Origin: an uncultured Bacilli bacterium
GTDB lineage: Bacteria; Bacillota_I; Bacilli_A; RF39; UBA660
NCBI GenBank assembly: GCA_934162195.1
Contig: CAKPHO010000005.1
Coordinates: 6,515-70,514 of the forward strand
Direction: 5' to 3'
Length of the DNA: 64,000 nucleotides
The notes below the pieces were generated by a model that saw nothing but the letters and a program-made list of their open reading frames with translations, ran no database searches and was not told where the DNA came from. The position numbers were made by a program, and so were the translations under genes. Shown here piece by piece: positions 1 to 64,000 of the stretch (the first letter of the stretch is position 1; every line of letters begins with the position of its first letter).

Positions 1-139
1 TCAAAAGGTTATTATGTGTATAGTTCCAACTAAAGAATATTTTATTGCTAAAGAAGGGATACATGCTATAGATCCTAATGCATTTTTTTTGGTAACAGAT
101 GCATACGAGGTATATGGTGGAGAATAGAAGAGGTGTTAT

Positions 140-835
140 ATGGATTTAATTAGAATGAGAAATGTAAATAGGACATATAAAACAGGGGTAACTGCTATAT
201 ATGATTTAAACCTAGATATAAAAAAAGGTGAGTTTGTTTTTATTATTGGTTCTACAGGTTGTGGAAAAAGTACTTTAATAAAAATGCTTTACCGTGAAGA
301 AAAAGCCAATAGTGGAAAAATCATTGTTGGTGGTATTGATGTAAATAAATTAAGAAATAGTAAGGTATATAAATTAAGAAGAAAACTTGGTGTTGTTTTC
401 CAAGATTATAAATTATTACCAAAATTAACTGTATATGAAAATGTGGCTTTTGCTTTAGAGGTATTTGGAAACTCAAAAAGTGAGATTCATCCTAAGGTAA
501 TAAAAGCTTTAGAGTTAGTTGGATTAAAAGGTAAAGCAAAAAATTTTCCAACACAGTTATCAGGAGGAGAGCAACAACGTGTTGCTATAGCTCGTGCCAT
601 TGTTAATGAACCTAAGTTATTGATTTGCGATGAACCAACGGGAAACCTAGATGAAGTAACTAGTATGGAAATAATGAAAGTACTAGAAGAAATTAATAAA
701 CTAGGAACCACAATTATTATGGTTACTCATGATACAACAATTGTTAATGCAATGAAGAAAAGAGTAATTGTATTAGATTCAGGTCGTATTTTAAAAGATT
801 ATAAGGAAGGAGAATATAAACATGAAGGTATTTAG
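140..835 (+). CDS. ftsE: Cell division ATP-binding protein FtsE (ABC ATPase)
   Basis: Walker A GSTGCGKST, ABC signature LSGGEQQRVAIARA, Walker B LICDEPTGNLD; followed by an overlapping permease gene; RBS AGGTG upstream. Confidence 0.9.
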   Translation: MDLIRMRNVNRTYKTGVTAIYDLNLDIKKGEFVFIIGSTGCGKSTLIKMLYREEKANSGKIIVGGIDVNKLRNSKVYKLRRKLGVVFQDYKLLPKLTVYENVAFALEVFGNSKSEIHPKVIKALELVGLKGKAKNFPTQLSGGEQQRVAIARAIVNEPKLLICDEPTGNLDEVTSMEIMKVLEEINKLGTTIIMVTHDTTIVNAMKKRVIVLDSGRILKDYKEGEYKHEGI

Positions 836-1721
836 AATTCTTTTTAGAGATATAAGAGATGCATTTAAAAGTGTCTTCAGGAACTTTTCTCTTTCAGTAG
901 CGTCAATTTCTTGTATAACAATAACTTTATTAGTAGTTGCTATTGCTTTCATTCTTTCTGAAAATGTTAATAATTTTGCAAACATTGTAGAAAAAGATGT
1001 TACAATTGTTGCTTTTATTGATAACAGTGCTAAACAAGAAGATTTAGAACAAATAAAAAATAAAATAAAAGAGTTGGATAATATAGAAGAAGTAAATTTT
1101 GAATCAAGAACACAAATAATGGATGATATGAAAGCTTCTTCAGAAGTATTTAATAATATTATGGAAAACTATACAGAAGATGATACTCCTGTTCAAGATA
1201 CATACTTAATAAAAGTAAAAGATATTGATAAAATTGGTGATACTGCTAATCAAATTAAAGAAATAGAATTAGTAAGTAGTGTTAAGTATGGAGAAGGAAT
1301 GGTTGATCAACTAATATCTGTATTTGAGGTTGTTAGAAAAATAAGTATTATTGTAGTAGCCGCATTAATTTTGGTAACAGCGTTCCTAATTGCTAATACA
1401 ATTAAAATTACTATTTTTTCAAGAAAAAGAGAAATTTCAATTATGCGTCTAGTAGGAGCTTCTAATATAAATATTAAAATACCATTTATTTTTGAGGGAT
1501 TGTTCTTAGGATTGTTAGGTTCAATAATTCCAGTACTTGCAACAACTTTTGGATATGTTAGCTTATACAAACATTTTGGTGGACAATTATTCTCACCATT
1601 TATACGTTTAATAACTCCAGAACCATTTATTTATGAAGTGTCAATATTGCTAGTAATAATTGGTATGGTTGTTGGTATGTTTGGTAGTGTTAGGGCAGTA
1701 AAGAAACATTTAAAGATATAA
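822..1721 (+). CDS. ftsX: Cell division permease FtsX
   Basis: Overlaps ftsE stop; N-terminal TM helix, large extracellular loop, three C-terminal TM helices; typical FtsX length and architecture. Confidence 0.85.
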   Translation: MKVFRILFRDIRDAFKSVFRNFSLSVASISCITITLLVVAIAFILSENVNNFANIVEKDVTIVAFIDNSAKQEDLEQIKNKIKELDNIEEVNFESRTQIMDDMKASSEVFNNIMENYTEDDTPVQDTYLIKVKDIDKIGDTANQIKEIELVSSVKYGEGMVDQLISVFEVVRKISIIVVAALILVTAFLIANTIKITIFSRKREISIMRLVGASNINIKIPFIFEGLFLGLLGSIIPVLATTFGYVSLYKHFGGQLFSPFIRLITPEPFIYEVSILLVIIGMVVGMFGSVRAVKKHLKI

Positions 1722-2001
1722 TTAATTATTAGTGTAAAGGTACAATTATTTGTGCCTTTCTTTTTTGTGAAATATGGGGGTATATTTAATCATACTATAA
1801 TATTAAATGAAAAAATAAACACAAAGAAGCTAGGCTTTTAAATAACCTAGATTTCTTTGCGTTTTTTTGCTGTGCCTTTATAGGAAGGGAGTTGTTGTAT
1901 AAATACATAAAACACAAAAAATATATATTATGACTGGATGTTTATAATAAATAAAAAAGGGTATAATTAGAATGTATAATAGAGAGAGGAGTAAGAAATA
2001 T
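1722..2001. repeat. Conserved upstream module, copy 1: G5 tract + TTTAATCATACTATAAT + hairpin/T-run + second -10 (GGGTATAATTA) + RBS
   Basis: ~80% nucleotide identity to 26056..26369 and partial identity to 53545..53720; G-run 1776..1780, TATAAT 1796..1801, hairpin ~1820..1860 with T7 at 1863..1869. Confidence 0.7.
1737..1769 (+). terminator. Putative intrinsic terminator after ftsX
   Basis: AAAGGTAC/GTGCCTTT imperfect stem followed by CTTTTTTG. Confidence 0.4.
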
Positions 2002-3618
2002 ATGAAAAAGAAAGGATTTACTTTAATAGAATTACTAGCGGTAATAGTAGTATTAGCAATAATAGCGTTAATTGCAACCCCAATAGTAACAAGAGTAATA
2101 AGTTCTAGTAAGGATTCTGCTAATAAAATAAGTGCAAGTAATTTTGCGTCTAAAGCAAATGAATATGTAATAGAAGAAAGAATGAATGGAAATATAAAAA
2201 GTGGCAATATTTTTGATGAAGTATCAGAAAGAATGAATGGTAAGAAACCTACTTCGGGAGTAGTTTATTCTGATGATAATGGAAACATTGCTTTAGCTTT
2301 AGTATTTGATAATAGATGTTATACAAAAGAGTATAATAGTGATGAAATAAAAACAGCTGACATTAATGAATGTCATGCTCCAGTAGACTATTTAGCTCTT
2401 GGAAATACAAATAATGATACAGAATTAACATTCTTTAATGGACCAATTAAAAAAGGTAGCGTTGAAAAAATAATATTTGTAAATAACACTAATGTACCTA
2501 CAGATGCAATAGGAAGTTGGAATGCGAGTGCAAGTGGAGATGGAAAAGTAATTGCTTGGTATAAAGATGAAGATAATAATAGTTTATATGAAGTATATAT
2601 AGGTGAAAATGGTGGAGTAAAAGCTAATCCTGATTCATCTAGATTATTTAGTTATTTTTCAAATTTAGTTAGTTTGGATTTAAAATATCTTGATACATCA
2701 AGTGTGACAGATATGTCTTTAATGTTTAATAACTGTTCAAAATTAACTACGCTTGATTTAAGTAGTTTTGATACGTCACAAGTGACAAGTATGCGAGGAA
2801 TGTTTCAATTGTGCACTAATTTAACAGCATTAGATTTAGGAAACTTTAATACTTCCAATGTTACAAGCATGAGGAATATGTTTAATGAATGTTCAAGTTT
2901 AACTACTTTAGATTTAAGTAATTTTGACACGTCAAATGTTACGACTATGTATGCTATGTTCCAAAAAACTTCAAATTTAACGATGTTGAATGTAAGTAGT
3001 TTTGATACATCGAAAGTAACCGATATGGCTTTTATGTTTAGTAAATGTCTTAATTTGCCAGAATTAGATTTAAGTAATTTTGATACTTCAAATGTAACAA
3101 ATATGAGCGCTATGTTTCAAAGAGATTCTAGTCTTACATCACTAGATGTAAGTAAGTTTAATACATCAAAAGTAACAGATATGTCTAGAATGTTCAGCTT
3201 AGTAAGAAATGTTAAATCATTAGACGTTTCTCACTTTGATACCTCAAAAGTAACTAATATGACTTGGATGTTTAATGAATGCAATAATTTAGAATCTTTA
3301 AATTTAAAAAGTTTTAATACAAAATTAGTAACAGATATGAGTTATATGTTTGAAAACTGTTATAATTTGACTGATTTAGATTTGAGCAGTTTTGAAACTA
3401 GCAAGTTACAAAATATGGAGCACATGTTTGGTGGTAATTCTAAATTGACAAATATTAATTTATCAAAGGCAACATTTACTGCAGTAACTCAATATTCTGA
3501 GATGTTTAATGGTTGTGGATTAACTAGTATTGCAGTAAAAGATGATGATGCAAAAACATTTATTGATGCTAGATTAAAAGAGGCAAATATTAATATTGAA
3601 GCAACAAAAGCAAACTAA
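2002..3618 (+). CDS. Prepilin-type (class III signal) N-terminus fused to ~23 consecutive DUF285/BspA-type leucine-rich repeat units
   Basis: Start at the RBS-supported ATG (GAGAGGAG, then 9 nt), in-frame with the ORF beginning at 1972. N-terminus KKGFTLIELLAVIVVLAIIALIATPIV is the canonical G|FTLIE prepilin cleavage/methylation motif. The C-terminal module is ~23 repeats of roughly 26 aa of the pattern LxxLDLSNFDTSNVTxMxxMF (DUF285 / mycoplasma-BspA LRR type), one of the recognised DGR target domain classes. Confidence 0.8.
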   Translation: MKKKGFTLIELLAVIVVLAIIALIATPIVTRVISSSKDSANKISASNFASKANEYVIEERMNGNIKSGNIFDEVSERMNGKKPTSGVVYSDDNGNIALALVFDNRCYTKEYNSDEIKTADINECHAPVDYLALGNTNNDTELTFFNGPIKKGSVEKIIFVNNTNVPTDAIGSWNASASGDGKVIAWYKDEDNNSLYEVYIGENGGVKANPDSSRLFSYFSNLVSLDLKYLDTSSVTDMSLMFNNCSKLTTLDLSSFDTSQVTSMRGMFQLCTNLTALDLGNFNTSNVTSMRNMFNECSSLTTLDLSNFDTSNVTTMYAMFQKTSNLTMLNVSSFDTSKVTDMAFMFSKCLNLPELDLSNFDTSNVTNMSAMFQRDSSLTSLDVSKFNTSKVTDMSRMFSLVRNVKSLDVSHFDTSKVTNMTWMFNECNNLESLNLKSFNTKLVTDMSYMFENCYNLTDLDLSSFETSKLQNMEHMFGGNSKLTNINLSKATFTAVTQYSEMFNGCGLTSIAVKDDDAKTFIDARLKEANINIEATKAN

Positions 3619-3648
3619 AAATTATTTAAGAAAACAATAATTTAATAC

Positions 3649-3692
3649 AAAAAATGGAAAGTTTAAAAATGTATGGACTTTTCATTTTTTTT
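3649..3692 (+). terminator. Intrinsic terminator downstream of the DUF285 pilin-like gene
   Basis: Imperfect hairpin AAATGGAAAGT...ACTTTTCATTT followed by T8. Confidence 0.5.
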
Positions 3693-3715
3693 GCTATATA
3701 ATAAAAATCAATTTT

Positions 3716-6037
3716 ATGGAGGTGATCTTTTTGATAAAAACAAACTTGCCAGTTATTTTGTTAAGAGGTCTTATATTGCTTCCAAATAACGAAATTAGAT
3801 TAGAATTTGATAATGATTTAAGCAAAAATATAATTGATGTGTCGGAATTGTTTCATGATAATATGTTACTAGTTGTAAGTTCTTTAAATCCTCTTGAAGA
3901 AATACCTACGGAAAAAGATTTACCTAGTATAGGTGTTGTTTCTAAAATAGTAAATAAGATTGAACTTCCAAATGGCAAAACACGTGTTATTATAAAAGGT
4001 ATTAATAGAGCTTATGTAAATGAATATTTAAATTTAAAACATCCTAGTGAAGTTTTAGAATCTATTATAACTAATATTGATGATAAAGAGATAGATTCTA
4101 AAATGGAAAAAATTATGATAAATAAGATAAAAAGAGAACTTGAAATATATATTAAGAAAGTTTCTTATACTAGTAATAGTATTCTTTCTCTAGTTCCTAA
4201 TATAAGTAGTTTATCAAAATTAACTGATATAGTTGTTCCTAATATTTTAATTGACAACAATCGCTTGCTTGTTTATTTAAATGAATCTGATCCTATGAAA
4301 AGAGGGGAGATGATTTTAGAAGATATATATTCTGAAAAAGAATCTTTTGAAATAGAAAAGCAAATCGATTTAAAAGTTAAGAAAAATATGGAAGACAGTC
4401 AAAAAGAATATCTATTACGTGAAAAGTTAAAGTTAATTAAAGAAGAACTGGGTGATGTTAGTTCCAAAGACGATGAAGTAGAATCTATTAGAAAAAAAAT
4501 AACAAAATTAAAAGCTAATGATAAAGTAAAAGAAAAATTAAATAGTGAATTAAAAAAATATGAATCTTTAAGTCAAGTTTCCCCAGAAGTAGGTATTACA
4601 AAAAATTATATTGATTGGTTATTAGAATTACCTTGGGGTGAGTATACAGCGGATAACTCTGATTTAGACAAAGTGTTAGAATCATTGAATAGAAGTCATT
4701 TTGGGTTAGAAAAAGTAAAGAATAGAATTATAGAATATCTTGCAGTCAAGATTAACGCAGATATGTTAAAAAGTCCAATTATATGTTTAGTTGGTCCCCC
4801 AGGAGTTGGTAAGACAACTTTAGCCCGTAGTATTGCAGAGAGTATAAATCGTAAATTTGTAAAAATTAGTGTTGGTGGGGTTAATGATGAAGCTGAAATA
4901 AAGGGACATCGTAGGACTTATCTTGGAGCAATGCCAGGAAAGATTATTCAAGCTATGAAAAAAGCAAAATCAAATAATCCCGTATTTCTAATTGATGAAA
5001 TAGATAAAATGACTAACAATATAAAAGGAGATCCAGCTAGCGCTTTACTTGAAGTGTTGGATCCAGAACAAAATGAATATTTTGTTGATAATTTTATTGA
5101 AGAAGAGTATGATTTATCAAAGGTTATGTTTATAACTACCGCTAATTCTTTAGATTCGATACCTGGACCACTAAGAGATAGATTAGAAATTATTGAGCTT
5201 AATAGTTATACTGAATATGAGAAAATAGATATAGCTAAGAAACATTTAATTCCTAGTTTGTTGGATAGTCACAACGCTAAAGATATAAAGATTTTAGATA
5301 GTTCTGTATTAGAAATAATTAGATATTATACTATGGAAGCAGGAGTTAGAAATCTTGAACGTAAATTAGAAGAAGTAATCAGAAAGATTATTACAGATAG
5401 GTTAAAAAATAAAAAAGAAGATGTGGTTATTGTTGATGATGTTTCTAAGTATCTTGGTAATAGAAAATACAGTTTTGGAAAACTAGAAAAGAATGAAGTA
5501 GGAGTAGTAAATGGTCTTGCTTATACACCTTTTGGTGGGGATATTATTAAAATAGAAGTAAATTATTATAAAGGACATGGTAATTTAATTTTAACTGGTT
5601 CTTTAGGTGATGTTATTAAAGAGAGTGCTCAAATAGCGCTTAGTTATGTAAGATCAAACGCTAGTACTTTTGGTATAGATAGTGAAAAATTTATTAAAAA
5701 TGATATACATATTCATATTCCTGATGGTTCTGTTCCTAAAGATGGGCCAAGTGCTGGAATAGCTATTACAACGGCAATTATTTCTTCTTTATCAAATCGT
5801 ATAGTAGATTCAAGTTTAGCTTATACTGGAGAAATAACTTTACGAGGTAATATACTTGCAATAGGTGGACTAAAAGAAAAAAGTATTGGAGCTTTGAGAA
5901 GCGGAATTAAAACGATTTATATACCAGAAGATAATACTAAAGATTTAGAAGAAATTCCTAATGAAATAAAAGAAAGAATAAATTATGTAAGTTTTAATAA
6001 TTATATGGAATTGTTTAAAAATTTAATTAAGAGGTAA
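3716..6037 (+). CDS. lon: ATP-dependent Lon protease
   Basis: N-domain LPVILLRG; Walker A GPPGVGKTT; proteolytic-domain serine motif PKDGPSAGIA. The annotated ATG at 3716 overlaps a GGAGGTGA RBS, so the true start may be TTG at 3731. Confidence 0.9.
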   Translation: MEVIFLIKTNLPVILLRGLILLPNNEIRLEFDNDLSKNIIDVSELFHDNMLLVVSSLNPLEEIPTEKDLPSIGVVSKIVNKIELPNGKTRVIIKGINRAYVNEYLNLKHPSEVLESIITNIDDKEIDSKMEKIMINKIKRELEIYIKKVSYTSNSILSLVPNISSLSKLTDIVVPNILIDNNRLLVYLNESDPMKRGEMILEDIYSEKESFEIEKQIDLKVKKNMEDSQKEYLLREKLKLIKEELGDVSSKDDEVESIRKKITKLKANDKVKEKLNSELKKYESLSQVSPEVGITKNYIDWLLELPWGEYTADNSDLDKVLESLNRSHFGLEKVKNRIIEYLAVKINADMLKSPIICLVGPPGVGKTTLARSIAESINRKFVKISVGGVNDEAEIKGHRRTYLGAMPGKIIQAMKKAKSNNPVFLIDEIDKMTNNIKGDPASALLEVLDPEQNEYFVDNFIEEEYDLSKVMFITTANSLDSIPGPLRDRLEIIELNSYTEYEKIDIAKKHLIPSLLDSHNAKDIKILDSSVLEIIRYYTMEAGVRNLERKLEEVIRKIITDRLKNKKEDVVIVDDVSKYLGNRKYSFGKLEKNEVGVVNGLAYTPFGGDIIKIEVNYYKGHGNLILTGSLGDVIKESAQIALSYVRSNASTFGIDSEKFIKNDIHIHIPDGSVPKDGPSAGIAITTAIISSLSNRIVDSSLAYTGEITLRGNILAIGGLKEKSIGALRSGIKTIYIPEDNTKDLEEIPNEIKERINYVSFNNYMELFKNLIKR

Positions 6038-6039
6038 AT

Positions 6040-6693
6040 ATGGAAAAATATTATAATAAAAAGTTATTACAAGCTATTTGCTTTGCGGATGATGTAAGAA
6101 TATATTTAGATAAAAATGTATTAACCCCCGCCTTTTTAGAGATGGTTGATCATTTTTTAGCAGATTGTAATTTGGGTGGATTTGTTAGTGAAAAAATGAG
6201 GAAAAATTTGATAGAATTAGCTGATTATCTTAGGTATCATGGACAATCAGATTTAGCAAATGATTTTATTAGATTAACTAATGTGGCAGAAGTGCGTTAC
6301 TTTTGTTGGCATGAATTTTTGTATAAAGAATTTGAAAAACGAAGAACTTCATTTAAAGACAAATATGATATTTTTGATGCCGGTAGTATGAAAGTATTAT
6401 TTACATCATTAGAGATGGATTATTTAGTTTTGCAATCGTTATTGTGTGATGATGAGACTTTTCTAAATGACTTTGTTCCGGGACTAATACTAGATGAATT
6501 TTATTTTATTAGTTGCAAAAGAATTATTGAAGAAGTTCCTCAGTTATTCGAAGATGAGAAAACACGTGAAAGAATAATTGCCATTCATATGTGTAATAAG
6601 AAAATGCAAAAAGAAATAGATGCAGATCAAAAAAGTGATTATAGATCAATAATAAAAACAGGAAAGAAATTAGTAAAAAAAGTGATTAAGTAA
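6040..6693 (+). CDS. Hypothetical protein
   Basis: ORF with RBS AAGAGGT; start overlaps lon stop; no recognisable motifs. Confidence 0.5.
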   Translation: MEKYYNKKLLQAICFADDVRIYLDKNVLTPAFLEMVDHFLADCNLGGFVSEKMRKNLIELADYLRYHGQSDLANDFIRLTNVAEVRYFCWHEFLYKEFEKRRTSFKDKYDIFDAGSMKVLFTSLEMDYLVLQSLLCDDETFLNDFVPGLILDEFYFISCKRIIEEVPQLFEDEKTRERIIAIHMCNKKMQKEIDADQKSDYRSIIKTGKKLVKKVIK

Positions 6694-6740
6694 CATAATT
6701 GCTTTTTTTTGTCATATAAATTTAATGAACAGGAGGAAGT

Positions 6741-7455
6741 TATGAAAAAAATAATACCTTTTAATAAAGAAATGTTATTTAATGATAATGTATTTGAAAT
6801 AACAAGTATATCTTTAGAACACGATCTTAAAGTAAGTGATAATAACCTTATAAGTGGTAAATTTTATATAAATGGTGAATATAAAATATCTGATGTAAGT
6901 ACTAATACGGAGGTGTTTAAATTTGAATTACCGTGTGACATTAATATAGATTCCAGATATATTTTAGATAATGTAAAGATTGATATAGATGATTTTTATT
7001 ATGAAGTTATTAATTCAAATATATTAAAAATTAGTATTGATGTTTTAATAGACCGTTTAGAGGAAAAAAAAGAAATAGAACCAGATTTAGAAGAAATAAA
7101 AATAGATGATAATCCTGCAGACAGAGTAGATTCTATTGAAATTAAAACAAATTCAATTGAAGAATTAGAAAAAGATTTAGAAAGAGAAAGTGATGATATG
7201 GAAACTTTAGAAAAAGAAAGATGTATTGAAGATGAAGATATAAGTAGTGTTAAATCAATTTTTGGTAATTTTACTGATACTACTGAAACATATAAAACAT
7301 ATAAAGTATATATTGTTCGTGAAGGAGATAATTTAGAAAACATTATTCAAAAATATTCAGTATCTAAAGAAATATTAGAAAAATATAATAATGTTAATGA
7401 AATTAATATTGGAGATAAAATAATAATTCCTAGTTTATCAAATGAAAAAAATTAA
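6741..7455 (+). CDS. LysM domain-containing protein (acidic, possibly sporulation-associated)
   Basis: RBS AGGAGG then ATG at 6741; C-terminal YKVYIVREGDNLENIIQKY...IGDKIIIP fits the LysM consensus; acidic repeat-rich middle region. Confidence 0.6.
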
Positions 7456-8341
7456 TGATTTATTAAGGGAGTATTCAATAAAACCTCTTAGGTACACAAA
7501 AGAAGGTAGAACGGTTATTATTGATACTGATGACAAAAAATTTGTTATAAAAGAAAAGCTTAATAAAGATTTAAAAATTTATAATTATCTAGCTTCTAGA
7601 AATTTTAATTATTACCCGCGTACTATTAATAGTAGTAGTGATGATTATCAAATAATGGAATATATAGAGCAGTATGATATACCTGATGAACAAAAAATAA
7701 TTGATTTAATTGACTTGGTTGCGTTATTACATAATAAGACTACACATTTTAAAGAAATAACAGAAGATGATTATAAAGAAATATATGAAGATATTTCTAA
7801 TAACATAATTTATTTAAATAGTTATTATAACGATTTAATAAATATTATTGATACAAAGGTTTATCCTAGTCCAAGTGAGTATTTACTAGCTAGAAATATA
7901 AGTAAAATATTTGCTTCGTTAAAGTACGCTGAACATGAATTAAAAGAGTGGTATGAAATAGTAAAAAAAACTAATAAAAAAAGATTGGTTGTTCTTCACA
8001 ACAATCTTGATTTAAGTCATTTTTTAAGAAATAATAATTCTTATTTAATTAGTTGGGAAAAAGCTAAAGTGGATATGCCAATATTTGATCTTTATAAACT
8101 GTATAAAAAAGTGGGTCTTGATTTTGAATTTACTGAAATACTAAAAAGATATGAAAAAAATTATCCTCTTTTGAGAGAAGAGCAAAAACTATTATTTATT
8201 TTAATGGCATTACCTGATAAGGTTGAATTAGATAATAATGAATATGAAAATACTAAAAAGGTGGGAAAGATGGTAGATTTGGTATACAAAACAGAAATGA
8301 TTATTTCACCATATTATTCTGAAGAAGGAAAAACAAAATAA
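7442..8341 (+). CDS. CotS/aminoglycoside-phosphotransferase-family kinase-like protein
   Basis: Brenner-type motif VVLHNNLDLSHFL (HxDxxxxN-like); overall length and pattern match CotS/YtaA spore-coat kinase-like proteins. Confidence 0.5.
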   Translation: MKKINDLLREYSIKPLRYTKEGRTVIIDTDDKKFVIKEKLNKDLKIYNYLASRNFNYYPRTINSSSDDYQIMEYIEQYDIPDEQKIIDLIDLVALLHNKTTHFKEITEDDYKEIYEDISNNIIYLNSYYNDLINIIDTKVYPSPSEYLLARNISKIFASLKYAEHELKEWYEIVKKTNKKRLVVLHNNLDLSHFLRNNNSYLISWEKAKVDMPIFDLYKLYKKVGLDFEFTEILKRYEKNYPLLREEQKLLFILMALPDKVELDNNEYENTKKVGKMVDLVYKTEMIISPYYSEEGKTK

Positions 8342-8534
8342 AACAAGGAAGATAAGAATTAGGAGAATATTAAATCGTGTTAAAATGAAAAAAGTAATAA
8401 TTATTTGATAGATTAAAATAATTGCTAGTATACAAGAACAAAGACACCATTTACCACGATTTCTAAACCAATTATTATTATACATAAAATCACCTATAAT
8501 AGTTTATGTAAATAATAAAAATATGTATGTACAA

Positions 8535-8563
8535 AAGAATTCGTTTAAATTCTTTTTTTTTTT
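8535..8563 (+). terminator. Intrinsic terminator (AAGAATT-CGTTTA-AATTCTT + T11)
   Basis: Perfect 7-bp stem plus an 11-nt T-run located 12 nt upstream of the TATAAT (8576..8581) of the next gene. Confidence 0.6.
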
Positions 8564-8610
8564 ATTAAAATATTATATAATGGTTATAGTAATGATAATA
8601 GAGGTGACTT

Positions 8611-10248
8611 ATGAAGAATAATAAGGGTTTTGCAATAAGTAGTGTTGTTTATGCAATGCTAATCCTTTTTTTAGGACTTATCTTATTAATTTTAGGAAAT
8701 TTAGCTAGCAGAAAAGCTATGTTCGATAAAGAAAAAAATGAGATACTTATGAGATTTAATAATTACGGATCTAGTAAAAAATTTGAAAATGGTGAAGTGG
8801 TATACTTTAATGTGACGTCAGGAGAATTATGTTCGTCATCAGAATATACAGAAACCCAAAGTAATACAGGGGTAAAAGAAGGGTGTATGAAGTTTTATGC
8901 TTTCAATGATGATGGAAAAAATAAAGTAAATTTAATATTAGACCATAATACCACACAATATGCGGCATGGAATTCAAGTGGAAGTAATTCAAGTGGTCCA
9001 AAAGATTTGTTAGACCAATTAAAAGCAGATACAAGATTATGGAAAGGAACAGAACCCCCATCAAACTATACGATGGATCAAACAATACAGAAAAGTAATG
9101 CAAATTATAAAATTAATTATAGTACATATAAAGCAAGATTAATAACGGCTCAAGAAATAGCTAAAATAACTGGTTATAAAGAATGGGATGAAAAAAGTAG
9201 TACTAATGTATATTATTTTGATACCAAAACATCATCACCAAGTCCTACCTGCAAAAGTGGAAACACAACTGGATGCAAATATGGATGGTTATATGACAGA
9301 ACATACACAAGTTGTATAGATTATGGATGCTTGAATAATTCAAATGTATATATGATTGGTTATTGGACCGCATCATCATATAGTAATTCATCTAGTAGTG
9401 CATGGTATGTAAATTATGGTGGCTTTGTGGTTAGTGGTGGTGTTAGTACAACAAATTATTTTGGTGTTCGTCCGGTTATAGAAGTATTAAAATCAAAATT
9501 AGTAAAAACATATGCCAATGGAGAAGTAGTATATTTTAATGTAGATAATGGAACAAAATGTACATCCAGTGAAGCAGTAAGTACAACAGGAACAAAGAGT
9601 GGATGTATGAAATTCTATGCCTTTAATGATGTTGGAAAAGATACAGTAAATTTAATCTTAGATCATAATACAACAGCAACAGTAGCATGGAATAATACAT
9701 ATAAAAATGATAGTGGTAGCATAGCCAATGCTAAAGGTCCAAAAGAATTATTAGACAAATTAAAAAGTGATACATCATCATGGAAAGGAACAATAACGCC
9801 AGCAAATTATACAATGGATCAATCAAATCAACCAAGCAATGCAAAATATACAATAGATTATAGTAGTTATAAAGCAAGATTAATAACAGCACATGAAATA
9901 GCTCAAATAACAGGAAATACGACATGGGATGAAAAGACTGCAAATAATATTTATTATTTAGACAGCAAAACAACTACTGCAAGTGCCACATGTAAAAGTG
10001 GGAATACAAGTGGATGTAGTTATGGTTGGCTATATGATAGAACATCTACTTCATGTACAACATATGGATGTTTAAATAATTCAGATAAAGAAACACACGG
10101 TTATTGGACTGCCTCTTCTCGTGCCGGCTACTATAGCCTCGCTTGGCGCGTGGGCAACGATGCTTACGTGAGCAGCGACGGCGTTTTCAATTCAAGCAGC
10201 GAAGGTGTGCGCCCAGTTATAACTGTCTTGAAATCTAGCCTTATATAA
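8611..10248 (+). CDS. Pilin-like membrane-anchored protein with two tandem DUF1566/Lcl-like modules
   Basis: N-terminus KGFAISSVVYAML is a hydrophobic helix, prepilin-like but without Glu+5. Two ~270-aa internal repeats (NGEVVYFNV...GCMKFYAFND...YKARLITA.EIA.ITG...GVRPVI.VLKS). Shares its C-terminal motif with the paralogs 18290, 26370 and 53768. Confidence 0.75.
   Translation: MKNNKGFAISSVVYAMLILFLGLILLILGNLASRKAMFDKEKNEILMRFNNYGSSKKFENGEVVYFNVTSGELCSSSEYTETQSNTGVKEGCMKFYAFNDDGKNKVNLILDHNTTQYAAWNSSGSNSSGPKDLLDQLKADTRLWKGTEPPSNYTMDQTIQKSNANYKINYSTYKARLITAQEIAKITGYKEWDEKSSTNVYYFDTKTSSPSPTCKSGNTTGCKYGWLYDRTYTSCIDYGCLNNSNVYMIGYWTASSYSNSSSSAWYVNYGGFVVSGGVSTTNYFGVRPVIEVLKSKLVKTYANGEVVYFNVDNGTKCTSSEAVSTTGTKSGCMKFYAFNDVGKDTVNLILDHNTTATVAWNNTYKNDSGSIANAKGPKELLDKLKSDTSSWKGTITPANYTMDQSNQPSNAKYTIDYSSYKARLITAHEIAQITGNTTWDEKTANNIYYLDSKTTTASATCKSGNTSGCSYGWLYDRTSTSCTTYGCLNNSDKETHGYWTASSRAGYYSLAWRVGNDAYVSSDGVFNSSSEGVRPVITVLKSSLI
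10126..10248 (+). other. GC-shifted 3' segment, candidate DGR variable repeat (VR)
   Basis: Codon usage switches abruptly to GCC/GGC/CGC/AGC/GAC/AAC in a 28% GC gene. Aligns codon-for-codon with 54640..54772 of the paralog (the only template-like partner in this window), differing mainly at codon positions 1 and 2 with C retained at position 3. Confidence 0.5.
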
Positions 10249-10258
10249 AATAAAAAGA

Positions 10259-10288
10259 TTGACATTACAAAATAAAATGATATATAAT
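10259..10288 (+). promoter_or_regulatory. Sigma-A type promoter for the valS leader (TTGACA-18-TATAAT)
   Basis: TTGACA 10259..10264, TATAAT 10283..10288. Confidence 0.55.
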
Positions 10289-10294
10289 AGTCAC

Positions 10295-10502
10295 ATAAAA
10301 ACTTTGAGCTTGAGGAGTAAACTAAAGCGTTTTAAAGAGAGTCTATGGTTGGTGGAAATAGATAAATTAATTAGTTGAAGGTAGCAAGCTAGTTGAATAT
10401 CTAAGTAAATAGGATATTACGTATATTATGCGTTAAATAATTAAGGTGTAGAAATACATAAATTAAGGTGGTACCACGTAAACTCACGTCCTTATCTGGG
10501 AT
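10295..10502 (+). promoter_or_regulatory. T-box riboswitch leader upstream of valS
   Basis: AGAGAG box; conserved T-box sequence AAGGTGGTACCACG at ~10468..10481; terminator hairpin ACTCACGTCC/GGATGTGAGT followed by a T-run immediately before the RBS. Confidence 0.7.
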
Positions 10503-10535
10503 GTGAGTTTTTTATATTTTAATAGGAGGAATATT

Positions 10536-13076
10536 ATGTTAGAAAGTAAATATAATCATTTAAGCGTTGAAGATGGAAAATATGAAAATTGGAAAGAAAA
10601 GGGATATTTTGAGTCTGGTGATTTAAGTAAGAAACCATACTGTATTGTAATTCCCCCACCAAATGTAACAGGTAAATTACATTTAGGACATGCTTGGGAT
10701 ACAACCCTTCAAGATATTATTATTCGTTATAAAAGAATGGATGGATATGATGCTCTTTGGGTTCCTGGTATGGACCATGCTGGAATAGCAACACAAGCTA
10801 AAGTTGATAAAAAATTAAAAGAGCAAGGCATAAAACCACGTGAAATGGATCGTGAAGAGTGGTTAGAACATGCATGGGCTTGGAAGAGACAATACGCAGA
10901 TAATATTCATGCACAATGGGCTAAAATGGGATTAAGTTTAGATTATACCAAAGAAAGATTTACTTTAGATGAAGGACTTAGTAATGCTGTTAAGAATGTT
11001 TTTGTAACTTTATATAATGAAGGATTAATATATAGAGGAGAAAGAATTATTAACTGGGATCCTGAAGCTATGACAGCACTTTCCAATGAAGAAGTAATAT
11101 ATAAAGATGTAGAAGGAGCATTCTATCACATTAAGTATTTTATAGAAGGAACTAATGACTATCTAGAAGTTGCAACAACTCGTCCTGAAACATTATTTGG
11201 AGATACTGGTGTTGCTGTTAATCCTAGTGATGATCGTTATAAACATTTAATAGGAAAAAAAGTCGTTCTTCCTATTGTTAATAAGTTAATACCTATAGTA
11301 GGAGATGAACATGCTGATCCAGAATTTGGTACTGGTGTTGTTAAAATAACCCCAGCTCACGATCCTAATGACTTTGAGGTAGGAAATAGACATGATCTTG
11401 AAAGAATTATTGTTATGAATCCTAATGGTACAATGAATAAGAATGCTGGTATTTACGAAGGAATGGATCGCTTTGCTTGTCGTGAGAAACTTGTAAATGA
11501 TTTAAAAGCACAAGACTTACTTATATCTATTGAACCAATTGTTCATAGTGTAGGTCATAGTGAAAGAACAGATGTAATGGTTGAACCATATCTTTCTAAA
11601 CAATGGTTTGTTAAGATGAGACCACTTGCAGATAGAGTATTAGAAAATCAAAAGAATAAAGACACAAAGGTTAATTTTGTTCCAGAAAGATTTGAAAAAA
11701 CTATGAATCACTGGATGGAGATTACTTATGACTGGTGTATTTCTCGTCAACTTTGGTGGGGACACAGGATACCTGCTTGGTACAAAGGTGAAGAAGTGTA
11801 TGTTGGAATAAATCCACCTGAAGGTGATGGTTGGATACAAGATTCGGATGTGTTAGATACTTGGTTTTCTAGTGCTTTATGGCCATTTTCAACACTTGGT
11901 TGGCCAGAAAAAACAGATTTGTTAGCTCGTTATTATCCTAATAATGTTTTAGTAACAGGATATGATATAATTCCTTTCTGGGTAAACAGAATGACTTTCC
12001 AAGGACTTCATTTTACAGAACAAAGACCATTTAAAGATTGTTTAATCCATGGACTTATTCGTGATAAACAAGGTCGTAAAATGAGTAAATCATTAGGTAA
12101 CGGTGTAGATCCTATGGATGTTATAGAAAAATATGGCTGTGATTCATTGAGATTTTTCTTAACTACATCAACTGCGCCAGGTATGGATTTGAGATATGAT
12201 GAAGAAAAAGTGGCATCAACTTGGAATTTTATCAATAAACTTTGGAATGCATCACGTTTTGTTTTAATGAATATTGAAGACTTAACTAAAGATACTTATA
12301 CATTAGATAATTTATCAATTAGTGATAAATGGATTTTAACAAAACTAGAAAATCTAATTAAAACGGTTAGAAAACATATGGATAATTATGAATTTAATGT
12401 TGTTGGTACAGAACTTTATAGTTTCATCTGGAATGATTTCTGTGATTGGTATATAGAACTTGCTAAAGGAAATTTGAATAATACAACAAAGAGTGTACTT
12501 CTTACTGTACTAACAGATGTATTAAAGATGTTGCATCCATTTATGCCATATGTAACAGAAGAAATATATTTAATGTTACCAGTACATGATAAATCAATTA
12601 TGATAAGTTCTTATCCAGTATATAATAAAGATTTAGTATTTGAAGATTCTAAAGAATTAGATAATATTATTGATTTTATTGTTAAAGTAAGAACTGCTAA
12701 ATTAGAACATAAAATACCAAAAAATTCAAAAGTATATTTTGAAGGTAATTATAAAGATTTAATTTTAAAATCTCTTCGTGTTGCTTCTGAATGTTTAATA
12801 GATAATAGTGATATGGATGGAGTGGAAGTAATTAGTTCAAATAAAAACTATAGAATTAAGTATATGTTTGATACTTCTATTGATAAAGAAAAAGAGTTAG
12901 AATCACTTCAAAAAGAAAAAGAAAACTTAGAAAATTCTATTGCTAGAAGAAAGAAACTTTTAAGTAATGAAAACTATGTAAGTAAAGCTCCAGAAAATAT
13001 TGTTAATAAAGAAAGAGAAGATTTACTAAAAGAGGAGAATGAATTAAAATTAATTTTAGAAAAAATGGGCAACTAA
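10536..13076 (+). CDS. valS: Valyl-tRNA synthetase
   Basis: HIGH motif [15 protein letters not shown]; KMSKS motif KMSKSLGN; C-terminal coiled coil; start at the RBS-supported (TAGGAGG) ATG at 10536. Confidence 0.92.
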
Positions 13077-13139
13077 TAAGCCTGTTTTTTTGTTAACAAA
13101 TGCCTAGGTATTTCATATATTACTGTAGGGAGGTGACTT

Positions 13140-13529
13140 ATGAATGAACTAAATAATACTGCAAGTGCGAATGGAACATATAATAATATTCCAACATCTG
13201 TTACGTCTAATACCTCAGTGGTAAATATGATAGAAGGACTTACACTAACTAAAGAAGCAGACAAACAAAATTGGAGTAGTGGAGATTTAACATACACAAT
13301 AACTTTAAAAAATGAAACAGATAAGGTATATTCAAATTTGGTCATTAAAGATGTTATTAATACAACTTTAGTAGAGTTTGTAAAAGGTAGTGTGACTATT
13401 AACGGAAATAATGCATTAGAATCACAATATTCTTACGACGAAGGAACTAGTACATTAACAATCAATTTAAATGATGCAGGACCCTCATCAACAAATACTC
13501 TCACGTTTCGCGTTACAAAAAAAAGTTAA
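13140..13529 (+). CDS. DUF11 (conserved repeat domain) protein, short, possibly a remnant
   Basis: LTLTKEADK...GDLTYTITLKNETDKVYSNLVIKDVI...FVKGSVTINGNN matches the DUF11/TIGR01451 repeat-domain pattern; RBS GGGAGGTGA; no signal peptide, only 129 aa. Confidence 0.45.
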   Translation: MNELNNTASANGTYNNIPTSVTSNTSVVNMIEGLTLTKEADKQNWSSGDLTYTITLKNETDKVYSNLVIKDVINTTLVEFVKGSVTINGNNALESQYSYDEGTSTLTINLNDAGPSSTNTLTFRVTKKS

Positions 13530-13674
13530 TCGTTATTTTGTTTTAAATACATGTTCATTACTTTATTATAATAATGGTAGAGAGTTAAAAAGTAACTATG
13601 TTTTAGTCATAAGTCCAATAAATAGATACTATAAAGAAAATTATACTTGCTCAACACCTTATTGGCATAAATAA

Positions 13675-13699
13675 GAATCACTTAATGTGATTTTTTTTA
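13675..13699 (+). terminator. Intrinsic terminator (AATCAC-TTAAT-GTGATT + T8)
   Basis: Perfect 6-7 bp stem plus a T-run. Confidence 0.6.
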
Positions 13700-13745
13700 A
13701 TTACTATGAAAAACGTCCATATTTTGACAAAAAACTTAAAAAGTA

Positions 13746-13778
13746 TTGACTATTAATTTAATTTTGTGCTATTATAAG
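13746..13778 (+). promoter_or_regulatory. Promoter of the small pilin gene (TTGACT-18-TGcTATTAT extended -10)
   Basis: TTGACT 13746..13751; TGCTATTAT 13767..13775. Confidence 0.55.
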
Positions 13779-13808
13779 AATGTAAATAAGGTAAGGTGGT
13801 GAGAATAA

Positions 13809-14168
13809 ATGAAAATGAATAAGAAAGGTTTTACTTTAATTGAATTATTAGCAGTTATCGTAGTATTAGCTATTATCGCTTTAATCGCTACTCCAATTGT
13901 TATGAGTACAATTAATAAAGCTCAAGAAGGTGCAAATAAGAGATCTGTAGAAGGTTACATGAAAGCTTATGAAGCAGCATACTATGAATATATGCTTGAA
14001 AATGGTGGTGCTGAACCAGCAACTAAATTAACTTCAGGTATTGATTATAATGGTGCTACAGTTGAATGTGCAACAATTACAGTAACAGCTGATAAAAAAT
14101 TCAGTGCTACTTGTACAGTAAATGGTAAGACTTACTCATATGCAAATGGGAAAGCTGATAATAAATAA
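13809..14168 (+). CDS. Type IV major-pilin-like protein (prepilin with C-terminal disulfide loop)
   Basis: NKKGFTLIELLAVIVVLAIIALIATPIV class III signal; 119 aa; two Cys near the C-terminus (CATITVTADKKFSATC) typical of the pilin D-region; own promoter and terminator. Confidence 0.8.
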   Translation: MKMNKKGFTLIELLAVIVVLAIIALIATPIVMSTINKAQEGANKRSVEGYMKAYEAAYYEYMLENGGAEPATKLTSGIDYNGATVECATITVTADKKFSATCTVNGKTYSYANGKADNK

Positions 14169-14183
14169 TATTATCTAGTATTA

Positions 14184-14212
14184 AAAAGATAGTTAATTGC
14201 TATCTTTTTTTG
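14184..14212 (+). terminator. Intrinsic terminator after the pilin gene (AAGATAG-TTAATTG-CTATCTT + T7)
   Basis: Perfect 7-bp stem plus a T-run. Confidence 0.7.
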
Positions 14213-14249
14213 TGCTTTTATGCTATACTTTAAAAGGTAGGATGATGGT

Positions 14250-15575
14250 ATGAGTAAAATAATAAGCAAATTAAATTTTGTGTTAATTATCTTTGTGTTA
14301 GTATTAAATCCATTATGGTTGTTAACATGTGCCAACCTAAAATCATTTGGTTTAACAATACCTTTTTATTATTATCAAATATTATATTTTCTAATTCCGG
14401 TAGAAGTAATTATTTATGCATATAAAATTATAAAAAAAGAAGTTAAATTTAATTATTATGATATGATTGTATTTATATTGTTAATATTACTTGGGATTGT
14501 TACTAGTAATTCGATTGATGTATCCACATCAATTTGGGGAGCTTATAAAAGAAATGAAGGTCTTTTGACGATGATAAGTTATTACTTGTTGTTTTTAAAT
14601 TGCAGAAGTTTAAATGAGAAACAAATACGTTTTGGTGTAAAAGTTCTATTTGAAATAGGAATTGTGCAATTTGTTTATTGTTTATTGCAAGTTTTTTTGA
14701 GATTCCCAGGATTAGAATTATTTTCTTTAAATGATGTAAATTATATGGCAATGGGTTTTGTAGGAAATCCTAATTTTTTAGGAAGTTATTGTATAATGTT
14801 ATTAGGATTAGCTCTTATGTTATATTTTATTAAAAGTGAAAGAAAATATTTTTGGTTAAGCATTATATTTTTTATTAATTTAATTTTGTCTCAATCCACT
14901 GGTCCTTTCTTTTCTTTTATAATATTATTTATCTTTATGATTATCTTTATGAAAATTAAAAACATAATTAATTGGGAAAAAGTAGGTATTGTATTTGTCA
15001 GCTTTGTATTAACCTTTATTGTTGTCAGTAATGGTGTAGAATTATATTGTAAAAAGGTATTTAATGATAAGATTGTTTCTAGTTATACAATAAAAGGTGA
15101 TATGCTAAATACTTTAAATTTATTTGGATTCTCTAAAGAAAATGGTGATAAAGATATAACAATTGAAGATTATGGTTCTGGTAGAATTACTATTTGGAAA
15201 AATACTTTAAAAATAGTACCTAAGTATTTTTGGTTAGGTTCTGGCATAGATACATTTGGATATGTTTACCCTGATAATAATAAGGGACTATATTATGATA
15301 AAGCACATAATGAATATCTTCAAATTCTTATTACAGAAGGAATTTTTTCATTAATATTATACCTTAGTTTATTATTAACCTTGTTTGTTGATGGCATAAA
15401 AAGTAATAATAAACTTGTTTGGATATTAATGATGGCTTTTGTAGGGTATGCTTTGCAAGCATTTTTAAATATAAGAGTTAATACAGTCGCACCAACATTT
15501 TATATAATAACGGGAATGCTTGCTGGACTTATTAGTCAAGAAAAAGTAAAAGAAAAAATTAAGAAAGTTGCTTAA
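14250..15575 (+). CDS. O-antigen ligase / Wzy_C-family polytopic membrane protein (GT-C-like; PglL/WaaL-type)
   Basis: ~10 TM helices followed by a large periplasmic-type loop carrying YYDKAHNEYLQILITEGIFS (Wzy_C-like H-N-E-Y-L motif), then C-terminal TM helices. Confidence 0.6.
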   Translation: MSKIISKLNFVLIIFVLVLNPLWLLTCANLKSFGLTIPFYYYQILYFLIPVEVIIYAYKIIKKEVKFNYYDMIVFILLILLGIVTSNSIDVSTSIWGAYKRNEGLLTMISYYLLFLNCRSLNEKQIRFGVKVLFEIGIVQFVYCLLQVFLRFPGLELFSLNDVNYMAMGFVGNPNFLGSYCIMLLGLALMLYFIKSERKYFWLSIIFFINLILSQSTGPFFSFIILFIFMIIFMKIKNIINWEKVGIVFVSFVLTFIVVSNGVELYCKKVFNDKIVSSYTIKGDMLNTLNLFGFSKENGDKDITIEDYGSGRITIWKNTLKIVPKYFWLGSGIDTFGYVYPDNNKGLYYDKAHNEYLQILITEGIFSLILYLSLLLTLFVDGIKSNNKLVWILMMAFVGYALQAFLNIRVNTVAPTFYIITGMLAGLISQEKVKEKIKKVA

Positions 15576-15629
15576 ACTTTCTTTTTTTTTAATCTTGTTA
15601 TATAATATACGTACAGATGGAGGTTGTTT

Positions 15630-16574
15630 ATGGAAAAAATTTCAATTATTGTACCTTGTTATAATGAAGAAGAAGCAATGCCTATATTTTATGAAGAAAT
15701 ATGTAAAGTTGCTAAAAAAATGAAAAAAGTAGATTTTGAGTTCATTTTTGTAAATGATGGTTCTAAAGATCATACTTTAGATGTTGCTCGTGAATTACAC
15801 AAAAAAGATGAAAGAGTAAGATATGTTTCATTTTCTCGTAATTTTGGAAAAGAAGCTGGAATGTATGCTGGATTAGAAGCCGCTCGTGGAGATTATGTTG
15901 CTATTATGGATGTTGACTTACAAGATCCACCTGCTTTAATAGAAGAAATGTATGAAACATTAAAAAATGAAGATTATGATTGTGTAGCATCTCGCCGTGT
16001 TTCAAGAAAAGGTGAGCCACCAATAAGAAGTTTTTTTGCTAGATGTTATTATAAGTTAATTAATAAAATATCTAAAACAGAAATAGTTGATGGTGCACGT
16101 GATTTTAGATTAATGACTCGTCAAATGGTTGATTCTATTCTAGAATTAAAAGAATACAATCGTTATTCTAAAGGAATATTTAGTTGGGTAGGATATAAAA
16201 CTAAGTGGTTAGAATATGAAAATATCGAAAGAGTAGCAGGAACTACGAAATGGTCTTTCTGGAAATTATTTTTATATTCTTTAGAAAGTATAGTAGCGTT
16301 TTCTACGGTACCATTATCAATAGCTGCTGTAATGGGATTGTTATTTTGTTTAATTGCATTTATTTTAATTATTGTTATTATTGTAAAAACATTAACTGTT
16401 GGAGATCCAGTAGCGGGATGGCCTAGTATGGTATGTATTATTTTCTTTGTCAGTGGTATTCAATTATTCTGCTTGGGAATTATCGGTCAATATCTAGCTA
16501 AAACATATTTAGAAGTTAAGAATAGACCAATTTATATAGTTAAAGAAACTGAGGAATCTGAATGCAAAAAATAG
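15630..16574 (+). CDS. GT2 polyprenyl-phosphate glycosyltransferase (GtrB/CsbB-like)
   Basis: SIIVPCYNEEE...NDGSKDHT...DVDLQDPP are GT-A motifs; two C-terminal TM helices; RBS GGAGG then ATG at 15630. Confidence 0.8.
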   Translation: MEKISIIVPCYNEEEAMPIFYEEICKVAKKMKKVDFEFIFVNDGSKDHTLDVARELHKKDERVRYVSFSRNFGKEAGMYAGLEAARGDYVAIMDVDLQDPPALIEEMYETLKNEDYDCVASRRVSRKGEPPIRSFFARCYYKLINKISKTEIVDGARDFRLMTRQMVDSILELKEYNRYSKGIFSWVGYKTKWLEYENIERVAGTTKWSFWKLFLYSLESIVAFSTVPLSIAAVMGLLFCLIAFILIIVIIVKTLTVGDPVAGWPSMVCIIFFVSGIQLFCLGIIGQYLAKTYLEVKNRPIYIVKETEESECKK

Positions 16575-16984
16575 TAGATTTATTTAATAAATATAAAGAA
16601 GTAATTATGTATTTAATATTTGGAGTTTTAACAACTGTAGTAAGTTTAGTTACTTACTATGTTTTAACACTTACGATATTAAATCCTAATAGTGCTTTGC
16701 AATTACAATTAGCAAATATTATATCTTGGATTGTAAGTGTAGCGTTTGCTTATGTTACTAATCGTAAATTTGTATTTGAAAGCAAGAGTGAAAATATTGT
16801 TAAAGAATTAAGTTCATTTGTTGGTGGTAGAGTATTAACTTTACTAATGGATATGGCTATTATGTTTATATTTGTGACATTATTACATTTTAATGACAAA
16901 ATATTTAAAATAGTTTCACAAGTTGTAGTAATAGTAGCAAACTATGTAATAAGCAAATTATTTGTCTTTAAAGAAAACAAATAG
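16562..16984 (+). CDS. GtrA-family small membrane protein (lipid-linked sugar flippase)
   Basis: 140 aa, four TM helices, NRKFVFES motif; overlaps the GtrB-like stop. Confidence 0.7.
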   Translation: MQKIVDLFNKYKEVIMYLIFGVLTTVVSLVTYYVLTLTILNPNSALQLQLANIISWIVSVAFAYVTNRKFVFESKSENIVKELSSFVGGRVLTLLMDMAIMFIFVTLLHFNDKIFKIVSQVVVIVANYVISKLFVFKENK

Positions 16985-17037
16985 TTTGCTTTTTTTGTTT
17001 TGCAATGTTATAATAGGCGCTATTGAGGGGGAGTTTT

Positions 17038-18165
17038 ATGAAAATAGATCCATATGAATACTATTTTTTGGAACCTAGAATAGATGGATTAAAAGATTAT
17101 TATAAAAAAAATCACGAACTAACAATTATCGGATTAAATGATTCTCAAGGTGTTAATACAACTAATTTGTTAAAAAAAGGATTACTTGAATTTATTTCTG
17201 ATAAATTAAAAGATGAAGAGACTAAAACAACTGTAATTGATGCATTTTCATTAATGTTTAATAAGACAGAACATATTAATTATTTATTAAGATCTAATCC
17301 AAATTTAGAAGAAATAAAAGATTTACAAGTTTATGGCATGGTTTCTGCATTAGAAAAAGCTATGAGTGATTTTCATTTACCTAGAGATTTAGGTAAAATA
17401 GGTTATGTAAGTAGAAAGTTGCATAAAACTTGTAAGGAAGATAAAGATATAAGATTAACAGATACCTTAAGAGGTTCTAAAGAACCTATAGTTATTTATT
17501 CAAGTGGTGCTAATGACATTATGAGAGAAGGATGGAATAATCCATTTAATATTGGTAAAGATTATAAAAAACAAAATGCGGCTTATAAATACACTTTAGA
17601 TAAATTAAGTGATGTATCAACAGTAAAAAGAATTATTGATAAAGTAGATGAAAATTTTAATAATATTTTATCTTTAAATGATAAAGCTGATGTTTTTGCA
17701 CTAGGATTATATATTCCAAAATCAATGAGAAAAGAAGAAATGAAAGTCTTTAATAGTACTATTAAAATATATAATGAGTTTTTAAAAGAGCTATGTAAAA
17801 AATATAATATTGAATATGTTGACACTGAAAGTATCGGTAATGAAAATAATAAAAATAAATTAAATTTTCATACTACGGTAGAAAGATATAATGCTTTGGC
17901 AAACAAAATAATAGAAATTTTATATGGCAGAAAATTATATAAACATGAAGACTTTGTTCTTCCAGAACTTACTGGTTTTAAATCTGGTAAAAATGGTTTG
18001 TATGAATTTTTAGTTGATTTAAAAAGAGATTTTAAAAAAGTTGTAAAAGAAGGTGTTCTTGCTATGGATACTGATGAAGTGACATATGAAGTTGCTGTTC
18101 AAAAAAGAAGAGAAATAGAAAGACAAATTGGTGTTGTTGAAAAAACATTGATGAAGAGAATGTAA
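17038..18165 (+). CDS. Hypothetical protein, possibly SGNH/GDSL-hydrolase-like
   Basis: GLNDSQG (block I-like), SSGANDI (GxND block III), NFHTTVERYNALANKI (block V-like DxxH region); RBS GAGGGGGA; ATG at 17038. Confidence 0.4.
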   Translation: MKIDPYEYYFLEPRIDGLKDYYKKNHELTIIGLNDSQGVNTTNLLKKGLLEFISDKLKDEETKTTVIDAFSLMFNKTEHINYLLRSNPNLEEIKDLQVYGMVSALEKAMSDFHLPRDLGKIGYVSRKLHKTCKEDKDIRLTDTLRGSKEPIVIYSSGANDIMREGWNNPFNIGKDYKKQNAAYKYTLDKLSDVSTVKRIIDKVDENFNNILSLNDKADVFALGLYIPKSMRKEEMKVFNSTIKIYNEFLKELCKKYNIEYVDTESIGNENNKNKLNFHTTVERYNALANKIIEILYGRKLYKHEDFVLPELTGFKSGKNGLYEFLVDLKRDFKKVVKEGVLAMDTDEVTYEVAVQKRREIERQIGVVEKTLMKRM

Positions 18166-18195
18166 AAGTTGCAATATTTTGTTGCAATTTTTTTA
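18166..18195 (+). terminator. Intrinsic terminator (GTTGCAA-TATTTTG-TTGCAAT + T7)
   Basis: Hairpin plus a T-run immediately after the stop at 18165. Confidence 0.55.
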
Positions 18196-18218
18196 TTGGA
18201 TTTGTATAAATAAAATTA

Positions 18219-18245
18219 TTGACACAGAAAATTAGCTGTTATAAA
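18219..18245 (+). promoter_or_regulatory. Promoter of pilin-like gene 18290 (TTGACA ... TGtTATAAA)
   Basis: TTGACA 18219..18224; extended -10 TGTTATAAA 18237..18245 (15-nt spacer). Confidence 0.45.
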
Positions 18246-18289
18246 ATTAATACAGTAATAGTAGTAGTAAAGTATAGGAGGTAAAGATT

Positions 18290-19336
18290 ATGAAGAAAAA
18301 AGGCTTTACTTTAATAGAATTACTAGCGGTAATAGTAGTATTAGCTATCATTGCTCTAATAGCAACACCAATAGTAATGAGTGCAATTGAAAAATCAAAG
18401 AAAGGAGCAGCTGAGAGAAGTGCGGATAGCTACATCAAACAAGTAGAAACAGCAGTAGCAACAGAACGACTAGATGGAAATGAAGTCCAAAATGGAACAT
18501 ACGAAATAGATGGTGAAGGGAATTTAACAGGAAAAGGATTGCCAAACAATAAATTAGTTATTGACATGAAAGGAAATAAACCAATATCTGGAACAATAAC
18601 AATAAAAGATGGACAAGTAACAAATGATTCTAAGATGACAATTGGTGATTATGATGTTAAATATAATGAAGATAAAAAGAAATATGAAGCAACAAAAAGT
18701 GGTGGGACAAATCCAGATACACCATCAGTAAAAACATTATGTACTAAAAAAGAAGGAGTAGATTTAAATAATTTAGCTTCTGGAAATGAATTTACTTGTG
18801 AATTAGGAGATAATGATGCAAAAACATTTTATGTCTTAGAAACAAATGAGGATAATGTATCATTAATAATGAATGCTAATATTGATTCAAATGGAAAAGC
18901 TATAACGCCAGATAACATTCCAGATGATAAAGGATTAGTTGCATGGTCGGAAGACGGAAGCAATCATAAGGATGATGATGAATCAGCACAAGCAGTAACA
19001 GCAAAGGCATACTTATCATCAAGTACAACAAATTGGACTAAACTAAATCAATCACAAATTAAATTACCAACGGCAAGTCAGATTGCAGCAACGGCAGGGA
19101 CAACATTTGATGGTGTTAGTATGATAATGGGTTTACCAGCATGGATATATGATAACATGGATGGTACAGCAAATGCTGTATCTGGAATACCTGCTTATTG
19201 GACATCAACACCTTATAAATCTAATGATACTAATGCTTGGGGTGGTGGTGCTTACTCCAATCTAAGTAATTATAGTAGCGCAAGTACTTACGGTATACGT
19301 CCAGTAATAACTGTCTTAAAATCTGATCTTTCGTAA
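18290..19336 (+). CDS. Modular pilin-like protein: prepilin N-terminus + DUF1566/Lcl-like C-terminal module
   Basis: MKKKGFTLIELLAVIVVLAIIALIATPIVM; the first ~45 codons are nearly identical at nucleotide level to 26370 and 53768; C-terminal motif YWTSTPY...AWGGGAY...YGIRPVITVLKSDLS. Confidence 0.8.
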   Translation: MKKKGFTLIELLAVIVVLAIIALIATPIVMSAIEKSKKGAAERSADSYIKQVETAVATERLDGNEVQNGTYEIDGEGNLTGKGLPNNKLVIDMKGNKPISGTITIKDGQVTNDSKMTIGDYDVKYNEDKKKYEATKSGGTNPDTPSVKTLCTKKEGVDLNNLASGNEFTCELGDNDAKTFYVLETNEDNVSLIMNANIDSNGKAITPDNIPDDKGLVAWSEDGSNHKDDDESAQAVTAKAYLSSSTTNWTKLNQSQIKLPTASQIAATAGTTFDGVSMIMGLPAWIYDNMDGTANAVSGIPAYWTSTPYKSNDTNAWGGGAYSNLSNYSSASTYGIRPVITVLKSDLS

Positions 19337-19361
19337 TAAGATGATGGATAATATAAAATAA

Positions 19362-19410
19362 AAAATAGTTAAAATATGATCAATTGATTGTGATTTTAAC
19401 TATTTTTTAA
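19362..19410 (+). terminator. Strong intrinsic terminator (14-bp perfect stem AAAATAGTTAAAAT / ATTTTAACTATTTT)
   Basis: Perfect inverted repeat with a 17-nt loop, followed by TTTTAATTG. Confidence 0.7.
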
Positions 19411-19455
19411 TTGATTATTTGCACTTAAATCTGTATAATAATCATAGGTGAAATT

Positions 19456-21258
19456 ATGAAGCAGGAAAATATAAGAAATTTTTCTATTATTGCTCATATC
19501 GATCATGGCAAGAGTACTTTAGCTGATCGTATTTTGGAACTTACTGGGGCAATAGATGAAAGGGAAAAACAAGAACAATTATTAGATAATATGGAACTTG
19601 AAAGAGAACGAGGTATTACAATTAAGTTAAATGCGGTAAGACTTAAATATCATTATAAAGATGAAGATTATATGTTAAACTTAATTGATACTCCAGGTCA
19701 TGTTGATTTTACGTATGAAGTATCACGTAGTTTGGCAGCATGTGAAGGAGCTATTCTTGTTGTTGATGCAGCACAAGGGATTGAAGCTCAGACTTTAGCA
19801 AATCTTTATCTAGCTTTGGATAATGATTTAACAATTATTCCTGTTATAAATAAAATAGATTTACCTAATGCTGATCCTGAAAAAGTAAAGAAAGAACTAA
19901 TGGATACATTAGGATTTAATGAAGATGAAATAATTTTAACGAGTGCAAAAAATGGAATTGGTATTAAAGAATTGGTAGAAACAATTATAGAAAGAGTACC
20001 TAGTCCTAAAGGTAATAAAAAGAATAAGTTACAGGCTTTAATATTTGACAGTATATATGATCCTTATCGTGGTATTATCACATTATCTAGAGTGATGGAT
20101 GGTAGTGTTAAAGTTGGGGATAAAATAAAAATGATGGCAACTGGTGCTACTTATGATATTACAGAGATTTTGGTTCATAACCCTAAAGAAGTTAAAGTTG
20201 ATAAATTGGGTCCTGGAGAAGTAGGATGTATATGTGCTAGTATTAAAAGTATTAATGATGTAAAAGTGGGGGATACCATTACTAATGATGATGATCCTGC
20301 AAGTAAACCTTTACCGGGGTATAAACCTATGAAACCAATGGTATTTTGTGGACTTTATCCAATTGAGTCGTCACGTTATCCAGAACTTCGTGAAGCGTTA
20401 GAAAAACTAAAATTGAATGATGCTTCTTTAGAGTTCGAACCTGAAACATCAAAAGCTTTAGGTTTTGGATTTAGATGTGGGTTCCTAGGACTTTTACATA
20501 TGGATATTATTGAAGAGAGAATTGAAAGAGAATTTAAAATAGATTTAATTGCAACTTCTCCTTCTGTTGTTTACGAAGTAACACTAACTGATCATTCTAC
20601 CGTAATTATTGATAGTCCAGTTAAAATGCCTGATAAACAAAAAATATTGGATATTAAAGAACCGTATATCAGAACTAATATCTTTGTGCCTAGTGAATAT
20701 ATAGGTCCAATAATGGAATTATGTCAAGATAAGCGTGGTAATTATATTTCTATGGAATATTTAGACCCTACACGTGTTAATATTCATTATGAAATTCCAC
20801 TATCGGAAATTGTATATGATTTTTTTGATAAGTTAAAATCTACAACTAAGGGTTATGCTTCTTTTGACTATGAATTGATTGGGTATAAAAGTAGTGATTT
20901 GGTTAAAATGGATATTTTACTTAATGGTGAAGTTGTCGATGCTTTAAGTGTTATTGTTCATAAGGATTTTGCATATAAGCGTGGTAGAAGTTTTGTTGAG
21001 CAATTGCGAAAATTAATTCCTCGCCAACAGTTTGAGGTTCCAATTCAAGCATGCCTTGGAAATAAAGCTATTGCTCGTGAAACTGTTAAAGCAGTACGTA
21101 AGGATGTTTTAGCTAAATGTTATGGTGGAGATGTTTCACGTAAAAGAAAGTTACTTGAAAAACAAAAGGAAGGTAAAAAAAGAATGAAAATGGTAGGTAG
21201 TGTTGAAATACCACAAGAAGCATTCTTGGCTGTTTTAAGCATGGAGGATGAAAAATGA
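19456..21258 (+). CDS. lepA: Elongation factor 4 (LepA)
   Basis: G-domain motifs [22 protein letters not shown]; LepA-specific C-terminal domain; ~600 aa. Confidence 0.92.
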
Positions 21259-21674
21259 CAATAGGTGAATTAACAAATATAGCTAATGAGTATTTAAATG
21301 AAAATATTTCATTAAGGGAGTTATCGTCCCGTCATGGAATATCTAAATCATCTTTGGTTAGGTATTTTAATAGGCAACAATTGATTGTTTTACCATATAA
21401 CTTACAGATGAAAGTAGATGCTAAAAAAGAAAAAAATTGGATTGATGGTAAATCGACTAGTGGTAATTTAGGATATAAAACAGCAACTAAAGAAGAAATA
21501 CAAGCGATGGCTAATATGGCGATAGAAAACAACTTGTCACTAAGGGAACTTTCTAATGTTGTTAATGTAAGTTATACTACACTGTATTCATTCTTCACTG
21601 TAGAAAATCTGGGAGTTGAATTATATCAACAGGTTTTAAATTTATATAGTGAAAATAAAAATAAAAGAAAATAA
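21255..21674 (+). CDS. Hypothetical DNA-binding protein with duplicated helix-turn-helix-like segments
   Basis: Two repeats of the pattern LRELS...ISKSSL / [15 protein letters not shown]; overlaps the lepA stop (ATGA). Confidence 0.45.
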
Positions 21675-21695
21675 TCATTTCTGAAGATTATTTTC
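21667..21695. terminator. Bidirectional terminator hairpin (GAAAATAATC-9nt-GATTATTTTC) containing both convergent stop codons
   Basis: Perfect 10-bp inverted repeat; the TAA (21672..21674) of the + gene and the TGA (21675..21677, minus strand) of the fic-like gene lie inside the stem. Confidence 0.6.
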
Positions 21696-22298
21696 TTTTT
21701 CTTTTTGAACTATAGCTTTCATAAATTCCATTTCTAACATGCTAGGATATATGTATCTTTGTACTGTTCCCATTAAAAGATTTTTACTATCCATTTTAGT
21801 ATAATCAATATCTAGTGGACCACAAGGAAGGTTTTTGCTTTTCTCTAAAACAAATTCTCTCATAAATATTCTTATTGTTCTTCCATTTCCTTCTCTAAAG
21901 GGATGAACCATAATTAAATCGTGATAAAAAGGAGCAATATAAAAGGCTAATTCTGGAATTGAAGAAATATTTCCAATCTTATTTAAATCATTAAGAATTT
22001 CATCTAAAGATTTAGTGATATTTTGTGGATTGCAGAAACTAGTCCTATCTTTTCCTAAAGTGCATAATCTTATTTCTCCTGCAAAAGGATATATTTTTCC
22101 AAAAACAAATTTATGAATTTTTTTTAAATCTTCAATATCAAAATTTTTACATATTGGTTTTAAATATAGCGTAGCCATTGTTTTTCTAGTAATAGCTCTT
22201 TCTGTTTCTTTTAATTTTTCTAAGCTTGTAATATTTAAATTATTTTTTAAAACATCTGTTCCTTCAATTAAATAATCATCCCAATGATCTATTTCCAT
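21675..22298 (-). CDS. Fic/Doc-family protein (AMPylase-type)
   Basis: Canonical Fic motif HPFREGNGRTIR (HxFx[D/E]GNGRxxR); start taken at MEIDHW, supported by an AGGATGG RBS. Confidence 0.8.
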   Translation of the reverse strand: MEIDHWDDYLIEGTDVLKNNLNITSLEKLKETERAITRKTMATLYLKPICKNFDIEDLKKIHKFVFGKIYPFAGEIRLCTLGKDRTSFCNPQNITKSLDEILNDLNKIGNISSIPELAFYIAPFYHDLIMVHPFREGNGRTIRIFMREFVLEKSKNLPCGPLDIDYTKMDSKNLLMGTVQRYIYPSMLEMEFMKAIVQKEKENNLQK

Positions 22299-22443
22299 TA
22301 TAACCATCCTTAATTTTAGTCTTTTTTTTGTTATTGTCTTCGGTTTTTGTTTTAATGTCAACACTTACTTCTTCAAAGCTAATATTTGCATCTGCCTGTC
22401 TAAGCGCTTCTTTAAGTTTTTTAAGCCTTGCAATCTTATCCAT
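22276..22443 (-). CDS. Small Lys-rich ORF (55 aa) overlapping the fic start; possible partner or antitoxin-like protein
   Basis: ATG preceded by AAGGAAG; MDKIARLKKLKEALRQADANISFEEV...; overlaps the first 23 nt of fic; not in the ORF track (<60 aa). Confidence 0.3.
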   Translation of the reverse strand: MDKIARLKKLKEALRQADANISFEEVSVDIKTKTEDNNKKKTKIKDGYNGNRSLG

Positions 22444-22543
22444 ACATAACACTTCCTTATTTCATTTTATCATATTTTTTTAATATGTACTATTATATTT
22501 GCTTATGAATAATCATTTTGTTATAATATTTGTAGAAAAGAGA

Positions 22544-23662
22544 ATGTTTATGAAGTCGTGTTATATCCATATTCCATTTTGTAAAACAATTTGTTCTTAT
22601 TGTGATTTCTGCAAATTTTATTATCAAAAAAAATGGATTTTAAAATATTTAGAACAATTACGAAAAGAAATAAATCTAAATTATAAAGGTGAAAAATTAA
22701 ACACTATATATATAGGTGGTGGAACACCAACGTCACTTGATTATGATGAATTAAAAATTTTATTGAATATAATAAAAGAGTTAAGATTAAATGATAATTA
22801 TGAATATACGATTGAAGCTAATGTAGAAACTTTAGATTTAGATAAGATAAAATTATTAAAAGAATATGGTATAAATAGAGTAAGTATCGGTGTAGAAAGC
22901 ATTGTTGAAAAAAATATTAAATTTTTAGATCGTCACCACTCTAAAGATGATGTAGCTAGGGTTATTAATTTATTAAAACAGGAAGGTATTAGTAACATTA
23001 ACATTGATTTGATCTATGCTTTACCCCATCAAAGTATAGATGATTTAAAACTTGACTTAGAATTCTTTTTAAGTTTAAATATTCCTCACATATCAACATA
23101 CTCTCTTATAATAGAACCACATACAAAATTATATATAAATAATGAAAAAAATATTGATGAAAAACTTGATTTAGATATGTATAAATACATTTGCAGGGTA
23201 TTAAAAGATAATGGATATGATCACTATGAGATAAGTAATTTTGCTAAACCTAATTTTGAATCAAAACATAATTTAACTTATTGGAATAATGAAAAATATT
23301 ATGGTTTTGGAGTAGGTGCTAGTGGATATATAGATAATATTCGATATGACAATACAAGAAGTATAAACAAATATTTTGATGGTAATTATCGTTTTAGTGA
23401 GGAAGAAGTGGACTTTAATACAAAGGTTGAAAATGAATTTATTTTAGGATTTAGAAAACTTAAAGGAATTAATAAAAAAGACTTTTATAATAAATATAAA
23501 ATAGATATTGATAGTTTAGATGTTATAAACAGATTAAAATTAGAAGAAAAGTTGTTTGAAGATAAAGATAATATATTTATAAATTCAAAGTATATTTATA
23601 CGTCTAATCAAATATTGGTAGAGTTTTTAGGAGGTAATTATGAACAAAGAAGAAATATTTAA
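22544..23662 (+). CDS. hemW: Radical SAM heme chaperone HemW (HemN-like)
   Basis: CxxxCxxC radical-SAM motif (PFCKTICSYCDF), HemN C-terminal domain; conserved lepA-hemW neighbourhood; exact start uncertain (22544/22550). Confidence 0.8.
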   Translation: MFMKSCYIHIPFCKTICSYCDFCKFYYQKKWILKYLEQLRKEINLNYKGEKLNTIYIGGGTPTSLDYDELKILLNIIKELRLNDNYEYTIEANVETLDLDKIKLLKEYGINRVSIGVESIVEKNIKFLDRHHSKDDVARVINLLKQEGISNINIDLIYALPHQSIDDLKLDLEFFLSLNIPHISTYSLIIEPHTKLYINNEKNIDEKLDLDMYKYICRVLKDNGYDHYEISNFAKPNFESKHNLTYWNNEKYYGFGVGASGYIDNIRYDNTRSINKYFDGNYRFSEEEVDFNTKVENEFILGFRKLKGINKKDFYNKYKIDIDSLDVINRLKLEEKLFEDKDNIFINSKYIYTSNQILVEFLGGNYEQRRNI

Positions 23663-24218
23663 AGTAGAAATAGATTATGTATTTAATACAAAGTTAAAAG
23701 AAAATTTGAAGCAGCTAGTGAATTTATTACCGGATTATTTTTTTGAAATACCAGCATCATCAACAGGAAAGTATCATCCTTCTTTTGCTTTGGGAGAAGG
23801 TGGACTTGTAAGGCACACTAAAGCTGCGGTGAGAATTGGTTATGAGCTTTTAAATGATAATTGTATTGGTAATATTTTTAGTGATAATGAAAAAGATTTA
23901 ATTATTATGGCACTTCTTATGCATGATGGTTGTAAATCAGGACTTACTCATGGGCAATATACTGTGGTAAATCATCCCCTTATTGTTTCAAAATTAATCC
24001 AAGATAACAAAGATAAGTTAACTTTAACAGATGAGGAGCTAAAATTATTATGTTCAATGATAGAAACTCATATGGGGGAGTTTAACAAAGATTTTAAAGG
24101 TAATGTGGTTTTACCTTTACCTCAAAATAAATATCAAAAATTTGTTCATATGTGTGACTATTTAGCTAGTAAGAAATTTTTGGATATTAAATTTGAAAAT
24201 AATAATATAGTTGGGTAA
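23640..24218 (+). CDS. HD-domain phosphohydrolase-like protein
   Basis: H...HD motif (ALLMHDGCK); RBS GGAGG. Confidence 0.5.
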   Translation: MNKEEIFKVEIDYVFNTKLKENLKQLVNLLPDYFFEIPASSTGKYHPSFALGEGGLVRHTKAAVRIGYELLNDNCIGNIFSDNEKDLIIMALLMHDGCKSGLTHGQYTVVNHPLIVSKLIQDNKDKLTLTDEELKLLCSMIETHMGEFNKDFKGNVVLPLPQNKYQKFVHMCDYLASKKFLDIKFENNNIVG

Positions 24219-24222
24219 AAGT

Positions 24223-24555
24223 ATGAATGACTTTGATTTAGAAGCAATAGAAAAAAGTTTTGAAGAATATAAAAAAATTGTTAATGAAAAACATTGGGCG
24301 GATTTAACTATTGTAGATATAGAATATGTCACAGATATGGAGAAGAAAAAACAGTTTAAAAACTCACTTAGATATATTATTAATCCTCTTTTATATCATA
24401 TGAAGGCAATGAGAAATTTTAAATTTTCTCATAGTGATAATGAATTAACTTGTAGAAATATGTTAAAAGATATTTTTGATTATTATCAAAAATTAGGATT
24501 TAATAGAAAAGATATAGCTCATATTGCATGTGATAGAAGTAACAAAAAATATTGA
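24223..24555 (+). CDS. Hypothetical protein
   Basis: ORF in an operon context; the track start at 24211 is a TTG, the first ATG is at 24223. Confidence 0.4.
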   Translation: MNDFDLEAIEKSFEEYKKIVNEKHWADLTIVDIEYVTDMEKKKQFKNSLRYIINPLLYHMKAMRNFKFSHSDNELTCRNMLKDIFDYYQKLGFNRKDIAHIACDRSNKKY

Positions 24556-24599
24556 CACGAACAAACGTTTATGATAATATTGTAATGGAGGTAAGATAT

Positions 24600-25379
24600 A
24601 TGGAAAATGTACATGCTAAAGTTAGCTTAGTAGGATATACTAAAACTATTAATGGTGGTGGTCCAGAAGAGATTGTGGCTGCTGCAGGAAAGCTTTGTTA
24701 TTCTAAAGTTGGAGCTAAAGAAATATTAGAAAAAATGACTGAAGAAGATATTGAAAGATTTTTAAACACTTTAAGTAATTTAGGACATTATAGTCCATTC
24801 GAACATGCTAATTTTACTTTTGTTATAGAAGGTATTAGTAGGGCTTGTTCTCATCAAATAGTAAGGCATAGAATCGCTAGTTATTCACAGCAAAGTCAAA
24901 GATATGTTGATCTTAAAGATACTATTAAGGTAATAGTACCTCCAGAAATAGAACAAGATGAAGAAATAAAACAAAAATATATAGATTCAATTGTAAATGA
25001 TTATGATGCTTATGTTGATATTACTACATGTCTTGTCAGTAAATATATAAAAGAAGGTATGAATGAAAAAACAGCTACAAAAAAAGCTTTAGAAGATGCT
25101 AGATTTGCTTTACCTAATGCTTGTGAAACTAAGATAGTGATGACAATGAATGCTAGAAGTTTAATTAATTTCTTTGAAAAAAGATGCTGTAATAGAGCGC
25201 AGTGGGAAATTAAAGAAGTTGCAGATCAAATGTTAGATTTGGTTTTAGAAGTAGCTCCACATCTGTTTGCAAAAGCAGGAGCTAAATGTGCCTTTGGCAT
25301 CTGTCCGGAAGGAAAAATGAGCTGTGGAAAAAAGCAAGAACCTAGAGAACCTCAAAAGGTGAAGAAATATGAGAGGTAA
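24600..25379 (+). CDS. thyX: Flavin-dependent thymidylate synthase ThyX
   Basis: ThyX signature RHRIASYSQQSQR (RHRx7S); RBS GGAGG then ATG at 24600. Confidence 0.88.
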   Translation: MENVHAKVSLVGYTKTINGGGPEEIVAAAGKLCYSKVGAKEILEKMTEEDIERFLNTLSNLGHYSPFEHANFTFVIEGISRACSHQIVRHRIASYSQQSQRYVDLKDTIKVIVPPEIEQDEEIKQKYIDSIVNDYDAYVDITTCLVSKYIKEGMNEKTATKKALEDARFALPNACETKIVMTMNARSLINFFEKRCCNRAQWEIKEVADQMLDLVLEVAPHLFAKAGAKCAFGICPEGKMSCGKKQEPREPQKVKKYER

Positions 25380-26055
25380 ATTAATTGTTGTTGAAGGAAC
25401 TGATTGTTCCGGAAAAGAAACACAGACTAATCTTTTATTAACTAATTTACATAATGATAATATAAAGGTTGAAAAATTTAGTTTTCCTAATTATCAATCT
25501 CCAACAGGAAAAATAATAGGGGGTCCTTATTTAGGAAAAAGTTATATTTGTGATGGTTGGTTTCCAGAAGGAGCTCCAAAAGTAAATCCTAAAGTAGCTG
25601 CTTTATACTATGCGGCTGATAGAAAATATAATATTTATAAAATAAAATTTTTACTTGAAAATGGTGTAAATGTTATTTTAGATAGATATGTATATTCTAA
25701 TATGGCTCACCAAGGTGGAAAAATAAAAGACAGTAATGAAAGATTTGCTATGTATGATTGGCTTGATAAATTAGAATTTAGTTTATTAGAACTTCCTGAA
25801 GCAGATATTAAAGTGTTCTTACATTTACCTGTAGAGCAAGCAACAAAACTTCGCATGGGAAGGGAAGAAGCTTTAGATGAAAACGAAAAAGATATTAATC
25901 ATTTAAAAGATGCTGAAAGAGCTTATATAGAAATTGCAAATAAATATAATTTTAAAACGATAGAATGTAATATAGAAAACAATATAAGAACTATAGAAGA
26001 TATTCAAGATGAATTATACAATTTTATAAAAGAAGAGATTAATATCAGAGAGTAG
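25369..26055 (+). CDS. tmk: Thymidylate kinase
   Basis: P-loop VEGTDCSGKETQ; DRY motif region DRYVYSNMAHQG; overlaps the thyX stop. Confidence 0.85.
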   Translation: MRGKLIVVEGTDCSGKETQTNLLLTNLHNDNIKVEKFSFPNYQSPTGKIIGGPYLGKSYICDGWFPEGAPKVNPKVAALYYAADRKYNIYKIKFLLENGVNVILDRYVYSNMAHQGGKIKDSNERFAMYDWLDKLEFSLLELPEADIKVFLHLPVEQATKLRMGREEALDENEKDINHLKDAERAYIEIANKYNFKTIECNIENNIRTIEDIQDELYNFIKEEINIRE

Positions 26056-26369
26056 TTGTTGTTGTATACTAAATATTATAAAGGTAATGATAGTATGGTT
26101 AAACAGAAAGTATAAAATTAACTTAATAACTCAAATTTGAACTGTGAAGTGGGTGGTATATTTAATCATATTATAAAATTAAATAAAAAAAGCACAAAGA
26201 AACTAGAACTATAAAAGGTCTAAGTATCTTTGTTTTTTTTGCTAAACTTTTATAAAGAAAATGTTGTATAAGTACATAAAGCATCAAAAATATGTATTAT
26301 GACTAGATGTTTATTTTAAATAAAAAAGGGTATAATTAAAATGTAAATCGTATAAGGAGGTAAGAAAAA
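26056..26369. repeat. Conserved upstream module, copy 2 (G3TG2 variant of the G-tract)
   Basis: Aligns with 1722..2001 over ~250 bp; GGGTGG 26151..26156 sits where copies 1 and 3 have G5/G9; TTTAATCATATTATAAA box; degenerate hairpin with T8 (26232..26239); GGGTATAATTA; GGAGG RBS. Confidence 0.7.
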
Positions 26370-27311
26370 ATGAAAAATAAAAAAGGATTTACACTTATCG
26401 AATTACTAGCGGTAATAGTTGTGTTAGCAATAATAGCACTAATAGCAACACCAATAGTAATGAATACAATAAAAAATGCGAAGAAAGGGGCAGCTGAAAG
26501 AAGTGCCGATAGCTACATAAAACAAGTAGAAACAACAGTAGCAGAAGCAAGGTTAGATAATAAAACAGTACCAGATGGAACATATCAAATAGATGAAGAA
26601 GGAAATTTAACAGGAGCAGGCTTACCAGATGGTAAATTAAAAATAGAAATGAATGGAAATAAGCCAACTTCTGGGATAATAGCAATATCAAATGGAGAAG
26701 TTTCACAAACAGGAACAACGATGACAATAGGAGAATATAATTTACGTTATAATGAAACATCAAAAAGCTATACTGCTGAAGTAGCAATTAAATTATGTAA
26801 AAAAGCATCAAGTGTAAATTTAAGTGATTTAAAATTAGGTGACGAATTTACATGTGATTTAGGTGATGAAGAAACAACTAAAAACTTAGTATTCTATGTG
26901 TTAGAAAAAAATGGTTCACAAGTATCTTTGATTATGAATAAAGTATTTACAACTCCAGCTGGAGATAAAGTTCCATATTCAATGAAAGCTAATGTATTTA
27001 AACTTTTCAAATATACTAAACTAGATGAATCACAAATTACTTTACCAAGTGGAGAGCAAATTGCCGCAGCAAGTAATAATACAACTTGGACACCAAGCGG
27101 TTCTAATACAGCTTTAGTTACAAATCAAATGCCAGATTGGTTAAAAACAAATTTAGATGTTACTGGTACATTCTGTTATTGGACATCAACAGCTTATGAT
27201 TCTAGTAAACAATGGGGCGCTGGATTAAAGGGGTTATATGCTGAAACAGCAGGTAATGCAACTTGTGGATTCCGTCCGGTTATAACAGTTTCAATATCTG
27301 CTTTAGGATAG
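26370..27311 (+). CDS. Modular pilin-like protein: prepilin N-terminus + DUF1566/Lcl-like C-terminal module
   Basis: MKNKKGFTLIELLAVIVVLAIIALIATPIVM; YWTSTAYDSSKQWGAG...CGFRPVITVSISALG. Confidence 0.8.
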   Translation: MKNKKGFTLIELLAVIVVLAIIALIATPIVMNTIKNAKKGAAERSADSYIKQVETTVAEARLDNKTVPDGTYQIDEEGNLTGAGLPDGKLKIEMNGNKPTSGIIAISNGEVSQTGTTMTIGEYNLRYNETSKSYTAEVAIKLCKKASSVNLSDLKLGDEFTCDLGDEETTKNLVFYVLEKNGSQVSLIMNKVFTTPAGDKVPYSMKANVFKLFKYTKLDESQITLPSGEQIAAASNNTTWTPSGSNTALVTNQMPDWLKTNLDVTGTFCYWTSTAYDSSKQWGAGLKGLYAETAGNATCGFRPVITVSISALG

Positions 27312-27390
27312 TATAAAAAGAGTGTCTTTGACATTCTTTTTTCTTGACTTGCAAAAAAGAAATAAAACATATATAATTAAACAAGGTGAT

Positions 27391-28527
27391 ATGATGAAGC
27401 AAGATGTTATTTATAATAAATTGTTAAGGGAGGAAAATTTATCTGTTTATGCATGCAAAGATAAAGATGCGATAAGATTTGATGATTTTGTTCCTGATAA
27501 CAGGCCTAATTATTTTAGAGATATTGACAGAATAATTCATTCTATGTCATATGCAAGATATATGGATAAGACTCAAGTTTTTACTAAACAAAAAAATAAT
27601 CATATCACAAAAAGAATGCTTCATGTTCAATTTGTTAGTAAGATTGCTCGTCATATTGGCCGCGCATTATCACTTAACGAAGATTTGATAGAAGCTATTG
27701 CTTTAGGTCATGATGTTGGGCATGTTCCATATGGTCATGTTGGAGAAAAAATATTAGATAAAATTAGTCATGAATATAATGAGGGTAATTTTATGCACAA
27801 TGTTCAAAGTGTAAGAACACTTATGAATATTGAAAGAGAAGGTGAAGGTTTAAATCTATGTGTTCAAGTTTTAGATGGAATACTTTGTCATAATGGCGAA
27901 GAGTTTTTACCTAAATATGAATATAAAGAAAAAACTCCAGAAGAATTCTTAACTGATTATAAAAAGTGTTATAGTGATAAAAAGTTTGGAAATACATTAC
28001 TGCCAATGACATTAGAAGGATGTGTTGTAAGGGTTAGTGATGGTATAGCTTATATAGGTCGTGACTTTGAAGATGCAATGCGCTTAGGTATTATAAATAG
28101 AAGTGACTTTCCTAAAGATGTATCAAAGATTATAGGGGATAATAATGATTCTATAATAAACATTATTATAAAAGATATAATAGCTAATAGTATTGATAAA
28201 AATTATATAGCAATGTCAAAAGAAATATACGAAGCTATGAATAAATTAAAAAGTTTTAATTATGAAGCTGTTTATAGTAAAGCTAATACTGAAATTGATA
28301 TAAAATATGTTGAAGAAAAGTTTAGAGTAGTGTTTGATGCGATGCTTAAAGAAGTAAAAGAAAAAGAGAAGAACAGTGATATATATAAAATTTTCTTGAA
28401 AGATAAAAATGAAAAATATCTAAATGAAACAAATGATGTTAGAATTGTTATAGATTATATAGCTGGTATGACTGATGAGTTTTTTGAATATCAGTACGAT
28501 AAAATAGGTAGGAGGAAATCATGGTAG
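27391..28527 (+). CDS. dGTP triphosphohydrolase-like HD-domain protein
   Basis: HD motif ALGHDVGHVPYGH; length and layout typical of the dGTPase (Dgt) family. Confidence 0.7.
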   Translation: MMKQDVIYNKLLREENLSVYACKDKDAIRFDDFVPDNRPNYFRDIDRIIHSMSYARYMDKTQVFTKQKNNHITKRMLHVQFVSKIARHIGRALSLNEDLIEAIALGHDVGHVPYGHVGEKILDKISHEYNEGNFMHNVQSVRTLMNIEREGEGLNLCVQVLDGILCHNGEEFLPKYEYKEKTPEEFLTDYKKCYSDKKFGNTLLPMTLEGCVVRVSDGIAYIGRDFEDAMRLGIINRSDFPKDVSKIIGDNNDSIINIIIKDIIANSIDKNYIAMSKEIYEAMNKLKSFNYEAVYSKANTEIDIKYVEEKFRVVFDAMLKEVKEKEKNSDIYKIFLKDKNEKYLNETNDVRIVIDYIAGMTDEFFEYQYDKIGRRKSW

Positions 28528-29036
28528 AAAGCATAGTAAATTTTTTTGTAACAACATTTGGGGGATTAACTAGTTTAAAGTTTGGACGTGAAATATTAGT
28601 ATTTATTATTTCAATGATGCCAATATTAGAGTTACGTGGAGGATTAATAGCCGCATCACTTTTGGGACTATCGGGTGTTAAAAGTTTTATCATTTGTTTG
28701 ATTGGTAATATTATACCTATACCTTTAATTCTTTGGTTTATTACACCACTTTTTGATAAATTAAAGAAAACAAAAAAGCTAAGTAAATTAGTAAATAAAC
28801 TAGAAACAAAAGCAATGAATAAAAAGGATCAAATAGAGAGACTAAAGTATTGGGGGCTTCTTTTATTTGTTGGAATCCCACTTCCAGGGACAGGAGCATG
28901 GACTGGATGCTTAATAGCTGCCTTGCTTGGTATGGATAAGAAAAAATCAATGCTTGCATCCATTGGTGGAGTTGTTATGGCAGGAATAATAATGATGATT
29001 GTATCATTTGGTTTACTTAAAGGAATTATTGGTTAA
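28521..29036 (+). CDS. Small polytopic membrane protein (putative small multidrug-export family, COG2426-like)
   Basis: Four to five TM helices, LELRGGLIAA and GIPLPGTGAWTGCLIA motifs; RBS AGGAGG. Confidence 0.4.
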   Translation: MVESIVNFFVTTFGGLTSLKFGREILVFIISMMPILELRGGLIAASLLGLSGVKSFIICLIGNIIPIPLILWFITPLFDKLKKTKKLSKLVNKLETKAMNKKDQIERLKYWGLLLFVGIPLPGTGAWTGCLIAALLGMDKKKSMLASIGGVVMAGIIMMIVSFGLLKGIIG

Positions 29037-29111
29037 TAATTCTTTTTTCTTTATTGATAAAAAAGGTAATTCATGGTACAATAAAAATGTATTCATAGAG
29101 TGGGTGATAAG

Positions 29112-29354
29112 ATGGATGAAACAAAGATTTATGACAGTGAAGAGTTTGTTGATGCTAATATAATAAAGACTTTAAAAGAAGTTATTGAAGTATTAGAAGA
29201 AAGAGGATATAATCCTATCAATCAGATAGTTGGGTATTTAATGAGTGGAGATCCTGGGTATATATCTAGTCATAAAGAAGCACGTAATAAAATAACTAAA
29301 TTTGATCGTAATAAAATACTTGAAGTATTGGTAAAATATTTTATAAATCAGTAA
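29112..29354 (+). CDS. UPF0297/IreB-family protein
   Basis: GYNPINQIVGYLMSGDPGYISSHKEARN matches UPF0297 (YrzL/IreB); conserved position upstream of ruvX. Confidence 0.75.
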   Translation: MDETKIYDSEEFVDANIIKTLKEVIEVLEERGYNPINQIVGYLMSGDPGYISSHKEARNKITKFDRNKILEVLVKYFINQ

Positions 29355-29776
29355 TGAGATATTTAGGTTTAGATTTAGGTACTAAAACAATAGGTGTTGC
29401 TTTAAGTGATGTAACACATACAATTTCGTCTCCTCTAAAGATTATTAGATTTGAAGAAGGAGAGTTTAATAGTGTGTTACCTAAAATAAAGAATTTAGTT
29501 ACAGAGTTTAAAGTGGAAAAAATCATCTTAGGATTTCCTAAAAATATGAATAATACTATTGGTGAAAGTGGAGAAAGAGCATTATTATTTAAAAGTTTTT
29601 TAGAAGATAACTTGAATATTGAGGTTATAATGCAGGATGAGAGACTTTCAACAGTTGAAGCTAATAATTATATGTTAAAAGCTGATATGTCAAGAAAAAA
29701 AAGAAAAGATAAAATAGATGGATTAGCAGCTAATATTATTTTACAAACATATTTAGATAAAGAGAAAGGAAGATAA
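29354..29776 (+). CDS. ruvX: Putative pre-16S rRNA nuclease / Holliday-junction resolvase-like RuvX (YqgF)
   Basis: MRYLGLDLGTKTIGVALSD is the RNase H-like YqgF N-terminus; ~140 aa. Confidence 0.85.
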   Translation: MRYLGLDLGTKTIGVALSDVTHTISSPLKIIRFEEGEFNSVLPKIKNLVTEFKVEKIILGFPKNMNNTIGESGERALLFKSFLEDNLNIEVIMQDERLSTVEANNYMLKADMSRKKRKDKIDGLAANIILQTYLDKEKGR

Positions 29777-29777
29777 T

Positions 29778-30074
29778 ATGGAAAATAATAAAATGACTTT
29801 TAAAATATTAGGAGACGATGGAAAAGAAATAGAATGCGAAGTTTTATTTACTTTTGAATCAGATGAAACAAAGAAAAATTATATTGTATATACAGATAAT
29901 ACTTTAGATGAACAAGGAAATACTAAAGTGTATGCTTCAATATATAATCCAGACGAAGAAAATACTAATTTAATTCCTATTGAAACTGATAAAGAGTGGA
30001 AAATTATTGAAACTATTTTAGATGAATTACAACAACAAGCTAAAGAAAGTATAAATGGAAACGAGCAACAATAG
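29778..30074 (+). CDS. DUF1292 (YrzB-like) protein
   Basis: Acidic ~98 aa protein in the conserved yrzL-yrrK-yrzB-mltG arrangement. Confidence 0.6.
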   Translation: MENNKMTFKILGDDGKEIECEVLFTFESDETKKNYIVYTDNTLDEQGNTKVYASIYNPDEENTNLIPIETDKEWKIIETILDELQQQAKESINGNEQQ

Positions 30075-30080
30075 CTCGTT

Positions 30081-31169
30081 TTGTATATGCGTAGATTAAA
30101 ACCAAAAGTTAAAATAGCGTTAATTATAGTTTCTGCTATTTTGTTGTTTGTAATATTATGTGGTTTTGTATATAGAATAGGAATAGGAAGAGTTAGTAAA
30201 GATGAAACTTTAAAAGAAATAGAGGTAACGTCAGGAAATACTTATATGTCTGTTTCTAAAACTTTGAAAGATAATCATTTAATAAAATCAGAATTTTTCT
30301 TTAAAGTTTATGTTAAGTTACATAAACCTACTTCACTTCAAGCAGGCAAATATGAATTGAGTGAAAATATGAGTGTTAAAGAAATAATTAGCGTTTTATC
30401 AAATGGTAGTACATATAATCCTAATGTTGTTTCACTTACTTTTAAAGAAGGTATTAATATGCGTAATGTTGCTAAAATAATCGCAGAGAATACTGAAAAT
30501 ACAGAAGAAGATGTTTTTGTAACACTTTCAGATACTAATTATCTAGATGAATTAATAAAAAAATACTGGTTTGTTACAGAAGCGGTAAAAAATAAAAATA
30601 TTTATTATTCACTAGAAGGTTATTTATTTCCAAACACATACAGTGTTAATAAAACGGATAGCGTAAAAAAAATATTTGAGATGATGCTTGATAATATGTC
30701 ATTAAAGTTATCACCTTATAAGGAACAAATTCAAAGTAGTACGCATAATGTTCATGAAATACTAACACTTGCATCTATTATTGAATTAGAGGCTGGAAAT
30801 AGTAATGATCGTAGTGGTGTAGCTGGAGTTTTTTATAACAGATTAAAATCTGGATGGTCATTAGGTAGTGATGTTACTACTTATTATGGTGCAAAAATAG
30901 AACTACACGAAAGAGATTTATATCAAAGAGAAATAGATGAATATAATGCTTATAATACAAGAAGTAGTCAGATGGCAGGGCGTTTACCAGTTGGGCCAAT
31001 CTGTCTTCCTAGTTTAGATTCTATTTCTGCAGCTGTTAATCCAACCATTTCTGAATATTATTATTTTGTAGCTGATAAAAATAAAAAAACATATTTTTCT
31101 AAAACATATGAAGAACATGCACAGACTGTTGCTTCATTAAAGAGTCAAGGTTTATGGTACGAATATTAG
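30081..31169 (+). CDS. mltG: Endolytic murein transglycosylase MltG (YceG family)
   Basis: N-terminal TM anchor; YceG-like domain; conserved position after yrzB. Confidence 0.75.
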   Translation: MYMRRLKPKVKIALIIVSAILLFVILCGFVYRIGIGRVSKDETLKEIEVTSGNTYMSVSKTLKDNHLIKSEFFFKVYVKLHKPTSLQAGKYELSENMSVKEIISVLSNGSTYNPNVVSLTFKEGINMRNVAKIIAENTENTEEDVFVTLSDTNYLDELIKKYWFVTEAVKNKNIYYSLEGYLFPNTYSVNKTDSVKKIFEMMLDNMSLKLSPYKEQIQSSTHNVHEILTLASIIELEAGNSNDRSGVAGVFYNRLKSGWSLGSDVTTYYGAKIELHERDLYQREIDEYNAYNTRSSQMAGRLPVGPICLPSLDSISAAVNPTISEYYYFVADKNKKTYFSKTYEEHAQTVASLKSQGLWYEY

Positions 31170-31747
31170 ACTTAGAAGATTATGCTCATAAAAATAATAT
31201 TCCTATTATGATGAAAGATGGAATTGAGTTTTTATTAGACTATATTAAAAATAACAATATAAAAAATATTCTAGAAATTGGTTCAGCAATTGGTTATTCG
31301 GCAATCAAAATGGCTTTAGTAGATGATAGTATTAAAGTTACAACAATAGAAAGAGATGAAGAAAGGTATAAGGAAGCTTTAAAAAATATTAAAGATTTTA
31401 ATTTAAATAGTAGAATAAATATTATTTTAAGTGATGCTTTTGAAGTAGAATTTAATGATAAATATGATTTAATATTTATTGATGCAGCTAAGAGTCAGTA
31501 CATCAAGTTCTTTGAGAAGTTTAAAGAAAATTTAAATGATAATGGAGTTATTGTTTCTGATAACTTAAATTTTCATGGACTTGTTCATGCGGATGAGAAA
31601 AATCTTAGTAGAAATGTCAGAGGCCTTGTTCGAAAATTAAATAATTATGTTGATTATTTAAAAAGTAATAAAGAATTTAAAACTTTATTTTATGATATTG
31701 GTGATGGAATTAGTATCAGTAAAAAGGTAGGTGTTAAAGATGAATAA
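31154..31747 (+). CDS. Class I SAM-dependent O-methyltransferase (YrrM-like, family 3)
   Basis: SAM-binding motif ILEIGSAIGYSAI; DLIFIDAAKSQY; conserved position after mltG. Confidence 0.7.
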   Translation: MVRILDLEDYAHKNNIPIMMKDGIEFLLDYIKNNNIKNILEIGSAIGYSAIKMALVDDSIKVTTIERDEERYKEALKNIKDFNLNSRINIILSDAFEVEFNDKYDLIFIDAAKSQYIKFFEKFKENLNDNGVIVSDNLNFHGLVHADEKNLSRNVRGLVRKLNNYVDYLKSNKEFKTLFYDIGDGISISKKVGVKDE

Positions 31748-32078
31748 AAAAGGATTTACTTTAGTTGAACTTATTGGAGTAGTGGTTATATTAGGGCTTA
31801 TTGCTCTAGTGGCTTTTCCAGCTTTATTAAATCAAATTAAAGATAGTAAGAAACAAGTTAGTGATAGTCAAAAAGAAATCATTATTTCTGCCGCAAAAAG
31901 CTATGTTTCTGAAAACAAAAATAATTATGCAGATATGTCATCTTTCGAAATTCCTGTTAGTGACTTAATAAATGGTAGTTATCTTGATAAAAACATTATT
32001 AATTCACTTTCTAATAATAATAATATAGTAGTTACTTTTAATAACGGAACTTATGATGTAGTAATAAAAACAGGTTAG
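31740..32078 (+). CDS. Small pseudopilin-like protein (class III signal)
   Basis: MNKKGFTLVELIGVVVILGLIALVAFPALL is a G|FTLVE prepilin motif; 113 aa; RBS AAGGTAGGTG; overlaps the 3' end of the methyltransferase gene. Confidence 0.7.
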   Translation: MNKKGFTLVELIGVVVILGLIALVAFPALLNQIKDSKKQVSDSQKEIIISAAKSYVSENKNNYADMSSFEIPVSDLINGSYLDKNIINSLSNNNNIVVTFNNGTYDVVIKTG

Positions 32079-32138
32079 TTAAAAATAAAAGTAGAAATAT
32101 CTACTTTTTTTTGTTATAATGTCTTCGAGGTGATTGTT

Positions 32139-32990
32139 ATGTCTAAAAAACTAATTATTCCATCTAATATGAAGATGATTAAACGTTTAAAAAATAAAGT
32201 AGACGGCTATATTTTATCTATTGATGGTTTAAGTGTGAATATGCCATATTATTTTAAACTTGATGAAGTGTTAGATATTATTAAAAAGAACCCTGATAAA
32301 GAAATTTTTGTAAGTTTAAATAAAAATATGCATGATAGTGACTTGGAAAATTTAAAAGAAGTTTTGTTAAAGTTAGATAAAACCAATATTAAGGGTGTAG
32401 TTTACTATGATATTAGTATAGTAAACCTAAAAGAAGAGTTAGGTTTAGAATTAGATTTGGTTTGGAATCAAGAACACATGACTAATAATTATTTTACAAT
32501 TAATTATTGGAAAGAACACGGGGTAAATTATACTTGGTTATCAAATGACATAACATTAAAAGAGATAAAAGAAATAGAAAAAAATGTCAGTAGCAGACTT
32601 ATGATAGAGTTGTTTGGTTATGTTTCGATATTTACATCTTATCGTCATTTGGTTAACAATTATTTAAAGACATTCAATTTGGAAGAAAAGTCAGAATATT
32701 ATATTGAAAAAGAAGGTAAATCGTATTCAATTATTGATGATAGAAACGGAACTACTGTTTATTCTAGCAATATTTTAAATGGTCTTTATGAAAGTGTAGA
32801 ATTAAATAATTTAGATTATATTATCTTAAATAGTTACAATATAGATGAAGATTGCTTTGAGATAGTAGTAGAGTTATTTAATAATGCAAATGATAAAAAT
32901 AAAGTGGAATATAAGAAAATAATAGAGAATATGTTTAAAAATACAGATTCGGGATTTTTATATAAAGAAACGGTTTATAAGGTGAAGTAA
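32139..32990 (+). CDS. Peptidase U32-family protein (YrrN-like)
   Basis: RBS GAGGTGA then ATG at 32139; sits upstream of the canonical U32 peptidase, as with the B. subtilis yrrN-yrrO pair. Confidence 0.5.
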   Translation: MSKKLIIPSNMKMIKRLKNKVDGYILSIDGLSVNMPYYFKLDEVLDIIKKNPDKEIFVSLNKNMHDSDLENLKEVLLKLDKTNIKGVVYYDISIVNLKEELGLELDLVWNQEHMTNNYFTINYWKEHGVNYTWLSNDITLKEIKEIEKNVSSRLMIELFGYVSIFTSYRHLVNNYLKTFNLEEKSEYYIEKEGKSYSIIDDRNGTTVYSSNILNGLYESVELNNLDYIILNSYNIDEDCFEIVVELFNNANDKNKVEYKKIIENMFKNTDSGFLYKETVYKVK

Positions 32991-32991
32991 G

Positions 32992-34197
32992 ATGAAAGAA
33001 AAAATAAAAAAACCAGAGCTTTTAGCGCCTGCTGGTGATTTGGAAAGATTAAAGATAGCAGTAATATATGGTGCAGATGCGGTATATTTGGGTGGTGTTG
33101 ATTTTGGACTTAGAGCTAATACCGGGAATTTTGATTTAGATGATTTAAAAAAAGGTTTAGATTTTGCACATTCTCATAGATGTAAAGTTTATGTTACTGT
33201 AAATATAGTTTTACACAATGAAGAAGGTAAAAATTTAATTCCGTATTTAAAACAATTAGATAAAATTGGGGTAGATGCGATAATTGTTAGTGATCCAGCT
33301 ATTATTAAATTGGCTAAAGAAAATACTAATTTAGAAATACATTTATCAACGCAACAATCTACAATTAATAAAGAGGCTATAAAATTTTTTAAAAAAGAAG
33401 GAGTTACAAGAATTGTCTTAGCTCGTGAAACTTCAAAAGATGAAATAAAAAAAATAAAAGATGAGATAGATATAGAGTTGGAGTATTTTATTCATGGCGC
33501 AATCTGTGCATCTTATAGTGGAAGATGTGTTTTATCAAATTATTTAACAGCAAGAGATTCTAATCGTGGTGGCTGTAGTCAAATTTGTAGATGGGATTTT
33601 GATTTGGTTAATGATGAAGAAAAAATAGAAGGAGAGAAACCATTCACCTTTTGTTCTAAGGATTTATCGATGGCTGAATGTTTACCTGAACTAATTGATT
33701 TAGGTGTTGAATCATTTAAAATAGAAGGTAGAATGCGTTCAATTTATTATATAGCTACAGTGGTTAATATTTATCGTAAGCTTATTGATAAATATTGTAA
33801 TGATAAAGAACATTATGAATATAATAGTGAATATAAAAAGATATTAGATAATTGTTCTAATCGTGATTCAATAGTTCAATTTTTTAACGGTAAAAACGAT
33901 TATACTTTTGGATATTACAATGGTAGACAAGAAATATCTAATCAGGATTTTTTAGGTATTGTGCTTGATTATAATAGAGATACACATGAAGTTTTATTAG
34001 AACAAAGAAATTATTTTAAAAAAGGGGATGTTGTAGAATTTTTTGGACCAAATATAGAATCATTTAAATATCAAATAGGGGAAATAATTGATGAAGATGG
34101 TGAAAATATAGAGATTGTAAGACATCCTAAACAACGTGTAAAATTGATTGTTGATAAAACTTTAACTAAAGATTGTATGATGAGAATAAAAAGATAA
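32992..34197 (+). CDS. Peptidase U32 (collagenase-like, YrrO/RlhA-type)
   Basis: N-terminal U32 signature PELLAPAGDLERLKIAVIYGADAVYLGG. Confidence 0.8.
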   Translation: MKEKIKKPELLAPAGDLERLKIAVIYGADAVYLGGVDFGLRANTGNFDLDDLKKGLDFAHSHRCKVYVTVNIVLHNEEGKNLIPYLKQLDKIGVDAIIVSDPAIIKLAKENTNLEIHLSTQQSTINKEAIKFFKKEGVTRIVLARETSKDEIKKIKDEIDIELEYFIHGAICASYSGRCVLSNYLTARDSNRGGCSQICRWDFDLVNDEEKIEGEKPFTFCSKDLSMAECLPELIDLGVESFKIEGRMRSIYYIATVVNIYRKLIDKYCNDKEHYEYNSEYKKILDNCSNRDSIVQFFNGKNDYTFGYYNGRQEISNQDFLGIVLDYNRDTHEVLLEQRNYFKKGDVVEFFGPNIESFKYQIGEIIDEDGENIEIVRHPKQRVKLIVDKTLTKDCMMRIKR

Positions 34198-34273
34198 AAA
34201 AGAAGTTGACAAACGTGTTAAAGTGTAGTATCATTTTGTCAGTTTGATAGAAAAAGACACAGAGGTGATTAAT

Positions 34274-34738
34274 ATGTCAAAGGAAGTATATTTAACTCAA
34301 GAAGGGTTAGACGAACTAAAAAAGGAATTAGAGCATTTAAAATTTGAAAAAAGACCAGAAGTAATTAATGCATTAAAAGACGCCCGTGCTTTAGGTGATT
34401 TAAGTGAAAATGCTGAATATGATGCTGCTCGTCAAGAACAAGCTATTGTTGAAGGGCGCATTGTTGAACTTGAAGCAATGATTGAAAATGCTATTGTTAT
34501 AGAAAAGACAGCTACAGATGCTGTTAGTATAGGAACTAAAGTTAAAATAGAATATGTTGATGATAAAGAAACAGATGAATATTCTATTGTTGGGTCTAAG
34601 GAAGCAGATCCCTTCTTAAATAAGATTTCTAATGAATCTCCAATTGCTCAAGCAATTATGGGATTAAAAGTAGGAGATATTGCTCATGTTGTTAGTCCTA
34701 ATGGACAATACGATGTTAAAATATTAGAAATAATTTAA
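34274..34738 (+). CDS. greA: Transcription elongation factor GreA
   Basis: LTQEGLDELKKELEHLK...LSENAEYDAARQEQA is the GreA coiled-coil plus FKBP-like C-terminus; RBS AGAGGTGA. Confidence 0.9.
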   Translation: MSKEVYLTQEGLDELKKELEHLKFEKRPEVINALKDARALGDLSENAEYDAARQEQAIVEGRIVELEAMIENAIVIEKTATDAVSIGTKVKIEYVDDKETDEYSIVGSKEADPFLNKISNESPIAQAIMGLKVGDIAHVVSPNGQYDVKILEII

Positions 34739-34759
34739 GCACAATTGTGCTTTTTTTCT
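34737..34759 (+). terminator. Intrinsic terminator after greA (palindrome AAGCACAATTGTGCTT + T7)
   Basis: Perfect palindrome immediately after the stop, followed by a T-run. Confidence 0.65.
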
Positions 34760-34774
34760 TTATTGTGGTATAAT
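34745..34774 (+). promoter_or_regulatory. Promoter with extended -10 (TTGTGC-18-TGGTATAAT)
   Basis: TGGTATAAT at 34766..34774, upstream of the RBS AGAGGTGATGG and the ATG at 34793. Confidence 0.5.
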
Positions 34775-34792
34775 TTTTGTAGAGGTGATGGT

Positions 34793-35944
34793 ATGAGCAT
34801 TAATAATTTAGATGAATTTATTAGTGAAGAATTATCACAACGTCTTGGAGAGGAAATTAAAGGAAATTATTTTACTGATAAAATGTTATCTTGGTTGGAA
34901 ACTTTAACTATAAATTCAGTAACTTCTCCTAAAAATATCTCAAAATTAACAAATTTAAAAAAATTAAATATTTTAGGTCAAACTCAAGGGGAATATGGAG
35001 ATAACATAGTCATAGATTATGATGAACTAAATGAATTAAAAAATCTAGAACAATTAGTTATTGTAAATAATTATCATATTAAAAATTTAGATTTAAGTAA
35101 TTTAAAAAATTTGGAGTGCTTAATATTAGTTGCTAATCAAAACTTAGAAGTAATTAAGGGATTAAATTTACTTAAACATTTAAAACATGTTGTTATTGTA
35201 GGAAGTAATATTAAAAATAAAGAGTGGTTGGAAAGTTATATTTCAAATACAAAAAAGACAAAAATAAATATTTTAGATTATCGTTTATTTAATTACATTG
35301 CTAAAGATAAGAATCTTCAGAATAAACTATTTGAAACAATCGGTAGTTGTCAAACCAACTTATTATTTGCAGAAAAAATAGGTATTGGTGAGATATTCTG
35401 TTATACATACTCTATGATCGATGAAATATATACTCGAGCTAATCAAATAATTAAGGAGAATATTTCTGATAGTATGTCAGAAGAAGAAAAAGTAAGAGTA
35501 TTATATAATTATGTTATTAATCATTTAGATTATGATACAGAAGAACTAGAAAAAAGGGATAATTTAATTTTAAATGATGAAAAAATTATAAAAGTTTATA
35601 AGAACAAGTATAAATATATAAATAGTAGTTATAGAGCTTTTACTGTTGGTAAAGTTGTGTGTGAGGGGTATGTTAGTATGCTTATATATCTTCTTTCACA
35701 GATCGGAATAGAAGCAAGAAATGTGTATTGTATAGTGAAAGCTTTTGGTAAAAGTATAGAGGGATATTACAATCATTCCGCAATTAAAATTAAAATAAAT
35801 GGTGAATGGTATTATTTTGATCCACAAATAGAAGAAAAAAATCAGGCTAATAAATATTTTATGCAAACGAAAGAAGAATTTAGTGTAACTCATGATATTT
35901 TGGTTACAACTGAATTACAAGGAAAACAGAAAACAAAAAGATAG
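34793..35944 (+). CDS. Leucine-rich-repeat + transglutaminase-like cysteine-protease domain protein
   Basis: N-terminal LRR units (LTNLKKLNILG, LKNLEQLVIVNN, LSNLKNLECLILVAN, LNLLKHLKHVVIVG); C-terminal C/H/D triad context VVCEGYV...YYNHSAIKI...YYFDP (transglutaminase-like core); no signal peptide. Confidence 0.55.
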   Translation: MSINNLDEFISEELSQRLGEEIKGNYFTDKMLSWLETLTINSVTSPKNISKLTNLKKLNILGQTQGEYGDNIVIDYDELNELKNLEQLVIVNNYHIKNLDLSNLKNLECLILVANQNLEVIKGLNLLKHLKHVVIVGSNIKNKEWLESYISNTKKTKINILDYRLFNYIAKDKNLQNKLFETIGSCQTNLLFAEKIGIGEIFCYTYSMIDEIYTRANQIIKENISDSMSEEEKVRVLYNYVINHLDYDTEELEKRDNLILNDEKIIKVYKNKYKYINSSYRAFTVGKVVCEGYVSMLIYLLSQIGIEARNVYCIVKAFGKSIEGYYNHSAIKIKINGEWYYFDPQIEEKNQANKYFMQTKEEFSVTHDILVTTELQGKQKTKR

Positions 35945-35952
35945 GAGAATTT

Positions 35953-37464
35953 ATGGATGATATTTTACAACAATTGATTATAAATAAAGATAGTGTATAT
36001 CCAGAATTGAATGAGTTTTTAAAAAAAACAAATTGTGATGAATTATTAACTGTTTTAAATGGAGTAAAAAAGAATAAATTATTTGAATCATATTTTCATG
36101 GTCTTCATCATTCCCAAAAAGTATGCTTTTTTGCGTATTTAATTGCAAAAAATTTGAATATTGATGATATTGATTTAAAAATATTGTTAGATGGGGCTTT
36201 ATATCATGATATTGGTAGAATAAATGATAGTGAAGATAATATTCACGGATATAGTGCTGCCTATAGAATGGGAAAAGAACGTAAAGATTTTGGTTCGTTT
36301 TACGAAGATAGTTTAAAGTTTACTTATTTAAAAGCAATTTGTGACATGCATAGTGTAGAAGATGAACGATTTAAACAAATTTTTGATGATTATGAACTTG
36401 AAAATAGTGATATGGAATTTGAAAAATTTAAGTTGCTAGCTAGTATTCTTAAAGACGCTGATGCATTAGATCGTCAAAGGTTTAGAAAAACTACTCAGGT
36501 GGCTTTAAAAGAAAAATTTTTGCGTTTTGATATATCAAAAGAATTGATTTATATAGCTAAACTTATTAATGATCATTATAGCTATAAAATAGATGAAATA
36601 TTGTATGATAAGTATAAAGAAAAGTATGAAGGTGAAGCAAATTTAGGTTGTTTTCATGGAATAGGATTTGATTTTTTCAGATTAGAAAGTATTTTAAATT
36701 ATGGAATTCTTTCACAATATGAAAAAATAAAACAGGGTGTTCATTCTACAAGAAATTTTAATGGGAATAATGGTAATATTTGGGTATCAGTAGTTGATTC
36801 TAATGATTTAAAAAAAGATGGTAAAGCATACAATATTTTTATTAAAAATGGAATAAGTTTTTACTGTTTAGTGCCACATTTGATTGAAGGTAAAAAAGGG
36901 AAAAACAATAATGGGGAATTCGAACCTATTGATTCTTGGGAATATGAAGATGAACATTTTGTTTTTGATAAAATAGATTATAATAATATTCATTCTCTAG
37001 TTATAAAAAAGGAGGTTTTAAATAAAAGAATAGATGAAATAAATTATCTATGTGGTTCTTGTAATTATGATCTTGTTAGTCAGAAAATATCAAATTTTAT
37101 TGATGAAATAAAAAAGAGAAGTGGTATTAGTGTTGATGTTGAAGAAGCTAATATAATATTAAACAAGTTTAAAAAAGAAGTTATTGAATATGAGAAAAAA
37201 GATGATGATAAGCAAAAACAAACAAACAAAAAATTTATGCAAACTATAGATGGTTATATTTTAGCGTTGAATGAAGTTGTTAGAAAATGGATGATGCAAT
37301 TTTATTCAAGAATTTTGAATAAAGATGAAAACATTAGAGTTGGTGATGTTATTGCTGACATATTAAGTAGACATAGTGATAAAGTAAAAGATATTTATGA
37401 TAACGATGAAGTTGTTATAGTGTTAAATAATTTAGAAAAGAAACATAGTAAGGTATATGTTTAA
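35953..37464 (+). CDS. HD-domain protein (hypothetical)
   Basis: N-terminal H..HD motifs (YFHGLHHSQ...ALYHDIGR). Confidence 0.45.
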   Translation: MDDILQQLIINKDSVYPELNEFLKKTNCDELLTVLNGVKKNKLFESYFHGLHHSQKVCFFAYLIAKNLNIDDIDLKILLDGALYHDIGRINDSEDNIHGYSAAYRMGKERKDFGSFYEDSLKFTYLKAICDMHSVEDERFKQIFDDYELENSDMEFEKFKLLASILKDADALDRQRFRKTTQVALKEKFLRFDISKELIYIAKLINDHYSYKIDEILYDKYKEKYEGEANLGCFHGIGFDFFRLESILNYGILSQYEKIKQGVHSTRNFNGNNGNIWVSVVDSNDLKKDGKAYNIFIKNGISFYCLVPHLIEGKKGKNNNGEFEPIDSWEYEDEHFVFDKIDYNNIHSLVIKKEVLNKRIDEINYLCGSCNYDLVSQKISNFIDEIKKRSGISVDVEEANIILNKFKKEVIEYEKKDDDKQKQTNKKFMQTIDGYILALNEVVRKWMMQFYSRILNKDENIRVGDVIADILSRHSDKVKDIYDNDEVVIVLNNLEKKHSKVYV

Positions 37465-37480
37465 TAGTTGAGGTGAAAAA

Positions 37481-37846
37481 ATGAAAAAAGGATTTACTTT
37501 GATAGAATTATTAGCTGTTTTAGTTGTTTTAGGGTTACTTGGGCTAATAGTTATTCCTACTGTGGACAAAATATTAAAAGATAGTAGAAATGATTTATAT
37601 GATTTACAAATAAAAAATATAGAAGATGGGGCTAGAAATTGGGCAGCTAAAAATCCATTAATACTCCCTGAAAATGGTAATTCAATAACCAAAACAATAG
37701 CTGAATTAGAAGAAGAGGGATTTATTGAAATGGATGTAAAAAATCCTAAGACAGGGGACACTTTTTGTGATGATTCTTATGTAACAATAACTAATACAGG
37801 TAGTGGGTTTACTTATAGTTACGCTGTTGATTCAGGAAGTTGTTAA
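37481..37846 (+). CDS. Small pseudopilin-like protein (class III signal)
   Basis: MKKGFTLIELLAVLVVLGLLGLIVIPTV; 121 aa; C-terminal Cys pair. Confidence 0.7.
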   Translation: MKKGFTLIELLAVLVVLGLLGLIVIPTVDKILKDSRNDLYDLQIKNIEDGARNWAAKNPLILPENGNSITKTIAELEEEGFIEMDVKNPKTGDTFCDDSYVTITNTGSGFTYSYAVDSGSC

Positions 37847-37856
37847 TAGGTGATAT

Positions 37857-39230
37857 ATGATAAAAATAAAGACAGATTCAAGAAAAATAGTATCTGGTGA
37901 TACTTTTGTAGCGCTTCCAGGAATTAGTAGTGATGGACATGATTACATTGATTTAGCTATAAAAAATGGAGCAACTAAGGTAGTTGCCCAACATGGCTCT
38001 TATAGTGTGCAAACAGTTATTGTTCCAGATACAAGAGTTTATTTAAATCAACAATTAGAAAAAGAATATGGCTATATTATTGATGAGATGAAAATTGTAG
38101 GAATTACTGGAACTAATGGTAAGACAACTAGTTGTTATTTAACTTACCAAATATTAAATAACTTAGGTATAAAATGTGCTTATATAGGAACAATCGGTTT
38201 TTATCTAAAAGATAAAGTAAGAAATTTACCTAACACTTCCGTTGATATTGCTGATTTATATGGACTTTTAGTAGAAGCCTATGAAAATGGGTATAAATAT
38301 GTATGCTTAGAAGTTAGTAGTCAGGGATTATCGATGAACAGATTTCAAACTATAAAATTTGATGTGGCTGTATTTACTAATTTAACGCAAGATCATTTGG
38401 ATTATCATAAAACAATGGATAATTATTGCATAGCTAAACAACAACTATTTAAACAAATTAAAAAAGGTGGTAAAGCTATTATTAATAGTGATGATAGATA
38501 TAAAGATTACTATTTATTAAAGAATAATGATAATGTGACTTTTGGTAAAAATGGAGATTATAAAATATTATCTATGAAATTTTCCAGTAAAATATCATTA
38601 CTAGAATATTCATATAATGATAAAAAATATGCAGTGAAAACACATCTTTTAGGAGAATATAATCTTTATAACCTAATAACTTCTATTTCTATTTGCCATG
38701 AGCTTGGAATTGATTTAGATAAAATAAATAACATTATATATAAATTAAAAATGCCAAGTGGACGTATGGAAAAAATAGAATATAATAATAATGTTATAAT
38801 TGTTGATTATGCTCATACACCTGATGCGATTGAGAATATTTTAAAAACAATAAAACCAATATGTGAGGGAAATTTATATATAGTTTTTGGCTGTACTGGT
38901 AGTCGTGATAGATCAAAAAGGCCTGTCATGACTGGTATGGTTTTAAATAATGTTACTAAAGCTATTATAACAATAGATGATCCTCACGATGAAGATCCTA
39001 AAGAAATAGTAAGTGACATGTTAAAAGGAATAAAACAAACTAATTATGAAATTTGTTTAGATCGTAAGCAAGCTATACATCTTGGTATGGATTTATTAAA
39101 AAAAGATGATTTTTTACTAATATTAGGTAAAGGGCATGAAGAATTTATAATTTTGAAAGATAAAAGAATTCCTTTTAATGATAAAAATGAAGTATTAAAT
39201 TATATCGATTATAAAAAACAAAATGTCTAG
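37857..39230 (+). CDS. Mur ligase, MurE-like paralog 1 (DDPH variant of the DNPR motif)
   Basis: N-terminus DSRKIVSGDTFVALPG...DGHDYI; P-loop GITGTNGKTT; C-terminal ITIDDPHDEDPKEI instead of DNPR. Confidence 0.7.
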   Translation: MIKIKTDSRKIVSGDTFVALPGISSDGHDYIDLAIKNGATKVVAQHGSYSVQTVIVPDTRVYLNQQLEKEYGYIIDEMKIVGITGTNGKTTSCYLTYQILNNLGIKCAYIGTIGFYLKDKVRNLPNTSVDIADLYGLLVEAYENGYKYVCLEVSSQGLSMNRFQTIKFDVAVFTNLTQDHLDYHKTMDNYCIAKQQLFKQIKKGGKAIINSDDRYKDYYLLKNNDNVTFGKNGDYKILSMKFSSKISLLEYSYNDKKYAVKTHLLGEYNLYNLITSISICHELGIDLDKINNIIYKLKMPSGRMEKIEYNNNVIIVDYAHTPDAIENILKTIKPICEGNLYIVFGCTGSRDRSKRPVMTGMVLNNVTKAIITIDDPHDEDPKEIVSDMLKGIKQTNYEICLDRKQAIHLGMDLLKKDDFLLILGKGHEEFIILKDKRIPFNDKNEVLNYIDYKKQNV

Positions 39231-39281
39231 AATAACACCTCGTGATGTTTGTCATAAAATATCATAGGAGGTGTTTTTTTG

Positions 39282-40621
39282 TGAATATAAAAAGTGATTC
39301 ACGTAAAATTAAAAAGGGAGATACTTTTATCGCTTTAAAATATTCTAATGATGGTCATCAGTATATTGAAGATGCAATTAAAAAAGGTGCCACTAGTGTA
39401 GTTGCGGAACATGGTTTATATAGTGTTGATACACTAATTGTTAAAGATACTCATGAATATTTGGTAAATTATTTAAAAACTAATTATTGGGATAAGATAA
39501 AAGATTTAAAAATTATTGGAATGACAGGAACTAATGGTAAGACTACAACATGTTATCTTTTGCATAAAGCATTAAATATACTTGGAGAGAAATGTGCTTA
39601 TATAGGAACGATTGGTTTTTATATTGATGAAAAAATAAAAGATTTAGAGAATACAACTCCAGATATTTTGGAAATATATGAGATGTTATTAAAAGCTAAG
39701 GAAGAGGAATGTAAATATGTGGTTATGGAAGTAAGCAGTCATGCTTTAAGTTTAAATAGGGTAAAAGGATTAGAATTTGATATGGTATTATTTTCTAATT
39801 TGACGCAAGATCATCTAGATTATCATCACACAATTGATAACTATTTGAATGCTAAAAAAAAATTATTTACAATGCTAAAAAATGATAAATTGGCTATTAT
39901 AAATATAGATGATAAATATTATAAGGATTTTATTATGAAAGAAAACAATAATAAAACATATGGTTTTAAAGATTCTAATTATCAAATAACAAAATATAAT
40001 TATAATCTTAATGAAAGTAATTTTGTTATTAACGATTGTGATATTTATAAAACTAAATTAATAGGAAAGTATAATATTTATAATCTAACTTTGGTTATAG
40101 CAGCTTTAAATAATTTAGGTTTTGATTATGAACAAATATCTAAGGTTATAGAAAATTTAGATAGTCCTAGTGGTAGAATTGATAAAATAATGTATGGTAG
40201 TAATGCTATTATTATTGATTATGCTCATACACCTGATGCAGTAGAAAATATATTATTAACAGTAAAAGAATTAAATCATAATCACATTTATGTAATAGTT
40301 GGATGTGGTGGAGATAGAGATAAGACAAAACGCCCAATAATGGGGGAGATAGCTGTTAATAATGCTGAACATGTGGTATTTACTAGTGATAATCCTAGAA
40401 CAGAAGATCCAAGTGAAATAATAAGGGATATAATACAAAAGCTTGACAAAAAAAACTATGAAATTGAGATAAATCGAGAAAAAGCTATTATTAGGGGTAT
40501 ACAATTACTAAAAGAAAATGATATACTAATGATACTTGGTAAAGGACATGAAAACTATCAAATCATAGGTAAAGATAAAATATTTTTTGATGATAAGAAA
40601 GTAGTATTAGATAATATATAG
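39282..40621 (+). CDS. murE: UDP-N-acetylmuramoyl-L-alanyl-D-glutamate--2,6-diaminopimelate ligase MurE (DNPR type)
   Basis: P-loop GMTGTNGKTTT; canonical FTSDNPRTEDPSEI; probable GTG start 7 nt after a GGAGGTG RBS. Confidence 0.75.
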
Positions 40622-40632
40622 GAGTTGATATA

Positions 40633-41625
40633 ATGTTAGTTTTAGCAAAATCTGCTTTAGCACTTATGGTAGCGTTTGTAATTTCAGTAGTATTTGGACT
40701 TATATTAATACCATTCTTAAGAAAAATAAAAGCTAATCAAAAGATTAGTATATTTTTAAGTGAAAAGCATAAAAAGAAAGATGGAACACCAACAATGGGA
40801 GGTTTAATATTTATTATTCCAACTATTGTTTCAATGGTTATTCTTATTTTAATGAATAAGTTAGAATGGACAGATAACTTGTTTATTATAATGTTTGTCT
40901 TCTTGTCATATGCGTTACTTGGTTTTATAGATGATTTTTTAATTATTAAAAGACATAACAATGAAGGGCTGACAGAAATTCAAAAACTTATAGGACAAAT
41001 ATTAATAGCTGTTGTTTTCTTTTTTATATTTATGAAAAGTGGAAGACAGCCGGTATTAGATATTCATACATTAGGAATAAAAATTAATTTTGGTTGGTTT
41101 TATGGCTTTTTCATATTATTTGTTTTAGTAGCAAGTAGTAATGCGGTTAATTTAACAGATGGATTGGATGGATTAGCTGGTGGACTTTCTGCTATAGCAT
41201 TTTTATCGTTTGGTATTATAAGCTTTGGTTCTTATTGGATAGCTGGAAGTGAAGAAATTGGAATTTTCTGCTTTATATTAGTAGGGGCATTATTAGGATT
41301 TCTTGTTTATAATTCATATCCTGCTAAGGTGTTTATGGGAGATACTGGCTCTCTTGCTTTAGGGGCAACTCTAGCAAGTGTAGCAATTATTACTAGTCAT
41401 GAGATAACATTGATTGTTGTATGCGGGGTATTTGTTATTGAAACAATTTGCTGTATTATTCAAATGATTGCAGGAAGATATTTTAATAAAAAAGTATTTT
41501 TAATGGCACCTTTACATCATCATTTAGAAAAATTAGGGTGGGCTGAAACAGATATTGTTAAAATGTTTTTAGTAGTAGGAACAATTTTGGGATTATCTGC
41601 AGTTTTATTTGCAGTATGGTTATAA
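40633..41625 (+). CDS. mraY: Phospho-N-acetylmuramoyl-pentapeptide transferase MraY
   Basis: Signature NAVNLTDGLDGLA; 10 TM helices; position after murE. Confidence 0.9.
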   Translation: MLVLAKSALALMVAFVISVVFGLILIPFLRKIKANQKISIFLSEKHKKKDGTPTMGGLIFIIPTIVSMVILILMNKLEWTDNLFIIMFVFLSYALLGFIDDFLIIKRHNNEGLTEIQKLIGQILIAVVFFFIFMKSGRQPVLDIHTLGIKINFGWFYGFFILFVLVASSNAVNLTDGLDGLAGGLSAIAFLSFGIISFGSYWIAGSEEIGIFCFILVGALLGFLVYNSYPAKVFMGDTGSLALGATLASVAIITSHEITLIVVCGVFVIETICCIIQMIAGRYFNKKVFLMAPLHHHLEKLGWAETDIVKMFLVVGTILGLSAVLFAVWL

Positions 41626-41710
41626 ATAGCGTAATGCTATTTTTTTCTTGCTTTTTTGGTAACTATTATATATAATTGAATTAGTAATAATAATACGAGG
41701 ATGTGGAAAT

Positions 41711-43783
41711 ATGAAAAATAAAAAAGCATTTACTTTAATAGAATTACTAGCGGTAATAGTAGTATTATCTGTGGTAGTAGCTATTACAGTACCTGTGGTT
41801 TCTAAATCAATAGAAAATTCTAAAAAAAATAGTGCTATAGAGAGTGCTAATGGTCTAATTCAATCTGCAGAATATTATTTTTTAACAGCGTCTCCAAAAT
41901 ATGGTAAAATTGATGTTTTAAATGAAAAATTGAATTTTAAAGGTGAAAAACCAGACTTTGGAGAAGTTGAAATAAATAAACAAGGAAAATCAAGAATTTA
42001 CACATATGTTAATGGTTATTGTGTAACAAAAGAGTTTGGAACTGAGTTATATGCAAATAAAACGACTAAAGAAGATTGTAGTTGGTTTGGAACAGATAAT
42101 TATGAAACAACTGATGGAACTACATTTACTTTAAATAATCAATCAGTAAAAAACTATTTAATATATGGAAATAGTACTCAAGCAACAAGAATTGGTAAGA
42201 ATTTATTTAATCCATCTGCATGGAGTACAGCTGTAACAGGTGGTGGTTTGACAGTTCAATATTTAGAAGATCAAGATTGCTTTTTAATAAATGGTACTGC
42301 AACTGCAACTACTATTGTAGCAGCAAAGTATATAAATATCCCAAGTGAAGTTAACACCTCGTATGTTTTATCTACTCAATATGTAAGTGGAAGTATAGAT
42401 AGAACTAATGGTGAAAGTAGTAAATATGCGGTAGCATATTTTGGTAATGGTGACGAAATTAATACAGCAAATAATTGGTATGAAATTAATATGCAAAATA
42501 GTGATGTAAATAATTCTGCTAAAATAAATAGTAAAAGCTATATTACAAGATTTTGGTTTTATGTCAATAAAGGAGTTAAATTTAATAATTATAAAGTTAG
42601 AATTCAATTAGAAAAGGGAACAACTGCAACTTCGTATGAAGAATATGGAGTAATGCCAAGTCCAGCATTTCCAAGTGAAGTAAAAAGTACTGGAGATTTA
42701 CTAACAAGTAGTAATTGCTCTAGTTATGGAAGTGATGCTTGTAATAATGTAGGTAAGTATGTAATACAAGTTAAGGATAGAGGCAAGAATTTATTTGATC
42801 ATAGTTATTTAAAGCAACAGGACTCATCGGGTGGATTAACAATGACAAGTACTGGTGACGTTATAACAATTAATGGAAAATTAACTAATCCTAGTAATAT
42901 AAAACTTTCTGATGTTTTTCCAAATATATTTGATGTAAATAAAACCTATACATTAAAAATTGATGTAGTAGGTGGAAGCGGGGCAATTGGAGAAGGAACA
43001 GGAATAACGTTTGCGTTTTCTTTATTTAATTCATCAAACACTAAATATATAAGAACAAATGTAAATGCAACAGCACTAGATAATATAGCTTCTGTAACCT
43101 TTTCTGGAAGTGTTTTTGCAGGAGAAGAGAAATTACACCTTTTATTACAGAATTGGAGATTAGGAAATACTTACAGTAATTATCAAGTAAGGATTCAAAT
43201 AGAGGAAGGTAGTAGTGCAACATCTTATGAAAGTTACAAAGCCGCTTTAACAAATATATATTTAGATGAACCGTTAAGAAAAGTAGGGGATTATGCAGAT
43301 TATATAGATTTTAATAATAAAAAAGTTGTTAGAAATGTATCTAAGAAAGTATTTAACGGAACTGATAATGATGTTTATTGGGGTAAAAATATAGATTATG
43401 GTGATTATGTATCATTTTACACTACATCTGATGTAAAGACTTTTAAAGGAATTAATGGATTAGGATATAGTAATGTAGCAAAAGTTACTTCATGGGATAA
43501 GATTTCAAATTCAAATGGTAATTATTGGTGGCAATTTTTACCTACTTCATATGGAATGAGAATAAATAAATCATATTTAAGTAATTATGATAGTGCTACA
43601 GATAAAATAGGTGTATTTAAAACTTGGTTAAAAAGTAATAATATTGAAGTTGTTCAAGCTTTAAATACACCAACAGAACAATCAATAAACTTACCAGAAA
43701 TAGAAGTGTTAGATGGAAATAGTACTTTATTAATAAATACTAGTGTTCAACCAAGTAATATTAAATTAACAACTAATAAATAA
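41711..43783 (+). CDS. Large modular pilin-like protein (prepilin N-terminus + ~650-aa C-terminal region with an internal repeat)
   Basis: MKNKKAFTLIELLAVIVVLSVVVAITVPVV; internal duplication YKVRIQLEKGTTATSYEEYG / YQVRIQIEEGSSATSYESYK. Confidence 0.75.
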   Translation: MKNKKAFTLIELLAVIVVLSVVVAITVPVVSKSIENSKKNSAIESANGLIQSAEYYFLTASPKYGKIDVLNEKLNFKGEKPDFGEVEINKQGKSRIYTYVNGYCVTKEFGTELYANKTTKEDCSWFGTDNYETTDGTTFTLNNQSVKNYLIYGNSTQATRIGKNLFNPSAWSTAVTGGGLTVQYLEDQDCFLINGTATATTIVAAKYINIPSEVNTSYVLSTQYVSGSIDRTNGESSKYAVAYFGNGDEINTANNWYEINMQNSDVNNSAKINSKSYITRFWFYVNKGVKFNNYKVRIQLEKGTTATSYEEYGVMPSPAFPSEVKSTGDLLTSSNCSSYGSDACNNVGKYVIQVKDRGKNLFDHSYLKQQDSSGGLTMTSTGDVITINGKLTNPSNIKLSDVFPNIFDVNKTYTLKIDVVGGSGAIGEGTGITFAFSLFNSSNTKYIRTNVNATALDNIASVTFSGSVFAGEEKLHLLLQNWRLGNTYSNYQVRIQIEEGSSATSYESYKAALTNIYLDEPLRKVGDYADYIDFNNKKVVRNVSKKVFNGTDNDVYWGKNIDYGDYVSFYTTSDVKTFKGINGLGYSNVAKVTSWDKISNSNGNYWWQFLPTSYGMRINKSYLSNYDSATDKIGVFKTWLKSNNIEVVQALNTPTEQSINLPEIEVLDGNSTLLINTSVQPSNIKLTTNK

Positions 43784-43871
43784 ATTTACATAGATTTTAC
43801 AAGAAAAAGAGTTTATAAAAAAAACTCTTTTTAATATTAGTAAAAATTGGTATAATATTTATGGTGATAGT

Positions 43872-45284
43872 ATGAATAAGACTAAGATAATTTCACAGTT
43901 AACACAAAGTAATAGTAATGATGAATTTATTAGAAGTTTAATGGAAAATGGTGTGGATTTGTTTTTGATTGATTTAAACGAAGTAAATAAAGAATTTTGT
44001 TTAGAAGTTATGAAAAAAATTAATTATTTAAATGATGAGTTGAAAATCAATGTTGGAAGTATTTTAGAATTGAAAAATAATAAGGTTCATCTAAATAAAA
44101 TATCTGGTGGTAGTGCTTATTTAAAAGAAAAAGATAAAATTAGAATTTATATGGATCATACTATTGGTGACGAAGCAAAATTATCTGTTGATTATTCTGA
44201 AATAATAAATGAAATAAAATACGATAGCATTATTAAACTTTCTGATGGAAATGTAGAATTAGAAGTCTTAGATAAAAGTGAAGGTTTTATATTATGTTTA
44301 GTAAAAAAAGGTGGACTTGTTTATGAATATAGCGAAGTAAATATTCCTAATATAAAAATAAATAAAAAGTTTTTAACTAAATATAATAAAGATATGATTA
44401 AGTTCGCTGCTGAAATAGGAATGGACTATGTTATTTTGAATTCCGTTACAGATCAAGAAGATGTCTTAGATATTAATGATTTACTTATTAATATGGAAAA
44501 TAATCATTTAGGAATTTTAACTAAAATTAATAATAATTTTGCTTTAGAAGAAGTTGAAGATATTATAAATATGAGTGAAGGCGTTATTATTTCACGTGAT
44601 GATCTTGGATTAGAAGTTCCAATTGAAAAGATTCCAAGTATTCAAAAGAAAATAATTGATAAATGCCATACAAGTGGCAAAGTTAGCATTATTTCTGCTG
44701 AAGCAGATTATGATTTTGAAGCTCAAATATTAAATAAAGCGGAGGTTAGTGATTTGGCGAATGCAGTACTTGACGGAACTGATGCTGTTATAATAGGTAA
44801 TAAATCTCATAATAAGAATTATTCTATTAGCTTGGTCGAAGAAATAGAAAAGGTAATAAAATCAGCTGAAGAAGATATTAATTATGATAAATTTTTACTT
44901 AGTGCTATTGAAACAGAAAATCAAGATACAACTGGTAATATAGCATGTTCTGTTGCAGAAATTAGTAATCGCTTAAATTGTAAAGCTATAATTGCACCAA
45001 CAGTAAGTGGATATACAGCTCGTAAGATGAGTCGCTTCAAACCAAAATGTCCTGTTATAGCAATTAGTACTAATCCAGAAACGCTAAGAAGTTTATCAAT
45101 ATATTTTGGTGTGTGTCCAATATATATTGAGAATTTAAAATCTCTTGATGATATAGTAGAGCAGGCTAAAAAAATAGCCATGAATAATGTTGATATTAAA
45201 AATGGAGATAAAATCATAATTACCGGTGGTTATCCATTTAAAGAAATTAGACATACTAATTTTGTAGAAATAGAAGAATTATAA
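43872..45284 (+). CDS. Divergent pyruvate-kinase-family protein
   Basis: ISRDDLGLEVPIEKIPSIQKKIIDKCHTSGKVSIIS parallels the PK active-site region MVARGDLGVEIP...Q; ~470 aa, PK-like domain order, but strongly diverged. Confidence 0.45.
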   Translation: MNKTKIISQLTQSNSNDEFIRSLMENGVDLFLIDLNEVNKEFCLEVMKKINYLNDELKINVGSILELKNNKVHLNKISGGSAYLKEKDKIRIYMDHTIGDEAKLSVDYSEIINEIKYDSIIKLSDGNVELEVLDKSEGFILCLVKKGGLVYEYSEVNIPNIKINKKFLTKYNKDMIKFAAEIGMDYVILNSVTDQEDVLDINDLLINMENNHLGILTKINNNFALEEVEDIINMSEGVIISRDDLGLEVPIEKIPSIQKKIIDKCHTSGKVSIISAEADYDFEAQILNKAEVSDLANAVLDGTDAVIIGNKSHNKNYSISLVEEIEKVIKSAEEDINYDKFLLSAIETENQDTTGNIACSVAEISNRLNCKAIIAPTVSGYTARKMSRFKPKCPVIAISTNPETLRSLSIYFGVCPIYIENLKSLDDIVEQAKKIAMNNVDIKNGDKIIITGGYPFKEIRHTNFVEIEEL

Positions 45285-45303
45285 AAGGAAAAGGGGTGGA
45301 AAT

Positions 45304-47700
45304 ATGTATCCACTAGGTGATAATTTTAAATTAAAAATAAATCCTATAGCTAACAATAAGAATATTGTTAAGGGAGATAGATATAGGATTACTATTTTAA
45401 CTGAAAGATTAATTAGATTTGAATATAATGAGTCAGGATTATTTGAAGATTTACCAACAGAATTTGCTTGGAATCGAAATTTTCCTGAAGTTAAATTTGA
45501 TGTAAAACAAGATTCTAGATTTTTAGAAATTACAACTTCATATTTTAAAATATATTATACTAAAGAAAAAACTTTTAGAGGTAGTAAGTTTTCTCCTGAA
45601 TCAAATTTAAAAGTTGAGGTATTAAATTCAAATTCAGTGTGGTATTATGGACATCCAGAAGTTAAGAACTATGGTTCACCTTTCACAGAAATTAATAAAG
45701 AAGAAGGAAAAATTAAATTTGCTAAAAGTCTATATTCGTTAGATGGTTTTGCAAGTTTTGATGATTCAAATTCAAAAGTTATAGAAGAAGATGGAACTAT
45801 ACGTGATAGAAAAGAAAAAGAATTGGATATTTATGTTTTTGCTTATTTAAAAGATTTTTCTAAAGCTTTGAAAGACTATTTTGATTTGACAGGCTATCCT
45901 GCTTTAATTCCAAGATATGCATTAGGTAATTGGTGGAGTAGAGATTTAGAATATAATGATAAATCATTAAAAAAATTAATAGATACATTTGAAAGAAAAA
46001 ATATTCCTTTATCTATACTTTTGCTTGATAATGATTGGCATAATAAGATAGATAACACAGAAGCTGGATTTACATTTAATAAAAAATTATTTGCCGCTCC
46101 TTATGAAATGATTTCTTATGTTCATAATAAAGGAATTAGATTGGGGCTTAGTGTAAATCCAACGGATGGATTTTATCCTAATGATGAATTTTATAATCAA
46201 GCTACCAAGTATTTACAAAAGGATAGTAAAGGAATAATTCCATTTAATGTTTTAGCACCACGTTGGATAGATGTTTATTTAAAACTTTATATTCATCCAT
46301 TAGATGCTTTAGAAGTTGATTTCTATTGGATTAAGAATGGAACTAAAACAACTAGTGCTGAACTTAACATGTTAAAACATTATCATATGTATGATATGAT
46401 GAGAAACTATAAGAGAAGACCGATGATATTAGCTAATGGAACAAGCTTAGCTGCGCATAGATATCCAGTATTATATGCTGGTAAGACAACCGTAGGTTGG
46501 GATACTTTATCGCTTATGCCATTTTATAATTTAAATGCAACAAATATTGGTGTATCATTTTGGAGTCATAATATAGGCGGTTATTATAAAGGTATTGAGG
46601 ATAATGAATTATATATAAGATTTGTTCAACTAGGAACTTTTTCACCTATATTAAAATTTGGTTGTGATGGTGGAAAATATTATAAAAGAGAACCTTGGCG
46701 TTGGGGAGTAAAAACATATACTATTGTAAAAGATTATTTGACACTTAGACATCAATTAATACCATATTTATATTCTGAAGCTTATAAGTATCATAAATTT
46801 GGAGATCCAATGCTAATCCCGCTTTATTATAAGTATCCTGAGATGTATGATGATGATATATGTTCAAAAGAGTATTATTTTGGTAGTGAATTATTTGTCG
46901 CACCTATAACAAAGAAAAAAGATTATACGATGAATAGATCAATTCACAAAATGTATATTCCAGAAGGTGTGTGGTACGATTTTGTTACTGGGAAAAAATT
47001 TCCTGGAGGAACAAATTATGTTGGTTTCTTTAAAGATCAAGATTATCCAGTGTTTGCAAAAGCTGGGGCAATTATCCCAATGGCTAATAATGAGAAATTG
47101 AATGATACTAATCCACCACAAAATATGGAAATTCATATTTTCCCTGGAAGAAGTAATTCATATAACATCTATGAAGATGATGGTACGACTGATTTATATT
47201 TAAAAGATTTTTATTTATTAACTAATATTGAATATAATTATTCTGTTAGTGATTATAAATTAGTTATGAAATCAGTTGAAGGAAAGGCTGGAATAGTACC
47301 TGAAAATCGTCATTACAAATTTAGATTTAGAAATACAAAGGAACCTGCTAGTATATCTGTAACTTTTAATGGAAGTCCTATTAGATTTATGACTTATGTA
47401 GATCTTAATGATTTCGTTGTAGAAATATTAGAAGTAAAATCAATTGGAAATTTAACTATTAATTTAAAAGGTGACAACCTAGAAGTAAATGCTATGAGAA
47501 TAATAAATGATGATATTGCTGAAATTATTAGTGATTTACAAATTGAAACAGAAATCAAAAATGAATTGGATAAAATATTATTTGAAGATTTATCTAATAA
47601 GAAAAAGAGAATTGAAATTCGTAAGTTAAAGAATAAAGGATTAGATAAGAAGTATATGAAATTATTCTTAAAACTACTAGAATATGTTGACGAAGTGTAG
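45304..47700 (+). CDS. Glycoside hydrolase family 31-like protein (alpha-glucosidase/xylosidase type)
   Basis: DFYWIKNGT (WIDMNE-like region); FWSHNIGGYY (GH31 WSHDIGGF-like); ~800 aa; no signal peptide. Confidence 0.6.
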   Translation: MYPLGDNFKLKINPIANNKNIVKGDRYRITILTERLIRFEYNESGLFEDLPTEFAWNRNFPEVKFDVKQDSRFLEITTSYFKIYYTKEKTFRGSKFSPESNLKVEVLNSNSVWYYGHPEVKNYGSPFTEINKEEGKIKFAKSLYSLDGFASFDDSNSKVIEEDGTIRDRKEKELDIYVFAYLKDFSKALKDYFDLTGYPALIPRYALGNWWSRDLEYNDKSLKKLIDTFERKNIPLSILLLDNDWHNKIDNTEAGFTFNKKLFAAPYEMISYVHNKGIRLGLSVNPTDGFYPNDEFYNQATKYLQKDSKGIIPFNVLAPRWIDVYLKLYIHPLDALEVDFYWIKNGTKTTSAELNMLKHYHMYDMMRNYKRRPMILANGTSLAAHRYPVLYAGKTTVGWDTLSLMPFYNLNATNIGVSFWSHNIGGYYKGIEDNELYIRFVQLGTFSPILKFGCDGGKYYKREPWRWGVKTYTIVKDYLTLRHQLIPYLYSEAYKYHKFGDPMLIPLYYKYPEMYDDDICSKEYYFGSELFVAPITKKKDYTMNRSIHKMYIPEGVWYDFVTGKKFPGGTNYVGFFKDQDYPVFAKAGAIIPMANNEKLNDTNPPQNMEIHIFPGRSNSYNIYEDDGTTDLYLKDFYLLTNIEYNYSVSDYKLVMKSVEGKAGIVPENRHYKFRFRNTKEPASISVTFNGSPIRFMTYVDLNDFVVEILEVKSIGNLTINLKGDNLEVNAMRIINDDIAEIISDLQIETEIKNELDKILFEDLSNKKKRIEIRKLKNKGLDKKYMKLFLKLLEYVDEV

Positions 47701-47786
47701 ATTAATAAAAACCAATGAGAAATTCATTGGTTTTTTTGTACTATAAAAAGGAAATCGAATACTTTTGTGGAATATTAGAAGTGAAA

Positions 47787-48647
47787 GGAGAAAAAATGAA
47801 AGAAGATAAAATACATTTAATAAATAAGATATTTAATAATAAAATGATAAGAACTGTTTGGAATAAAGAAGAAGAGAAGTATTATATTAGTGTGGTGGAT
47901 GTAGTTGGAATTCTATCAGAAAGTAAAGATAGTAGAAAATATTGGAATTGGTTAAAAAACAAATTGTTAAATGAAGAAAAATTTGAAACGTCTAGTATTA
48001 CTAGACAGTTGAGATTAAAAGCACAAGATGGAAAATATCGTTTAACTGATGTATGTGATATAGAAGAAATGTTTCGAATAATAGAATCAATACCTAGTAA
48101 AAATGCTGAGCCAATAAAACAGTGGTTAGCAAGATTAGGACGTGAAAGAATAGATGAGACATTTGACCCATCACTAGCAATACAAAGATCAATAGATTTG
48201 TATAGAAAAAAAGGATATGAAGAAGAATGGATAATAAGAAGAATAAAAGGTATTCAAGATAGAAAAAAATTGACAGATGTGTGGAATGAAAATGGAGTAA
48301 CGAAAGAAATAGAGTATGCAATATTAACAAATGAAATATATAAGGAATGGTCAGGAATGGATGCTGGTGAATATAAAGAATATAAAGGACTTAGAAAAGA
48401 ATCTTTAAGAGATAATATGTCTGATTTAGAAGTAGTACTTGCTGATATTGGTGAAATTACAACTAGAGAACTTGCCAAAAAGTATAAACCATACGGATTA
48501 GATAATAATCTAAAAATGGCTAAAGAAGGTGGAAAAGTTGCTAAAAATACACGAAATGATATAGAAAAAAGATTGCGTGAGTCTGTTATTAAAAAGGATA
48601 ATTTATTGAAATATAAATATAACAAAAATAAAATAGAAACAAAGTAA
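47787..48647 (+). CDS. Bro-N domain protein with DinD-like C-terminal region
   Basis: MIRTVWNKEEEKYYISVVDVVGIL fits the Bro-N pattern; C-terminal KGL...SLRDNMSDLEV parallels the DinD C-terminus. Confidence 0.5.
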   Translation, partial: GEKMKEDKIHLINKIFNNKMIRTVWNKEEEKYYISVVDVVGILSESKDSRKYWNWLKNKLLNEEKFETSSITRQLRLKAQDGKYRLTDVCDIEEMFRIIESIPSKNAEPIKQWLARLGRERIDETFDPSLAIQRSIDLYRKKGYEEEWIIRRIKGIQDRKKLTDVWNENGVTKEIEYAILTNEIYKEWSGMDAGEYKEYKGLRKESLRDNMSDLEVVLADIGEITTRELAKKYKPYGLDNNLKMAKEGGKVAKNTRNDIEKRLRESVIKKDNLLKYKYNKNKIETK

Positions 48648-48689
48648 AGATAATACTTGAATAATAAAAAAAATTATAATATAATATTC

Positions 48690-48910
48690 TTATATTGAAA
48701 GACAAACGAAGAGAGTAGTAATAATAAATTATGTTTAGAGAAGAAGTGGTTGGTGAAAACTTCTAATAAAATATTATGAACTTGCTTTTCTAGTTGCTTA
48801 TAGCCGTAGTTCTGCGTTAAAGATTTGAGAGTGTAATAAAATATTATGAAATAAGGTGGTACCGCGATCAATCGTCCTTATATTTATAATATTTTTGTTT
48901 TTAAGGAGGA
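48690..48910 (+). promoter_or_regulatory. T-box leader upstream of the small-membrane-protein/leuS operon
   Basis: AAGAGAG box; T-box sequence AAGGTGGTACCGCG 48853..48866; no canonical GC-rich terminator; CCTTAT (48876..48881) is complementary both to the upstream ATAAGG and to the SD TAAGGAGG. Confidence 0.55.
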
Positions 48911-48916
48911 TTTTTT

Positions 48917-49261
48917 ATGAAATATATTATTATGTTTGTGGTATCGTTTTTAGTGGTTTATTTAGCATATCTTTTTACGGTTATTTTAAATAAGAAAAAA
49001 TTAAAAAAATTTGAAACTAGTAATCAAGCTTTATACTTTAACAAAAAATATAATGTTAAAGTTAGTGATAAGAATGTAAAGTTACTTGCTAATTTAGTAG
49101 CGATTTCTAATGCATTTATTATTAGTACTACTTTGATTATTATTGATTTAGTACCAAACTATATATTAAAAGTATTAGTTGCGTTTGTAATAATAATTCC
49201 ACTAATTTTAGTTTTATATCACATTGTTGGTTTAGTAATGTTGAAAAGAGGTAATAAATAA
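48917..49261 (+). CDS. Small membrane protein (hypothetical), first gene of the leuS operon
   Basis: RBS AAGGAGG; three TM helices; its stop overlaps the leuS start (TAATG). Confidence 0.5.
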
Positions 49262-51657
49262 TGTATGATTTTACAAAGATAGAAAAGAAATGGCAAAAGT
49301 ATTGGGAAGATAACAATACTTTTAAAACAGATATTTATGATTTTAGTAAACCTAAATATTATGCCCTAGATATGTTTCCATACCCATCTGGTGTTGGTCT
49401 TCATGCAGGACACCCAGAAGGATATACAGCAACAGATATAGTTGCCCGTATGAAAAGAATGCAAGGATATAATGTTTTACATCCAATGGGTTTTGATTCA
49501 TTTGGACTTCCTGCTGAACAATTTGCTATATCAACAGGTAATCATCCAGAAGGATTTACAAAGAAAAACATTGAAACATTTAAAACACAATTAAAAATGT
49601 TAGGTTTTTCTTATGATTGGGATAGAGAAGTTTCTACCTCTGACCCAGAATTTTACAAGTGGACACAATGGATATTTAAACAATTATTTTTAGATGGTTA
49701 TGCTAAATGTGTTGATATGCCAGTTAATTGGTGTGAAGAATTGGGAACAGTTCTTGCTAATGATGAAGTTATTGATGGCAAGAGCGAGCGTGGAGGATAT
49801 CCTGTTGTTAGAAAAAACATGAAGCAATGGGTTATAGATATTCCTGCTTATGCCGAAAAATTACTTGCAGGTTTAGATGAAATTGATTGGCCTGAATCAA
49901 CTAAAGAAATTCAAAGAAATTGGATTGGAAAAAGTATTGGTGCTCATGTTGATTTTAAAGTAAAAGGTACTGATTCTAAATTTACAGTTTTTACAACACG
50001 TTGTGATACTTTATTTGGAGCAACATATTGTGTTTTAGCACCTGAACATAAACTTGTCGATATAATAACTACTGAAGAACAAAAAGAAGCTGTTGAAAAT
50101 TATAAGAAGGCATGTGCTTCTAAATCAGACTTAGAAAGAACAGAATTAAATAAAGAAAAGACAGGAGTATTTACTGGTGCATACGCTATTAATCCTGTCA
50201 ATAATAAGGAAATACCTATTTGGATAAGTGATTATGTTTTAGCAACATATGGTACTGGAGCAATTATGGCAGTTCCTGCTCATGATGATCGTGATTACGA
50301 ATTTGCTAAAAAGTTTAATATTCCAATTATTCAAGTTCTAGATGGTGATAGTATAGAAGAACATGCTTACACTAAAGATGGTGTGCATATTAATTCTGAG
50401 TTCCTAGATGGACTTAATAAAGAAGATGCTATTAATAAAATGATTAATTGGCTTGAAGAAAATAACTGTGGAAAAAAACAAGTTAATTACCGTTTAAGAG
50501 ATTGGATTTTTGCTCGTCAAAGATATTGGGGTGAACCAATTCCAATTATTCACTTAGAAGATGGTAAAGATGTAGCGCTTGCAGATTCTGAATTACCTTT
50601 AATTTTACCAACATTAGAAGATTACAAAGGTAAAAATGGAAAAGCGCCACTTGAAAATGCTACTGATTGGGTTAATGTAGAAGTAGATGGAATTAAAGGA
50701 AAAAGAGAAACTTCTACAATGCCTGGTAGTGCGGGTTCAAGTTGGTATTTCTTAAGATATATTGATCCACATAATAATGAATGTTTAGCTGATAAAAAAT
50801 TGCTAGAACATTGGATGCCAGTTGATTTATATGTTGGTGGTCCAGAACATGCTGTTGGACATTTATTATATTCTAGAATGTGGAATAATTATTTATATGA
50901 TAAAGGAATTGTTCCAGTTAAAGAACCATTTAAAAAATTAGTACATCAAGGAATGATCTTAGGTTCCAATGGTATTAAAATGGGTAAAAGATATCCTGAA
51001 TATGTTGTAAATCCAAACGACATTGTAAAAGAATATGGTGCTGATACATTAAGACTTTATGAGATGTTTATGGGGCCTTTGGAAGCTGATAAACCATGGA
51101 ATGATGATGCTGTTGATGGTGCTAAAAAATTCTTAGATAGAATATGGAGACTTTATACTGAAGAAAATAAAATAGCAGATCAAGCGAATGCAAATCTTGA
51201 AAAGATTTATCACAAAACAGTTAAGAAGGTAACTAGTGATTACGAATCTTTAAGTTTTAATACAGCTATTAGTCAAATGATGATATTTATTAATGCTATT
51301 TATAAAGAAGAAGTATTCCCTGTAGAATATGCAAAAGGATTATTAAAACTATTAAATCCAATAGTTCCACACATTACTGAAGAGCTATGGAGCGAAGTAT
51401 TTAAACAACAGAATACTATTGCTTATGAACCATGGCCTACATATGATGAAACAAAGACAATAGATGAAACTTATGAATTAGTAGTTCAAGTAAATGGAAA
51501 AGTACGTGGAAAAATAGAAACACATACAGATACTATAGAAGAAGAAATGAAAGAAAAGGCTTTACAAATTGAAAATGTAAAGAAACATTTGGAAGGATTA
51601 CAAATCGTAAAAATTGTTACTATTCCTAAAAAATTAGTTAGTATTGTTGCAAAATAG
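49261..51657 (+). CDS. leuS: Leucyl-tRNA synthetase
   Basis: HIGH region [16 protein letters not shown]; class I aaRS editing and anticodon-binding domains; ~800 aa. Confidence 0.92.
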
Positions 51658-51709
51658 ATAGATTTTCTATCTATTTTTTGTTATAATTTTAAACGAAAGA
51701 AGAGATACT

Positions 51710-52558
51710 ATGATAGATATAATATTAGATACTTTAATAGATAGTTTAAAACTATTACCATTTTTATTTATTGCATTTTTAATTATCGAATTAATAGAAC
51801 ATAAATTAAATAAACAAACAAAAGAGTTAGTTAGTAAATCAGGTAAGGTTGGACCACTAATTGGTAGTTTACTTGGATTATTTCCACAATGTGGTTTTTC
51901 TGTTATGGCAACTAATTTATATGTAACAAGAATAATTACTTTAGGAACGTTAATTTCTATTTATCTAGCTACAAGTGATGAGATGTTACCAATTATGTTA
52001 TCACAAAAGATAGCATTCATAGAAATAATAAAATTGTTAGGAATTAAGTTTATATGTGGAATAATCTGGGGATTTATTATTGATCTATTATTAAATAAAA
52101 AATCTAAAAAAGAAAATATAAACTATGAGATATGTAATGAAGATCATTGTAATTGTCATGAAGAAGGAGTAATTAAATCAACTTTAATTCATACTTTTAA
52201 AACATTATTGTTTATTATGTTAGTTTCATTCTTATTAAATATATTGTTGCACTTTATAGGAGAAGATAGCTTATCGAAATTATTCTTAAAAAATAGTATT
52301 TTTGGACCATTTATATCAAGTTTACTAGGTTTAATTCCTAATTGTGGATCAAGCATTGTTATCACTGAACTTTATTTAAATGGTGCAATATCATTAGGAT
52401 CAGCTATGGCTGGACTTTTAACTGGTAGTGGAGTTGCCCTTTTAGTTTTATTTAAAGAAAATAAGGATATAAAAGAAAATATAATTATATTGAGTTTATT
52501 ATATGGATTAGGAGTTATTAGTGGAATTATAATAGAGCTAATAACAATGATATTTTAG
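51710..52558 (+). CDS. Polytopic membrane protein with duplicated halves (permease-like, possibly DUF318/ArsP-type)
   Basis: Two homologous halves each carrying a G-L-(F/I)-P-(Q/N)-C-G-(F/S)-S motif; His/Cys-rich central loop. Confidence 0.35.
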   Translation: MIDIILDTLIDSLKLLPFLFIAFLIIELIEHKLNKQTKELVSKSGKVGPLIGSLLGLFPQCGFSVMATNLYVTRIITLGTLISIYLATSDEMLPIMLSQKIAFIEIIKLLGIKFICGIIWGFIIDLLLNKKSKKENINYEICNEDHCNCHEEGVIKSTLIHTFKTLLFIMLVSFLLNILLHFIGEDSLSKLFLKNSIFGPFISSLLGLIPNCGSSIVITELYLNGAISLGSAMAGLLTGSGVALLVLFKENKDIKENIIILSLLYGLGVISGIIIELITMIF

Positions 52559-52670
52559 TTAGTAAGAAATAGTATTTTAGATGCTATTTTTTTTAACAAA
52601 AAGTATTGTGATAAGAACAAATGTTTGGTATAATCTTTTTGAGAATATTACAAAAAGGAGGAATAAATAA

Positions 52671-53489
52671 ATGAGTAATATAGAAGAATATACTGAAAAA
52701 ATTTTTGAAGATATTAAACATATTGATAATTCAAGTAATGAATATTGGGAAGCAAGAGAACTACAGCAAATACTTGGTTATAAAGAATGGAGATATTTTT
52801 CTAGTGTTATAGAAAAAGCTCAAATAGCTTGTTCTCAAAGTAATAACAACATTAATTCCCATTTTGGTGTAAACACCAAAATTGTGAAGACAGGGGTTTC
52901 AACTAAAAATATCATTGATTATAAGCTAAGTAGATATGCTTGTTATTTGATAGTTCAAAATGCTAATCCTAAATTTAAAACTGTTGCGTTAGGCCAGACA
53001 TACTTTGCAATACAAACAAGAAGAATGGAGTTAACAGAAGCTGAATATAGTAAATTATCAGAAGATGAAAAGAGATTGTATAGAAGAAAACAAACAAAAG
53101 ATGGTAATAAAGTTTTGTATAAAATAGCAAGAGAAAAAGGAGTTAAAAACTTTGATAAATTTACAAATGCAGGTTATAAAGGTTTATACAATGGTGAAAC
53201 AGCAAACGATATTGCTAAAAGAAAAGGCTTAAGGTATAGAGAAGATATATTAGATAATATGGGAAGTACTGAATTGGGAGCTAATGTGTTTAGAATAACT
53301 CAAACTGAAGCTTTATTAGAAAAACAAGAAGAAAAAAGCGAAAATATGGCAACTGATACTCATTATAAAGTAGGTAAAGCTATAAGAAAAGTTATAGAAG
53401 AATTAGGTGGTACTATGCCTGAAGATTTACCAACTCCAGATAAATCAATTAAAGAAATTGAAAAAAAGGAAACAAAATCTTTGATGTAA
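52671..53489 (+). CDS. dinD: DNA-damage-inducible protein D-like (DinD family)
   Basis: Close match to the E. coli DinD pattern: LSRYACYLIVQNANP, GQTYFAIQTRRMEL, DNMGSTELGANVFRITQTE. Confidence 0.75.
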   Translation: MSNIEEYTEKIFEDIKHIDNSSNEYWEARELQQILGYKEWRYFSSVIEKAQIACSQSNNNINSHFGVNTKIVKTGVSTKNIIDYKLSRYACYLIVQNANPKFKTVALGQTYFAIQTRRMELTEAEYSKLSEDEKRLYRRKQTKDGNKVLYKIAREKGVKNFDKFTNAGYKGLYNGETANDIAKRKGLRYREDILDNMGSTELGANVFRITQTEALLEKQEEKSENMATDTHYKVGKAIRKVIEELGGTMPEDLPTPDKSIKEIEKKETKSLM

Positions 53490-53514
53490 GTGTAGAAGAA
53501 TAGATTAATAATTG

Positions 53515-53544
53515 TTGACAATAACAAACAATAAATTGTATAAT
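53515..53544 (+). promoter_or_regulatory. Strong sigma-A promoter (TTGACA-18-TATAAT) ~250 nt upstream of pilin-like gene 53768
   Basis: TTGACA 53515..53520; TGTATAAT 53537..53544. Confidence 0.55.
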
Positions 53545-53720
53545 AAATACAGTAAAGGTAGCGATAGTATGGTTAAAGTATTCGTAGAACATAACTTCAA
53601 AAATAATAGCAGAAACACCAACCTGGGGGGGGGTTATTTAATCATACTATAATACTAAATACATATAAAAACACAAGAAAACTAGACTTGAAATAGTCTA
53701 GGTTTCTTTGTGTTTTTTAT
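53545..53720. repeat. Conserved upstream module, copy 3 (G9 variant)
   Basis: GTAAAGGTAGCGATAGTATGGTTAAAG block shared with copy 2; G9 53625..53633; TTTAATCATACTATAAT (TATAAT 53648..53653); hairpin 53671..53713 with a T-run. Confidence 0.7.
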
Positions 53721-53767
53721 TGTACCTTTACAAGTAAGTAAATCTAAATAAAAGAAGGAGGAGTATT

Positions 53768-54772
53768 ATGAAATTAAAAAATAAACACGGATTTACACTT
53801 ATAGAATTACTAGCGGTAATAGTAGTATTAGCAATAATCGCACTAATCGCAACACCAATAGTAATGAATACAATAAAAAAATCAAAGAAAGGAGCAGCTG
53901 AGAGAAGTGCGGATAGCTACATAAAACAAGTAGAAGTAGCAGTAGCAGAAGAACGACTAAATAAAAATGAAGTACTAGAAGGAGAATATCAAATAACAAG
54001 TGATGGAAATCTATGTAGAGATAAAAGTGCAAGTTGTTCAGATGATAACAAAATAAAAATAGAAATGAGCGGAACAAAACCAACATCAGGGAAAATAAAG
54101 ATAACAAATGGAAGTGTTGATCAATCATCATCAAGTATGATAATAGGAGATTATACTGTTTCATATAATTCTACTAAGAAAACATATGAAGCAATAGAGA
54201 AAGGAAATACACCACAAGTAGAAGTATTGTGTACAGCAAAAACAGCAGCAACAAAAGGAAATGTACCACAAGGACAATTTGCCTATGGAGATGGATATAC
54301 ATGTGAATTAGGTGATAATGATGCAAAAACATTCTTTGTACTAGAAACAAATGGAGATAATGTATCATTAATCATGGATAGAAACATAGATTCAAATGGT
54401 AAAGGAACAACAAGTGGAGGAAATACAGTAGCTTGGTGTAAATCAGGAAGTAATAATACATGTGCTGCAGATAGAGCATTAGAATACTTAAAAACAAGTA
54501 CAACAGGATGGACAAAATTAACAGAATCACAAATAAGCTTACCTTCATATGATCAAATATATAAAGCTGCGGGTAATAAAACTTCGGGATTACCAACATG
54601 GCTATATGAAAATAATGTATATGGTTATTGGACATCAACCCCTCATGCGTCTAACTCTAACCGCGCTTGGCTTGTGAACTACCACGGCAACTTGAACTTC
54701 AACTTCGTCGACTTCGACGACAGCTATGGCGTTCGTCCAGTTATAACTGTCTCAAAATCACAATTAGGATAA
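53768..54772 (+). CDS. Modular pilin-like protein: prepilin N-terminus + DUF1566/Lcl-like C-terminal module with a GC-shifted 3' end
   Basis: NKHGFTLIELLAVIVVLAIIALIATPIVM; first ~55 codons nearly identical to 26370 at nucleotide level; C-terminus YWTSTPHASNSNRAWLVNYHGNLNFNFVDFDDSYGVRPVITVSKSQLG. Confidence 0.8.
   Translation: MKLKNKHGFTLIELLAVIVVLAIIALIATPIVMNTIKKSKKGAAERSADSYIKQVEVAVAEERLNKNEVLEGEYQITSDGNLCRDKSASCSDDNKIKIEMSGTKPTSGKIKITNGSVDQSSSSMIIGDYTVSYNSTKKTYEAIEKGNTPQVEVLCTAKTAATKGNVPQGQFAYGDGYTCELGDNDAKTFFVLETNGDNVSLIMDRNIDSNGKGTTSGGNTVAWCKSGSNNTCAADRALEYLKTSTTGWTKLTESQISLPSYDQIYKAAGNKTSGLPTWLYENNVYGYWTSTPHASNSNRAWLVNYHGNLNFNFVDFDDSYGVRPVITVSKSQLG
54640..54772 (+). other. GC-shifted, AAC/NNC-codon-rich 3' segment, candidate DGR variable repeat (VR)
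   Basis: 15 of 16 consecutive codons end in C (aac tac cac ggc aac ttg aac ttc aac ttc gtc gac ttc gac gac agc); composition differs sharply from the rest of the gene; aligns codon-for-codon with 10126..10248, the only template-like partner in this window. Confidence 0.5.
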
Positions 54773-54776
54773 AAGA

Positions 54777-54810
54777 AAATGGTAAGTCGATGACTTGCCA
54801 TTTTTAGTTT
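54777..54810. terminator. Bidirectional terminator/hairpin between the pilin-like gene and tetR (AAATGGTAAGTC-GAT-GACTTGCCATTT + T-run)
   Basis: 11-12 bp stem with one G.U pair, immediately 3' of the candidate VR; the T-run overlaps the tetR stop. Confidence 0.6.
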
Positions 54811-55367
54811 ATATTATCTGGAATTAATATTTTTAAGTATTCCATAATTTGATCTTTAGTATACTTAGAACTATCACTTAACCATTCAACACCTAAGTTA
54901 ATAACCCCACCTAAATAGAATTTAGCAATTATATCACTAGGTATCTTTTTACTAATACTATCAGTTTTAATTTTATTTAAAATATCTTCATTAACAACAC
55001 TTAGTAAAATATCCATCATAATACTATTACGATTGTTAATCATGATAGAGCTATAAACATTTCTTTTGCTTTCAATATGATCTAAAAATAGTTCGATTAA
55101 TTTTATATAGTATTCTCTAGTGTTTAGATTATTGCTATTTTTATTAAGTTCATTAACAAATTCTTCTTTTAGATTACTAATAAAGTCTACTAGTAATTCA
55201 TATTTATCTTCGTAGTGAGCGTAGAAAGTAGAACGATTAATCATGGCTTTAGAACAAATATCAGAAACTTTTATTTCTTCAAAAGTTTTATCTTTCATTA
55301 AATCTATTAAGGCTTGATAGAGTAAGTTTTTAGTCTTAACAACGCGTAAATCTTTTTTCTTTTCCAT
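54804..55367 (-). CDS. TetR/AcrR-family transcriptional regulator
   Basis: N-terminal HTH LRVVKTKNLLYQALIDLMKDKTFEEIKVSDICSKAMINRSTFYAHY; divergent from the transporter gene. Confidence 0.8.
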   Translation of the reverse strand: MEKKKDLRVVKTKNLLYQALIDLMKDKTFEEIKVSDICSKAMINRSTFYAHYEDKYELLVDFISNLKEEFVNELNKNSNNLNTREYYIKLIELFLDHIESKRNVYSSIMINNRNSIMMDILLSVVNEDILNKIKTDSISKKIPSDIIAKFYLGGVINLGVEWLSDSSKYTKDQIMEYLKILIPDNIN

Positions 55368-55545
55368 TTATATCACCACCTATATTATATGCATAAAAAC
55401 CGACATATGTAAAGATAAATTACGTTTTGTTGGTTTTTATGTATACATATTTATCATATTGTTGGAAAACATACATTTTAATAAATATGTTTGTGTTCAA
55501 AGAAATAAGTTTGTAATAAACTATCTTGTGGATGGAGGGAAAAAT

Positions 55546-58500
55546 ATGAATAAGGTTGCAGAAAAGATTTGCAAACACAAAAAAGTTATTTTGATTGTTT
55601 CAATTATACTTGCATTTTTTTCATTTATAGGAATGAAGTTAACTAAAATCAATTATGATATTTTAGTTTACTTACCAGAAGATATTGAAACAATTAAGGG
55701 TCAAAATATTTTAACTGATGATTTTAATATGGGTTCGTATTCAGTTGCGATTATTGATAATATGAGCAGTAAAAATATTGTTGAACTAGAAAATAAAATA
55801 AAGAATGTTGAAGGGGTTAACGAGGTAGTATCTTTATATGATGTTATTGGAACAAGTATTCCAGTTGAAATGTTACCAAATGAAGTAACATCAAAACTAC
55901 ATAAAGATAATACAGATTTAATTCTTATAACATTTAAAGATGGTACTTCTAATGAAAAAACTATTAATGCGGTAGAAGAGATTAGAAGTATTACAAAAGA
56001 TAGTTGTAAATTAAGTGGGATGAGTTCAATGGTTTTAGATACTATGAATTTATCTGAACAAGAAATAATGATATATATTATAATTGCTGTTATTTTATGT
56101 TTAACAGTTTTAGAGTTATCATTAGATTCTTATTTAGCTCCAGTATTTTTACTTCTTAATATTGGATGCGCAATATTATTTAACTTAGGAACAAATTTAT
56201 GCTTTGGTCAAATTTCATACATAACTAAAGCCTTGGTTGCAGTATTACAACTAGGTGTTACTACTGACTTTTCTATTTTCTTGTATCATTCTTATGAAGA
56301 TAAGAAAAAGAAATTTAAGGATAAAAATGAAGCTATGAGTGAAGCAATAGCAGAAACTTTTGTTTCGGTATTAGGTAGTTCTCTTACGACAGTTGCAGGA
56401 TTCTTAGTTTTATGTGCGATGAAATTAACTTTAGGAAAAGATTTAGGCATTGTAATGGCTAAGGGAGTAATATTAGGTGTTATTACAGTTTTAACATTAT
56501 TCCCAAGTTTACTTCTTATCTTTGATAAAGCTATTGAAAAAACAAAACATAAAAGTTTAAATTTAAACTTTACAAGATTTAATAAATTTATTGTTAATAA
56601 TCATATTATAATTTTTATTGTTTTCTTGATTTGTTTAGTACCAGCTTATCTAGGTTATAAAAAAGTAGATGTATACTACAAGATAGATAGATCACTTCCA
56701 GATACCTTAGAAAGTATTAGTGCAAATGCAGAATTAAAAGAAAAATATAATATTGTTAGTCCAGAAATGATTATTGTTGATAGCAAGATGAAGACAAATG
56801 ATATTGTTAATATGGTAAATGAATTAAAAAGTGTTGATGGTGTTGATTTTGTTTTATCATTTGATGAATTAAAACAATATGGTGTAACAGAAAATATGTT
56901 ACCATCAAAATTATTAAGTACATTTAAAAATGATAAATATGAAATGCTACTTTTAAATTCAACATATGAAGTTGCTAGTGATGAACTTAATAGTCAAATA
57001 GAAACAATTAATAATATTGTAAAAAAATACGATGAAAATATAATTGTTGCTGGTGAAGGACCTCTTATGAAAGATTTAATTAACATAAGTGATACTGATT
57101 TTACAAATGTTAATTCCGCATCTATCATCTGTGTTTTAGCAATTCTACTTATTGTTTTAAAGAGTTTATCTTTACCATTCTTACTTACATTGACAATTGA
57201 GTCAGCAATTATTATTAATATGTCATTCTCATACTTTGGTGGAGTAACATTACCATTTGTCGCACCAATTGTTCTTGGTACTATTCAATTAGGAGCAACA
57301 ATTGATTATGCAATATTACTTACTTCATCATATGTGAAAAATAAAAAAGATAATTTAAAACCTAAAGAAGCAATGCTTAAAACGTTAAATTATAATGGTA
57401 AATCAGTTTTAATTAGTGGTCTTTGTTTCTTTGCTGCAACATTTGGTGTTGGTGTATATTCTAAACTTGAAATGGTAGGAAGCTTATGTACACTAATATC
57501 TAGAGGTGCGATTGTTAGTATGCTTGTGGTAATTATGGTATTACCATCAGTCTTACTTATTTTTGATAAATTAATTACAAAAACAACGAAAGGAAGTAAA
57601 AATATGAAAAATATATTAAAAAAAGTAACAGCTTCAATGCTTGTTATAACACTATTATCAACTAGTTTTCCTGTTTATGCTTTAACTAAAAATGAAACTG
57701 TATATGGAAAATTAGAATCAGATGGTAAGGTAAAAAATGTTTATATTAATGAACAATTAATCAATAGTGAAAAAGAAAGTACTATTGAAGACTATACTGA
57801 TTTAAAAGATATTTTAAATATTAATGGTAATGAAAAGTTTACTATTGATAATAAAAAAATAGTTTGGAATGCAGAAGATAATGATATTTTATATCAAGGT
57901 AAATATGAAAATAATTTACCTATCGATGTTTCTATTAAATATTCATTAGATGGAAAAGAAATGAATTTAGATGATATGTTAGGATTATCTGGTAAAGTAT
58001 CTATTACAGTAAGTTATAAAAATAATGACAAACATATTGTTCGTGTTAATGGAAAATCAGAAACTTTATATACACCATTTGTAGTTATGTTTGGTACAGT
58101 TTTAGATAATGAAACTAATAGTAATATAAGTGTTACTAATGGTAAAGTTACATCTAATGGTACTAAGAGTGTCATCGCAGCACTTGCTACCCCAGGATTA
58201 TATGAAAGTTTAAATTTACAAGAGTTAAAAGATATGAACGAAATAACAATTAGTTATGATACAACATCTTTTGAACTTAAATCAATGTATTCTGTTGTTA
58301 CTCCAAAACTAATTAGTAATGATGATTTAAAAGCTTTTGATAAATTAGACGCTCTTTATAAAAAAGCTGATGAACTTGGAGAAAGTATGGATTTAATTAA
58401 TAATGGTTCTCTTAAGTTAAAAGATGGATCTAACGAATTAAAAACCACTTTAAAAAATTCTATTAGTGCATTACAAAAAAATAATGGCGATGTTCTCTCA

Positions 58501-59301
58501 AAAGAACAATTAAATGTTATTAAAAGCGAGGCAACATCAATTGTAAAAGGTAAATTTACAGATGAATATAAAAATAGTATTGCTGCAGAGGCATGGTCTA
58601 CTGTTTCTGGTATGTTAAATCCAAGTAGTGCTACTGCACAATCTATTGGAACGGAAGCTGTTACTAAAGCTTTAACTGAATATGTAAATAGTTTGACAGA
58701 TCCAACTTTAGTTCCAATTGTTGGTGGGTGTATTAAAGGTTTAATTCCTGCAAGTGATAGTCGTTGTAATGAAGTTAATTTAATTAAAAAATATGCATCT
58801 ATCTCGGCATCTTCAGCTGCAACATCTACTGCTAAAATAGTTTCAGGAGAAGTAGCTAAGCAAGTATCAGAACAAACTGCTATAAAAACAGCAGAAGAAC
58901 TTGCTCCAACTTTAGCTAGCAAAATTGCGAATACGGTAAGAGATGAATCATTAAAAACAATTACTACCGCTTTAAATAAATTATATGGTGGAGTAGAAGA
59001 ACTTGATAATGGTATTAATGAATTAAATAATGGTATAACTAAATTCAATGATGAAGGTATAAAAGTTCTTACTAATTTAGTTAATAATAATGTCAAAAGT
59101 ATGAGTAAAAAAGTAAAAGCTTTGACTAAATTGGGTGATGAATACAAAACTGTTAATAGTACTAATACTATCGAAGACAGTAAAACAAAATTAATTTTAG
59201 TTGTAGATGGTAAGAAGAAGGAAGTAGTTGAAAATAATACAACTGTTGAAGCTACTAAAACAACATTTTGGGGTAGAGTAAAAAATTTATTTGCTAAATA
59301 A
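55546..59301 (+). CDS. MMPL/RND-superfamily membrane transporter with a long C-terminal extracellular/coiled-coil extension (YdfJ/YhgE-Pip-like)
   Basis: Two blocks of ~6 TM helices separated by soluble domains (MMPL architecture); an extra TM plus a ~550-aa Ser/Ala/Asn-rich C-terminal region; RBS GGAGGG then ATG at 55546. Confidence 0.6.
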   Translation: MNKVAEKICKHKKVILIVSIILAFFSFIGMKLTKINYDILVYLPEDIETIKGQNILTDDFNMGSYSVAIIDNMSSKNIVELENKIKNVEGVNEVVSLYDVIGTSIPVEMLPNEVTSKLHKDNTDLILITFKDGTSNEKTINAVEEIRSITKDSCKLSGMSSMVLDTMNLSEQEIMIYIIIAVILCLTVLELSLDSYLAPVFLLLNIGCAILFNLGTNLCFGQISYITKALVAVLQLGVTTDFSIFLYHSYEDKKKKFKDKNEAMSEAIAETFVSVLGSSLTTVAGFLVLCAMKLTLGKDLGIVMAKGVILGVITVLTLFPSLLLIFDKAIEKTKHKSLNLNFTRFNKFIVNNHIIIFIVFLICLVPAYLGYKKVDVYYKIDRSLPDTLESISANAELKEKYNIVSPEMIIVDSKMKTNDIVNMVNELKSVDGVDFVLSFDELKQYGVTENMLPSKLLSTFKNDKYEMLLLNSTYEVASDELNSQIETINNIVKKYDENIIVAGEGPLMKDLINISDTDFTNVNSASIICVLAILLIVLKSLSLPFLLTLTIESAIIINMSFSYFGGVTLPFVAPIVLGTIQLGATIDYAILLTSSYVKNKKDNLKPKEAMLKTLNYNGKSVLISGLCFFAATFGVGVYSKLEMVGSLCTLISRGAIVSMLVVIMVLPSVLLIFDKLITKTTKGSKNMKNILKKVTASMLVITLLSTSFPVYALTKNETVYGKLESDGKVKNVYINEQLINSEKESTIEDYTDLKDILNINGNEKFTIDNKKIVWNAEDNDILYQGKYENNLPIDVSIKYSLDGKEMNLDDMLGLSGKVSITVSYKNNDKHIVRVNGKSETLYTPFVVMFGTVLDNETNSNISVTNGKVTSNGTKSVIAALATPGLYESLNLQELKDMNEITISYDTTSFELKSMYSVVTPKLISNDDLKAFDKLDALYKKADELGESMDLINNGSLKLKDGSNELKTTLKNSISALQKNNGDVLSKEQLNVIKSEATSIVKGKFTDEYKNSIAAEAWSTVSGMLNPSSATAQSIGTEAVTKALTEYVNSLTDPTLVPIVGGCIKGLIPASDSRCNEVNLIKKYASISASSAATSTAKIVSGEVAKQVSEQTAIKTAEELAPTLASKIANTVRDESLKTITTALNKLYGGVEELDNGINELNNGITKFNDEGIKVLTNLVNNNVKSMSKKVKALTKLGDEYKTVNSTNTIEDSKTKLILVVDGKKKEVVENNTTVEATKTTFWGRVKNLFAK

Positions 59302-59369
59302 AAGCAGATTTTCTGCTTTTTTTGTATAAAGTAAACTAAATAGTTTCACTATATAATGGGAGGAATAAA

Positions 59370-59597
59370 ATGAATATAGAATATAATGAAGTACCTAACA
59401 TTATTAGTGGTAAAGATTTAGATTATTTAAGTGATATGTTTAATTGGAATTATGGAGCGTATAAATCTTCATATAATGCAAGTAATAATGTAGAAGATGC
59501 AGAAATAAAAGATATTTTAGTATGTGCTAGCAATATATTTTATAATGATATGAATAGGGTGTTAAATATTTTAAATAATGGAGGATCTAATGAATAA
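59370..59597 (+). CDS. Small hypothetical protein
   Basis: RBS GGGAGG; 75 aa; translationally coupled to the next gene. Confidence 0.4.
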   Translation: MNIEYNEVPNIISGKDLDYLSDMFNWNYGAYKSSYNASNNVEDAEIKDILVCASNIFYNDMNRVLNILNNGGSNE

Positions 59598-59907
59598 TAA
59601 TGAAATTAAAAATCCAAAGGTAAATGTTCCATCTGGGAAAAATTTAAATGATAAAGATTATATTAATTGTTTACTTAGTACATTAAAAGAATTAAATAAA
59701 AATTATGTAGTTGGACTTACAGAAGCAAGTAACGAACACTTATATCAAGAATATAAAAATATGTTTGAAGAATATTCTAAGATGCAAAGAGAAGTATATG
59801 AATTAATGTTTAAAAAAGGATGGTATACTTTAGAAAAAGCTGAAACAAATAAAATTAATAATAAATTTCAAACATTAAATCAAGAATTAACAGAATTAAA
59901 TGGATAA
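59590..59907 (+). CDS. Coat F-domain protein (spore coat protein F-like)
   Basis: DKDYINCLLSTLKELNKNYVVGLTEASNEHLYQEY...EVYELMFKKGWYTLEKAE fits the Coat_F domain pattern; RBS GGAGG. Confidence 0.5.
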   Translation: MNNNEIKNPKVNVPSGKNLNDKDYINCLLSTLKELNKNYVVGLTEASNEHLYQEYKNMFEEYSKMQREVYELMFKKGWYTLEKAETNKINNKFQTLNQELTELNG

Positions 59908-60211
59908 GACTTTAGTTTTATTAAGAGGGTCTTTACTTTGTTAACACTCTGAGAATCATAGAAATAATTTTCTATGATTTTTTTGTTATTAAAAGTAAAT
60001 AAGAAAATTATGTGGAATTATATAAGTAAGGGTGTTAAATATGGATAAAATAAAAAAGATATTTGAAGAAATAAAACCTATAGATGAAAAAGAAAATAAA
60101 AAATCATGAGTTCTTAAGTTAAATTATAAATTTATATTTTGTTCACAGTCTAGATAAAAATAATTTACTTCTTTATTATTTTTTCATAATTTATATTGAG
60201 GAGGAATAAAC

Positions 60212-61081
60212 GTGAATAATTATGAAAAAATTATGGAAAAAATAAAACGTGATCAAAGGTGTAGGCCTAAAAATTGTCCTGGGCCCACAGGACCACAAGG
60301 TCCACAGGGAATACCTGGTATTCAAGGACCACAAGGTGAAATAGGTCCTCAGGGAATACCTGGTAAGAGTGTTTCAATTCTAGGGGAATATAAAACTTAT
60401 GAAGAGTTAATAAAAAATCATCCTACAGGTAATGTTAATGATTCGTATTTAGTAAATGGTGATTTATACGTTTGGACAGAAAATGATGGCAAGTGGGATA
60501 ATGTTGGAAGAATAGCTGGACCAACAGGGCCTAAAGGAGATATTGGCCCTAAAGGAGAAAAAGGGGAAGATGGACCAACGGTATTACGTTCAGCTTATTT
60601 GGTTACTTTTAATGATGGTAATAATAAAGATGGAATAGAGGTTCCGAGAAATACAAATTTATCAATAACTAGAAAAGAGTTGGATGTTACTGATTTAGTG
60701 TCACTAAATACTGATAATACTATTAAGTTTAATGTTCCTGGATATTATAAAGTATCTTTTGTTGTATCAGCAACTATAAAAAATGAGAGTAATAAGTTTA
60801 ATCAAGATACTGATTTTATAACTTTGGGATTTAAGCAAAAAGATACAGACTTAATTTATGTAGGAGCAAGCAAGTGGGTAAATAGTGAGTTGGGAACGCA
60901 AATTTTTGGGCATGGTATTGTGGCAGTAACTAATACCAATAATTTATATGAACTTACTAATTTAGGTAGCAAGACAATTTATTTAAAAGCTCCAGATTTA
61001 AATAATATTATGTCATCTTCTTATTTTACTAATTCATTATTAACTATTGTTATTGATTATTTAGGAATAAAACAAGTTTAA
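60212..61081 (+). CDS. Collagen-like repeat protein with a globular C-terminal domain (BclA-like)
   Basis: G-X-Y repeats GPTGPQGPQGIPGIQGPQGEIGPQGIPGK and GPTGPKGDIGPKGEKGEDGPT; ~170-aa C-terminal non-collagen domain; probable GTG start after a GAGGAGG RBS. Confidence 0.7.
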   Translation: MNNYEKIMEKIKRDQRCRPKNCPGPTGPQGPQGIPGIQGPQGEIGPQGIPGKSVSILGEYKTYEELIKNHPTGNVNDSYLVNGDLYVWTENDGKWDNVGRIAGPTGPKGDIGPKGEKGEDGPTVLRSAYLVTFNDGNNKDGIEVPRNTNLSITRKELDVTDLVSLNTDNTIKFNVPGYYKVSFVVSATIKNESNKFNQDTDFITLGFKQKDTDLIYVGASKWVNSELGTQIFGHGIVAVTNTNNLYELTNLGSKTIYLKAPDLNNIMSSSYFTNSLLTIVIDYLGIKQV

Positions 61082-61095
61082 GGATAAGGTGTTTG

Positions 61096-62970
61096 ATGAA
61101 AATAATAAATAATAAAAGAGTTCAGGTGTTCACAAGTGAAGAATTGAATAATGTTTTAAAGATGGATAATGGTTATGATTATATATATTTAGGTAATAGT
61201 ATAGTTTTAGATAATGGAATTTCTATAAATGAAAACAAAATAAAAGTTACAATAGATGGAACTTATGAAGGATTTAGATATAAACTTACAGGGATAAATA
61301 GTACTGATATATCTGATACGATTATAGTTAGTGAAAATAATAAGGAAGTAATAATAAAAAATATGGATATTGAGAGTACTAATACTTATGGTGTAGTTTA
61401 TGTTCCGTTAGATAGAAACTATTCTGATGTAGTGGTAACATATGAAAATATTAAATTTAATGGAACTGAATTGTCATATAATCCTTATGGCACTACTAAA
61501 ATAATAGACTCAACTATTACAATTGAAACAACTAATAATGTTGATCCACAAGAAGTTTGTGATTCGGATAAAGTAATTCTTGGTGGTAATACTACTATAT
61601 CAAGTAAATCAACTTCTACACAGTTATTTTATTTTCGAAATGATACAATAAATCCTTCAGTAGTATTTTTATGTAAAAGTAAAGTCACTTTATCAACGCC
61701 TACCCAAGCTTTTATGAATGGAACCAATAAACTTAATTTTACTATCTTACATGATACAGAAGTTGATTTAACGACTGGTAATGGTTTTGCAGCTTATACT
61801 ACTCATGGTGCTAATAATGTATTGATTGAAGAAAGAGCTAGTTTAAAATTTATAGAGAACAATCATCAAAGAGTACCAATGTGGTCGGTATTTGGGAATT
61901 TTATTATGAAAGAAGGCTCCAAATTACAACTTATTAATTCCTTTGATAACACTCCAAGTGATAATTATAATATTCACTTTAAAGGAAATAATCAACAATT
62001 AATTTTGAATAATCCCAAGGTGGTAGCTATATATACTAAGAATGCTAATGTTATTTATACTAATAATCCATTAATATTTAAGATTAGTTGTAGTAGAATT
62101 AATATGTGGAAGGATTCAACATCTTTAGTAAATGCTGGAGGTATATACGATTTACCAGATTATTATTGGTATAAAGGAAAAGAATTAGTAAAATTTGAAG
62201 GGACTTTAACATCTAAAGAAACAACCGTTACTAATCATAATCTTACAGACGATGAATTAAATGAATTATTTGAATTAAGTAATTTTTCATTTCAGTCTAA
62301 AAAACAGTTTTCAATTGGAAATATAGCTACTAATATTCATTCTATTAGTAGTACAAGAAATAAAATAAGTGGACATACTATTGATTTTGCAGAAGTACTA
62401 ATAAAATATAATGATGTCTTAGAAATAGTTAATGCAAATAGTGATGGATTATTTGAACATATACCTACTAATGTTATTTCAGATAATACTGAAATAGAAA
62501 TAATTTCTAATAATCCAAGTAGTTTTGTTTATGAAACAAGAAAAATAATAGTACCTTATAGTGGTGAATTATCTTTAATGGAAACAGATACAACGATAGT
62601 TTTTTCTTTAACGTCTATTTCTAGTAATCCTCTTATTTTAGCAAAAAATAAGAATTTATTACTTAAAATAGTTGATAGTAGGATAAATAGTTCTAATTGG
62701 AAAGTATATGCTTCAATAAGTGGACCATTAACATCACAAAATGGATATATTTTAAATGATGCCTTAATATTTAAAACATTTGATGATATAGATATTGTGT
62801 TAACAAAAGAACCACAACTTATCTATACGGGAACTGATAATAATGGAGATATATTAAGAAATGTTATTACTTATTCGAACGATAAAGGACCATTACTTGA
62901 TCTTACTAATAATTTTTTAGAAGCTAATGAAGAATATTTTGCTGATATATATTTTAAAATTGAAGAGTAA
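61096..62970 (+). CDS. Large hypothetical protein (Asn/Thr-rich, probably beta-rich surface or exosporium-associated)
   Basis: 625-aa ORF between two collagen-like genes; no recognisable catalytic motifs. Confidence 0.4.
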   Translation: MKIINNKRVQVFTSEELNNVLKMDNGYDYIYLGNSIVLDNGISINENKIKVTIDGTYEGFRYKLTGINSTDISDTIIVSENNKEVIIKNMDIESTNTYGVVYVPLDRNYSDVVVTYENIKFNGTELSYNPYGTTKIIDSTITIETTNNVDPQEVCDSDKVILGGNTTISSKSTSTQLFYFRNDTINPSVVFLCKSKVTLSTPTQAFMNGTNKLNFTILHDTEVDLTTGNGFAAYTTHGANNVLIEERASLKFIENNHQRVPMWSVFGNFIMKEGSKLQLINSFDNTPSDNYNIHFKGNNQQLILNNPKVVAIYTKNANVIYTNNPLIFKISCSRINMWKDSTSLVNAGGIYDLPDYYWYKGKELVKFEGTLTSKETTVTNHNLTDDELNELFELSNFSFQSKKQFSIGNIATNIHSISSTRNKISGHTIDFAEVLIKYNDVLEIVNANSDGLFEHIPTNVISDNTEIEIISNNPSSFVYETRKIIVPYSGELSLMETDTTIVFSLTSISSNPLILAKNKNLLLKIVDSRINSSNWKVYASISGPLTSQNGYILNDALIFKTFDDIDIVLTKEPQLIYTGTDNNGDILRNVITYSNDKGPLLDLTNNFLEANEEYFADIYFKIEE

Positions 62971-63089
62971 TTTGTTCCTTTTTTTCTTTTATAATTATAA
63001 AAGTTTATTCAAAATTATAAGAGTAACATAAATTATAGTAAAAGAATTATGTTATATTCTTTTATAATTTAATTGAAAGGAAGGTACTT

Positions 63090-64000
63090 ATGAACAATTG
63101 TTATTGTAATGATGATTATGAAAGAATTAAAAAAAGGATAGAAGAAGAAAATAAAAAGTGTAAATATTATTATATACAAGGTCCAAAAGGGGATAAAGGA
63201 GATACTGGGGAACAAGGCCCAAAAGGAGAAGATGGGGCAGCTACTATAGAAATTGGAGAGACATTAACAGGAGAACCTAATACTGATGCTATAGTAGAAA
63301 ATGTAGGAACAAAAGAGAATGTTATTTTAAATTTTAAAATACCTAGAGGTTTAGATGGAACTTCAGGAGATAAAATTATTATTGGAAAAACAGAAACGTT
63401 AGATGCTAATGCGCGAGCAAAAGTTGTTGATACGCAGAACGGTAATGTTCATACTTTAGATTTCTACATACCACAAGGATTTGATGGTGCAGATGGTGAA
63501 AGGGGTCCTCAAGGAGAAAAAGGAATTCCGGGCATTCAGGGAATTCAAGGAGTTCAGGGAATTCAAGGAATTCCAGGCATTCCAGGTCCAAAAGGAGACG
63601 ATGGAAAAAGTGAAAAAATTTCTATAGTTAATACTGAAACAATAGACTCAGAAAAGAAAGCTGAAGTAAAAGATAATTTTGATGGTAATACACATAATTT
63701 GACTTTCCTTATTCCTAAAGGAGAAATTGGGCCTATTGGACCTCAAGGTCTTACCGGTAGTGCATTACTTGACGCTTATGCAAGTATTTATGAAGATAAT
63801 AAAAATCCTTATTCATTGATACCTAATGTGCCAAATCAAATTGAATTAGGCAAAACATCACAAAATAAAAATGTAGATACTTCATTTACCAATGCTCTTA
63901 AAATTCAAAAAGAAGGTATATATAAAATAGATTATTTTTTTTCAGCAGTAACATCAACTACCGCTGATATATCGGTTGAATTAAGAAAGGAAAATGTAAC
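63090..64000 (+). CDS. Collagen-like repeat protein (BclA-like), 5'-partial in this window, runs off the end
   Basis: RBS AGGAAGG then ATG at 63090; N-terminus MNNCYCNDDYERIKKRI; G-X-Y blocks GPKGDKGDTGEQGPKGEDG and GERGPQGEKGIPGIQGIQGVQGIQGIPGIPGPKGDDG with 9-bp tandem nucleotide repeats at 63520..63590; no stop before 64000. Confidence 0.65.
   Translation, partial: MNNCYCNDDYERIKKRIEEENKKCKYYYIQGPKGDKGDTGEQGPKGEDGAATIEIGETLTGEPNTDAIVENVGTKENVILNFKIPRGLDGTSGDKIIIGKTETLDANARAKVVDTQNGNVHTLDFYIPQGFDGADGERGPQGEKGIPGIQGIQGVQGIQGIPGIPGPKGDDGKSEKISIVNTETIDSEKKAEVKDNFDGNTHNLTFLIPKGEIGPIGPQGLTGSALLDAYASIYEDNKNPYSLIPNVPNQIELGKTSQNKNVDTSFTNALKIQKEGIYKIDYFFSAVTSTTADISVELRKENV

Follow-up and report, generated by a model that had tools for sequence, protein, structure and literature searches.

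The stretch of DNA analysed here (the window; 64,000 nt, 27.3% GC) holds five pilin-like genes, at 2002, 18290, 26370, 41711 and 53768. Each encodes a protein with the GFxxxE motif and hydrophobic helix of type IV pilins and pseudopilins, and each scores above cut-off with Pfam N_methyl and NCBIfam TIGR02532, the prepilin N-terminal methylation motif; in the same profile search all five stayed below cut-off for the ComGC, GspG and PilA equivalog models. The first-pass annotation had described three pilin-like genes behind a common upstream module, and those three (2002, 26370 and 53768, behind copies 1, 2 and 3 of the module) do carry it, with the core TATTTAATCATAYTATAA, a hairpin and a T-run before every one of them, although the box GATAGTATGGTTAAA occurs only in copies 2 and 3 and we did not find the module at the window's other two pilin-like genes, 18290 and 41711. 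The leader at 18290 is otherwise similar. Proteins scanned beside the three copies comprise FtsX, Lon, thymidylate kinase, HD hydrolase, Bro-N, TetR and MMPL.

Each copy contains a G-tract, G9 at 53625-53633, G5 at 1776-1780 and an interrupted GGGTGG at 26151-26156, as had been read at first sight. The G9 run is indeed out of the ordinary for such low-GC DNA: no other run of G or C in the window exceeds 5, and a G8 match is expected only 0.11 times in shuffled sequence. The module had been assigned to 1722-2001, which proved to be its most decayed copy; the intact one, and the only intact one in the window, is copy 3 (Table 1).

Table 1. Features of the module and its three copies in the window
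Feature	Position	Strand	Basis or remark
Intact module, copy 3	53515-53767	+	sole intact copy in the window
Sigma-70 promoter, copy 3 (TTGACA, 18 nt spacer, TATAAT)	53515-53520 and 53539-53544	+	promoter scan 12/12
GTAAAGGTA, Shine-Dalgarno-like site and 5' strand of P1	53552-53560	+	alignment, MFE fold
5' arm of P2, GATAGTATGGTTAAA, with leader ATG at 53569-53571	53563-53577	+	reverse complement of 53637-53651
Predicted leader ORF with G9, MVKVFVEHNFKNNSRNTNLGGGYLIIL followed by stop	53569-53652	+	stop TAA 53650-53652, inside the TATAAT of the first-pass annotation
G9 tract in leader ORF (codons Leu-Gly-Gly-Gly)	53625-53633	+	candidate slipped-strand frameshift site
3' arm of P2, TTTAATCATACTATA	53637-53651	+	frame-C stop ATT-TAA, frame-B stop CTA-TAA
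Intrinsic terminator, AAAACACAAGAAAACTAGACT..AGTCTAGGTTTCTTTGTG then T6 (53713-53718)	53667-53718	+	terminator scan, folding
TACCTTTAC, 3' strand of P1, anti-Shine-Dalgarno for leader ORF, past the terminator	53723-53731	+	MFE fold, alignment
RBS AAGGAGGAG (53756-53764) and pilin-like gene 53768-54772 (334 aa), short form	53756-54772	+	Pfam N_methyl, TIGR02532
Copy 2, decayed module	26078-26254	+	weaker hairpin, -10.8 kcal/mol
Copy 2, long-form extension: conserved box TGTATTATGACTAGATGTTTA, GGGTATAAT, RBS, pilin-like gene 26370-27311	26255-27311	+	
Copy 1, remnant: G5 1776-1780, 3' arm 1785-1799, hairpin and T7 about 1817-1868	1776-1868	+	
Copy 1, long-form extension: GGGTATAAT (-10 at 1962-1967), RBS, pilin-like gene 2002-3618	1869-3618	+	

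Transcription of copy 3 is predicted to start near 53551. Its promoter lies about 80 nt 5' of the G9 tract, and the tract is transcribed, since a canonical promoter stands about 80 nt upstream of it in every intact copy. Over 46 copies, the -10 hexamer ends 24-25 nt 5' of a conserved leader ATG in 43, and the promoter is a perfect 12/12 in 21. Of the boxes recorded upstream of the tract, GTAAAGGTA is a Shine-Dalgarno site, kept as AGTAAAGG in all copies of the alignment, whose AAAGG (53554-53558) sits 10 nt ahead of the leader ATG; GATAGTATGGTTAAA is the site of that ATG. The upstream box and the supposed -10 box had been treated as independent elements, but a minus-strand match at 26087-26105 shows that one is the reverse complement of the other; with G-U wobbles allowed, they form a single stem of 13-15 bp (P2). 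The TATAAT that prompted the -10 assignment (53648-53653) does lie 14 nt from the G9 run. An attenuator had been offered as one alternative for the hairpin and U-run, and this is what they look like: the scan detected a terminator there, and no promoter lies between it and the pilin-like gene of copy 3.

Copies 1 and 2 are decayed versions of this layout. In copy 2 the promoter scan found no good promoter, and the leader ORF is shortened to MVKQKV by a stop at 26113-26115. Copy 1 lacks the promoter, Shine-Dalgarno site, leader ATG and 5' arm; the GTAAAGGTA reported there is the ascending arm of the terminator hairpin (1736-1759) of the upstream ftsX-like gene, so that the module's 5' third is missing. 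Both copies have the second box GGGTATAAT and the GGAGG RBS originally noted for them, the promoter-like box of copy 2 having its -10 at 26331-26336, and both probably rely on this second promoter of their own, which in long-form copies would bypass any switch in the module. The pilin-like gene behind copy 1 carries PARCEL/DUF285 repeats.

We gathered 45 distinct copies of the module from two related MAGs and from human-gut metagenomes using strand-blind patterns, and took ORF counts over these 45 and promoter-distance counts over 46 copies; all inference is from consensus assemblies. Twelve chance matches to unrelated taxa in a scan of the genome collection, and one in the metagenome scan, were discarded. 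A pilin-like gene (GFTLIELLAVIVV) lies downstream in all 31 copies that have at least 300 nt of downstream sequence. Its ATG follows the T-run by 45-53 nt, with no promoter between, in 21 of the 31 (the short form), and 10 related copies have the long form. The hairpin and T-run are present in 34 of 34 copies, with a median folding energy of -21 kcal/mol (-21.1 kcal/mol in copy 3) and compensatory CG-to-UA changes in the upper stem. A single metagenome sample or MAG contains at least 14 copies.

The reading frames on the two sides of the tract are strongly structured. Between the ATG and the tract, 44 of the 45 distinct copies keep frame 0 open and all 45 have frames +1 and +2 closed; in a non-redundant set the ORF is open in 12 of 13, and multiplying the shuffle probabilities of these 12 gives 4e-7. 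Exactly 43 nt separate ATG and tract in 36 of the 45, and the remaining lengths differ mostly by multiples of three. Beyond the tract, TTTAATCATACTATAAT carries stop codons of two of the three frames, a conservation of the frame-B and frame-C stops that is partly built in because the search patterns fixed the 3' arm, while the third, frame A, stays open and translates the 3' arm as F-N-H-T-I. In the AT-rich linker that joins the 3' arm to the terminator, frame-A stops are absent from all 22 distinct versions, and the other two frames contain stops in 22 and 19 of them. A virtual frame A extends into the hairpin in 34 of 34 copies, with its stop at +28 in 27. In copy 3 the stops fall at 53639-53641 (frame C), 53650-53652 (frame B) and, as a TAG inside the terminator hairpin, 53694-53696 (frame A): a tract of G8 or G11 leads to the stop at 53639, G9 to that at 53650, and G7 or G10 reads on. 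The two early stop codons end 30 nt (frame C) or 19 nt (frame B) 5' of the terminator stem, and the long-frame stop begins 28 nt within the hairpin. Copies with a short tract or none (G0-G6) have the long frame in 8 of 9 cases against a chance expectation of 1/3, for which a binomial test gives p ~0.001 if the copies are independent, and several of them are related. These frame statistics on both sides of the tract indicate that it is read by ribosomes. Variability in the leader peptide shows no codon-position bias, its N-terminal half varying at all codon positions; the evidence therefore supports an open frame, not a conserved protein.

We suggest that the module works as a leader-peptide attenuator in which the poly-G tract sets the reading frame, and put the probability of this at roughly 0.68. 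A strong sigma-70 promoter would start the transcript just 5' of AGUAAAGG, the Shine-Dalgarno site at which ribosomes would bind to initiate at the conserved AUG 10 nt on. After translating about 14 codons (MV[KN]....PTW) a ribosome would enter the G run, and the number of G's would determine the frame in which it left. In two frames it would meet a stop within UUAUUUAAUCAUACUAUAAU (AUU-UAA or CUA-UAA), 30 or 19 nt ahead of the stem; the hairpin would then form and transcription would end ahead of the pilin-like gene (OFF or low). In the remaining frame it would translate about 20 further codons, to a UAG on the hairpin's descending arm, and by trailing RNA polymerase would cover the hairpin, so that no terminator formed and the gene 45-53 nt on was transcribed (ON). 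Gain or loss of one G by slipped-strand mispairing at replication would switch each gene heritably and reversibly, and, with many copies in each genome, the modular pilin-like surface proteins would make up a combinatorial repertoire. The promoter consensus, the conserved ORF, the stops of the three frames, the terminator, the polymorphism of the tract and the constant pilin-like gene downstream are read directly from sequence; we infer that the leader ORF is translated, that ribosome and polymerase are coupled over it, and that the long frame is the ON state; such coupling is weak in some Firmicutes. In the window, copy 3 is the only intact candidate switch, its G9 predicted to specify the intermediate frame, and G10 or G7 the long frame.

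Tract length varies between copies. Paralogous copies have tracts of G5 to G11, G9 making up 24 of the 35 long tracts. Clustering of orthologues by their flanks mostly joined loci with a common upstream gene but different cassettes, and only two clean orthologous comparisons were obtained: G8 at locus L035 against G9 at L055, in surrounding DNA that is almost identical, and G8 at L008 against G9 at L071-73, loci 3' of thrS whose flanks are almost identical over about 420 nt. Near-identical cassettes also bear unlike tracts (G11/G9, G8/G9, G6/G8 and G5/G9). Because genomic lengths differ at orthologous loci and between near-identical cassettes, the tract is mutable at the level of DNA. Three independent assemblies of the window species are 100% identical, with G9 in all; tract variation was seen only once the search was widened to related genomes. 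Of the phase-variation switch first proposed for this module, the slipped-strand site thus remains plausible, with lengths that vary from G5 to G11 and by a single G between orthologues, and what falls away is its action through a promoter.

The dominance of G9 could also reflect selection for a fixed length on other grounds, and not free switching of the tract. RNA polymerase is known to slip on homopolymers of 9 or more, and the G9 run may be a site of programmed transcriptional slippage or ribosomal frameshifting that yields constant low expression, with no phase variation. Its prevalence among long tracts and its identity in the three assemblies of the window species are consistent with this, but a non-heritable mechanism would not account for DNA lengths that differ between orthologues (G8 vs G9) and among cassettes (G5, G6, G8, G9 and G11), and we regard it as unlikely. 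Heritable and programmed slippage are compatible with each other.

The module is also a well-folded RNA. Its fold is significantly stable (z = -4.06), and its three helices, P1, P2 and the terminator, are 94-99% paired in 34 copies versus 41-51% in slid controls. P2 consists of 13 pairs, 99.3% paired over 34 sequences, and the changes in its 5' arm are G-U compatible; P1, in which GTAAAGGTA pairs with the segment past the terminator in the MFE fold, has 93.7% of its cells paired. In Helicobacter pylori, a variable G-repeat in the 5' leader of the tlpB mRNA is the target of the small RNA RepG. The module might similarly act independently of translation, as a structured leader RNA or a small RNA, its G-rich loop serving as a contact site for a C/U-rich RNA or a protein and its ORF being incidental, and the stability and conserved pairing would both fit such an RNA. 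Yet covariation is almost nil outside the terminator, and no alternative antiterminator helix is evident in the module. A search of the whole window with Rfam 15 at the gathering threshold placed no family on the module and only two T-boxes elsewhere, and even at E<=10 the matches over 53480-53790 were at chance level; a tRNA/tmRNA scan gave no matches. Such an RNA would moreover leave unexplained the openness of one frame (44/45 before the tract, 22/22 beyond it), the indels in threes and the long frame of the tractless copies. We think it quite improbable. Within the leader-peptide attenuator, P1 and P2 might, more speculatively, close the leader ORF once the transcript is complete, P2 by pairing the AUG with the stop region and P1 by pairing the Shine-Dalgarno site with CCUUUAC. 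The same pairing would hide the leader AUG within P2, a difficulty for translation of the ORF unless initiation is co-transcriptional.

The long-frame peptides are represented in public assemblies by 40 protein clusters (31-50 aa), about 30 of which have WG, WGG or WGGG before [LV]F, as encoded by G5-6, G8 or G11. The conserved C-terminal half of these peptides (LFNHTII..KENTKFLDFLxV) might suggest a functional peptide of 38-40 aa, for example a regulator or membrane peptide, with a C-terminus toggled by the tract. That conserved half, however, coincides with the stem arm and the terminator hairpin, where constraint acts at the nucleotide level; the N-terminal half is free to vary, and the clustered peptides have no Pfam domain and no name. 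A functional peptide is accordingly a poor candidate.

Still less probable is the promoter switch of the first-pass annotation, in which the tract occupied the -35 position, or the spacer, of a promoter whose -10 was the TATAAT at 53648-53653 and whose strength changed with tract length. The hexamer 3' of the tract is perfect, and AT-rich Mollicutes-like promoters can function with a weak -35. But the scan called no promoter at the tract for want of a -35 hexamer, and the tract lies neither within nor beside a -35/-10 pair, the canonical promoter being some 80 nt upstream in essentially all intact copies; the G9 run is probably not part of a promoter. A transcript begun at this TATAAT would encounter the terminator no more than about 20 nt on and end at about 60 nt, and 21 of the 31 copies have no further promoter downstream. 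The hexamer also overlaps the conserved 3' arm of P2 and contains a leader stop (CTA-TAA), and the conservation of frame on both sides of the tract would be left unexplained.

Nested inverted repeats, GTAAAGGTA/TACCTTTAC outside and the 15-bp arms inside, surround the terminator between promoter and gene, a layout resembling the C. difficile cwpV switch, and the absence of the module from the similar leader at 18290 and the presence of near-identical leaders in different genomic flanks would suit a fimS/cwpV-type invertible switch or a miniature mobile element. We rejected this scarcely credible reading on the uniform orientation of the copies and their constant linkage to the pilin 5' end: with the -10 hexamer at the expected distance in 43 of 46 and the pilin-like gene downstream in 31 of 31 none is inverted, no inverted-orientation copy was found among those from the strand-blind search and thus no segment in both orientations, the few neighbour proteins scanned beside the three copies are of ordinary housekeeping types and included no recombinase, the A-rich and T-rich flanks of the hairpin mean that inversion would keep termination, the inner repeats are separated by only about 60 bp, the outer ones are just 7-9 bp long and mismatched or absent in some copies, and a module always joined to a pilin 5' end fits gene-family duplication or conversion better than transposition.

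The closest known parallel to the leader-peptide attenuator that we propose is the pil1/pil3 system of Streptococcus gallolyticus, a phase-variable attenuator with a leader peptide that has been shown experimentally (Danne et al., 2014, PLoS Pathog, PMC3894217). There as here, a promoter leads into a short leader ORF with its own RBS and ATG and an internal simple-sequence repeat, a stem-loop terminator separates this ORF from a pilus gene, and a frame-shifting change in the repeat lengthens the leader peptide so that its stop falls within or beyond the terminator (PMC3894217). The distance of the OFF stop upstream of the terminator is also similar, 39 nt in UCN34 and at least 28 nt in other isolates (PMC3894217) against 30 nt here, and both systems concern surface filaments of gut-associated Gram-positives with more than one locus per genome (PMC3894217). 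Their differences are considerable. The two share no sequence similarity, and the host here belongs to an uncultured low-GC Bacilli or 'Tenericutes' gut lineage. The repeat is a G mononucleotide run in place of the 13-22 GCAGA units of S. gallolyticus (PMC3894217); unlike in pil1/pil3, each of the three frames has its own stop, 30 nt or 19 nt ahead of the terminator or inside the hairpin; the controlled genes are type IV pilin-like, not those of sortase-assembled pili; the copies number at least 14 per metagenome sample or MAG, versus 2 loci; and P1 and P2 have no described counterpart in pil1/pil3.

More distant systems share single elements with the module. As in the E. coli pyrBI and the trp/his leaders (see also the discussion in PMC3894217), a leader-translating ribosome behind RNA polymerase would block a terminator hairpin; unlike those leaders, the module has no regulatory codon runs and no antiterminator, and its input would be a heritable change of frame in place of tRNA or nucleotide supply. 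The poly-A of M. hyorhinis vlp, the poly-G/C of Neisseria opc and porA and the poly-G of Treponema tpr are likewise polymorphic homopolymers 5' of a surface-protein multigene family; those tracts stand at the -35/-10 and act on initiation, whereas the present one lies about 80 nt past the promoter, inside a reading frame. With tlpB the module would share a variable G run in a transcribed leader that tunes the downstream gene, the tract of tlpB being a small-RNA site in an untranslated leader and the tract here belonging to an ORF whose frames end differently. In the literature that we found, phase variation by a leader-peptide repeat and a terminator is described only in S. gallolyticus, and what we found on RF39 pilins makes no mention of the switch proposed here.

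A broader version of the same idea is possible, and we offer it tentatively as the less probable extension: this human-gut lineage may possess at least 14 three-state attenuators per genome, spread genome-wide and switching independently, each gating one pilin-like gene, with P1 and P2 as functional parts that limit translation of the leader to the first ribosome, the one coupled to the polymerase, and with cassettes of promoter, leader and pilin 5' end also shuffled between loci by recombination. Were P1 and P2 indeed functional, this would be a new design of translation-coupled attenuator. If the proposed mechanism is true, a sequence-unrelated version of the S. gallolyticus design, based on a homopolymer and multiplied across a pilin-like gene family, would exist in a distant gut lineage, and the design would have arisen more than once. 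Tract length modulo 3 would then predict the expression state of each pilin-like gene from sequence; in copies whose ATG and tract are 43 nt apart, the long frame corresponds to n = 2 mod 3. The rule can be checked in existing metagenome and metatranscriptome reads because a 150-nt read spans both tract and terminator, the tract and the T-run being about 85 nt apart. Work on a different clade has linked pilin-like proteins of uncultured gut bacteria with reduced genomes to host immune effects (PMC11680825), and stochastic switching of such antigens would, if true, bear on persistence in the gut. For annotation, the module carries a caution: in AT-rich DNA, a TATAAT beside a poly-G tract does not necessarily signal a promoter switch.

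Comparative sequence evidence, on which this reading wholly rests, supports the view that the G tract in a module upstream of pilin-like genes is a phase-variation switch. The first-pass annotation had proposed such a switch within a promoter; that mechanism is unsupported, and we favor instead one with precedent, in which the tract sets the reading frame of a leader ORF that runs towards a terminator. The underlying observation is real, although some of its boxes were misassigned. The core TATTTAATCATAYTATAA is common to all three loci (by direct reading and alignment), as is a long hairpin with a T-run after it; the 19-mer TATTTAATCATACTATAAT matches exactly in copies 1 and 3, upstream of the genes at 2002 and 53768, and with 2 mismatches in copy 2, upstream of 26370. 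The tracts had been correctly located, and the G9 of copy 3 is indeed unusual, being the sole G or C run longer than 5 in a window of 27.3% GC (dinucleotide-preserving shuffles give an expectation of 0.11 G8 matches). The genes downstream are pilin-like as claimed, all three encoding a prepilin N-terminal methylation motif. The module is absent before two more pilin-like genes in the window, at 18290 and 41711. The promoter of the former (18200-18292), TTGACA-17-TATAAA, resembles that of the module, and the start ..ATACAGTAA is also shared, but the sequence then passes directly into GTAAAGTATAGGAGG and the ATG, with the entire leader-ORF and terminator module absent; this has the appearance of a natural "empty site", or of a deletion between the GTAAAG repeats.

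Copy 3 reads as an intact short-form switch. RNA folding of 53548-53770 predicts three helices (MFE -50.8 kcal/mol, z = -4.06): an outer helix, P1; a second, P2, which pairs the arm carrying the leader ATG with a 3' arm across a loop of ~59 nt that contains the G tract; and the terminator hairpin. No Rfam model matches any of the three. Across copies, 94-99% of cells in these helices are paired, versus 41-51% in slid controls, with the 3' arm fixed by the search patterns; covariation in P1 and P2 is nearly nil.

Features of the module in the window, with predicted leader stops of copy 3 by tract length
Feature	Position	Sequence or state	Basis
Copy 3 promoter	53515-53544	TTGACA-18-TATAAT, perfect	promoter scan
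Copy 3 P1, outer helix	53552-53560 with 53723-53731	GUAAAGGUA with UACCUUUAC	RNA fold
Copy 3 P2	53563-53577 with 53637-53651	14-15 bp	RNA fold
Copy 3 terminator hairpin	53667-53718	with U6	RNA fold
Copy 3 G tract	53625-53633	G9	
Copy 1 G tract	1776-1780	G5	
Copy 2 G tract	26151-26156	GGGTGG	
Copy 3 stop, G9	53650	frame B	
Copy 3 stop, G10 or G7	53694, inside hairpin	frame A	
Copy 3 stop, G8 or G11	53639	frame C	

In a genome collection scanned with the 3'-arm pattern, true related copies were confined to 'uncultured Tenericutes bacterium UMGS688' and a Hadza 'uncultured Bacilli' MAG, each of which has 8-9. A metagenome scan requiring both arms and leaving the loop unconstrained added 34 loci from human-gut assemblies, for a total of 58 copies with 45 distinct cores; sample OLGM, the source of UMGS688, holds at least 14 by itself. 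Many contigs in UMGS688 and related metagenome assemblies end 1-40 nt past the 3' arm (L005-L008, L027, L028, L041, L047, L056, L060 and L066, L numbers denoting these recovered loci). The repeat therefore breaks short-read assemblies, and MAGs probably understate its copy number. Wherever at least 300 nt of 3' sequence is available, a GFTLIELLAVIVV pilin-like gene follows (31/31). In 21 of these 31, the short form, the gene starts 45-53 nt past the T-run with no promoter between; the other 10, the long form, have an insert of ~80 nt carrying a second promoter-like GGGTATAAT. Long forms also share a conserved box, TGTATTATGACTAGATGTTTA, ~20 nt 5' of GGGTATAAT (window 1900-1970 and 26270-26340; L010, L015, L022, L030, L035), which may represent a regulator site or supply the second promoter with its -35 region. 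The segment GGGTATAATTAAAGTGTAAAGTA resembles the module's own promoter around its -10 and start.

Copies 1 and 2 are both long forms, and their genes therefore probably depend on the second promoter. Copy 2 is without a good promoter; its leader ORF stops after six codons, its tract is interrupted and its hairpin is weak (-10.8 kcal/mol). The "upstream box" GATAGTATGGTTAAA is no separate element: allowing for G-U wobbles, it is reverse-complementary to the supposed "-10 box", visible as a minus-strand match at 26087-26105. Copy 1 has lost everything 5' of the tract, the upstream third of the module; the box GTAAAGGTA assigned to it is the terminator-hairpin arm of the preceding ftsX-like gene (1736-1759). 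Given this loss and the second promoter, the interval 1722-2001, to which the switch had been assigned, is thus a switch fossil rather than a working switch: it is the most decayed copy, and the intact one lies at 53515-53767.

The ATG within the 5' arm is invariant, with AAAGG(A/T) 10 nt before it and, in 43/46 copies, a -10 hexamer ending at the expected distance of 24-25 nt upstream. The ORF that it opens passes through the G tract. Between ATG and tract, the ORF frame has a stop in one of the 45 distinct copies (window copy 2), and each of the other two frames has stops in all 45. This distance is exactly 43 nt in 36/45, other lengths being mostly off by multiples of three, and the ORF is open in 12 of 13 sequences less than 80% mutually identical (product of shuffle probabilities 4e-7). 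Beyond the tract there are three exits. Frame C stops at ATT-TAA, the codon ending 30 nt 5' of the terminator stem, and frame B at CTA-TAA, 19 nt 5' of it; frame A stays open for ~20 further codons to a TAG, reaching the hairpin in 34/34 copies and stopping 28 nt inside it in 27 of them. The AT-rich linker between 3' arm and hairpin, in 22 distinct versions, has no frame-A stop, and stops in the other two frames in 22/22 and 19/22. As a protein query, a long-frame leader peptide finds 40 unnamed clusters of 31-50 aa, about 30 of which read ...W-G, W-GG or W-GGG and then [LV]FNHTII..KENTKFLDFLxV, equivalent to G5-6, G8 or G11.

We suggest that a ribosome initiating at the leader AUG would trail RNA polymerase. 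In frames C and B it would be released 5' of the hairpin, allowing the terminator to fold and leaving the pilin-like gene silent or weakly transcribed. In frame A the ribosome would be sitting on the hairpin's ascending arm and loop when polymerase reaches the U-run, so that termination would fail and the gene would be transcribed. Slipped-strand gain or loss of a G would shift the locus among the three states. The frames and stops are read directly from the sequence, whereas we infer that the ORF is translated, that ribosome and polymerase are coupled and that the long frame is the ON state. More speculatively, P1 and P2 may keep the leader ORF closed in completed transcripts, or P2 might be a pause hairpin that synchronizes ribosome and polymerase.

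Distinct copies fall into frame C (23/45, 21 with G9), frame B (7/45) and frame A (14/45; tracts of 0, 2, 3, 3, 5, 5, 5, 6, 8, 8, 8, 10, 10 and 11), with one degenerate ORF (window copy 2). The long frame occurs in 8/9 copies with a short or no tract, as expected if it is the functional ON state, locked by tract loss. In both clean orthologous comparisons, a one-G difference stands amid otherwise almost identical DNA: L035 (G8, frame A) versus L055 (G9, frame C) are identical from promoter to tract, and L008 (G8, frame B) versus L071, L072 and L073 (G9, frame A), all 3' of thrS, share ~420 nt of near-identical upstream flank. The tract is likewise the main difference between near-identical leader cassettes at different loci (G11/G9, G8/G9, G6/G8, G5/G9). 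The window's own species has G9 in 3/3 assemblies. Substitution-interrupted tracts also occur (GGGGGGGAG, GGGAGGTG, GGGAGG and GGGTGGG, among L068 12-198, L059, L065 and L049); these would lock the frame, and show that tracts decay as well as expand. Behind the same upstream gene, leader and pilin cassettes differ between samples (L007/L058 vs L043; L008 vs L041; L039 vs L064; L047 vs L060; L050 vs L066), and near-identical promoter-leader-pilin 5' cassettes lie behind unrelated upstream genes, joined to divergent pilin 3' parts (L024, L045, L050, L067), a pattern that points to exchange between family members by recombination or gene conversion.

The dominance of G9 suggests non-heritable slippage there, by RNA polymerase or ribosome, which is a real complement or alternative to heritable tract change. 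An element acting as RNA only is less consistent with these sequences, as are an invertible or mobile DNA element (among the recovered copies, none was seen inverted) and a functional peptide: ATG-to-tract variability is the same at all three codon positions, and so it is the open frame that is conserved, not a particular peptide, as expected of a regulatory leader. The promoter-spacer model of the first-pass annotation is not supported, as the tract lies outside the promoter, the scan gives no sigma-70-type site at the tract where a -35 position had been placed, the TATAAT taken for a -10 box contains the frame-B stop, and reading-frame conservation is left unexplained.

Frame-dependent attenuation of this kind has been demonstrated for Streptococcus gallolyticus pil1 and pil3, where a leader peptide gene with GCAGA repeats precedes a stem-loop terminator and sortase-pilus genes, out-of-frame repeat changes lead to higher transcription, with the peptide now running into the terminator, and the model was tested by ATG mutation, three inserted stops and terminator deletion (Danne et al., 2014; PMC3894217). 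The module here has all four of that system's sequence-level defining features, and literature searches for the mechanism turned up no other such system. There is no sequence similarity between the module and the S. gallolyticus leaders. Here the repeat is a homopolymer rather than a pentanucleotide, there are three distinct stop positions, two extra helices and many copies per genome, the host is uncultured, and the controlled genes are type IV pilin-like rather than sortase pili, some with adhesin-type repeats (PARCEL/DUF285, gene 2002). Both pil1 and the intact switch have a TetR-family neighbor, here at 54804-55367, 3' of the copy 3 pilin-like gene on the other strand; the divergent TetR gene flanking pil1 proved not to be a regulator of that pilus (PMC3894217).

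In the pilin-like protein encoded at 2002-3618, a prepilin N-terminus is joined to 10 surface repeats of PARCEL type (DUF285, 'Mycoplasma'-type), making it a modular pilin whose C-terminal module is adhesin-like. The gene just 5' of the intact switch (52671-53489) codes for a protein with a Bro-N domain, which is typical of phage antirepressors. The large ORFs 8611-10248 (545 aa) and 61093-62970 (625 aa) have no Pfam match at E <=1e-5, and ORF 60212-61081 has a weak collagen-triple-helix repeat match. Two T-box leaders exceed the Rfam gathering threshold: one at 10295-10496 (118 bits), directly 5' of an 857-aa ORF at 10503, and one at 48702-48882 (107 bits), ~380 nt 5' of a 798-aa class I tRNA-synthetase gene at 49261.

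What the first reader, a model, noticed from the sequence alone, without database searches (positions are those of the whole stretch)
2002..3618. Prepilin signal fused to a long array of DUF285/BspA-type leucine-rich repeats (a DGR target domain class)
After the pilin-like N-terminal helix and a ~110-aa linker, the protein consists of ~23 consecutive repeats of about 26 aa (…LxxLDLSNFDTSNVTxMxxMFxxCxxL…), the mycoplasma/BspA-like LRR type (DUF285) normally found on cell-surface adhesins. A pilin-anchored LRR adhesin would display a binding module on a type IV filament. DUF285/BspA-repeat proteins are also one of the recurrent DGR target families alongside DUF1566/C-lectin targets, so this gene is a third candidate diversification target in the window. 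The repeat array spans ~2640..3560 with a 78-nt periodicity at DNA level and could also vary by repeat-number recombination. This gene also carries copy 1 of the poly-G upstream module. I cannot identify a compositionally distinct VR segment inside it from sequence alone; unlike the two DUF1566 genes it shows no obvious GC-shifted tail.
Basis: partly seen in the sequence, partly recalled or inferred. Interest (0 to 1): 0.55.

Follow-up and report, generated by a model that had tools for sequence, protein, structure and literature searches.

The report
Type IV pilin carrying a leucine-rich-repeat adhesin
This gene from an uncultured human-gut Bacilli bacterium encodes a type IV pilin fused to 11 leucine-rich repeats, probably a strain-variable adhesin shown on a pilus; the domain combination is already catalogued, nothing links it to a diversity-generating retroelement, and its poly-G "module" is the broken remnant of a phase-variable switch.

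Summary
The fusion is real. Gene 2002..3618 (538 aa) has a prepilin signal (MKKKG|FTLIE), a full small pilin module (residues 1-127), an LRR N-cap (128-214), 11 PARCEL/DUF285 26-aa repeats (215-500), not about 23, and a C-cap. The AlphaFold2 model has pLDDT 93.

The DGR reading is not supported. The window has no reverse transcriptase, no template-like partner and no A-biased or GC-shifted tail. Strain differences include heavy synonymous change across about 1.9 kb.

The gene is a sharply bounded hypervariable island (1776..~3675). Two same-species strains carry 13- and 10-repeat alleles in the same ftsX-lon slot at 77-79% aa identity, against flanks of 97-99.6%. Elsewhere in the species, LRR and non-LRR pilin payloads swap between chromosomal slots.

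The pilin+DUF285 architecture is already listed among "modular pilins" (Raynaud 2021, Dataset S1), so this is a new, unstudied member of a known kind.

The most interesting by-product is the poly-G module. In intact copies it is a promoter, a leader-peptide ORF containing the G-run, and a terminator. One of three reading frames runs into the terminator, and near-identical loci differ only in G-run length. This matches the S. gallolyticus pil1 attenuator. In this gene the promoter and uORF start are deleted.

The parts
1736..1765 (+). Intrinsic terminator of ftsX. Sequence identical to the sister strains ends shortly after it, at 1775.
   Evidence: Terminator scan. BLAST breakpoints at 1775/1776 against L001 and L029.
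1776..1780 (+). G5, the remnant of the hypermutable G-run of the leader switch. It is also the left edge of the hypervariable island and the endpoint of the roughly 97-nt deletion that removed the promoter, SD and uORF start.
1785..1798 (+). 3' arm TTTAATCATACTAT of the leader helix. In intact copies it holds the frame-A and frame-B stop codons of the leader ORF. Here its 5' partner is missing.
   Evidence: (D13).
1817..1868 (+). Leader terminator hairpin (CACAAAGAAGCTAGG...CCTAGATTTCTTTGCG) followed by a T7 run. It is retained in this copy.
   Evidence: The stem shows compensatory changes across 21 copies.
1869..2001 (+). 'Type-B' proximal segment, shared at 79% with 26262-26382 and with relatives. 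It holds a conserved GGGTATAAT (TATAAT at 1962-1967) and the SD GAGGAG (1986-1991). No canonical -35/-10 pair was detected.
   Evidence: (D10).
2002..2382 (+). Pilin module, residues 1-127. It comprises the leader peptide MKKKG (2002-2016), mature F+1 and E+5, the alpha1 helix (residues 8-61), a 4-stranded sheet (85-120), and conserved Cys106/Cys124.
2383..2643 (+). N-terminal cap of the LRR solenoid, residues 128-214. Its WNASASG..AWYKDEDNN..YEVYIG..GGVKANPDS..LF motif is conserved in the family.
2644..3501 (+). 11 tandem 26-aa PARCEL/DUF285 leucine-rich repeats of 78 nt each. Consensus: MFxxCSNLTxLDxSxFDTSxVTxMxx.
3502..3618 (+). Degenerate 12th repeat and helical C-cap (residues 501-538), plus the stop codon.
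3654..3692 (+). Weak hairpin (ATGGAAAGT/ACTTTTCAT) plus a T-run, a possible gene terminator. The right edge of the hypervariable island lies at about 3675, and the lon promoter TGGACT-17-TATAAT overlaps it (3674-3702).
   Evidence: Sequence read. Promoter scan. Sliding identity.

Best explanation
Gene 2002..3618 encodes a modular type IV pilin: a small pilin module acts as carrier, fused through a short junction to an 11-repeat PARCEL/DUF285 LRR solenoid as payload.

Inferred mechanism:
- The protein is inserted in the membrane by its hydrophobic alpha1N segment.
- A prepilin peptidase cleaves it after Gly5.
- A type IV filament machinery encoded elsewhere in the genome incorporates it, probably at the tip or sparsely along the filament.
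- The LRR surface is then presented as an adhesin or ligand-binding module in the gut.

Shown variation:
- The gene is one of at least 8 scattered prepilin genes in the window that share a near-identical 5' end.
- It forms a sharply bounded, strain-hypervariable cassette.
- It varies by whole-cassette or allelic replacement, by gain and loss of 78-nt repeats, and by substitutions concentrated at the non-scaffold 'x' positions of the repeats.
- It does not vary by a DGR.

Regulation:
- In relatives, such genes are driven through a phase-variable leader made of a promoter, a leader ORF with a G-run, and a terminator.
- In this strain that switch has been deleted down to the G-run.
- The gene is therefore either expressed from a weak proximal promoter or is currently silent.
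For: Architecture:
- N_methyl, TIGR02532, DUF285 (E=1e-63) and PARCEL (10 stretches) all hit.
- AF2 model: pLDDT 93, pTM 0.84, with helix 8-61, a 4-strand sheet and then a solenoid.
- Foldseek matches LRR ectodomains and InlJ at probability 1.0.
- The alpha1 region matches solved pilins by sequence.
- All 8 window prepilins align over a roughly 120-aa pilin module, including three stand-alone 115-121-aa pilins.
- 15 of the top 120 homologues carry N_methyl plus DUF285. NCBI names two of them 'BspA family leucine-rich repeat surface protein [Bacilli bacterium]'.

Strain variation:
- L001 (Lon 96.6% aa, FtsE/FtsX 99%) and L029 (Lon 99.6%, FtsX 99%) hold 591-aa and 511-aa alleles in the same slot at 77-79% identity. 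The 591-aa allele differs from this one by two clean 26-aa indels.
- The divergent block runs exactly from 1776 to about 3675, with flanks at 95-100%.
- dS is 0.56 in the gene against 0.11-0.24 in the flanks.
- Scaffold positions are 88-91% identical and x positions 51-56%, with dN/dS 0.07-0.10 against 0.37-0.47.

Slot swaps:
- Pilin-LRR genes occupy the lepA slot (L033, LepA 97.3%) and the TetR/MMPL slot (L030, MMPL 94.8%), where the window has non-LRR pilin fusions.
- L002 has a non-LRR fusion in the lon slot.

Precedent: modular pilins are documented, and IPR012902-IPR005046 architectures are listed in PMC8179133 Dataset S1.

Leader: and PMC3894217.
Against: - No prepilin peptidase, assembly ATPase or platform gene is in the window or in any fetched locus. 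Filament incorporation is therefore inferred, not shown.
- Foldseek of the pilin module alone gave no significant PDB hit, with best E=0.7.
- No canonical promoter lies upstream of this copy, and the leader terminator is retained, so the gene may be silent in this strain.
- The ligand is unknown.
- dN/dS never exceeds 1, so diversifying selection is not demonstrated. Old alleles under relaxed constraint fit the data equally well.
Confidence: 0.72

Rival explanations
1. DGR variable protein. A reverse transcriptase elsewhere in the genome would rewrite codons in the 3' part of the LRR gene from an adenine-rich template repeat.
For: Only circumstantial. The protein is a surface binding protein in a gut bacterium, and some large Bacteroides DGR variable proteins contain LRRs as accessory domains.
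Against: - No RT is present among all ORFs of at least 120 aa in the window or among the called genes of 7 homologous loci.
- No TR-like repeat exists in the window.
- The tail shows no AAC/NNC or GC signal.
- The C-terminus is an LRR cap, not a C-type lectin or Ig fold.
- Strain differences span 1.9 kb and include dS 0.56-0.8.
Confidence: 0.03
2. Membrane-anchored surface protein that is not part of a filament. The class III signal and alpha1N helix would serve only as an export and anchor device, or the protein would be a pseudopilin-type substrate. The LRR would be displayed at the membrane or wall rather than on a pilus.
For: - No filament machinery is seen in 64 kb, despite 8-9 prepilin-like genes scattered singly among housekeeping genes.
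- PARCEL proteins are known with many different membrane-targeting devices (PMC2996958).
- A roughly 400-aa payload is bulky for packing into a filament.
Against: - A complete pilin head with a conserved Cys pair is kept under purifying selection (dN/dS 0.13). That would be unnecessary for a mere anchor.
- Three stand-alone small pilins with the same module exist in the window and could build the filament.
- Bulky modular pilins are experimentally shown on T4P in S. sanguinis.
Confidence: 0.17
3. Silent archival cassette in this strain. With the promoter, SD and uORF start deleted and the terminator kept, the gene would not be expressed. It would serve mainly as a recombination donor or acceptor for other pilin-LRR loci. 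This is compatible with the best explanation at the species level.
For: - The deletion endpoint lies at the G-run relative to L001.
- No sigma70-like site lies in 1650-2001.
- A third strain, L029, has a 1.7-kb insertion in the same leader.
- Cassettes move between slots.
Against: - The 538-codon ORF is intact, with a good SD and purifying selection on scaffold positions.
- A conserved proximal segment with GGGTATAAT is shared by eight loci, including this one, and could be a promoter.
Confidence: 0.2

Closest known systems
Modular type IV pilins: S. sanguinis PilB (vWA) and PilC (lectin), and the InterPro architecture IPR012902-IPR005046 (Raynaud et al. 2021, PMC8179133)
   Same: A class III signal and a small pilin module are fused by a short junction to a non-pilus binding domain. 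Dataset S1 of that paper already lists pilin+IPR005046 architectures, with 1 to 3 or more copies. That IPR005046 corresponds to DUF285 is from my own knowledge. BspA-type LRR (IPR026906) is among the 15 commonest architectures.
   Different: - The payload is a PARCEL LRR solenoid, which has never been studied on a pilin.
- The gene stands alone between housekeeping genes rather than in a pil operon.
- It belongs to a multi-slot paralogous family with a shared leader.
- No machinery has been identified here.
PARCEL/DUF285 surface proteins of Mollicutes and other microbes (Roske et al. 2010, PMC2996958)
   Same: A 25/26-residue amphipathic repeat in variable-number tandem arrays. Hydrophobic scaffold positions are conserved and hydrophilic positions are variable. 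The proteins are membrane-targeted, strain-variable and shuffled within genomes. That paper also notes poly-G tracts for phase variation in some M. agalactiae PARCEL lipoproteins.
   Different: The anchor here is a prepilin module, a topology not mentioned in that paper, which has 0 occurrences of 'pilin'. DNA dyad symmetry is not significant here. The G-run of this family lies in a leader ORF, not in the structural gene.
LRR adhesins such as Listeria InlJ, and BspA of Tannerella forsythia
   Same: A right-handed LRR solenoid that displays a binding surface on the cell exterior. InlJ (3bz5) is among the Foldseek matches. That BspA is an LRR adhesin is from my own knowledge and the papers listed.
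   Different: TM-scores are low (about 0.2) and sequence identity is 12-15%. The anchoring differs (LPXTG or outer membrane against pilin). The repeat type is 26-aa PARCEL rather than 21-22-aa internalin.
S. gallolyticus pil1 leader-peptide attenuator (Danne et al. 2014, PMC3894217), the closest match for the upstream 'poly-G module'
   Same: The layout is promoter, then a short leader ORF holding a slippage-prone repeat, then an intrinsic terminator, then the pilus gene. In the OFF frames the stop lies 20-31 nt (39 bp in pil1) upstream of the hairpin. In the ON frame the stop lies inside the hairpin.
   Different: - The repeat is a G homopolymer (mode G9), not GCAGA units.
- It controls type IV modular pilins, not a sortase pilus.
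- It is present in many copies per genome.
- A 14-bp helix pairs the uORF start region with the region holding the two early stops.
- It is untested experimentally, and in the gene under review it is deleted.
DGR variable proteins (Mtd, TvpA, Bacteroides pilus-tip targets)
   Same: These are surface ligand-binding proteins of gut and host-associated microbes that vary between strains.
   Different: They require an RT and a TR, and the VR lies in a C-terminal C-type lectin (or Ig) fold with A-specific changes. None of these features is found here.

Membership tests
Type IV pilin (class III signal peptide, IPR012902/TIGR02532) | Short basic leader ending in Gly, hydrophobic +1 residue (Phe), Glu at +5, and about 20 hydrophobic residues | tested here: met
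   MKKKG|FTLIELLAVIVVLAIIALIATPIV. PF07963 scores 30.3 bits (cut-off 21.2) and TIGR02532 32.2 bits (cut-off 16.3).
Type IV pilin (class III signal peptide, IPR012902/TIGR02532) | Lollipop fold: an alpha1 helix of about 53 residues packed on an antiparallel beta-sheet head | tested here: inconclusive
   The AF2 models show helix 8-61 and four strands at 85-120 (pLDDT 80-93), plus a conserved Cys106/Cys124 pair. Foldseek of the module alone against PDB gave no significant hit, with best E=0.7. Sequence hits to solved pilins cover only alpha1.
Type IV pilin (class III signal peptide, IPR012902/TIGR02532) | Processed by a prepilin peptidase and polymerised by a type IV filament machinery | not testable with these tools
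   No such genes occur in the window. No T2SS-E ATPase signature was found in 829 kb of fetched loci. The rest of the genome could not be fetched.
DUF285 / PARCEL repeat proteins (PF03382, TIGR02167) | HMM match above the curated cut-off | tested here: met
   PF03382 scores 212.9 bits (cut-off 25). TIGR02167 scores 302.5 bits (cut-off 30) in 10 stretches.
DUF285 / PARCEL repeat proteins (PF03382, TIGR02167) | Tandem 25/26-residue amphipathic repeats in variable number | tested here: met
   There are 11 repeats of exactly 26 aa. Same-species alleles have 13 and 10 repeats.
DUF285 / PARCEL repeat proteins (PF03382, TIGR02167) | Dyad symmetry of the repeat-coding DNA (the 'palindromic' in PARCEL) | tested here: inconclusive
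   The summed best-palindrome score is 72, against 67.2 +/- 3.7 in shuffles. Only 4 weak inverted repeats were found.
Modular pilins (Raynaud et al. 2021) | [quoted passage not shown] | tested here: met
   The same architecture is listed in Dataset S1.
Modular pilins (Raynaud et al. 2021) | Presented by the filament and mediating a filament function such as adhesion | not testable with these tools
   This needs purified pili or genetics in an uncultured organism.
DGR variable protein | Reverse transcriptase (and accessory gene) in the locus | tested here: not met
   No RVT domain occurs in any ORF of at least 120 aa in the window or among the called genes of 7 homologous loci. A remote RT elsewhere in the genome cannot be excluded.
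DGR variable protein | TR/VR pair differing at template adenines | tested here: not met
   No partner exists in the window; the best outside hit is 38 bits. The strain-to-strain pattern is not A-specific and includes high dS.
DGR variable protein | VR embedded in a C-terminal C-type lectin or Ig-like fold | tested here: not met
   The C-terminus is an LRR plus a helical cap.
Phase-variable leader-peptide attenuator (S. gallolyticus pil1 type), tested for the upstream module | Promoter, SD and short leader ORF upstream of the structural gene | tested here: not met
   In this copy (1776-1868) the promoter, SD and ATG are deleted. In intact copies the feature is met. Examples are window 53515-53767, L001 and L030. 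Those copies have TTGACA-17/18-TATAAT, AAAGGA and an ATG. Frame 0 is stop-free in 22 of 23 distinct copies, against 0 of 23 in the other two frames.
Phase-variable leader-peptide attenuator (S. gallolyticus pil1 type), tested for the upstream module | Slippage-prone repeat inside the leader ORF, with length polymorphism that changes the frame | tested here: met
   Uninterrupted runs range from G6 to G11 with a mode of G9. Some copies are interrupted, and the relic here is G5. L040 (G8) and L075 (G9) are 98.4% identical over 1.8 kb, and L030 (G11) and L031 (G9) are 99.6% identical over 5.7 kb. In each pair the only gap is the G-run. This applies to family members; the window's copy 1 is a G5 relic.
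Phase-variable leader-peptide attenuator (S. gallolyticus pil1 type), tested for the upstream module | Intrinsic terminator downstream, with one frame extending the leader ORF into it | tested here: met
   The terminator hairpin is conserved and has compensatory pairs. Frames A and B stop 31 and 20 nt before it, and frame C stops 30 nt inside it.
Phase-variable leader-peptide attenuator (S. gallolyticus pil1 type), tested for the upstream module | Translation-dependent antitermination that switches expression | not testable with these tools
   This needs reporter fusions or frame-resolved metatranscriptomics.

The most novel reading that the evidence does not exclude
An uncultured human-gut Bacilli species maintains a multi-locus repertoire of stand-alone modular type IV pilin cassettes. 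Payloads include LRR, a 'GxRPVIT'-tailed lectin-like type and at least two other kinds. Each cassette sits in its own chromosomal slot. Most are gated by a homopolymer-G leader-peptide attenuator that switches ON in one of three frames. Payloads are exchanged between slots and strains through the shared leader and 5' pilin sequence. Together this would be a combinatorial, phase-variable adhesin-display system on a type IV filament. The gene under review would be one cassette whose switch was deleted.
Probability: 0.4. Interest if true: 0.7.

Novelty: new member of a known kind. Interest (0 to 1): 0.5.

Why it matters
Modular pilins are thought to explain how simple type IV filaments gain many functions, but only a few have been studied, and none carries an LRR/PARCEL module. 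This locus gives a clean natural example in an abundant but uncultured gut lineage. Within-species allelic diversity, repeat-number change and payload swapping all point to host- or phage-driven selection on a filament-borne adhesin.

The associated leader extends the only experimentally described 'repeat-in-leader-peptide plus terminator' phase switch (S. gallolyticus pil1). The extension is to a homopolymeric tract, to type IV pilins and to a multi-copy family. The model can be tested directly with metagenomic reads and simple reporter constructs.

The work also removes a false lead: there is no evidence for DGR diversification of this gene.

Tried and rejected
1. DGR. I searched for an RT by Pfam in all ORFs of at least 120 aa, looked for a TR by the repeat finder and word-7 blastn, and checked AAC/NNC and GC in the tail. 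All were negative.
2. Known riboswitch or RNA family for the upstream module, for example c-di-GMP riboswitches that control pilins in clostridia. Rfam found only two T-boxes in the window at gathering thresholds. In L001 nothing hit the module at E<=10.
3. Poly-G as a promoter-spacer switch. Rejected because a canonical TTGACA-17/18-TATAAT lies about 80 nt upstream and the G-run lies inside a conserved ORF.
4. The 14-bp inverted repeat as an invertible-promoter site. Rejected because the arms are only about 50 nt apart. All but one of the substitutions seen in the arms are wobble-compatible (G.U). The arms also coincide with the uORF start and stops.
5. Covariation proof of the leader helix. 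This was weak, because my search pattern fixed both arms. Only the terminator shows compensatory pairs.
6. PARCEL dyad symmetry. Not significant.
7. Structural match of the pilin module to solved pilins. No significant Foldseek hit.
8. Type IV machinery. None in the window, and no T2SS-E signature in fetched loci.
9. Gene-wide positive selection. dN/dS stays below 1 even at the variable positions.
10. Canonical promoter for this gene copy. None found.
11. Pfam DUF1566 on the neighbouring pilin fusions. Not detected at E<=0.001; there is only a sub-threshold DUF6273 hit on 53768.
Full report
**Context**

The window is a 27%-GC Firmicute chromosome segment. Almost all genes lie on the + strand, there are two T-box leaders and no tRNAs. 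The gene under review sits between ftsE/ftsX and lon.

A scan with Lon found a 97%-identical Lon in CAKOTU010000004.1, 'MAG: uncultured Bacilli bacterium' from a Hadza gut sample. An 81% relative is labelled 'uncultured Tenericutes bacterium UMGS688'. Sporulation-type genes (SpoVID-N/LysM in the window; CotE and Coat_F in related loci) and murein genes show a walled, probably spore-forming organism.

**Checking the observation**

The ORF is 1972..3618. The biologically sensible start is the ATG at 2002, which follows a GAGGAG Shine-Dalgarno and gives MKKKG|FTLIELLAVIVVLAIIALIATPIV.

- Pfam gives DUF285 (E=1e-63) and N_methyl (E=2.7e-7).
- NCBIfam gives the PARCEL repeat TIGR02167 (E=1.4e-92, 10 stretches) and the prepilin domain TIGR02532. 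All are above their curated cut-offs.
- The 78-nt periodicity is real.

Laying the protein out in register shows 11 canonical 26-residue repeats (residues 215-500, nt 2644-3501). The consensus is MFxxCSNLTxLDxSxFDTSxVTxMxx. A degenerate repeat and a helical cap follow.

The supposed linker is two structured parts:
- Residues 1-127 are a complete small pilin module. They align with all seven other prepilin genes of the window, three of which are stand-alone 115-121-aa pilins.
- Residues 128-214 are a conserved LRR N-cap.

The AlphaFold2 model built on 16 family members is confident (pLDDT 93, pTM 0.84). It shows helix 8-61, four strands at 85-120, then a regular solenoid and a C-terminal helix. 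Foldseek against PDB returns LRR ectodomains and Listeria InlJ at probability 1.0 but with low TM-scores. The pilin module modelled alone (pLDDT 80) found no significant structural neighbour. The pilin fold therefore rests on topology, the signal motif and alpha1 sequence matches to solved pilins.

**The DGR hypothesis**

- I Pfam-scanned every ORF of at least 120 aa in the window. None is a reverse transcriptase.
- Window-wide repeat finding and a word-7 blastn of the LRR and tail found no template-like copy. The best hit outside the gene is 38 bits.
- The last 50 codons show no excess of AAC/AAT or NNC codons, and GC is flat.
- Seven homologous loci from other assemblies have no RT among their called genes.
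- In the DGR paper I read, VRs are uniformly in C-terminal C-type-lectin folds and LRRs appear only as accessory domains.

The decisive argument comes from strain comparison, described next.

**Strain comparison**

L001 and L029 are same-species contigs. Against the window, L001 has FtsE/FtsX at 99% aa and Lon at 96.6%. L029 has FtsX at 99% and Lon at 99.6%. Both keep the ftsX-[pilin-LRR]-lon arrangement. Their alleles are 591 aa (13 repeats) and 511 aa (10 repeats), against 538 aa (11 repeats) here.

The alignment with L001 has exactly two gaps, each of 26 residues. The family alignment shows further unit-sized gaps.

Amino-acid identity is only 77-79%. At DNA level the divergent block starts exactly at 1776 and ends near 3675, with flanks at 95-100%.

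Both dS and dN are raised across the block:

| Region | dS | dN |
|---|---|---|
| Pilin-LRR gene | 0.56 | 0.128 |
| Flanking genes | 0.11-0.24 | 0.004-0.015 |

Within the LRR, scaffold positions are 88-91% identical and the x positions 51-56%. The corresponding dN/dS is 0.07-0.10 against 0.37-0.47. This is the signature of old, recombining alleles of a surface protein, with unequal crossing-over among repeats. It is not A-templated mutagenesis of a short VR.

**A cassette family**

The window has eight genes with a bona fide prepilin motif, at 2002, 13809, 18290, 26370, 31731, 37481, 41711 and 53768. They are scattered singly among housekeeping genes, and five share an almost identical first 27 residues. 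A ninth gene (8611) has a degenerate GFAISS N-terminus.

In closely related genomes a given slot can hold a different payload:
- A pilin-LRR lies upstream of lepA in L033 (LepA 97.3% identical), where the window has the 348-aa non-LRR fusion.
- A pilin-LRR lies upstream of TetR/MMPL in L030 and L031 (MMPL 94.8%), where the window has the 334-aa fusion.
- A 'GIRPVITISKSNLS'-tailed fusion lies upstream of lon in L002, where the window has the LRR gene.

Other pilin-LRR genes sit next to cotE/ackA, SDF transporter or murD genes.

**The upstream 'poly-G module'**

Aligning the upstream regions showed the following layout in intact copies:
- A canonical TTGACA-17/18-TATAAT promoter.
- A conserved AAAGGA.
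- A 14-bp helix whose 5' arm is GTAGTATGGTTAAA and whose 3' arm is TTTAATCATACTAT.
- The G-run, just 5' of the 3' arm.
- A long hairpin plus T-run terminator.

No Rfam family matches it. A pattern scan of metagenomes yielded further instances, for 25 in all. In all 17 cases where downstream sequence is available, a prepilin gene follows, with at least four payload kinds.

The key observation is that the ATG inside the 5' arm opens a short ORF that runs through the variable loop into the G-run. This frame is stop-free in 22 of 23 distinct copies. The other two frames are stop-free in none, though part of that contrast comes from conserved stops. The peptide is MVKvvskkLakiPTWGG..., and the P-T-W is kept by synonymous codons in a divergent copy.

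Past the G-run there are three possible frames:
- Frame A stops at a TAA inside the 3' arm, 31 nt before the terminator (14 copies, typically G9).
- Frame B stops 20 nt before the terminator (6 copies).
- Frame C reads about 21 more codons and stops at a TAG in the 3' strand of the terminator stem (4 copies).

Two pairs of near-identical contigs differ by a single indel, and that indel is in the G-run. L040 (G8, frame C) and L075 (G9, frame A) are 98.4% identical over 1.8 kb. L030 (G11, frame A) and L031 (G9, frame B) are 99.6% identical over 5.7 kb.

This reproduces the logic shown experimentally for the S. gallolyticus pil1 pilus. There, GCAGA-repeat slippage in a leader peptide decides whether ribosomes run into a premature terminator and so relieve termination (PMC3894217). 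That the same mechanism operates here is an inference.

**What this means for the gene under review**

Its copy of the module is a relic. Relative to L001, about 97 nt are missing, from the -35 box to the G-run. That removes the promoter, SD, ATG and 5' arm. It leaves G5, the 3' arm and the terminator. In L029 the same leader is split by a 1.7-kb insertion carrying two minus-strand ORFs, one with an HTH_38 domain.

Between the terminator and the start codon lies a conserved 'type-B' segment that holds GGGTATAAT and is shared by eight loci. It contains no canonical -35/-10 pair. Whether the gene is expressed in this strain is therefore open. The intact ORF and the purifying selection on scaffold residues argue that it is functional at the species level.

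**Comparison with what is known**

Modular pilins are an established concept, based on S. sanguinis PilB and PilC. Dataset S1 of that paper already lists IPR012902-IPR005046 architectures; that IPR005046 corresponds to DUF285 is from my own knowledge. NCBI already annotates relatives as 'BspA family leucine-rich repeat surface protein'. The PARCEL paper describes variable-number arrays on lipoproteins and transmembrane proteins but no pilin anchor.

The gene is thus a new, uncharacterised member of a catalogued architecture. The leader switch is a new variant of a mechanism known from one organism.

**Limits**

- No filament machinery could be located, because the genome beyond the window could not be fetched.
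- The ligand is unknown.
- Covariation support for the leader helix is weak, because my search pattern fixed its arms.
- G-run differences between assemblies could in principle include homopolymer consensus errors. Even so, in both contig pairs the G-run indel is the only gap across kilobases of alignment.

Noticed in passing
window 53515-53767 (upstream of the 53768 pilin gene): An intact copy of the leader switch. It has TTGACA (53515-53520), TATAAT (53539-53544), AAAGG (53554-53558) and a uORF ATG at 53569. The G9 run is at 53625-53633, the uORF stop (frame B) at 53650-53652, and the terminator at about 53667-53719. The predicted state is OFF or low.
   Followed up: yes
window 26066-26369 (upstream of the 26370 pilin gene): A degenerate copy of the same leader. 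The uORF is cut to MVKQKV*, the G-run is interrupted (GGGTGG at 26151-26156) and the terminator stem is weakened. It looks like a decayed or locked switch, followed by the same 'type-B' proximal segment as gene 2002.
   Followed up: partly
L040 vs L075; L030 vs L031: Two pairs of near-identical metagenome contigs (98.4% over 1.8 kb and 99.6% over 5.7 kb). In each pair the only indel is the leader G-run: G8 vs G9 and G11 vs G9. The indel puts the leader ORF in different frames.
   Followed up: yes
L029:4001-5780: A 1.7-kb insertion inside the leader uORF of the ftsX-lon slot in a same-species strain. It carries two minus-strand ORFs (233 aa with no Pfam hit; 51 aa with HTH_38) and may be IS-like. 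L068 has a 12-nt in-frame extra segment (ATTATAAACTCC) at the equivalent place that shares sequence with the right end of this insertion, so it may be an excision scar.
   Followed up: no
window 13809, 18290, 26370, 31731, 37481, 41711, 53768 (all + strand): Seven further prepilin genes (115 to 690 aa) lie singly between housekeeping genes such as valS, lepA, tmk, mltG, murE/F, mraY and pyk. No pilus assembly genes are nearby. Five share the N-terminus KKGFTLIELLAVIVVLAIIALIATPIV.
   Followed up: partly
window 18290-19336, 26370-27311, 53768-54772 and 8611-10248: These payloads end in a conserved, locally GC-richer G(V/F/I)RPVITV(S/L)KS tail. Pfam does not call DUF1566 on them at E<=0.001; there is only a sub-threshold DUF6273 hit on 53768. 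No RT or template repeat for them exists in the window either, so their proposed DGR-target status is also unsupported.
   Followed up: partly
window 8611-10248: A 545-aa ORF with a degenerate prepilin-like N-terminus (MKNNKGFAISS, no Glu at +5). It has an internal tandem duplication of a roughly 245-aa domain (DNA repeats 741 nt apart at 76% identity), and each copy ends in GVRPVI(E/T)VLKS. It has no Pfam or NCBIfam hit.
   Followed up: no
window 60212-62970: Two adjacent ORFs with collagen-like G-x-y triplet repeats (a Pfam Collagen hit on the first). Related loci have a BclA_C-type collagen protein, which suggests exosporium-like filaments.
   Followed up: no
window 10295-10496 and 48702-48882: T-box leaders upstream of a class I tRNA synthetase with a Val-tRNA-synthetase C-terminal arm (probably valS, 10503) and of one with a leucyl editing domain (probably leuS, 49261). 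These are ordinary.
   Followed up: no
window 21675-22364 (-), 47715-48647, 52671-53489: A Fic/DOC gene is one of only two Pfam-supported genes on the minus strand in the window (the other is the TetR gene at 54804-55367). There are also two Bro-N domain proteins, one immediately upstream of the intact leader switch.
   Followed up: no

Follow-up and report, generated by a model that had tools for sequence, protein, structure and literature searches.

A probable DGR-written variable region next to an apparently decayed counterpart in a two-module surface protein gene of an AT-rich, uncultured gut Bacilli bacterium

We analysed a 64-kb stretch of DNA (64,000 nucleotides, hereafter the window) from an uncultured Bacilli bacterium. 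It encodes a 545-aa protein in which a hydrophobic, pilin-like N-terminus is followed by two tandem 243-aa modules, together with two paralogs. The genes and modules are as follows:

8611..10248, + strand: target gene, 545 aa, from the list of open reading frames
8788..9516, + strand: proximal module M1 (aa 60-302), invariant between strains (L037 and L038 match it at 98-100% of nucleotides)
9517..10245, + strand: distal module M2 (aa 303-545), an exchangeable allelic cassette, from its identity profile against sister strains
18290..19336, + strand: paralog gene 2, prepilin-type by profile matches, with a tail that is not GC-rich
53768..54772, + strand: paralog gene 3, prepilin-type by N_methyl and TIGR02532 matches

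The two modules are 65% identical in amino acid sequence (z = 45 versus shuffled sequence), hence the two repeats reported in the initial annotation are indeed present, although each is 243 aa long rather than ~270 aa. An exact copy of the gene lies on a 71.5-kb MAG contig, the identical protein is present on three contigs, and it has more than 2,300 homologs. The protein is a modular surface protein of a large gut Bacilli family. In most members, judging from their sequences, a type IV prepilin signal comes first and at least one 243-aa module follows. For example, a prepilin signature (N_methyl or TIGR02532) was identified in 35 of 67 family members, as well as in genes 2 and 3. The N-terminus of the 545-aa protein (KGFAISSVVY) has no Glu5 and is matched by neither profile (G-F-T-L-I-E motif sought). 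The protein may be displayed on a pilus-like fibre.

The protein matched DUF6273 (PF19789) at 18.8 bits, below the Pfam gathering cut-off of 23.5, and the Pfam profile search gave no match to Lcl_C (PF07603); the distal module searched alone matched neither. With DUF6273 below threshold and Lcl_C absent, the description of the module as DUF1566-like is weak. Across the family, matches at E <= 0.01 were obtained in 17/67 members for DUF6273 and in 10/67 for Lcl_C. These DUF1566/Lcl_C and DUF6273 matches are weak and restricted to the C-terminal ~50 residues, which bear the variable region (VR). An AF2 model (pLDDT 76, pTM 0.79) yielded nothing below E = 1 in a structure search of the PDB, and a PDB profile search was empty. 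The best matches in a structure search of a viral library were phage 'DUF6273' proteins (E = 4e-3, TM 0.45). These searches did not confirm a C-type lectin fold, fold assignment against the PDB having failed by structure and by profile.

The ends of the two modules differ sharply in composition, and the following features were distinguished there:

9358..9480, + strand: proximal tail from GYWT to RPVI, a candidate fossil variable region by its AAY-reachable residues and NNT codons
9481..9486, + strand: E-V flank GAA GTA after the proximal RPVI, putatively in a non-target (IMH*-like) state, by flank comparison
10117..10215, + strand: VR1, probable DGR variable region of 33 codons, by comparison with template repeats (TRs)
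10204..10234, + strand: putative IMH, placed by the end of TR/VR homology and by association with a T-type flank

Among all 120-nt stretches of the window, 10095-10214 has the highest GC content (58% versus a mean of 27.3%). In two codon-aligned windows of 20 codons, GC was 0.60 and 0.53 and GC3 was 0.60 and 0.55 in the distal tail, compared with 0.35 and 0.38 (GC) and 0.15 and 0.10 (GC3) in its proximal counterpart; outside the tails, M1 and M2 were equal in composition. This comparison bears out the earlier observations that only the distal repeat is GC-shifted and that the proximal repeat ends in AT-rich, host-like codons. The proximal module is also the internal control that it was taken to be, showing that GC-rich codons are not needed by the fold. 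From GYWT to RPVI, both tails span 41 codons, the distal tail is in frame, and every scaffold residue is common to the two. Family-wide, 18 hypervariable columns are set between invariant scaffold residues, and at these columns the amino acids unreachable from AAC (K/E/Q/M/W) account for 2.7% of residues versus 19% elsewhere. In the distal tail, 17 of the 18 hypervariable residues are AAC-reachable and 15 of the codons are NNC (p = 1.5e-14, with NNC at 7.8% in the gene as the expectation). Neither flanking direct repeats nor a hairpin were found around the distal tail.

VR1 has the type-A scaffold S-R-A-xx-S-xx-A-W-x-V-xxx-A-x-V-xxxx-V-xxxxxx-G-V-R-P, and AAC-rich TRs with this scaffold adjoin homologous targets in related Bacilli contigs. 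The TR-bearing loci next to homologous targets were L002, L008, L010, L028, and L047. Compared with the best of these TRs (L047), VR1 is changed at 20 of 34 adenines and at 6 of 65 other bases (p = 2.4e-7), and compared with the L002 TR it differs at 21/35 adenine sites and 8/64 other sites; just three positions are unexplained when TR polymorphism is allowed. Five of the six non-adenine mismatches to the L047 TR replace a G, C or T by A or T, while T63C goes in the opposite direction. Given these six mismatches, VR1 is no recent copy of precisely this template, although ungapped neighbouring TR/VR pairs in the lineage themselves have 0-8 non-A mismatches. The scaffold and the adenine-specific mismatches fit the TRs of related genomes, in line with the initial proposal that the GC-rich tail is a DGR-type VR. 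That VR1 was written by a DGR is well supported by these alignments, in which the TRs compared come from related contigs.

Within the window, a TR search (blastn of the tail, plus a degenerate {X or A} scan with 30 mismatches allowed) found only the tail itself, and no RT was found, a six-frame YxDD scan giving only a GreA-like context. The intergenic space behind the target gene is filled by the following element and holds neither a spacer nor a TR unit:

10295..10496, + strand: valS T-box leader (Rfam RF00230, 118 bits)

Because the window holds neither TR nor RT, we infer rather than show the action of a DGR on this genome's copy of VR1, and a TR and an RT are presumably present elsewhere in the genome. 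Complete cassettes (target, MutS_I-like, bAvd, and RVT_1 RT) occur in the lineage at L039-L041, L042, L043-L046, and L047; their RT carries the IGxxxSQ and YMDD motifs and is linked with Avd and a MutS-like protein. The L047 cassette is full (target, TR, MutS-like, Avd, and RT), its Avd matches the NCBIfam model 'DGR protein Avd' (E = 2e-15), and its own VR/TR pair is changed at 18/34 adenines and at 0/65 other sites. L047 shares its metagenome sample with a strain that is 99% identical to the window, and its GC content equals that of the window. It may belong to the window's genome, but the two have no orthologous sequence in common. An RT motif scan detected no RT within reach of loci L004-L035, and no cassette was found in the P0106 neighbourhood. 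Directly behind targets sit TR units that include a conserved spacer and leader, and for some of these no RT lies within 10 kb; partial 3'-end copies lie downstream of targets with no nearby RT at L008, L025, and L027. The TR-like copy of L025 is partly overwritten and has a recipient-type flank. An Rfam search of the VR-TR spacer returned nothing, and a helix closing the leader and TR was predicted but is not claimed, since compensatory changes were absent.

The proximal tail looks like an old, decayed variable region, as suggested by its residues and codons. All 18 of its hypervariable residues are AAY-reachable (p = 0.022), and 16 of the 18 corresponding codons are NNT (p = 1.4e-4), with no NNC. 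No TR within 14 non-A mismatches of this tail was found in any locus, and 34/64 non-A mismatches separate it from the type-A TR. Since the proximal tail bears the signature of a fossil VR, the proximal module probably was once diversified too. The tail of gene 2 has 45/64 non-A mismatches to the type-A TR and may be either decayed or never targeted. Gene 3 carries a GC-rich VR of its own:

54641-54739, + strand: gene 3 VR, type B, by comparison with the L008 TR

This VR differs from the L008 TR by 14 adenine-site changes and four others, and it is unchanged in a 99%-identical strain (~1% overall difference). No record was found for another open reading frame of the window, 30081-31166.

At the 3' boundary of VR1, the putative IMH consists of the GC-rich GGTGTGCGCCCA plus a G, common to TR and VR, followed by TTATA ACT GTC TTGAAATC, where TR and VR diverge. 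The segment GGTGTGCGCCCAG is identical among VR1 and the TRs of L002 and L047, and divergence begins right behind it; TR/VR homology stops at CGCCCAG in L002, L047, and L008. The type-B TR of L008 ends in ATA GAA GTT. Among 40 tails, GC-rich ones go with ACT GTC/ATC after RPVI and poorer ones with GAA GT. The median NNC fraction was 0.56 for T-type flanks (n=26) versus 0.23 for E-type flanks (n=14; Mann-Whitney p = 1.3e-5, a statistic that ignores phylogeny), with exceptions in L024 (E-type at 0.52) and in several T-type tails below 0.35. The ACT GTC flank may hence be a functional IMH, as far as the comparison of flanks can indicate. The initial annotation had tied the mechanism to the extreme 3' end of the gene, and this position proved neither necessary, as L005 has an internal GC-rich VR, nor sufficient, as many gene-terminal tails are decayed, including those of sister-strain alleles of the target gene. 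Its suggestion that an element at the VR 3' boundary matters fared better, the flank that tracks GC-richness being the likely discriminator. No GC-rich inverted repeat was found 3' of the putative IMH between 10216 and 10295. Such a repeat is present downstream of the IMH in only 34% of DGRs (PMC5758913), so this feature is not strictly defining.

The origin of the two modules was assessed by comparison with other family modules and with sister strains. Without their tails, M1 and M2 share 68% identity. Of 102 other family modules, 100 lie nearer to M2 than M1 does, with 86% as the best value, and 58 lie nearer to M1 than M2 does. The nearest relatives of M2 are single-module pilin proteins (<=86% identical). 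L037 and L038 are 98-100% identical to the window in the flanks and module 1, and their whole distal module is replaced: identity drops to 0.4-0.9 from ~9560 (L038) or ~9630 (L037) until ~10227, past which L037 is again 100% identical to the window. The sister-strain alleles have E-type flanks and part-decayed tails, with 6-7 of 28 codons NNC. No VR-restricted change at the target gene was seen between close strains, whose differences are whole-module replacements. Like the unchanged gene 3 VR and the recurrence of the identical protein on three contigs, this gives no indication that diversification is still going on. Thus, of the internal tandem duplication initially described, the tandem homologous modules stand and their status as sister copies does not. 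On these identity profiles, M1 and M2 are not sister duplicates, and M2 is a cassette that recombines among family members.

As a whole, these results are best explained by a DGR-written distal VR, a fossil proximal VR, and an exchanged distal cassette, a reading to which we assign a probability of roughly 0.75. The RT, together with Avd and an accessory protein resembling MutS, would turn an AAC-rich TR into cDNA, with misincorporation opposite template adenines during cDNA synthesis. The cDNA would then supplant the VR as far as the element at its 3' boundary, which consists of GGTGTGCGCCCAG and then TTATA ACT GTC. The outcome would be NNC codons at ~18 positions among fixed scaffold residues, and hence a high GC content. 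The proximal module, with the same scaffold, would formerly have carried such a VR. Its flank is now GAA GTA, a state also found at a TR end, so the module would no longer be a recipient, and its codons would afterwards have drifted from NNC to NNT with amino acids unaltered. The distal module is a cassette swapped through recombination among family members.

The most serious competing account, to which we give somewhat less than even odds, is that a DGR acting on a different gene or lineage wrote VR1, which then arrived when homologous recombination swapped in the whole distal module, and which is now static and slowly decaying in this genome. In keeping with this, 99%-identical strains differ in the whole distal module with unlike 5' breakpoints, the remaining alleles at the locus are E-type flanked and partly decayed (6-7/28 NNC), five of the six non-A mismatches to the L047 TR fit AT-biased drift, the gene 3 VR is static between strains, and 64 kb are without TR or RT. 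However, VR1 retains 15/18 NNC codons and an intact T-type flank, its six non-A mismatches are inside the 0-8 range of adjacent pairs, targets remote from the RT are usual among DGRs outside phages (PMC5758913), and the sample of a sister strain holds a full cassette. By comparison, the initial annotation's version, in which a recent in-gene tandem duplication was followed by restriction of the DGR to the extreme 3' copy because homing needs the gene end, is improbable. The tandem homologous modules, the GC shift in the last one only, and the gene-terminal position of most family VRs would suit it, but it is at odds with the greater proximity of 100/102 other modules to M2, with the internal GC-rich VR of L005 and the decay of E-type gene-terminal tails, and with the fossil signature of the proximal tail, which points to past diversification.

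Antigenic variation independent of an RT, that is, pilin-style gene conversion with the AAC-rich downstream copies as silent 3' donors, is very improbable. It could account for the partial 3'-end copies behind targets with no nearby RT (L008, L025, L027) and for the whole-module exchange observed between strains, but not for adenine-specific differences between donor and recipient (0/65 non-A in L047), which are impossible by gene conversion, nor for the linkage of Avd, a MutS-like protein, and an RT (IGxxxSQ, YMDD) to the same units. We attach next to no probability to an unrelated insertion of foreign DNA or a mobile-element fragment, an origin that the initial annotation had raised as a challenge to its own reading and that the sharp local GC peak could suggest. 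The tail is in frame, equals the proximal tail in length, and agrees with it at every scaffold residue; it lacks flanking direct repeats, has no matches in viral contigs, and has homologs among the TRs and VRs of the whole family. Its homology with the proximal tail at the level of codons rules out such an insertion. Three scans of 2.9 million viral contigs revealed no relatives of the VR, TR, or module, and a phage origin was therefore dropped.

Beyond the DGR-written distal VR, fossil proximal VR, and exchanged cassette, a wider picture can be drawn for the lineage, which we consider doubtful: a distributed DGR network with one RT/Avd/MutS-like cassette, several TR types, satellite TRs, a two-codon switch, and module swaps and fossils. 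Satellite TR units (spacer, leader, and TR) directly behind pilin-like targets may be served by a distant RT, and ACT GTC versus GAA GT just past the VR may set recipient status. Modules may switch off and fossilise, as in the proximal module, or swap between strains, and the L025 copy may be a TR turned target.

Among known DGRs, MSL accessory genes, targets of the DUF1566 type, targets at remote sites, and VRs in internal positions have all been documented (PMC5758913). The closest parallels are DUF1566/CLec2 DGR proteins with Avd and MSL, such as Legionella LtdA (Wu et al. 2018, PMC5758913), with which the present system shares an AAC-codon C-terminal VR, adenine-specific TR/VR differences, a GC-rich 3' boundary segment common to TR and VR, Avd, MSL, and RT in cassettes of the lineage, targets remote from the RT, and weak DUF1566/Lcl_C and DUF6273 matches in the C-terminal ~50 residues. 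In contrast to these, the host here is an uncultured, AT-rich gut Bacilli bacterium (27% GC), most targets open with the N-terminus of a type IV prepilin and not with a lipoprotein signal, the 243-aa module has no PDB fold match and occurs here as two tandem copies of which one is decayed, and TR units that include a conserved spacer and leader come straight after targets. The prototype, the Mtd/Brt DGR of Bordetella phage BPP-1, has the same target/TR/Avd/RT logic, with an IMH at the VR 3' end versus an IMH* at the TR end and mutagenesis that is 3'-bounded and 5'-open. Here, however, the system is cellular rather than phage-borne, there is no GC-rich hairpin past the putative IMH, and the system has an additional MutS-like gene, TRs of several types, and many targets at dispersed sites. 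DGRs of Bacteroides type V pilus adhesins likewise let a gut commensal vary a pilus tip or adhesin part (bioRxiv 10.1101/2024.11.15.621889), whereas the proteins described here are type IV or Com-like prepilins of a Gram-positive lineage, from another fold family and phylum.

The known DGR mechanism is left unchanged by these findings, and the locus adds an ordinary, though instructive, case to a hypermutation system that is already known. With it, DGR diversification of pilus-associated proteins reaches type IV prepilin-like proteins, in Gram-positive gut bacteria that are uncultured, and it provides evidence that DGR-diversified modules also travel between strains as recombination cassettes. 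The flanks offer a candidate two-codon IMH determinant of six bases. A live-looking VR beside a fossil VR, on one scaffold in one gene, captures the birth, use, and abandonment of a DGR target, and the paired tails calibrate the decay of NNC to NNT codons within an AT-rich genome.

The GC-rich 3' tail of gene 1 is very likely a variable region (VR) written by a diversity-generating retroelement (DGR), with a probability of about 0.9. The gene encodes two tandem modules, laid out in the window as follows.

8611..10248, + strand: gene 1, an ORF of 545 aa
First 59 residues of its protein (MKNNKGFAISSVVYAMLILF...): N-terminal segment preceding both modules
8788-9516 (aa 60-302), + strand: proximal module M1, exactly 243 aa
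9517-10245 (aa 303-545), + strand: distal module M2, exactly 243 aa
10295-10496: T-box leader upstream of valS (RF00230, 118 bits), directly downstream of gene 1

The modules, which the initial annotation had put at ~270 aa (the only amendment to the observation itself), share 65% identity, and their global alignment scores 45 SD over shuffled controls. At 58% GC, positions 10095-10214 form the richest 120-mer of the window (mean 27.3%). In codon-aligned 20-codon windows, the modules are alike in composition except over the last ~45 codons, where the two distal tail windows have GC of 0.60 and 0.53 and GC3 of 0.60 and 0.55, against GC of 0.35 and 0.38 and GC3 of 0.15 and 0.10 in the matching proximal windows. 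By this measure, the GC shift is confined to the distal repeat, as had been claimed.

An alignment of 58 distinct family tails (41 residues each) comprises an invariant or nearly invariant scaffold (G-Y-W-T, A-W, V, G-V-R-P-V-I) and 18 hypervariable columns. At these columns, K, E, Q, M and W, the residues unreachable from an AAC codon via adenine changes, make up 2.7%, versus 19% elsewhere in the proteins. Because a VR can differ from its template repeat (TR) only at TR adenines, TRs were searched for with scaffold codons fixed and variable codons free. Among species-representative genomes, this search returned one match, L002 (a MAG of an uncultured Bacilli bacterium, recovered from a Hadza gut metagenome), in which a 462-aa prepilin-type homolog carries a VR at its end and a non-coding AAC-rich copy lies ~240 nt downstream, translating in the VR frame as SRADNSNNVWNVNYNANENNNNVDNSNNNGVRP. 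The distal tail of gene 1 (VR1, 10117-10215) differs from this TR at 21/35 adenines and 8/64 other bases (P = 1.3e-6); for the proximal tail, the figures are 23/35 and 34/64 (P = 0.16). A metagenome scan added 32 further loci, several of which hold a unit of target, conserved spacer, leader TATAATTGGGATAACGC and TR. The TR of one locus, L047, fits VR1 best of all (20/34 adenines versus 6/65 others, P = 2.4e-7), and three VR1 positions are left unexplained after allowing for polymorphism in TRs of this kind (type A). Its six non-adenine mismatches are not unusual, since adjacent ungapped TR/VR pairs of the lineage show 0-8. The tail is a real feature that the initial annotation spotted correctly and for the most part read correctly.

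The leader (UUGGGAUAAYGCUG) is conserved 30-45 nt upstream of every TR in an alignment of TR units from L002, L010, L028, L047, L043 and L039. Pairing of this leader with the TR 3' end (CGGUGUGCGCCCAG) is predicted, in one helix that would close the whole TR, with support from conservation and G-C to G-U changes only and with no compensatory pairs. DNA just upstream of the leader (TTATAATTGGG) is complementary to the recipient flank CCCAGTTATAA as well. Stand-alone "satellite" TR units (spacer, leader and TR) lie directly 3' of target genes in L008 (8387-8560) and L027 (5765-5950) and are followed by housekeeping genes (polA, rlmN). No MutS-like accessory protein (MSL), Avd or reverse transcriptase (RT) was found within 4-10 kb of contig on either side; if functional, these units require RT in trans.

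Downstream of the L028 TR come two ORFs, the first MutS-domain-I-like and the second Avd-like, but no RT. Homologs of the MutS-like protein led to complete cassettes, arranged as target, MSL, bAvd, 50-aa ORF, RT and TR in L039-L041 and as bAvd, RT and MSL in L042; those of L043-L046 and L047 were reached through RT homologs. The cassette RT carries the IGxxxSQ and YMDD motifs typical of DGRs, and the cassette Avd matches the NCBIfam model "diversity-generating retroelement protein Avd" (E = 2e-15). The key locus is L047 (27.7% GC), whose own VR differs from its own TR at 18/34 adenines and 0/65 other positions (P = 9e-11). It comes from the metagenome (ERZ28615803) in which L036 and L037 were also found, two contigs that match the window at 97-99% identity; this ties it to their sample, not to the window's genome. 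Some cassettes appear to be decaying: in L028 (999-1995) the TR and MSL remain beside an Avd shortened to 87 aa, without RT, and in L039-L041 (L039 10949-11960) the RT is truncated (294 aa versus ~400), while the TR has lost 9 nt and is mutated at its 3' end (TGCTCAG).

The 64-kb window itself contains neither a TR nor an RT, and the space 3' of gene 1 is taken up by the valS T-box leader. No current diversification was seen in the two strains and protein copies compared: the exact 545-aa protein occurs on three contigs, and the VR of a paralog, gene 3, is identical in the 99%-identical strain L036. A GC-rich inverted repeat was not found after the putative 3' boundary element of the VR (IMH). 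Because of these points and the lack of a link between L047 and this genome, we hold the DGR origin of the tail at the level stated, regard the full explanation, including an IMH switch and a fossil proximal VR, as probable, and consider it somewhat less likely than not that the distal VR is being diversified at present in the window's genome.

The initial annotation had described an internal tandem duplication. Two homologous tandem modules are indeed present, but a simple duplication does not fit: without tails M1 and M2 are 68% identical; M1 is surpassed in similarity to M2 by 100/102 other modules (the best, from a single-module prepilin protein, at 86%), and M2 is surpassed in similarity to M1 by 58/102. 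At the orthologous locus, the close strains L037 and L038 are 98-100% identical to the window over the upstream gene, N-terminus and module 1, after which identity drops to 40-90% between about 9560 (L038) or about 9630 (L037) and about 10227; L037 returns to 100% over the last 20 nt of gene 1 and everything downstream. M2 is therefore an allelic cassette with variable 5' breakpoints. In L025, a related species (78% nucleotide identity, syntenic with the window from Lon onward), the proximal module of the gene 1 copy differs and the distal one is of gene-3 type, with a GC-rich VR followed by a spacer and TR-like element. This element (7633-7815, after the conserved leader) is a hybrid, AAC-rich and TR-like in its 5' third, diversified in its 3' two-thirds and closed by a flank of recipient type, CCAGTTATAACTGTC; it resembles a TR that gained an IMH and then underwent overwriting itself, starting at the 3' end.

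NNC counts among the 28 core codons form a gradient over the four tail classes, from 16 in the window's distal allele through 7 (L037) and 6 (L038) to 1 in the proximal module of all strains. The flank after RPVI could be classified in 40 of 42 distinct tails with DNA: T-type flanks (ACT/ACA + GTC/ATC, RPVI-T-V/I; n = 26) accompany a median NNC fraction of 0.56, versus 0.23 for E-type flanks (GAA GT, RPVI-E-V; n = 14; Mann-Whitney P = 1.3e-5; Fisher P = 1.4e-4 at a 0.5 cut). Since TR/VR homology stops at CGCCCAG, these codons sit at the exact position expected of the IMH, and the type-B TR of L008 ends in the E-type state (ATA GAA GTT). The proposal of a mechanism acting at the gene's extreme 3' end keeps its 3'-boundary element, which the flank association supports; the gene end as the determinant gives way to a recipient-type flank. 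L005 has a GC-rich type-A VR with a T-type flank internally (about 10565-10690), so VRs of this family need not be gene-terminal, and decay is seen in many E-type tails that do end a gene, among them those of both alternative gene 1 alleles. The L005 VR lies mid-protein in a longer multi-module protein, with further domains and another module after it.

In the proximal tail, whose flank (9481-9486) is E-type, every one of the 18 hypervariable residues is AAY-reachable (P = 0.022) and 16/18 hypervariable codons are NNT, versus 45% NNY elsewhere in the gene (P = 1.4e-4), as would be expected if a former VR had decayed through synonymous C-to-T changes. The proximal tail would then be a former VR whose NNC codons drifted, and recipient status would be set by a T-type flank at the IMH position. 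Gene 2 (18290-19336) shares this C-terminal scaffold and its flank is T-type (RPVITVLKS), yet its tail is AT-rich; it is either a VR decayed despite this flank or an exception to the association.

Gene 1 very likely belongs to a kind already known, DGR targets whose C-terminus resembles DUF1566/DUF6273 and which depend on a DGR of Avd/MSL/RT type. It is instructive for its putative fossil VR in tandem with a live-looking one, candidate two-codon recipient switch, VR-bearing module exchanged as a cassette, and satellite TR units. DGRs are on record with MSL and Avd accessory sets, DUF1566-type targets, remote targets and occasional internal VRs (PMC5758913); DUF1566 is reported to be the commonest Pfam domain of DGR targets, and targets of pilin-like type receive a brief mention (PMC6642488, PMC11661182).

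Pfam matches of the window proteins stay below threshold and involve only the final ~50 residues: gene 1 scores 18.8 bits for DUF6273, and Lcl_C/DUF1566 matches one paralog only. Among 67 family members, 35 have the prepilin N_methyl motif, 17 a DUF6273 match and 10 an Lcl_C match. More than 2300 homologs exist, mostly of ~390 aa (a prepilin N-terminus plus one module), and no relative was found on viral contigs. The AlphaFold model of M2 is of moderate confidence (pLDDT 76, pTM 0.79). The C-type-lectin fold expected for DGR targets is unconfirmed, because the model has no PDB neighbour and resembles phage "DUF6273" proteins only weakly.

Genes 2 and 3 (18290..19336 and 53768..54772) are certified prepilin-type proteins; the N-terminus of gene 1 is without the Glu5 motif, and no prepilin model matches it. 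The gene 3 VR (54641-54739), the second most GC-rich spot of the window, is explained by the L008 type-B TR with 14 adenine changes and 4 others. A terminator-like hairpin 3' of gene 3 (54773-54810, ggtaagtcgatgacttgcc) is like hairpin 1 of the conserved spacer between VR and TR in L008 and L047 (ggtaagtcgaacttgttcggcttg) and may be a remnant of a lost spacer-TR unit. At least seven window genes (starts 1972, 13809, 18290, 26370, 37481, 41711 and 53768) share near-identical prepilin-type N-termini (KGFTLIELLAVIVVLAIIALIATPIV), an unusually dense pilin-like set interspersed with housekeeping genes.
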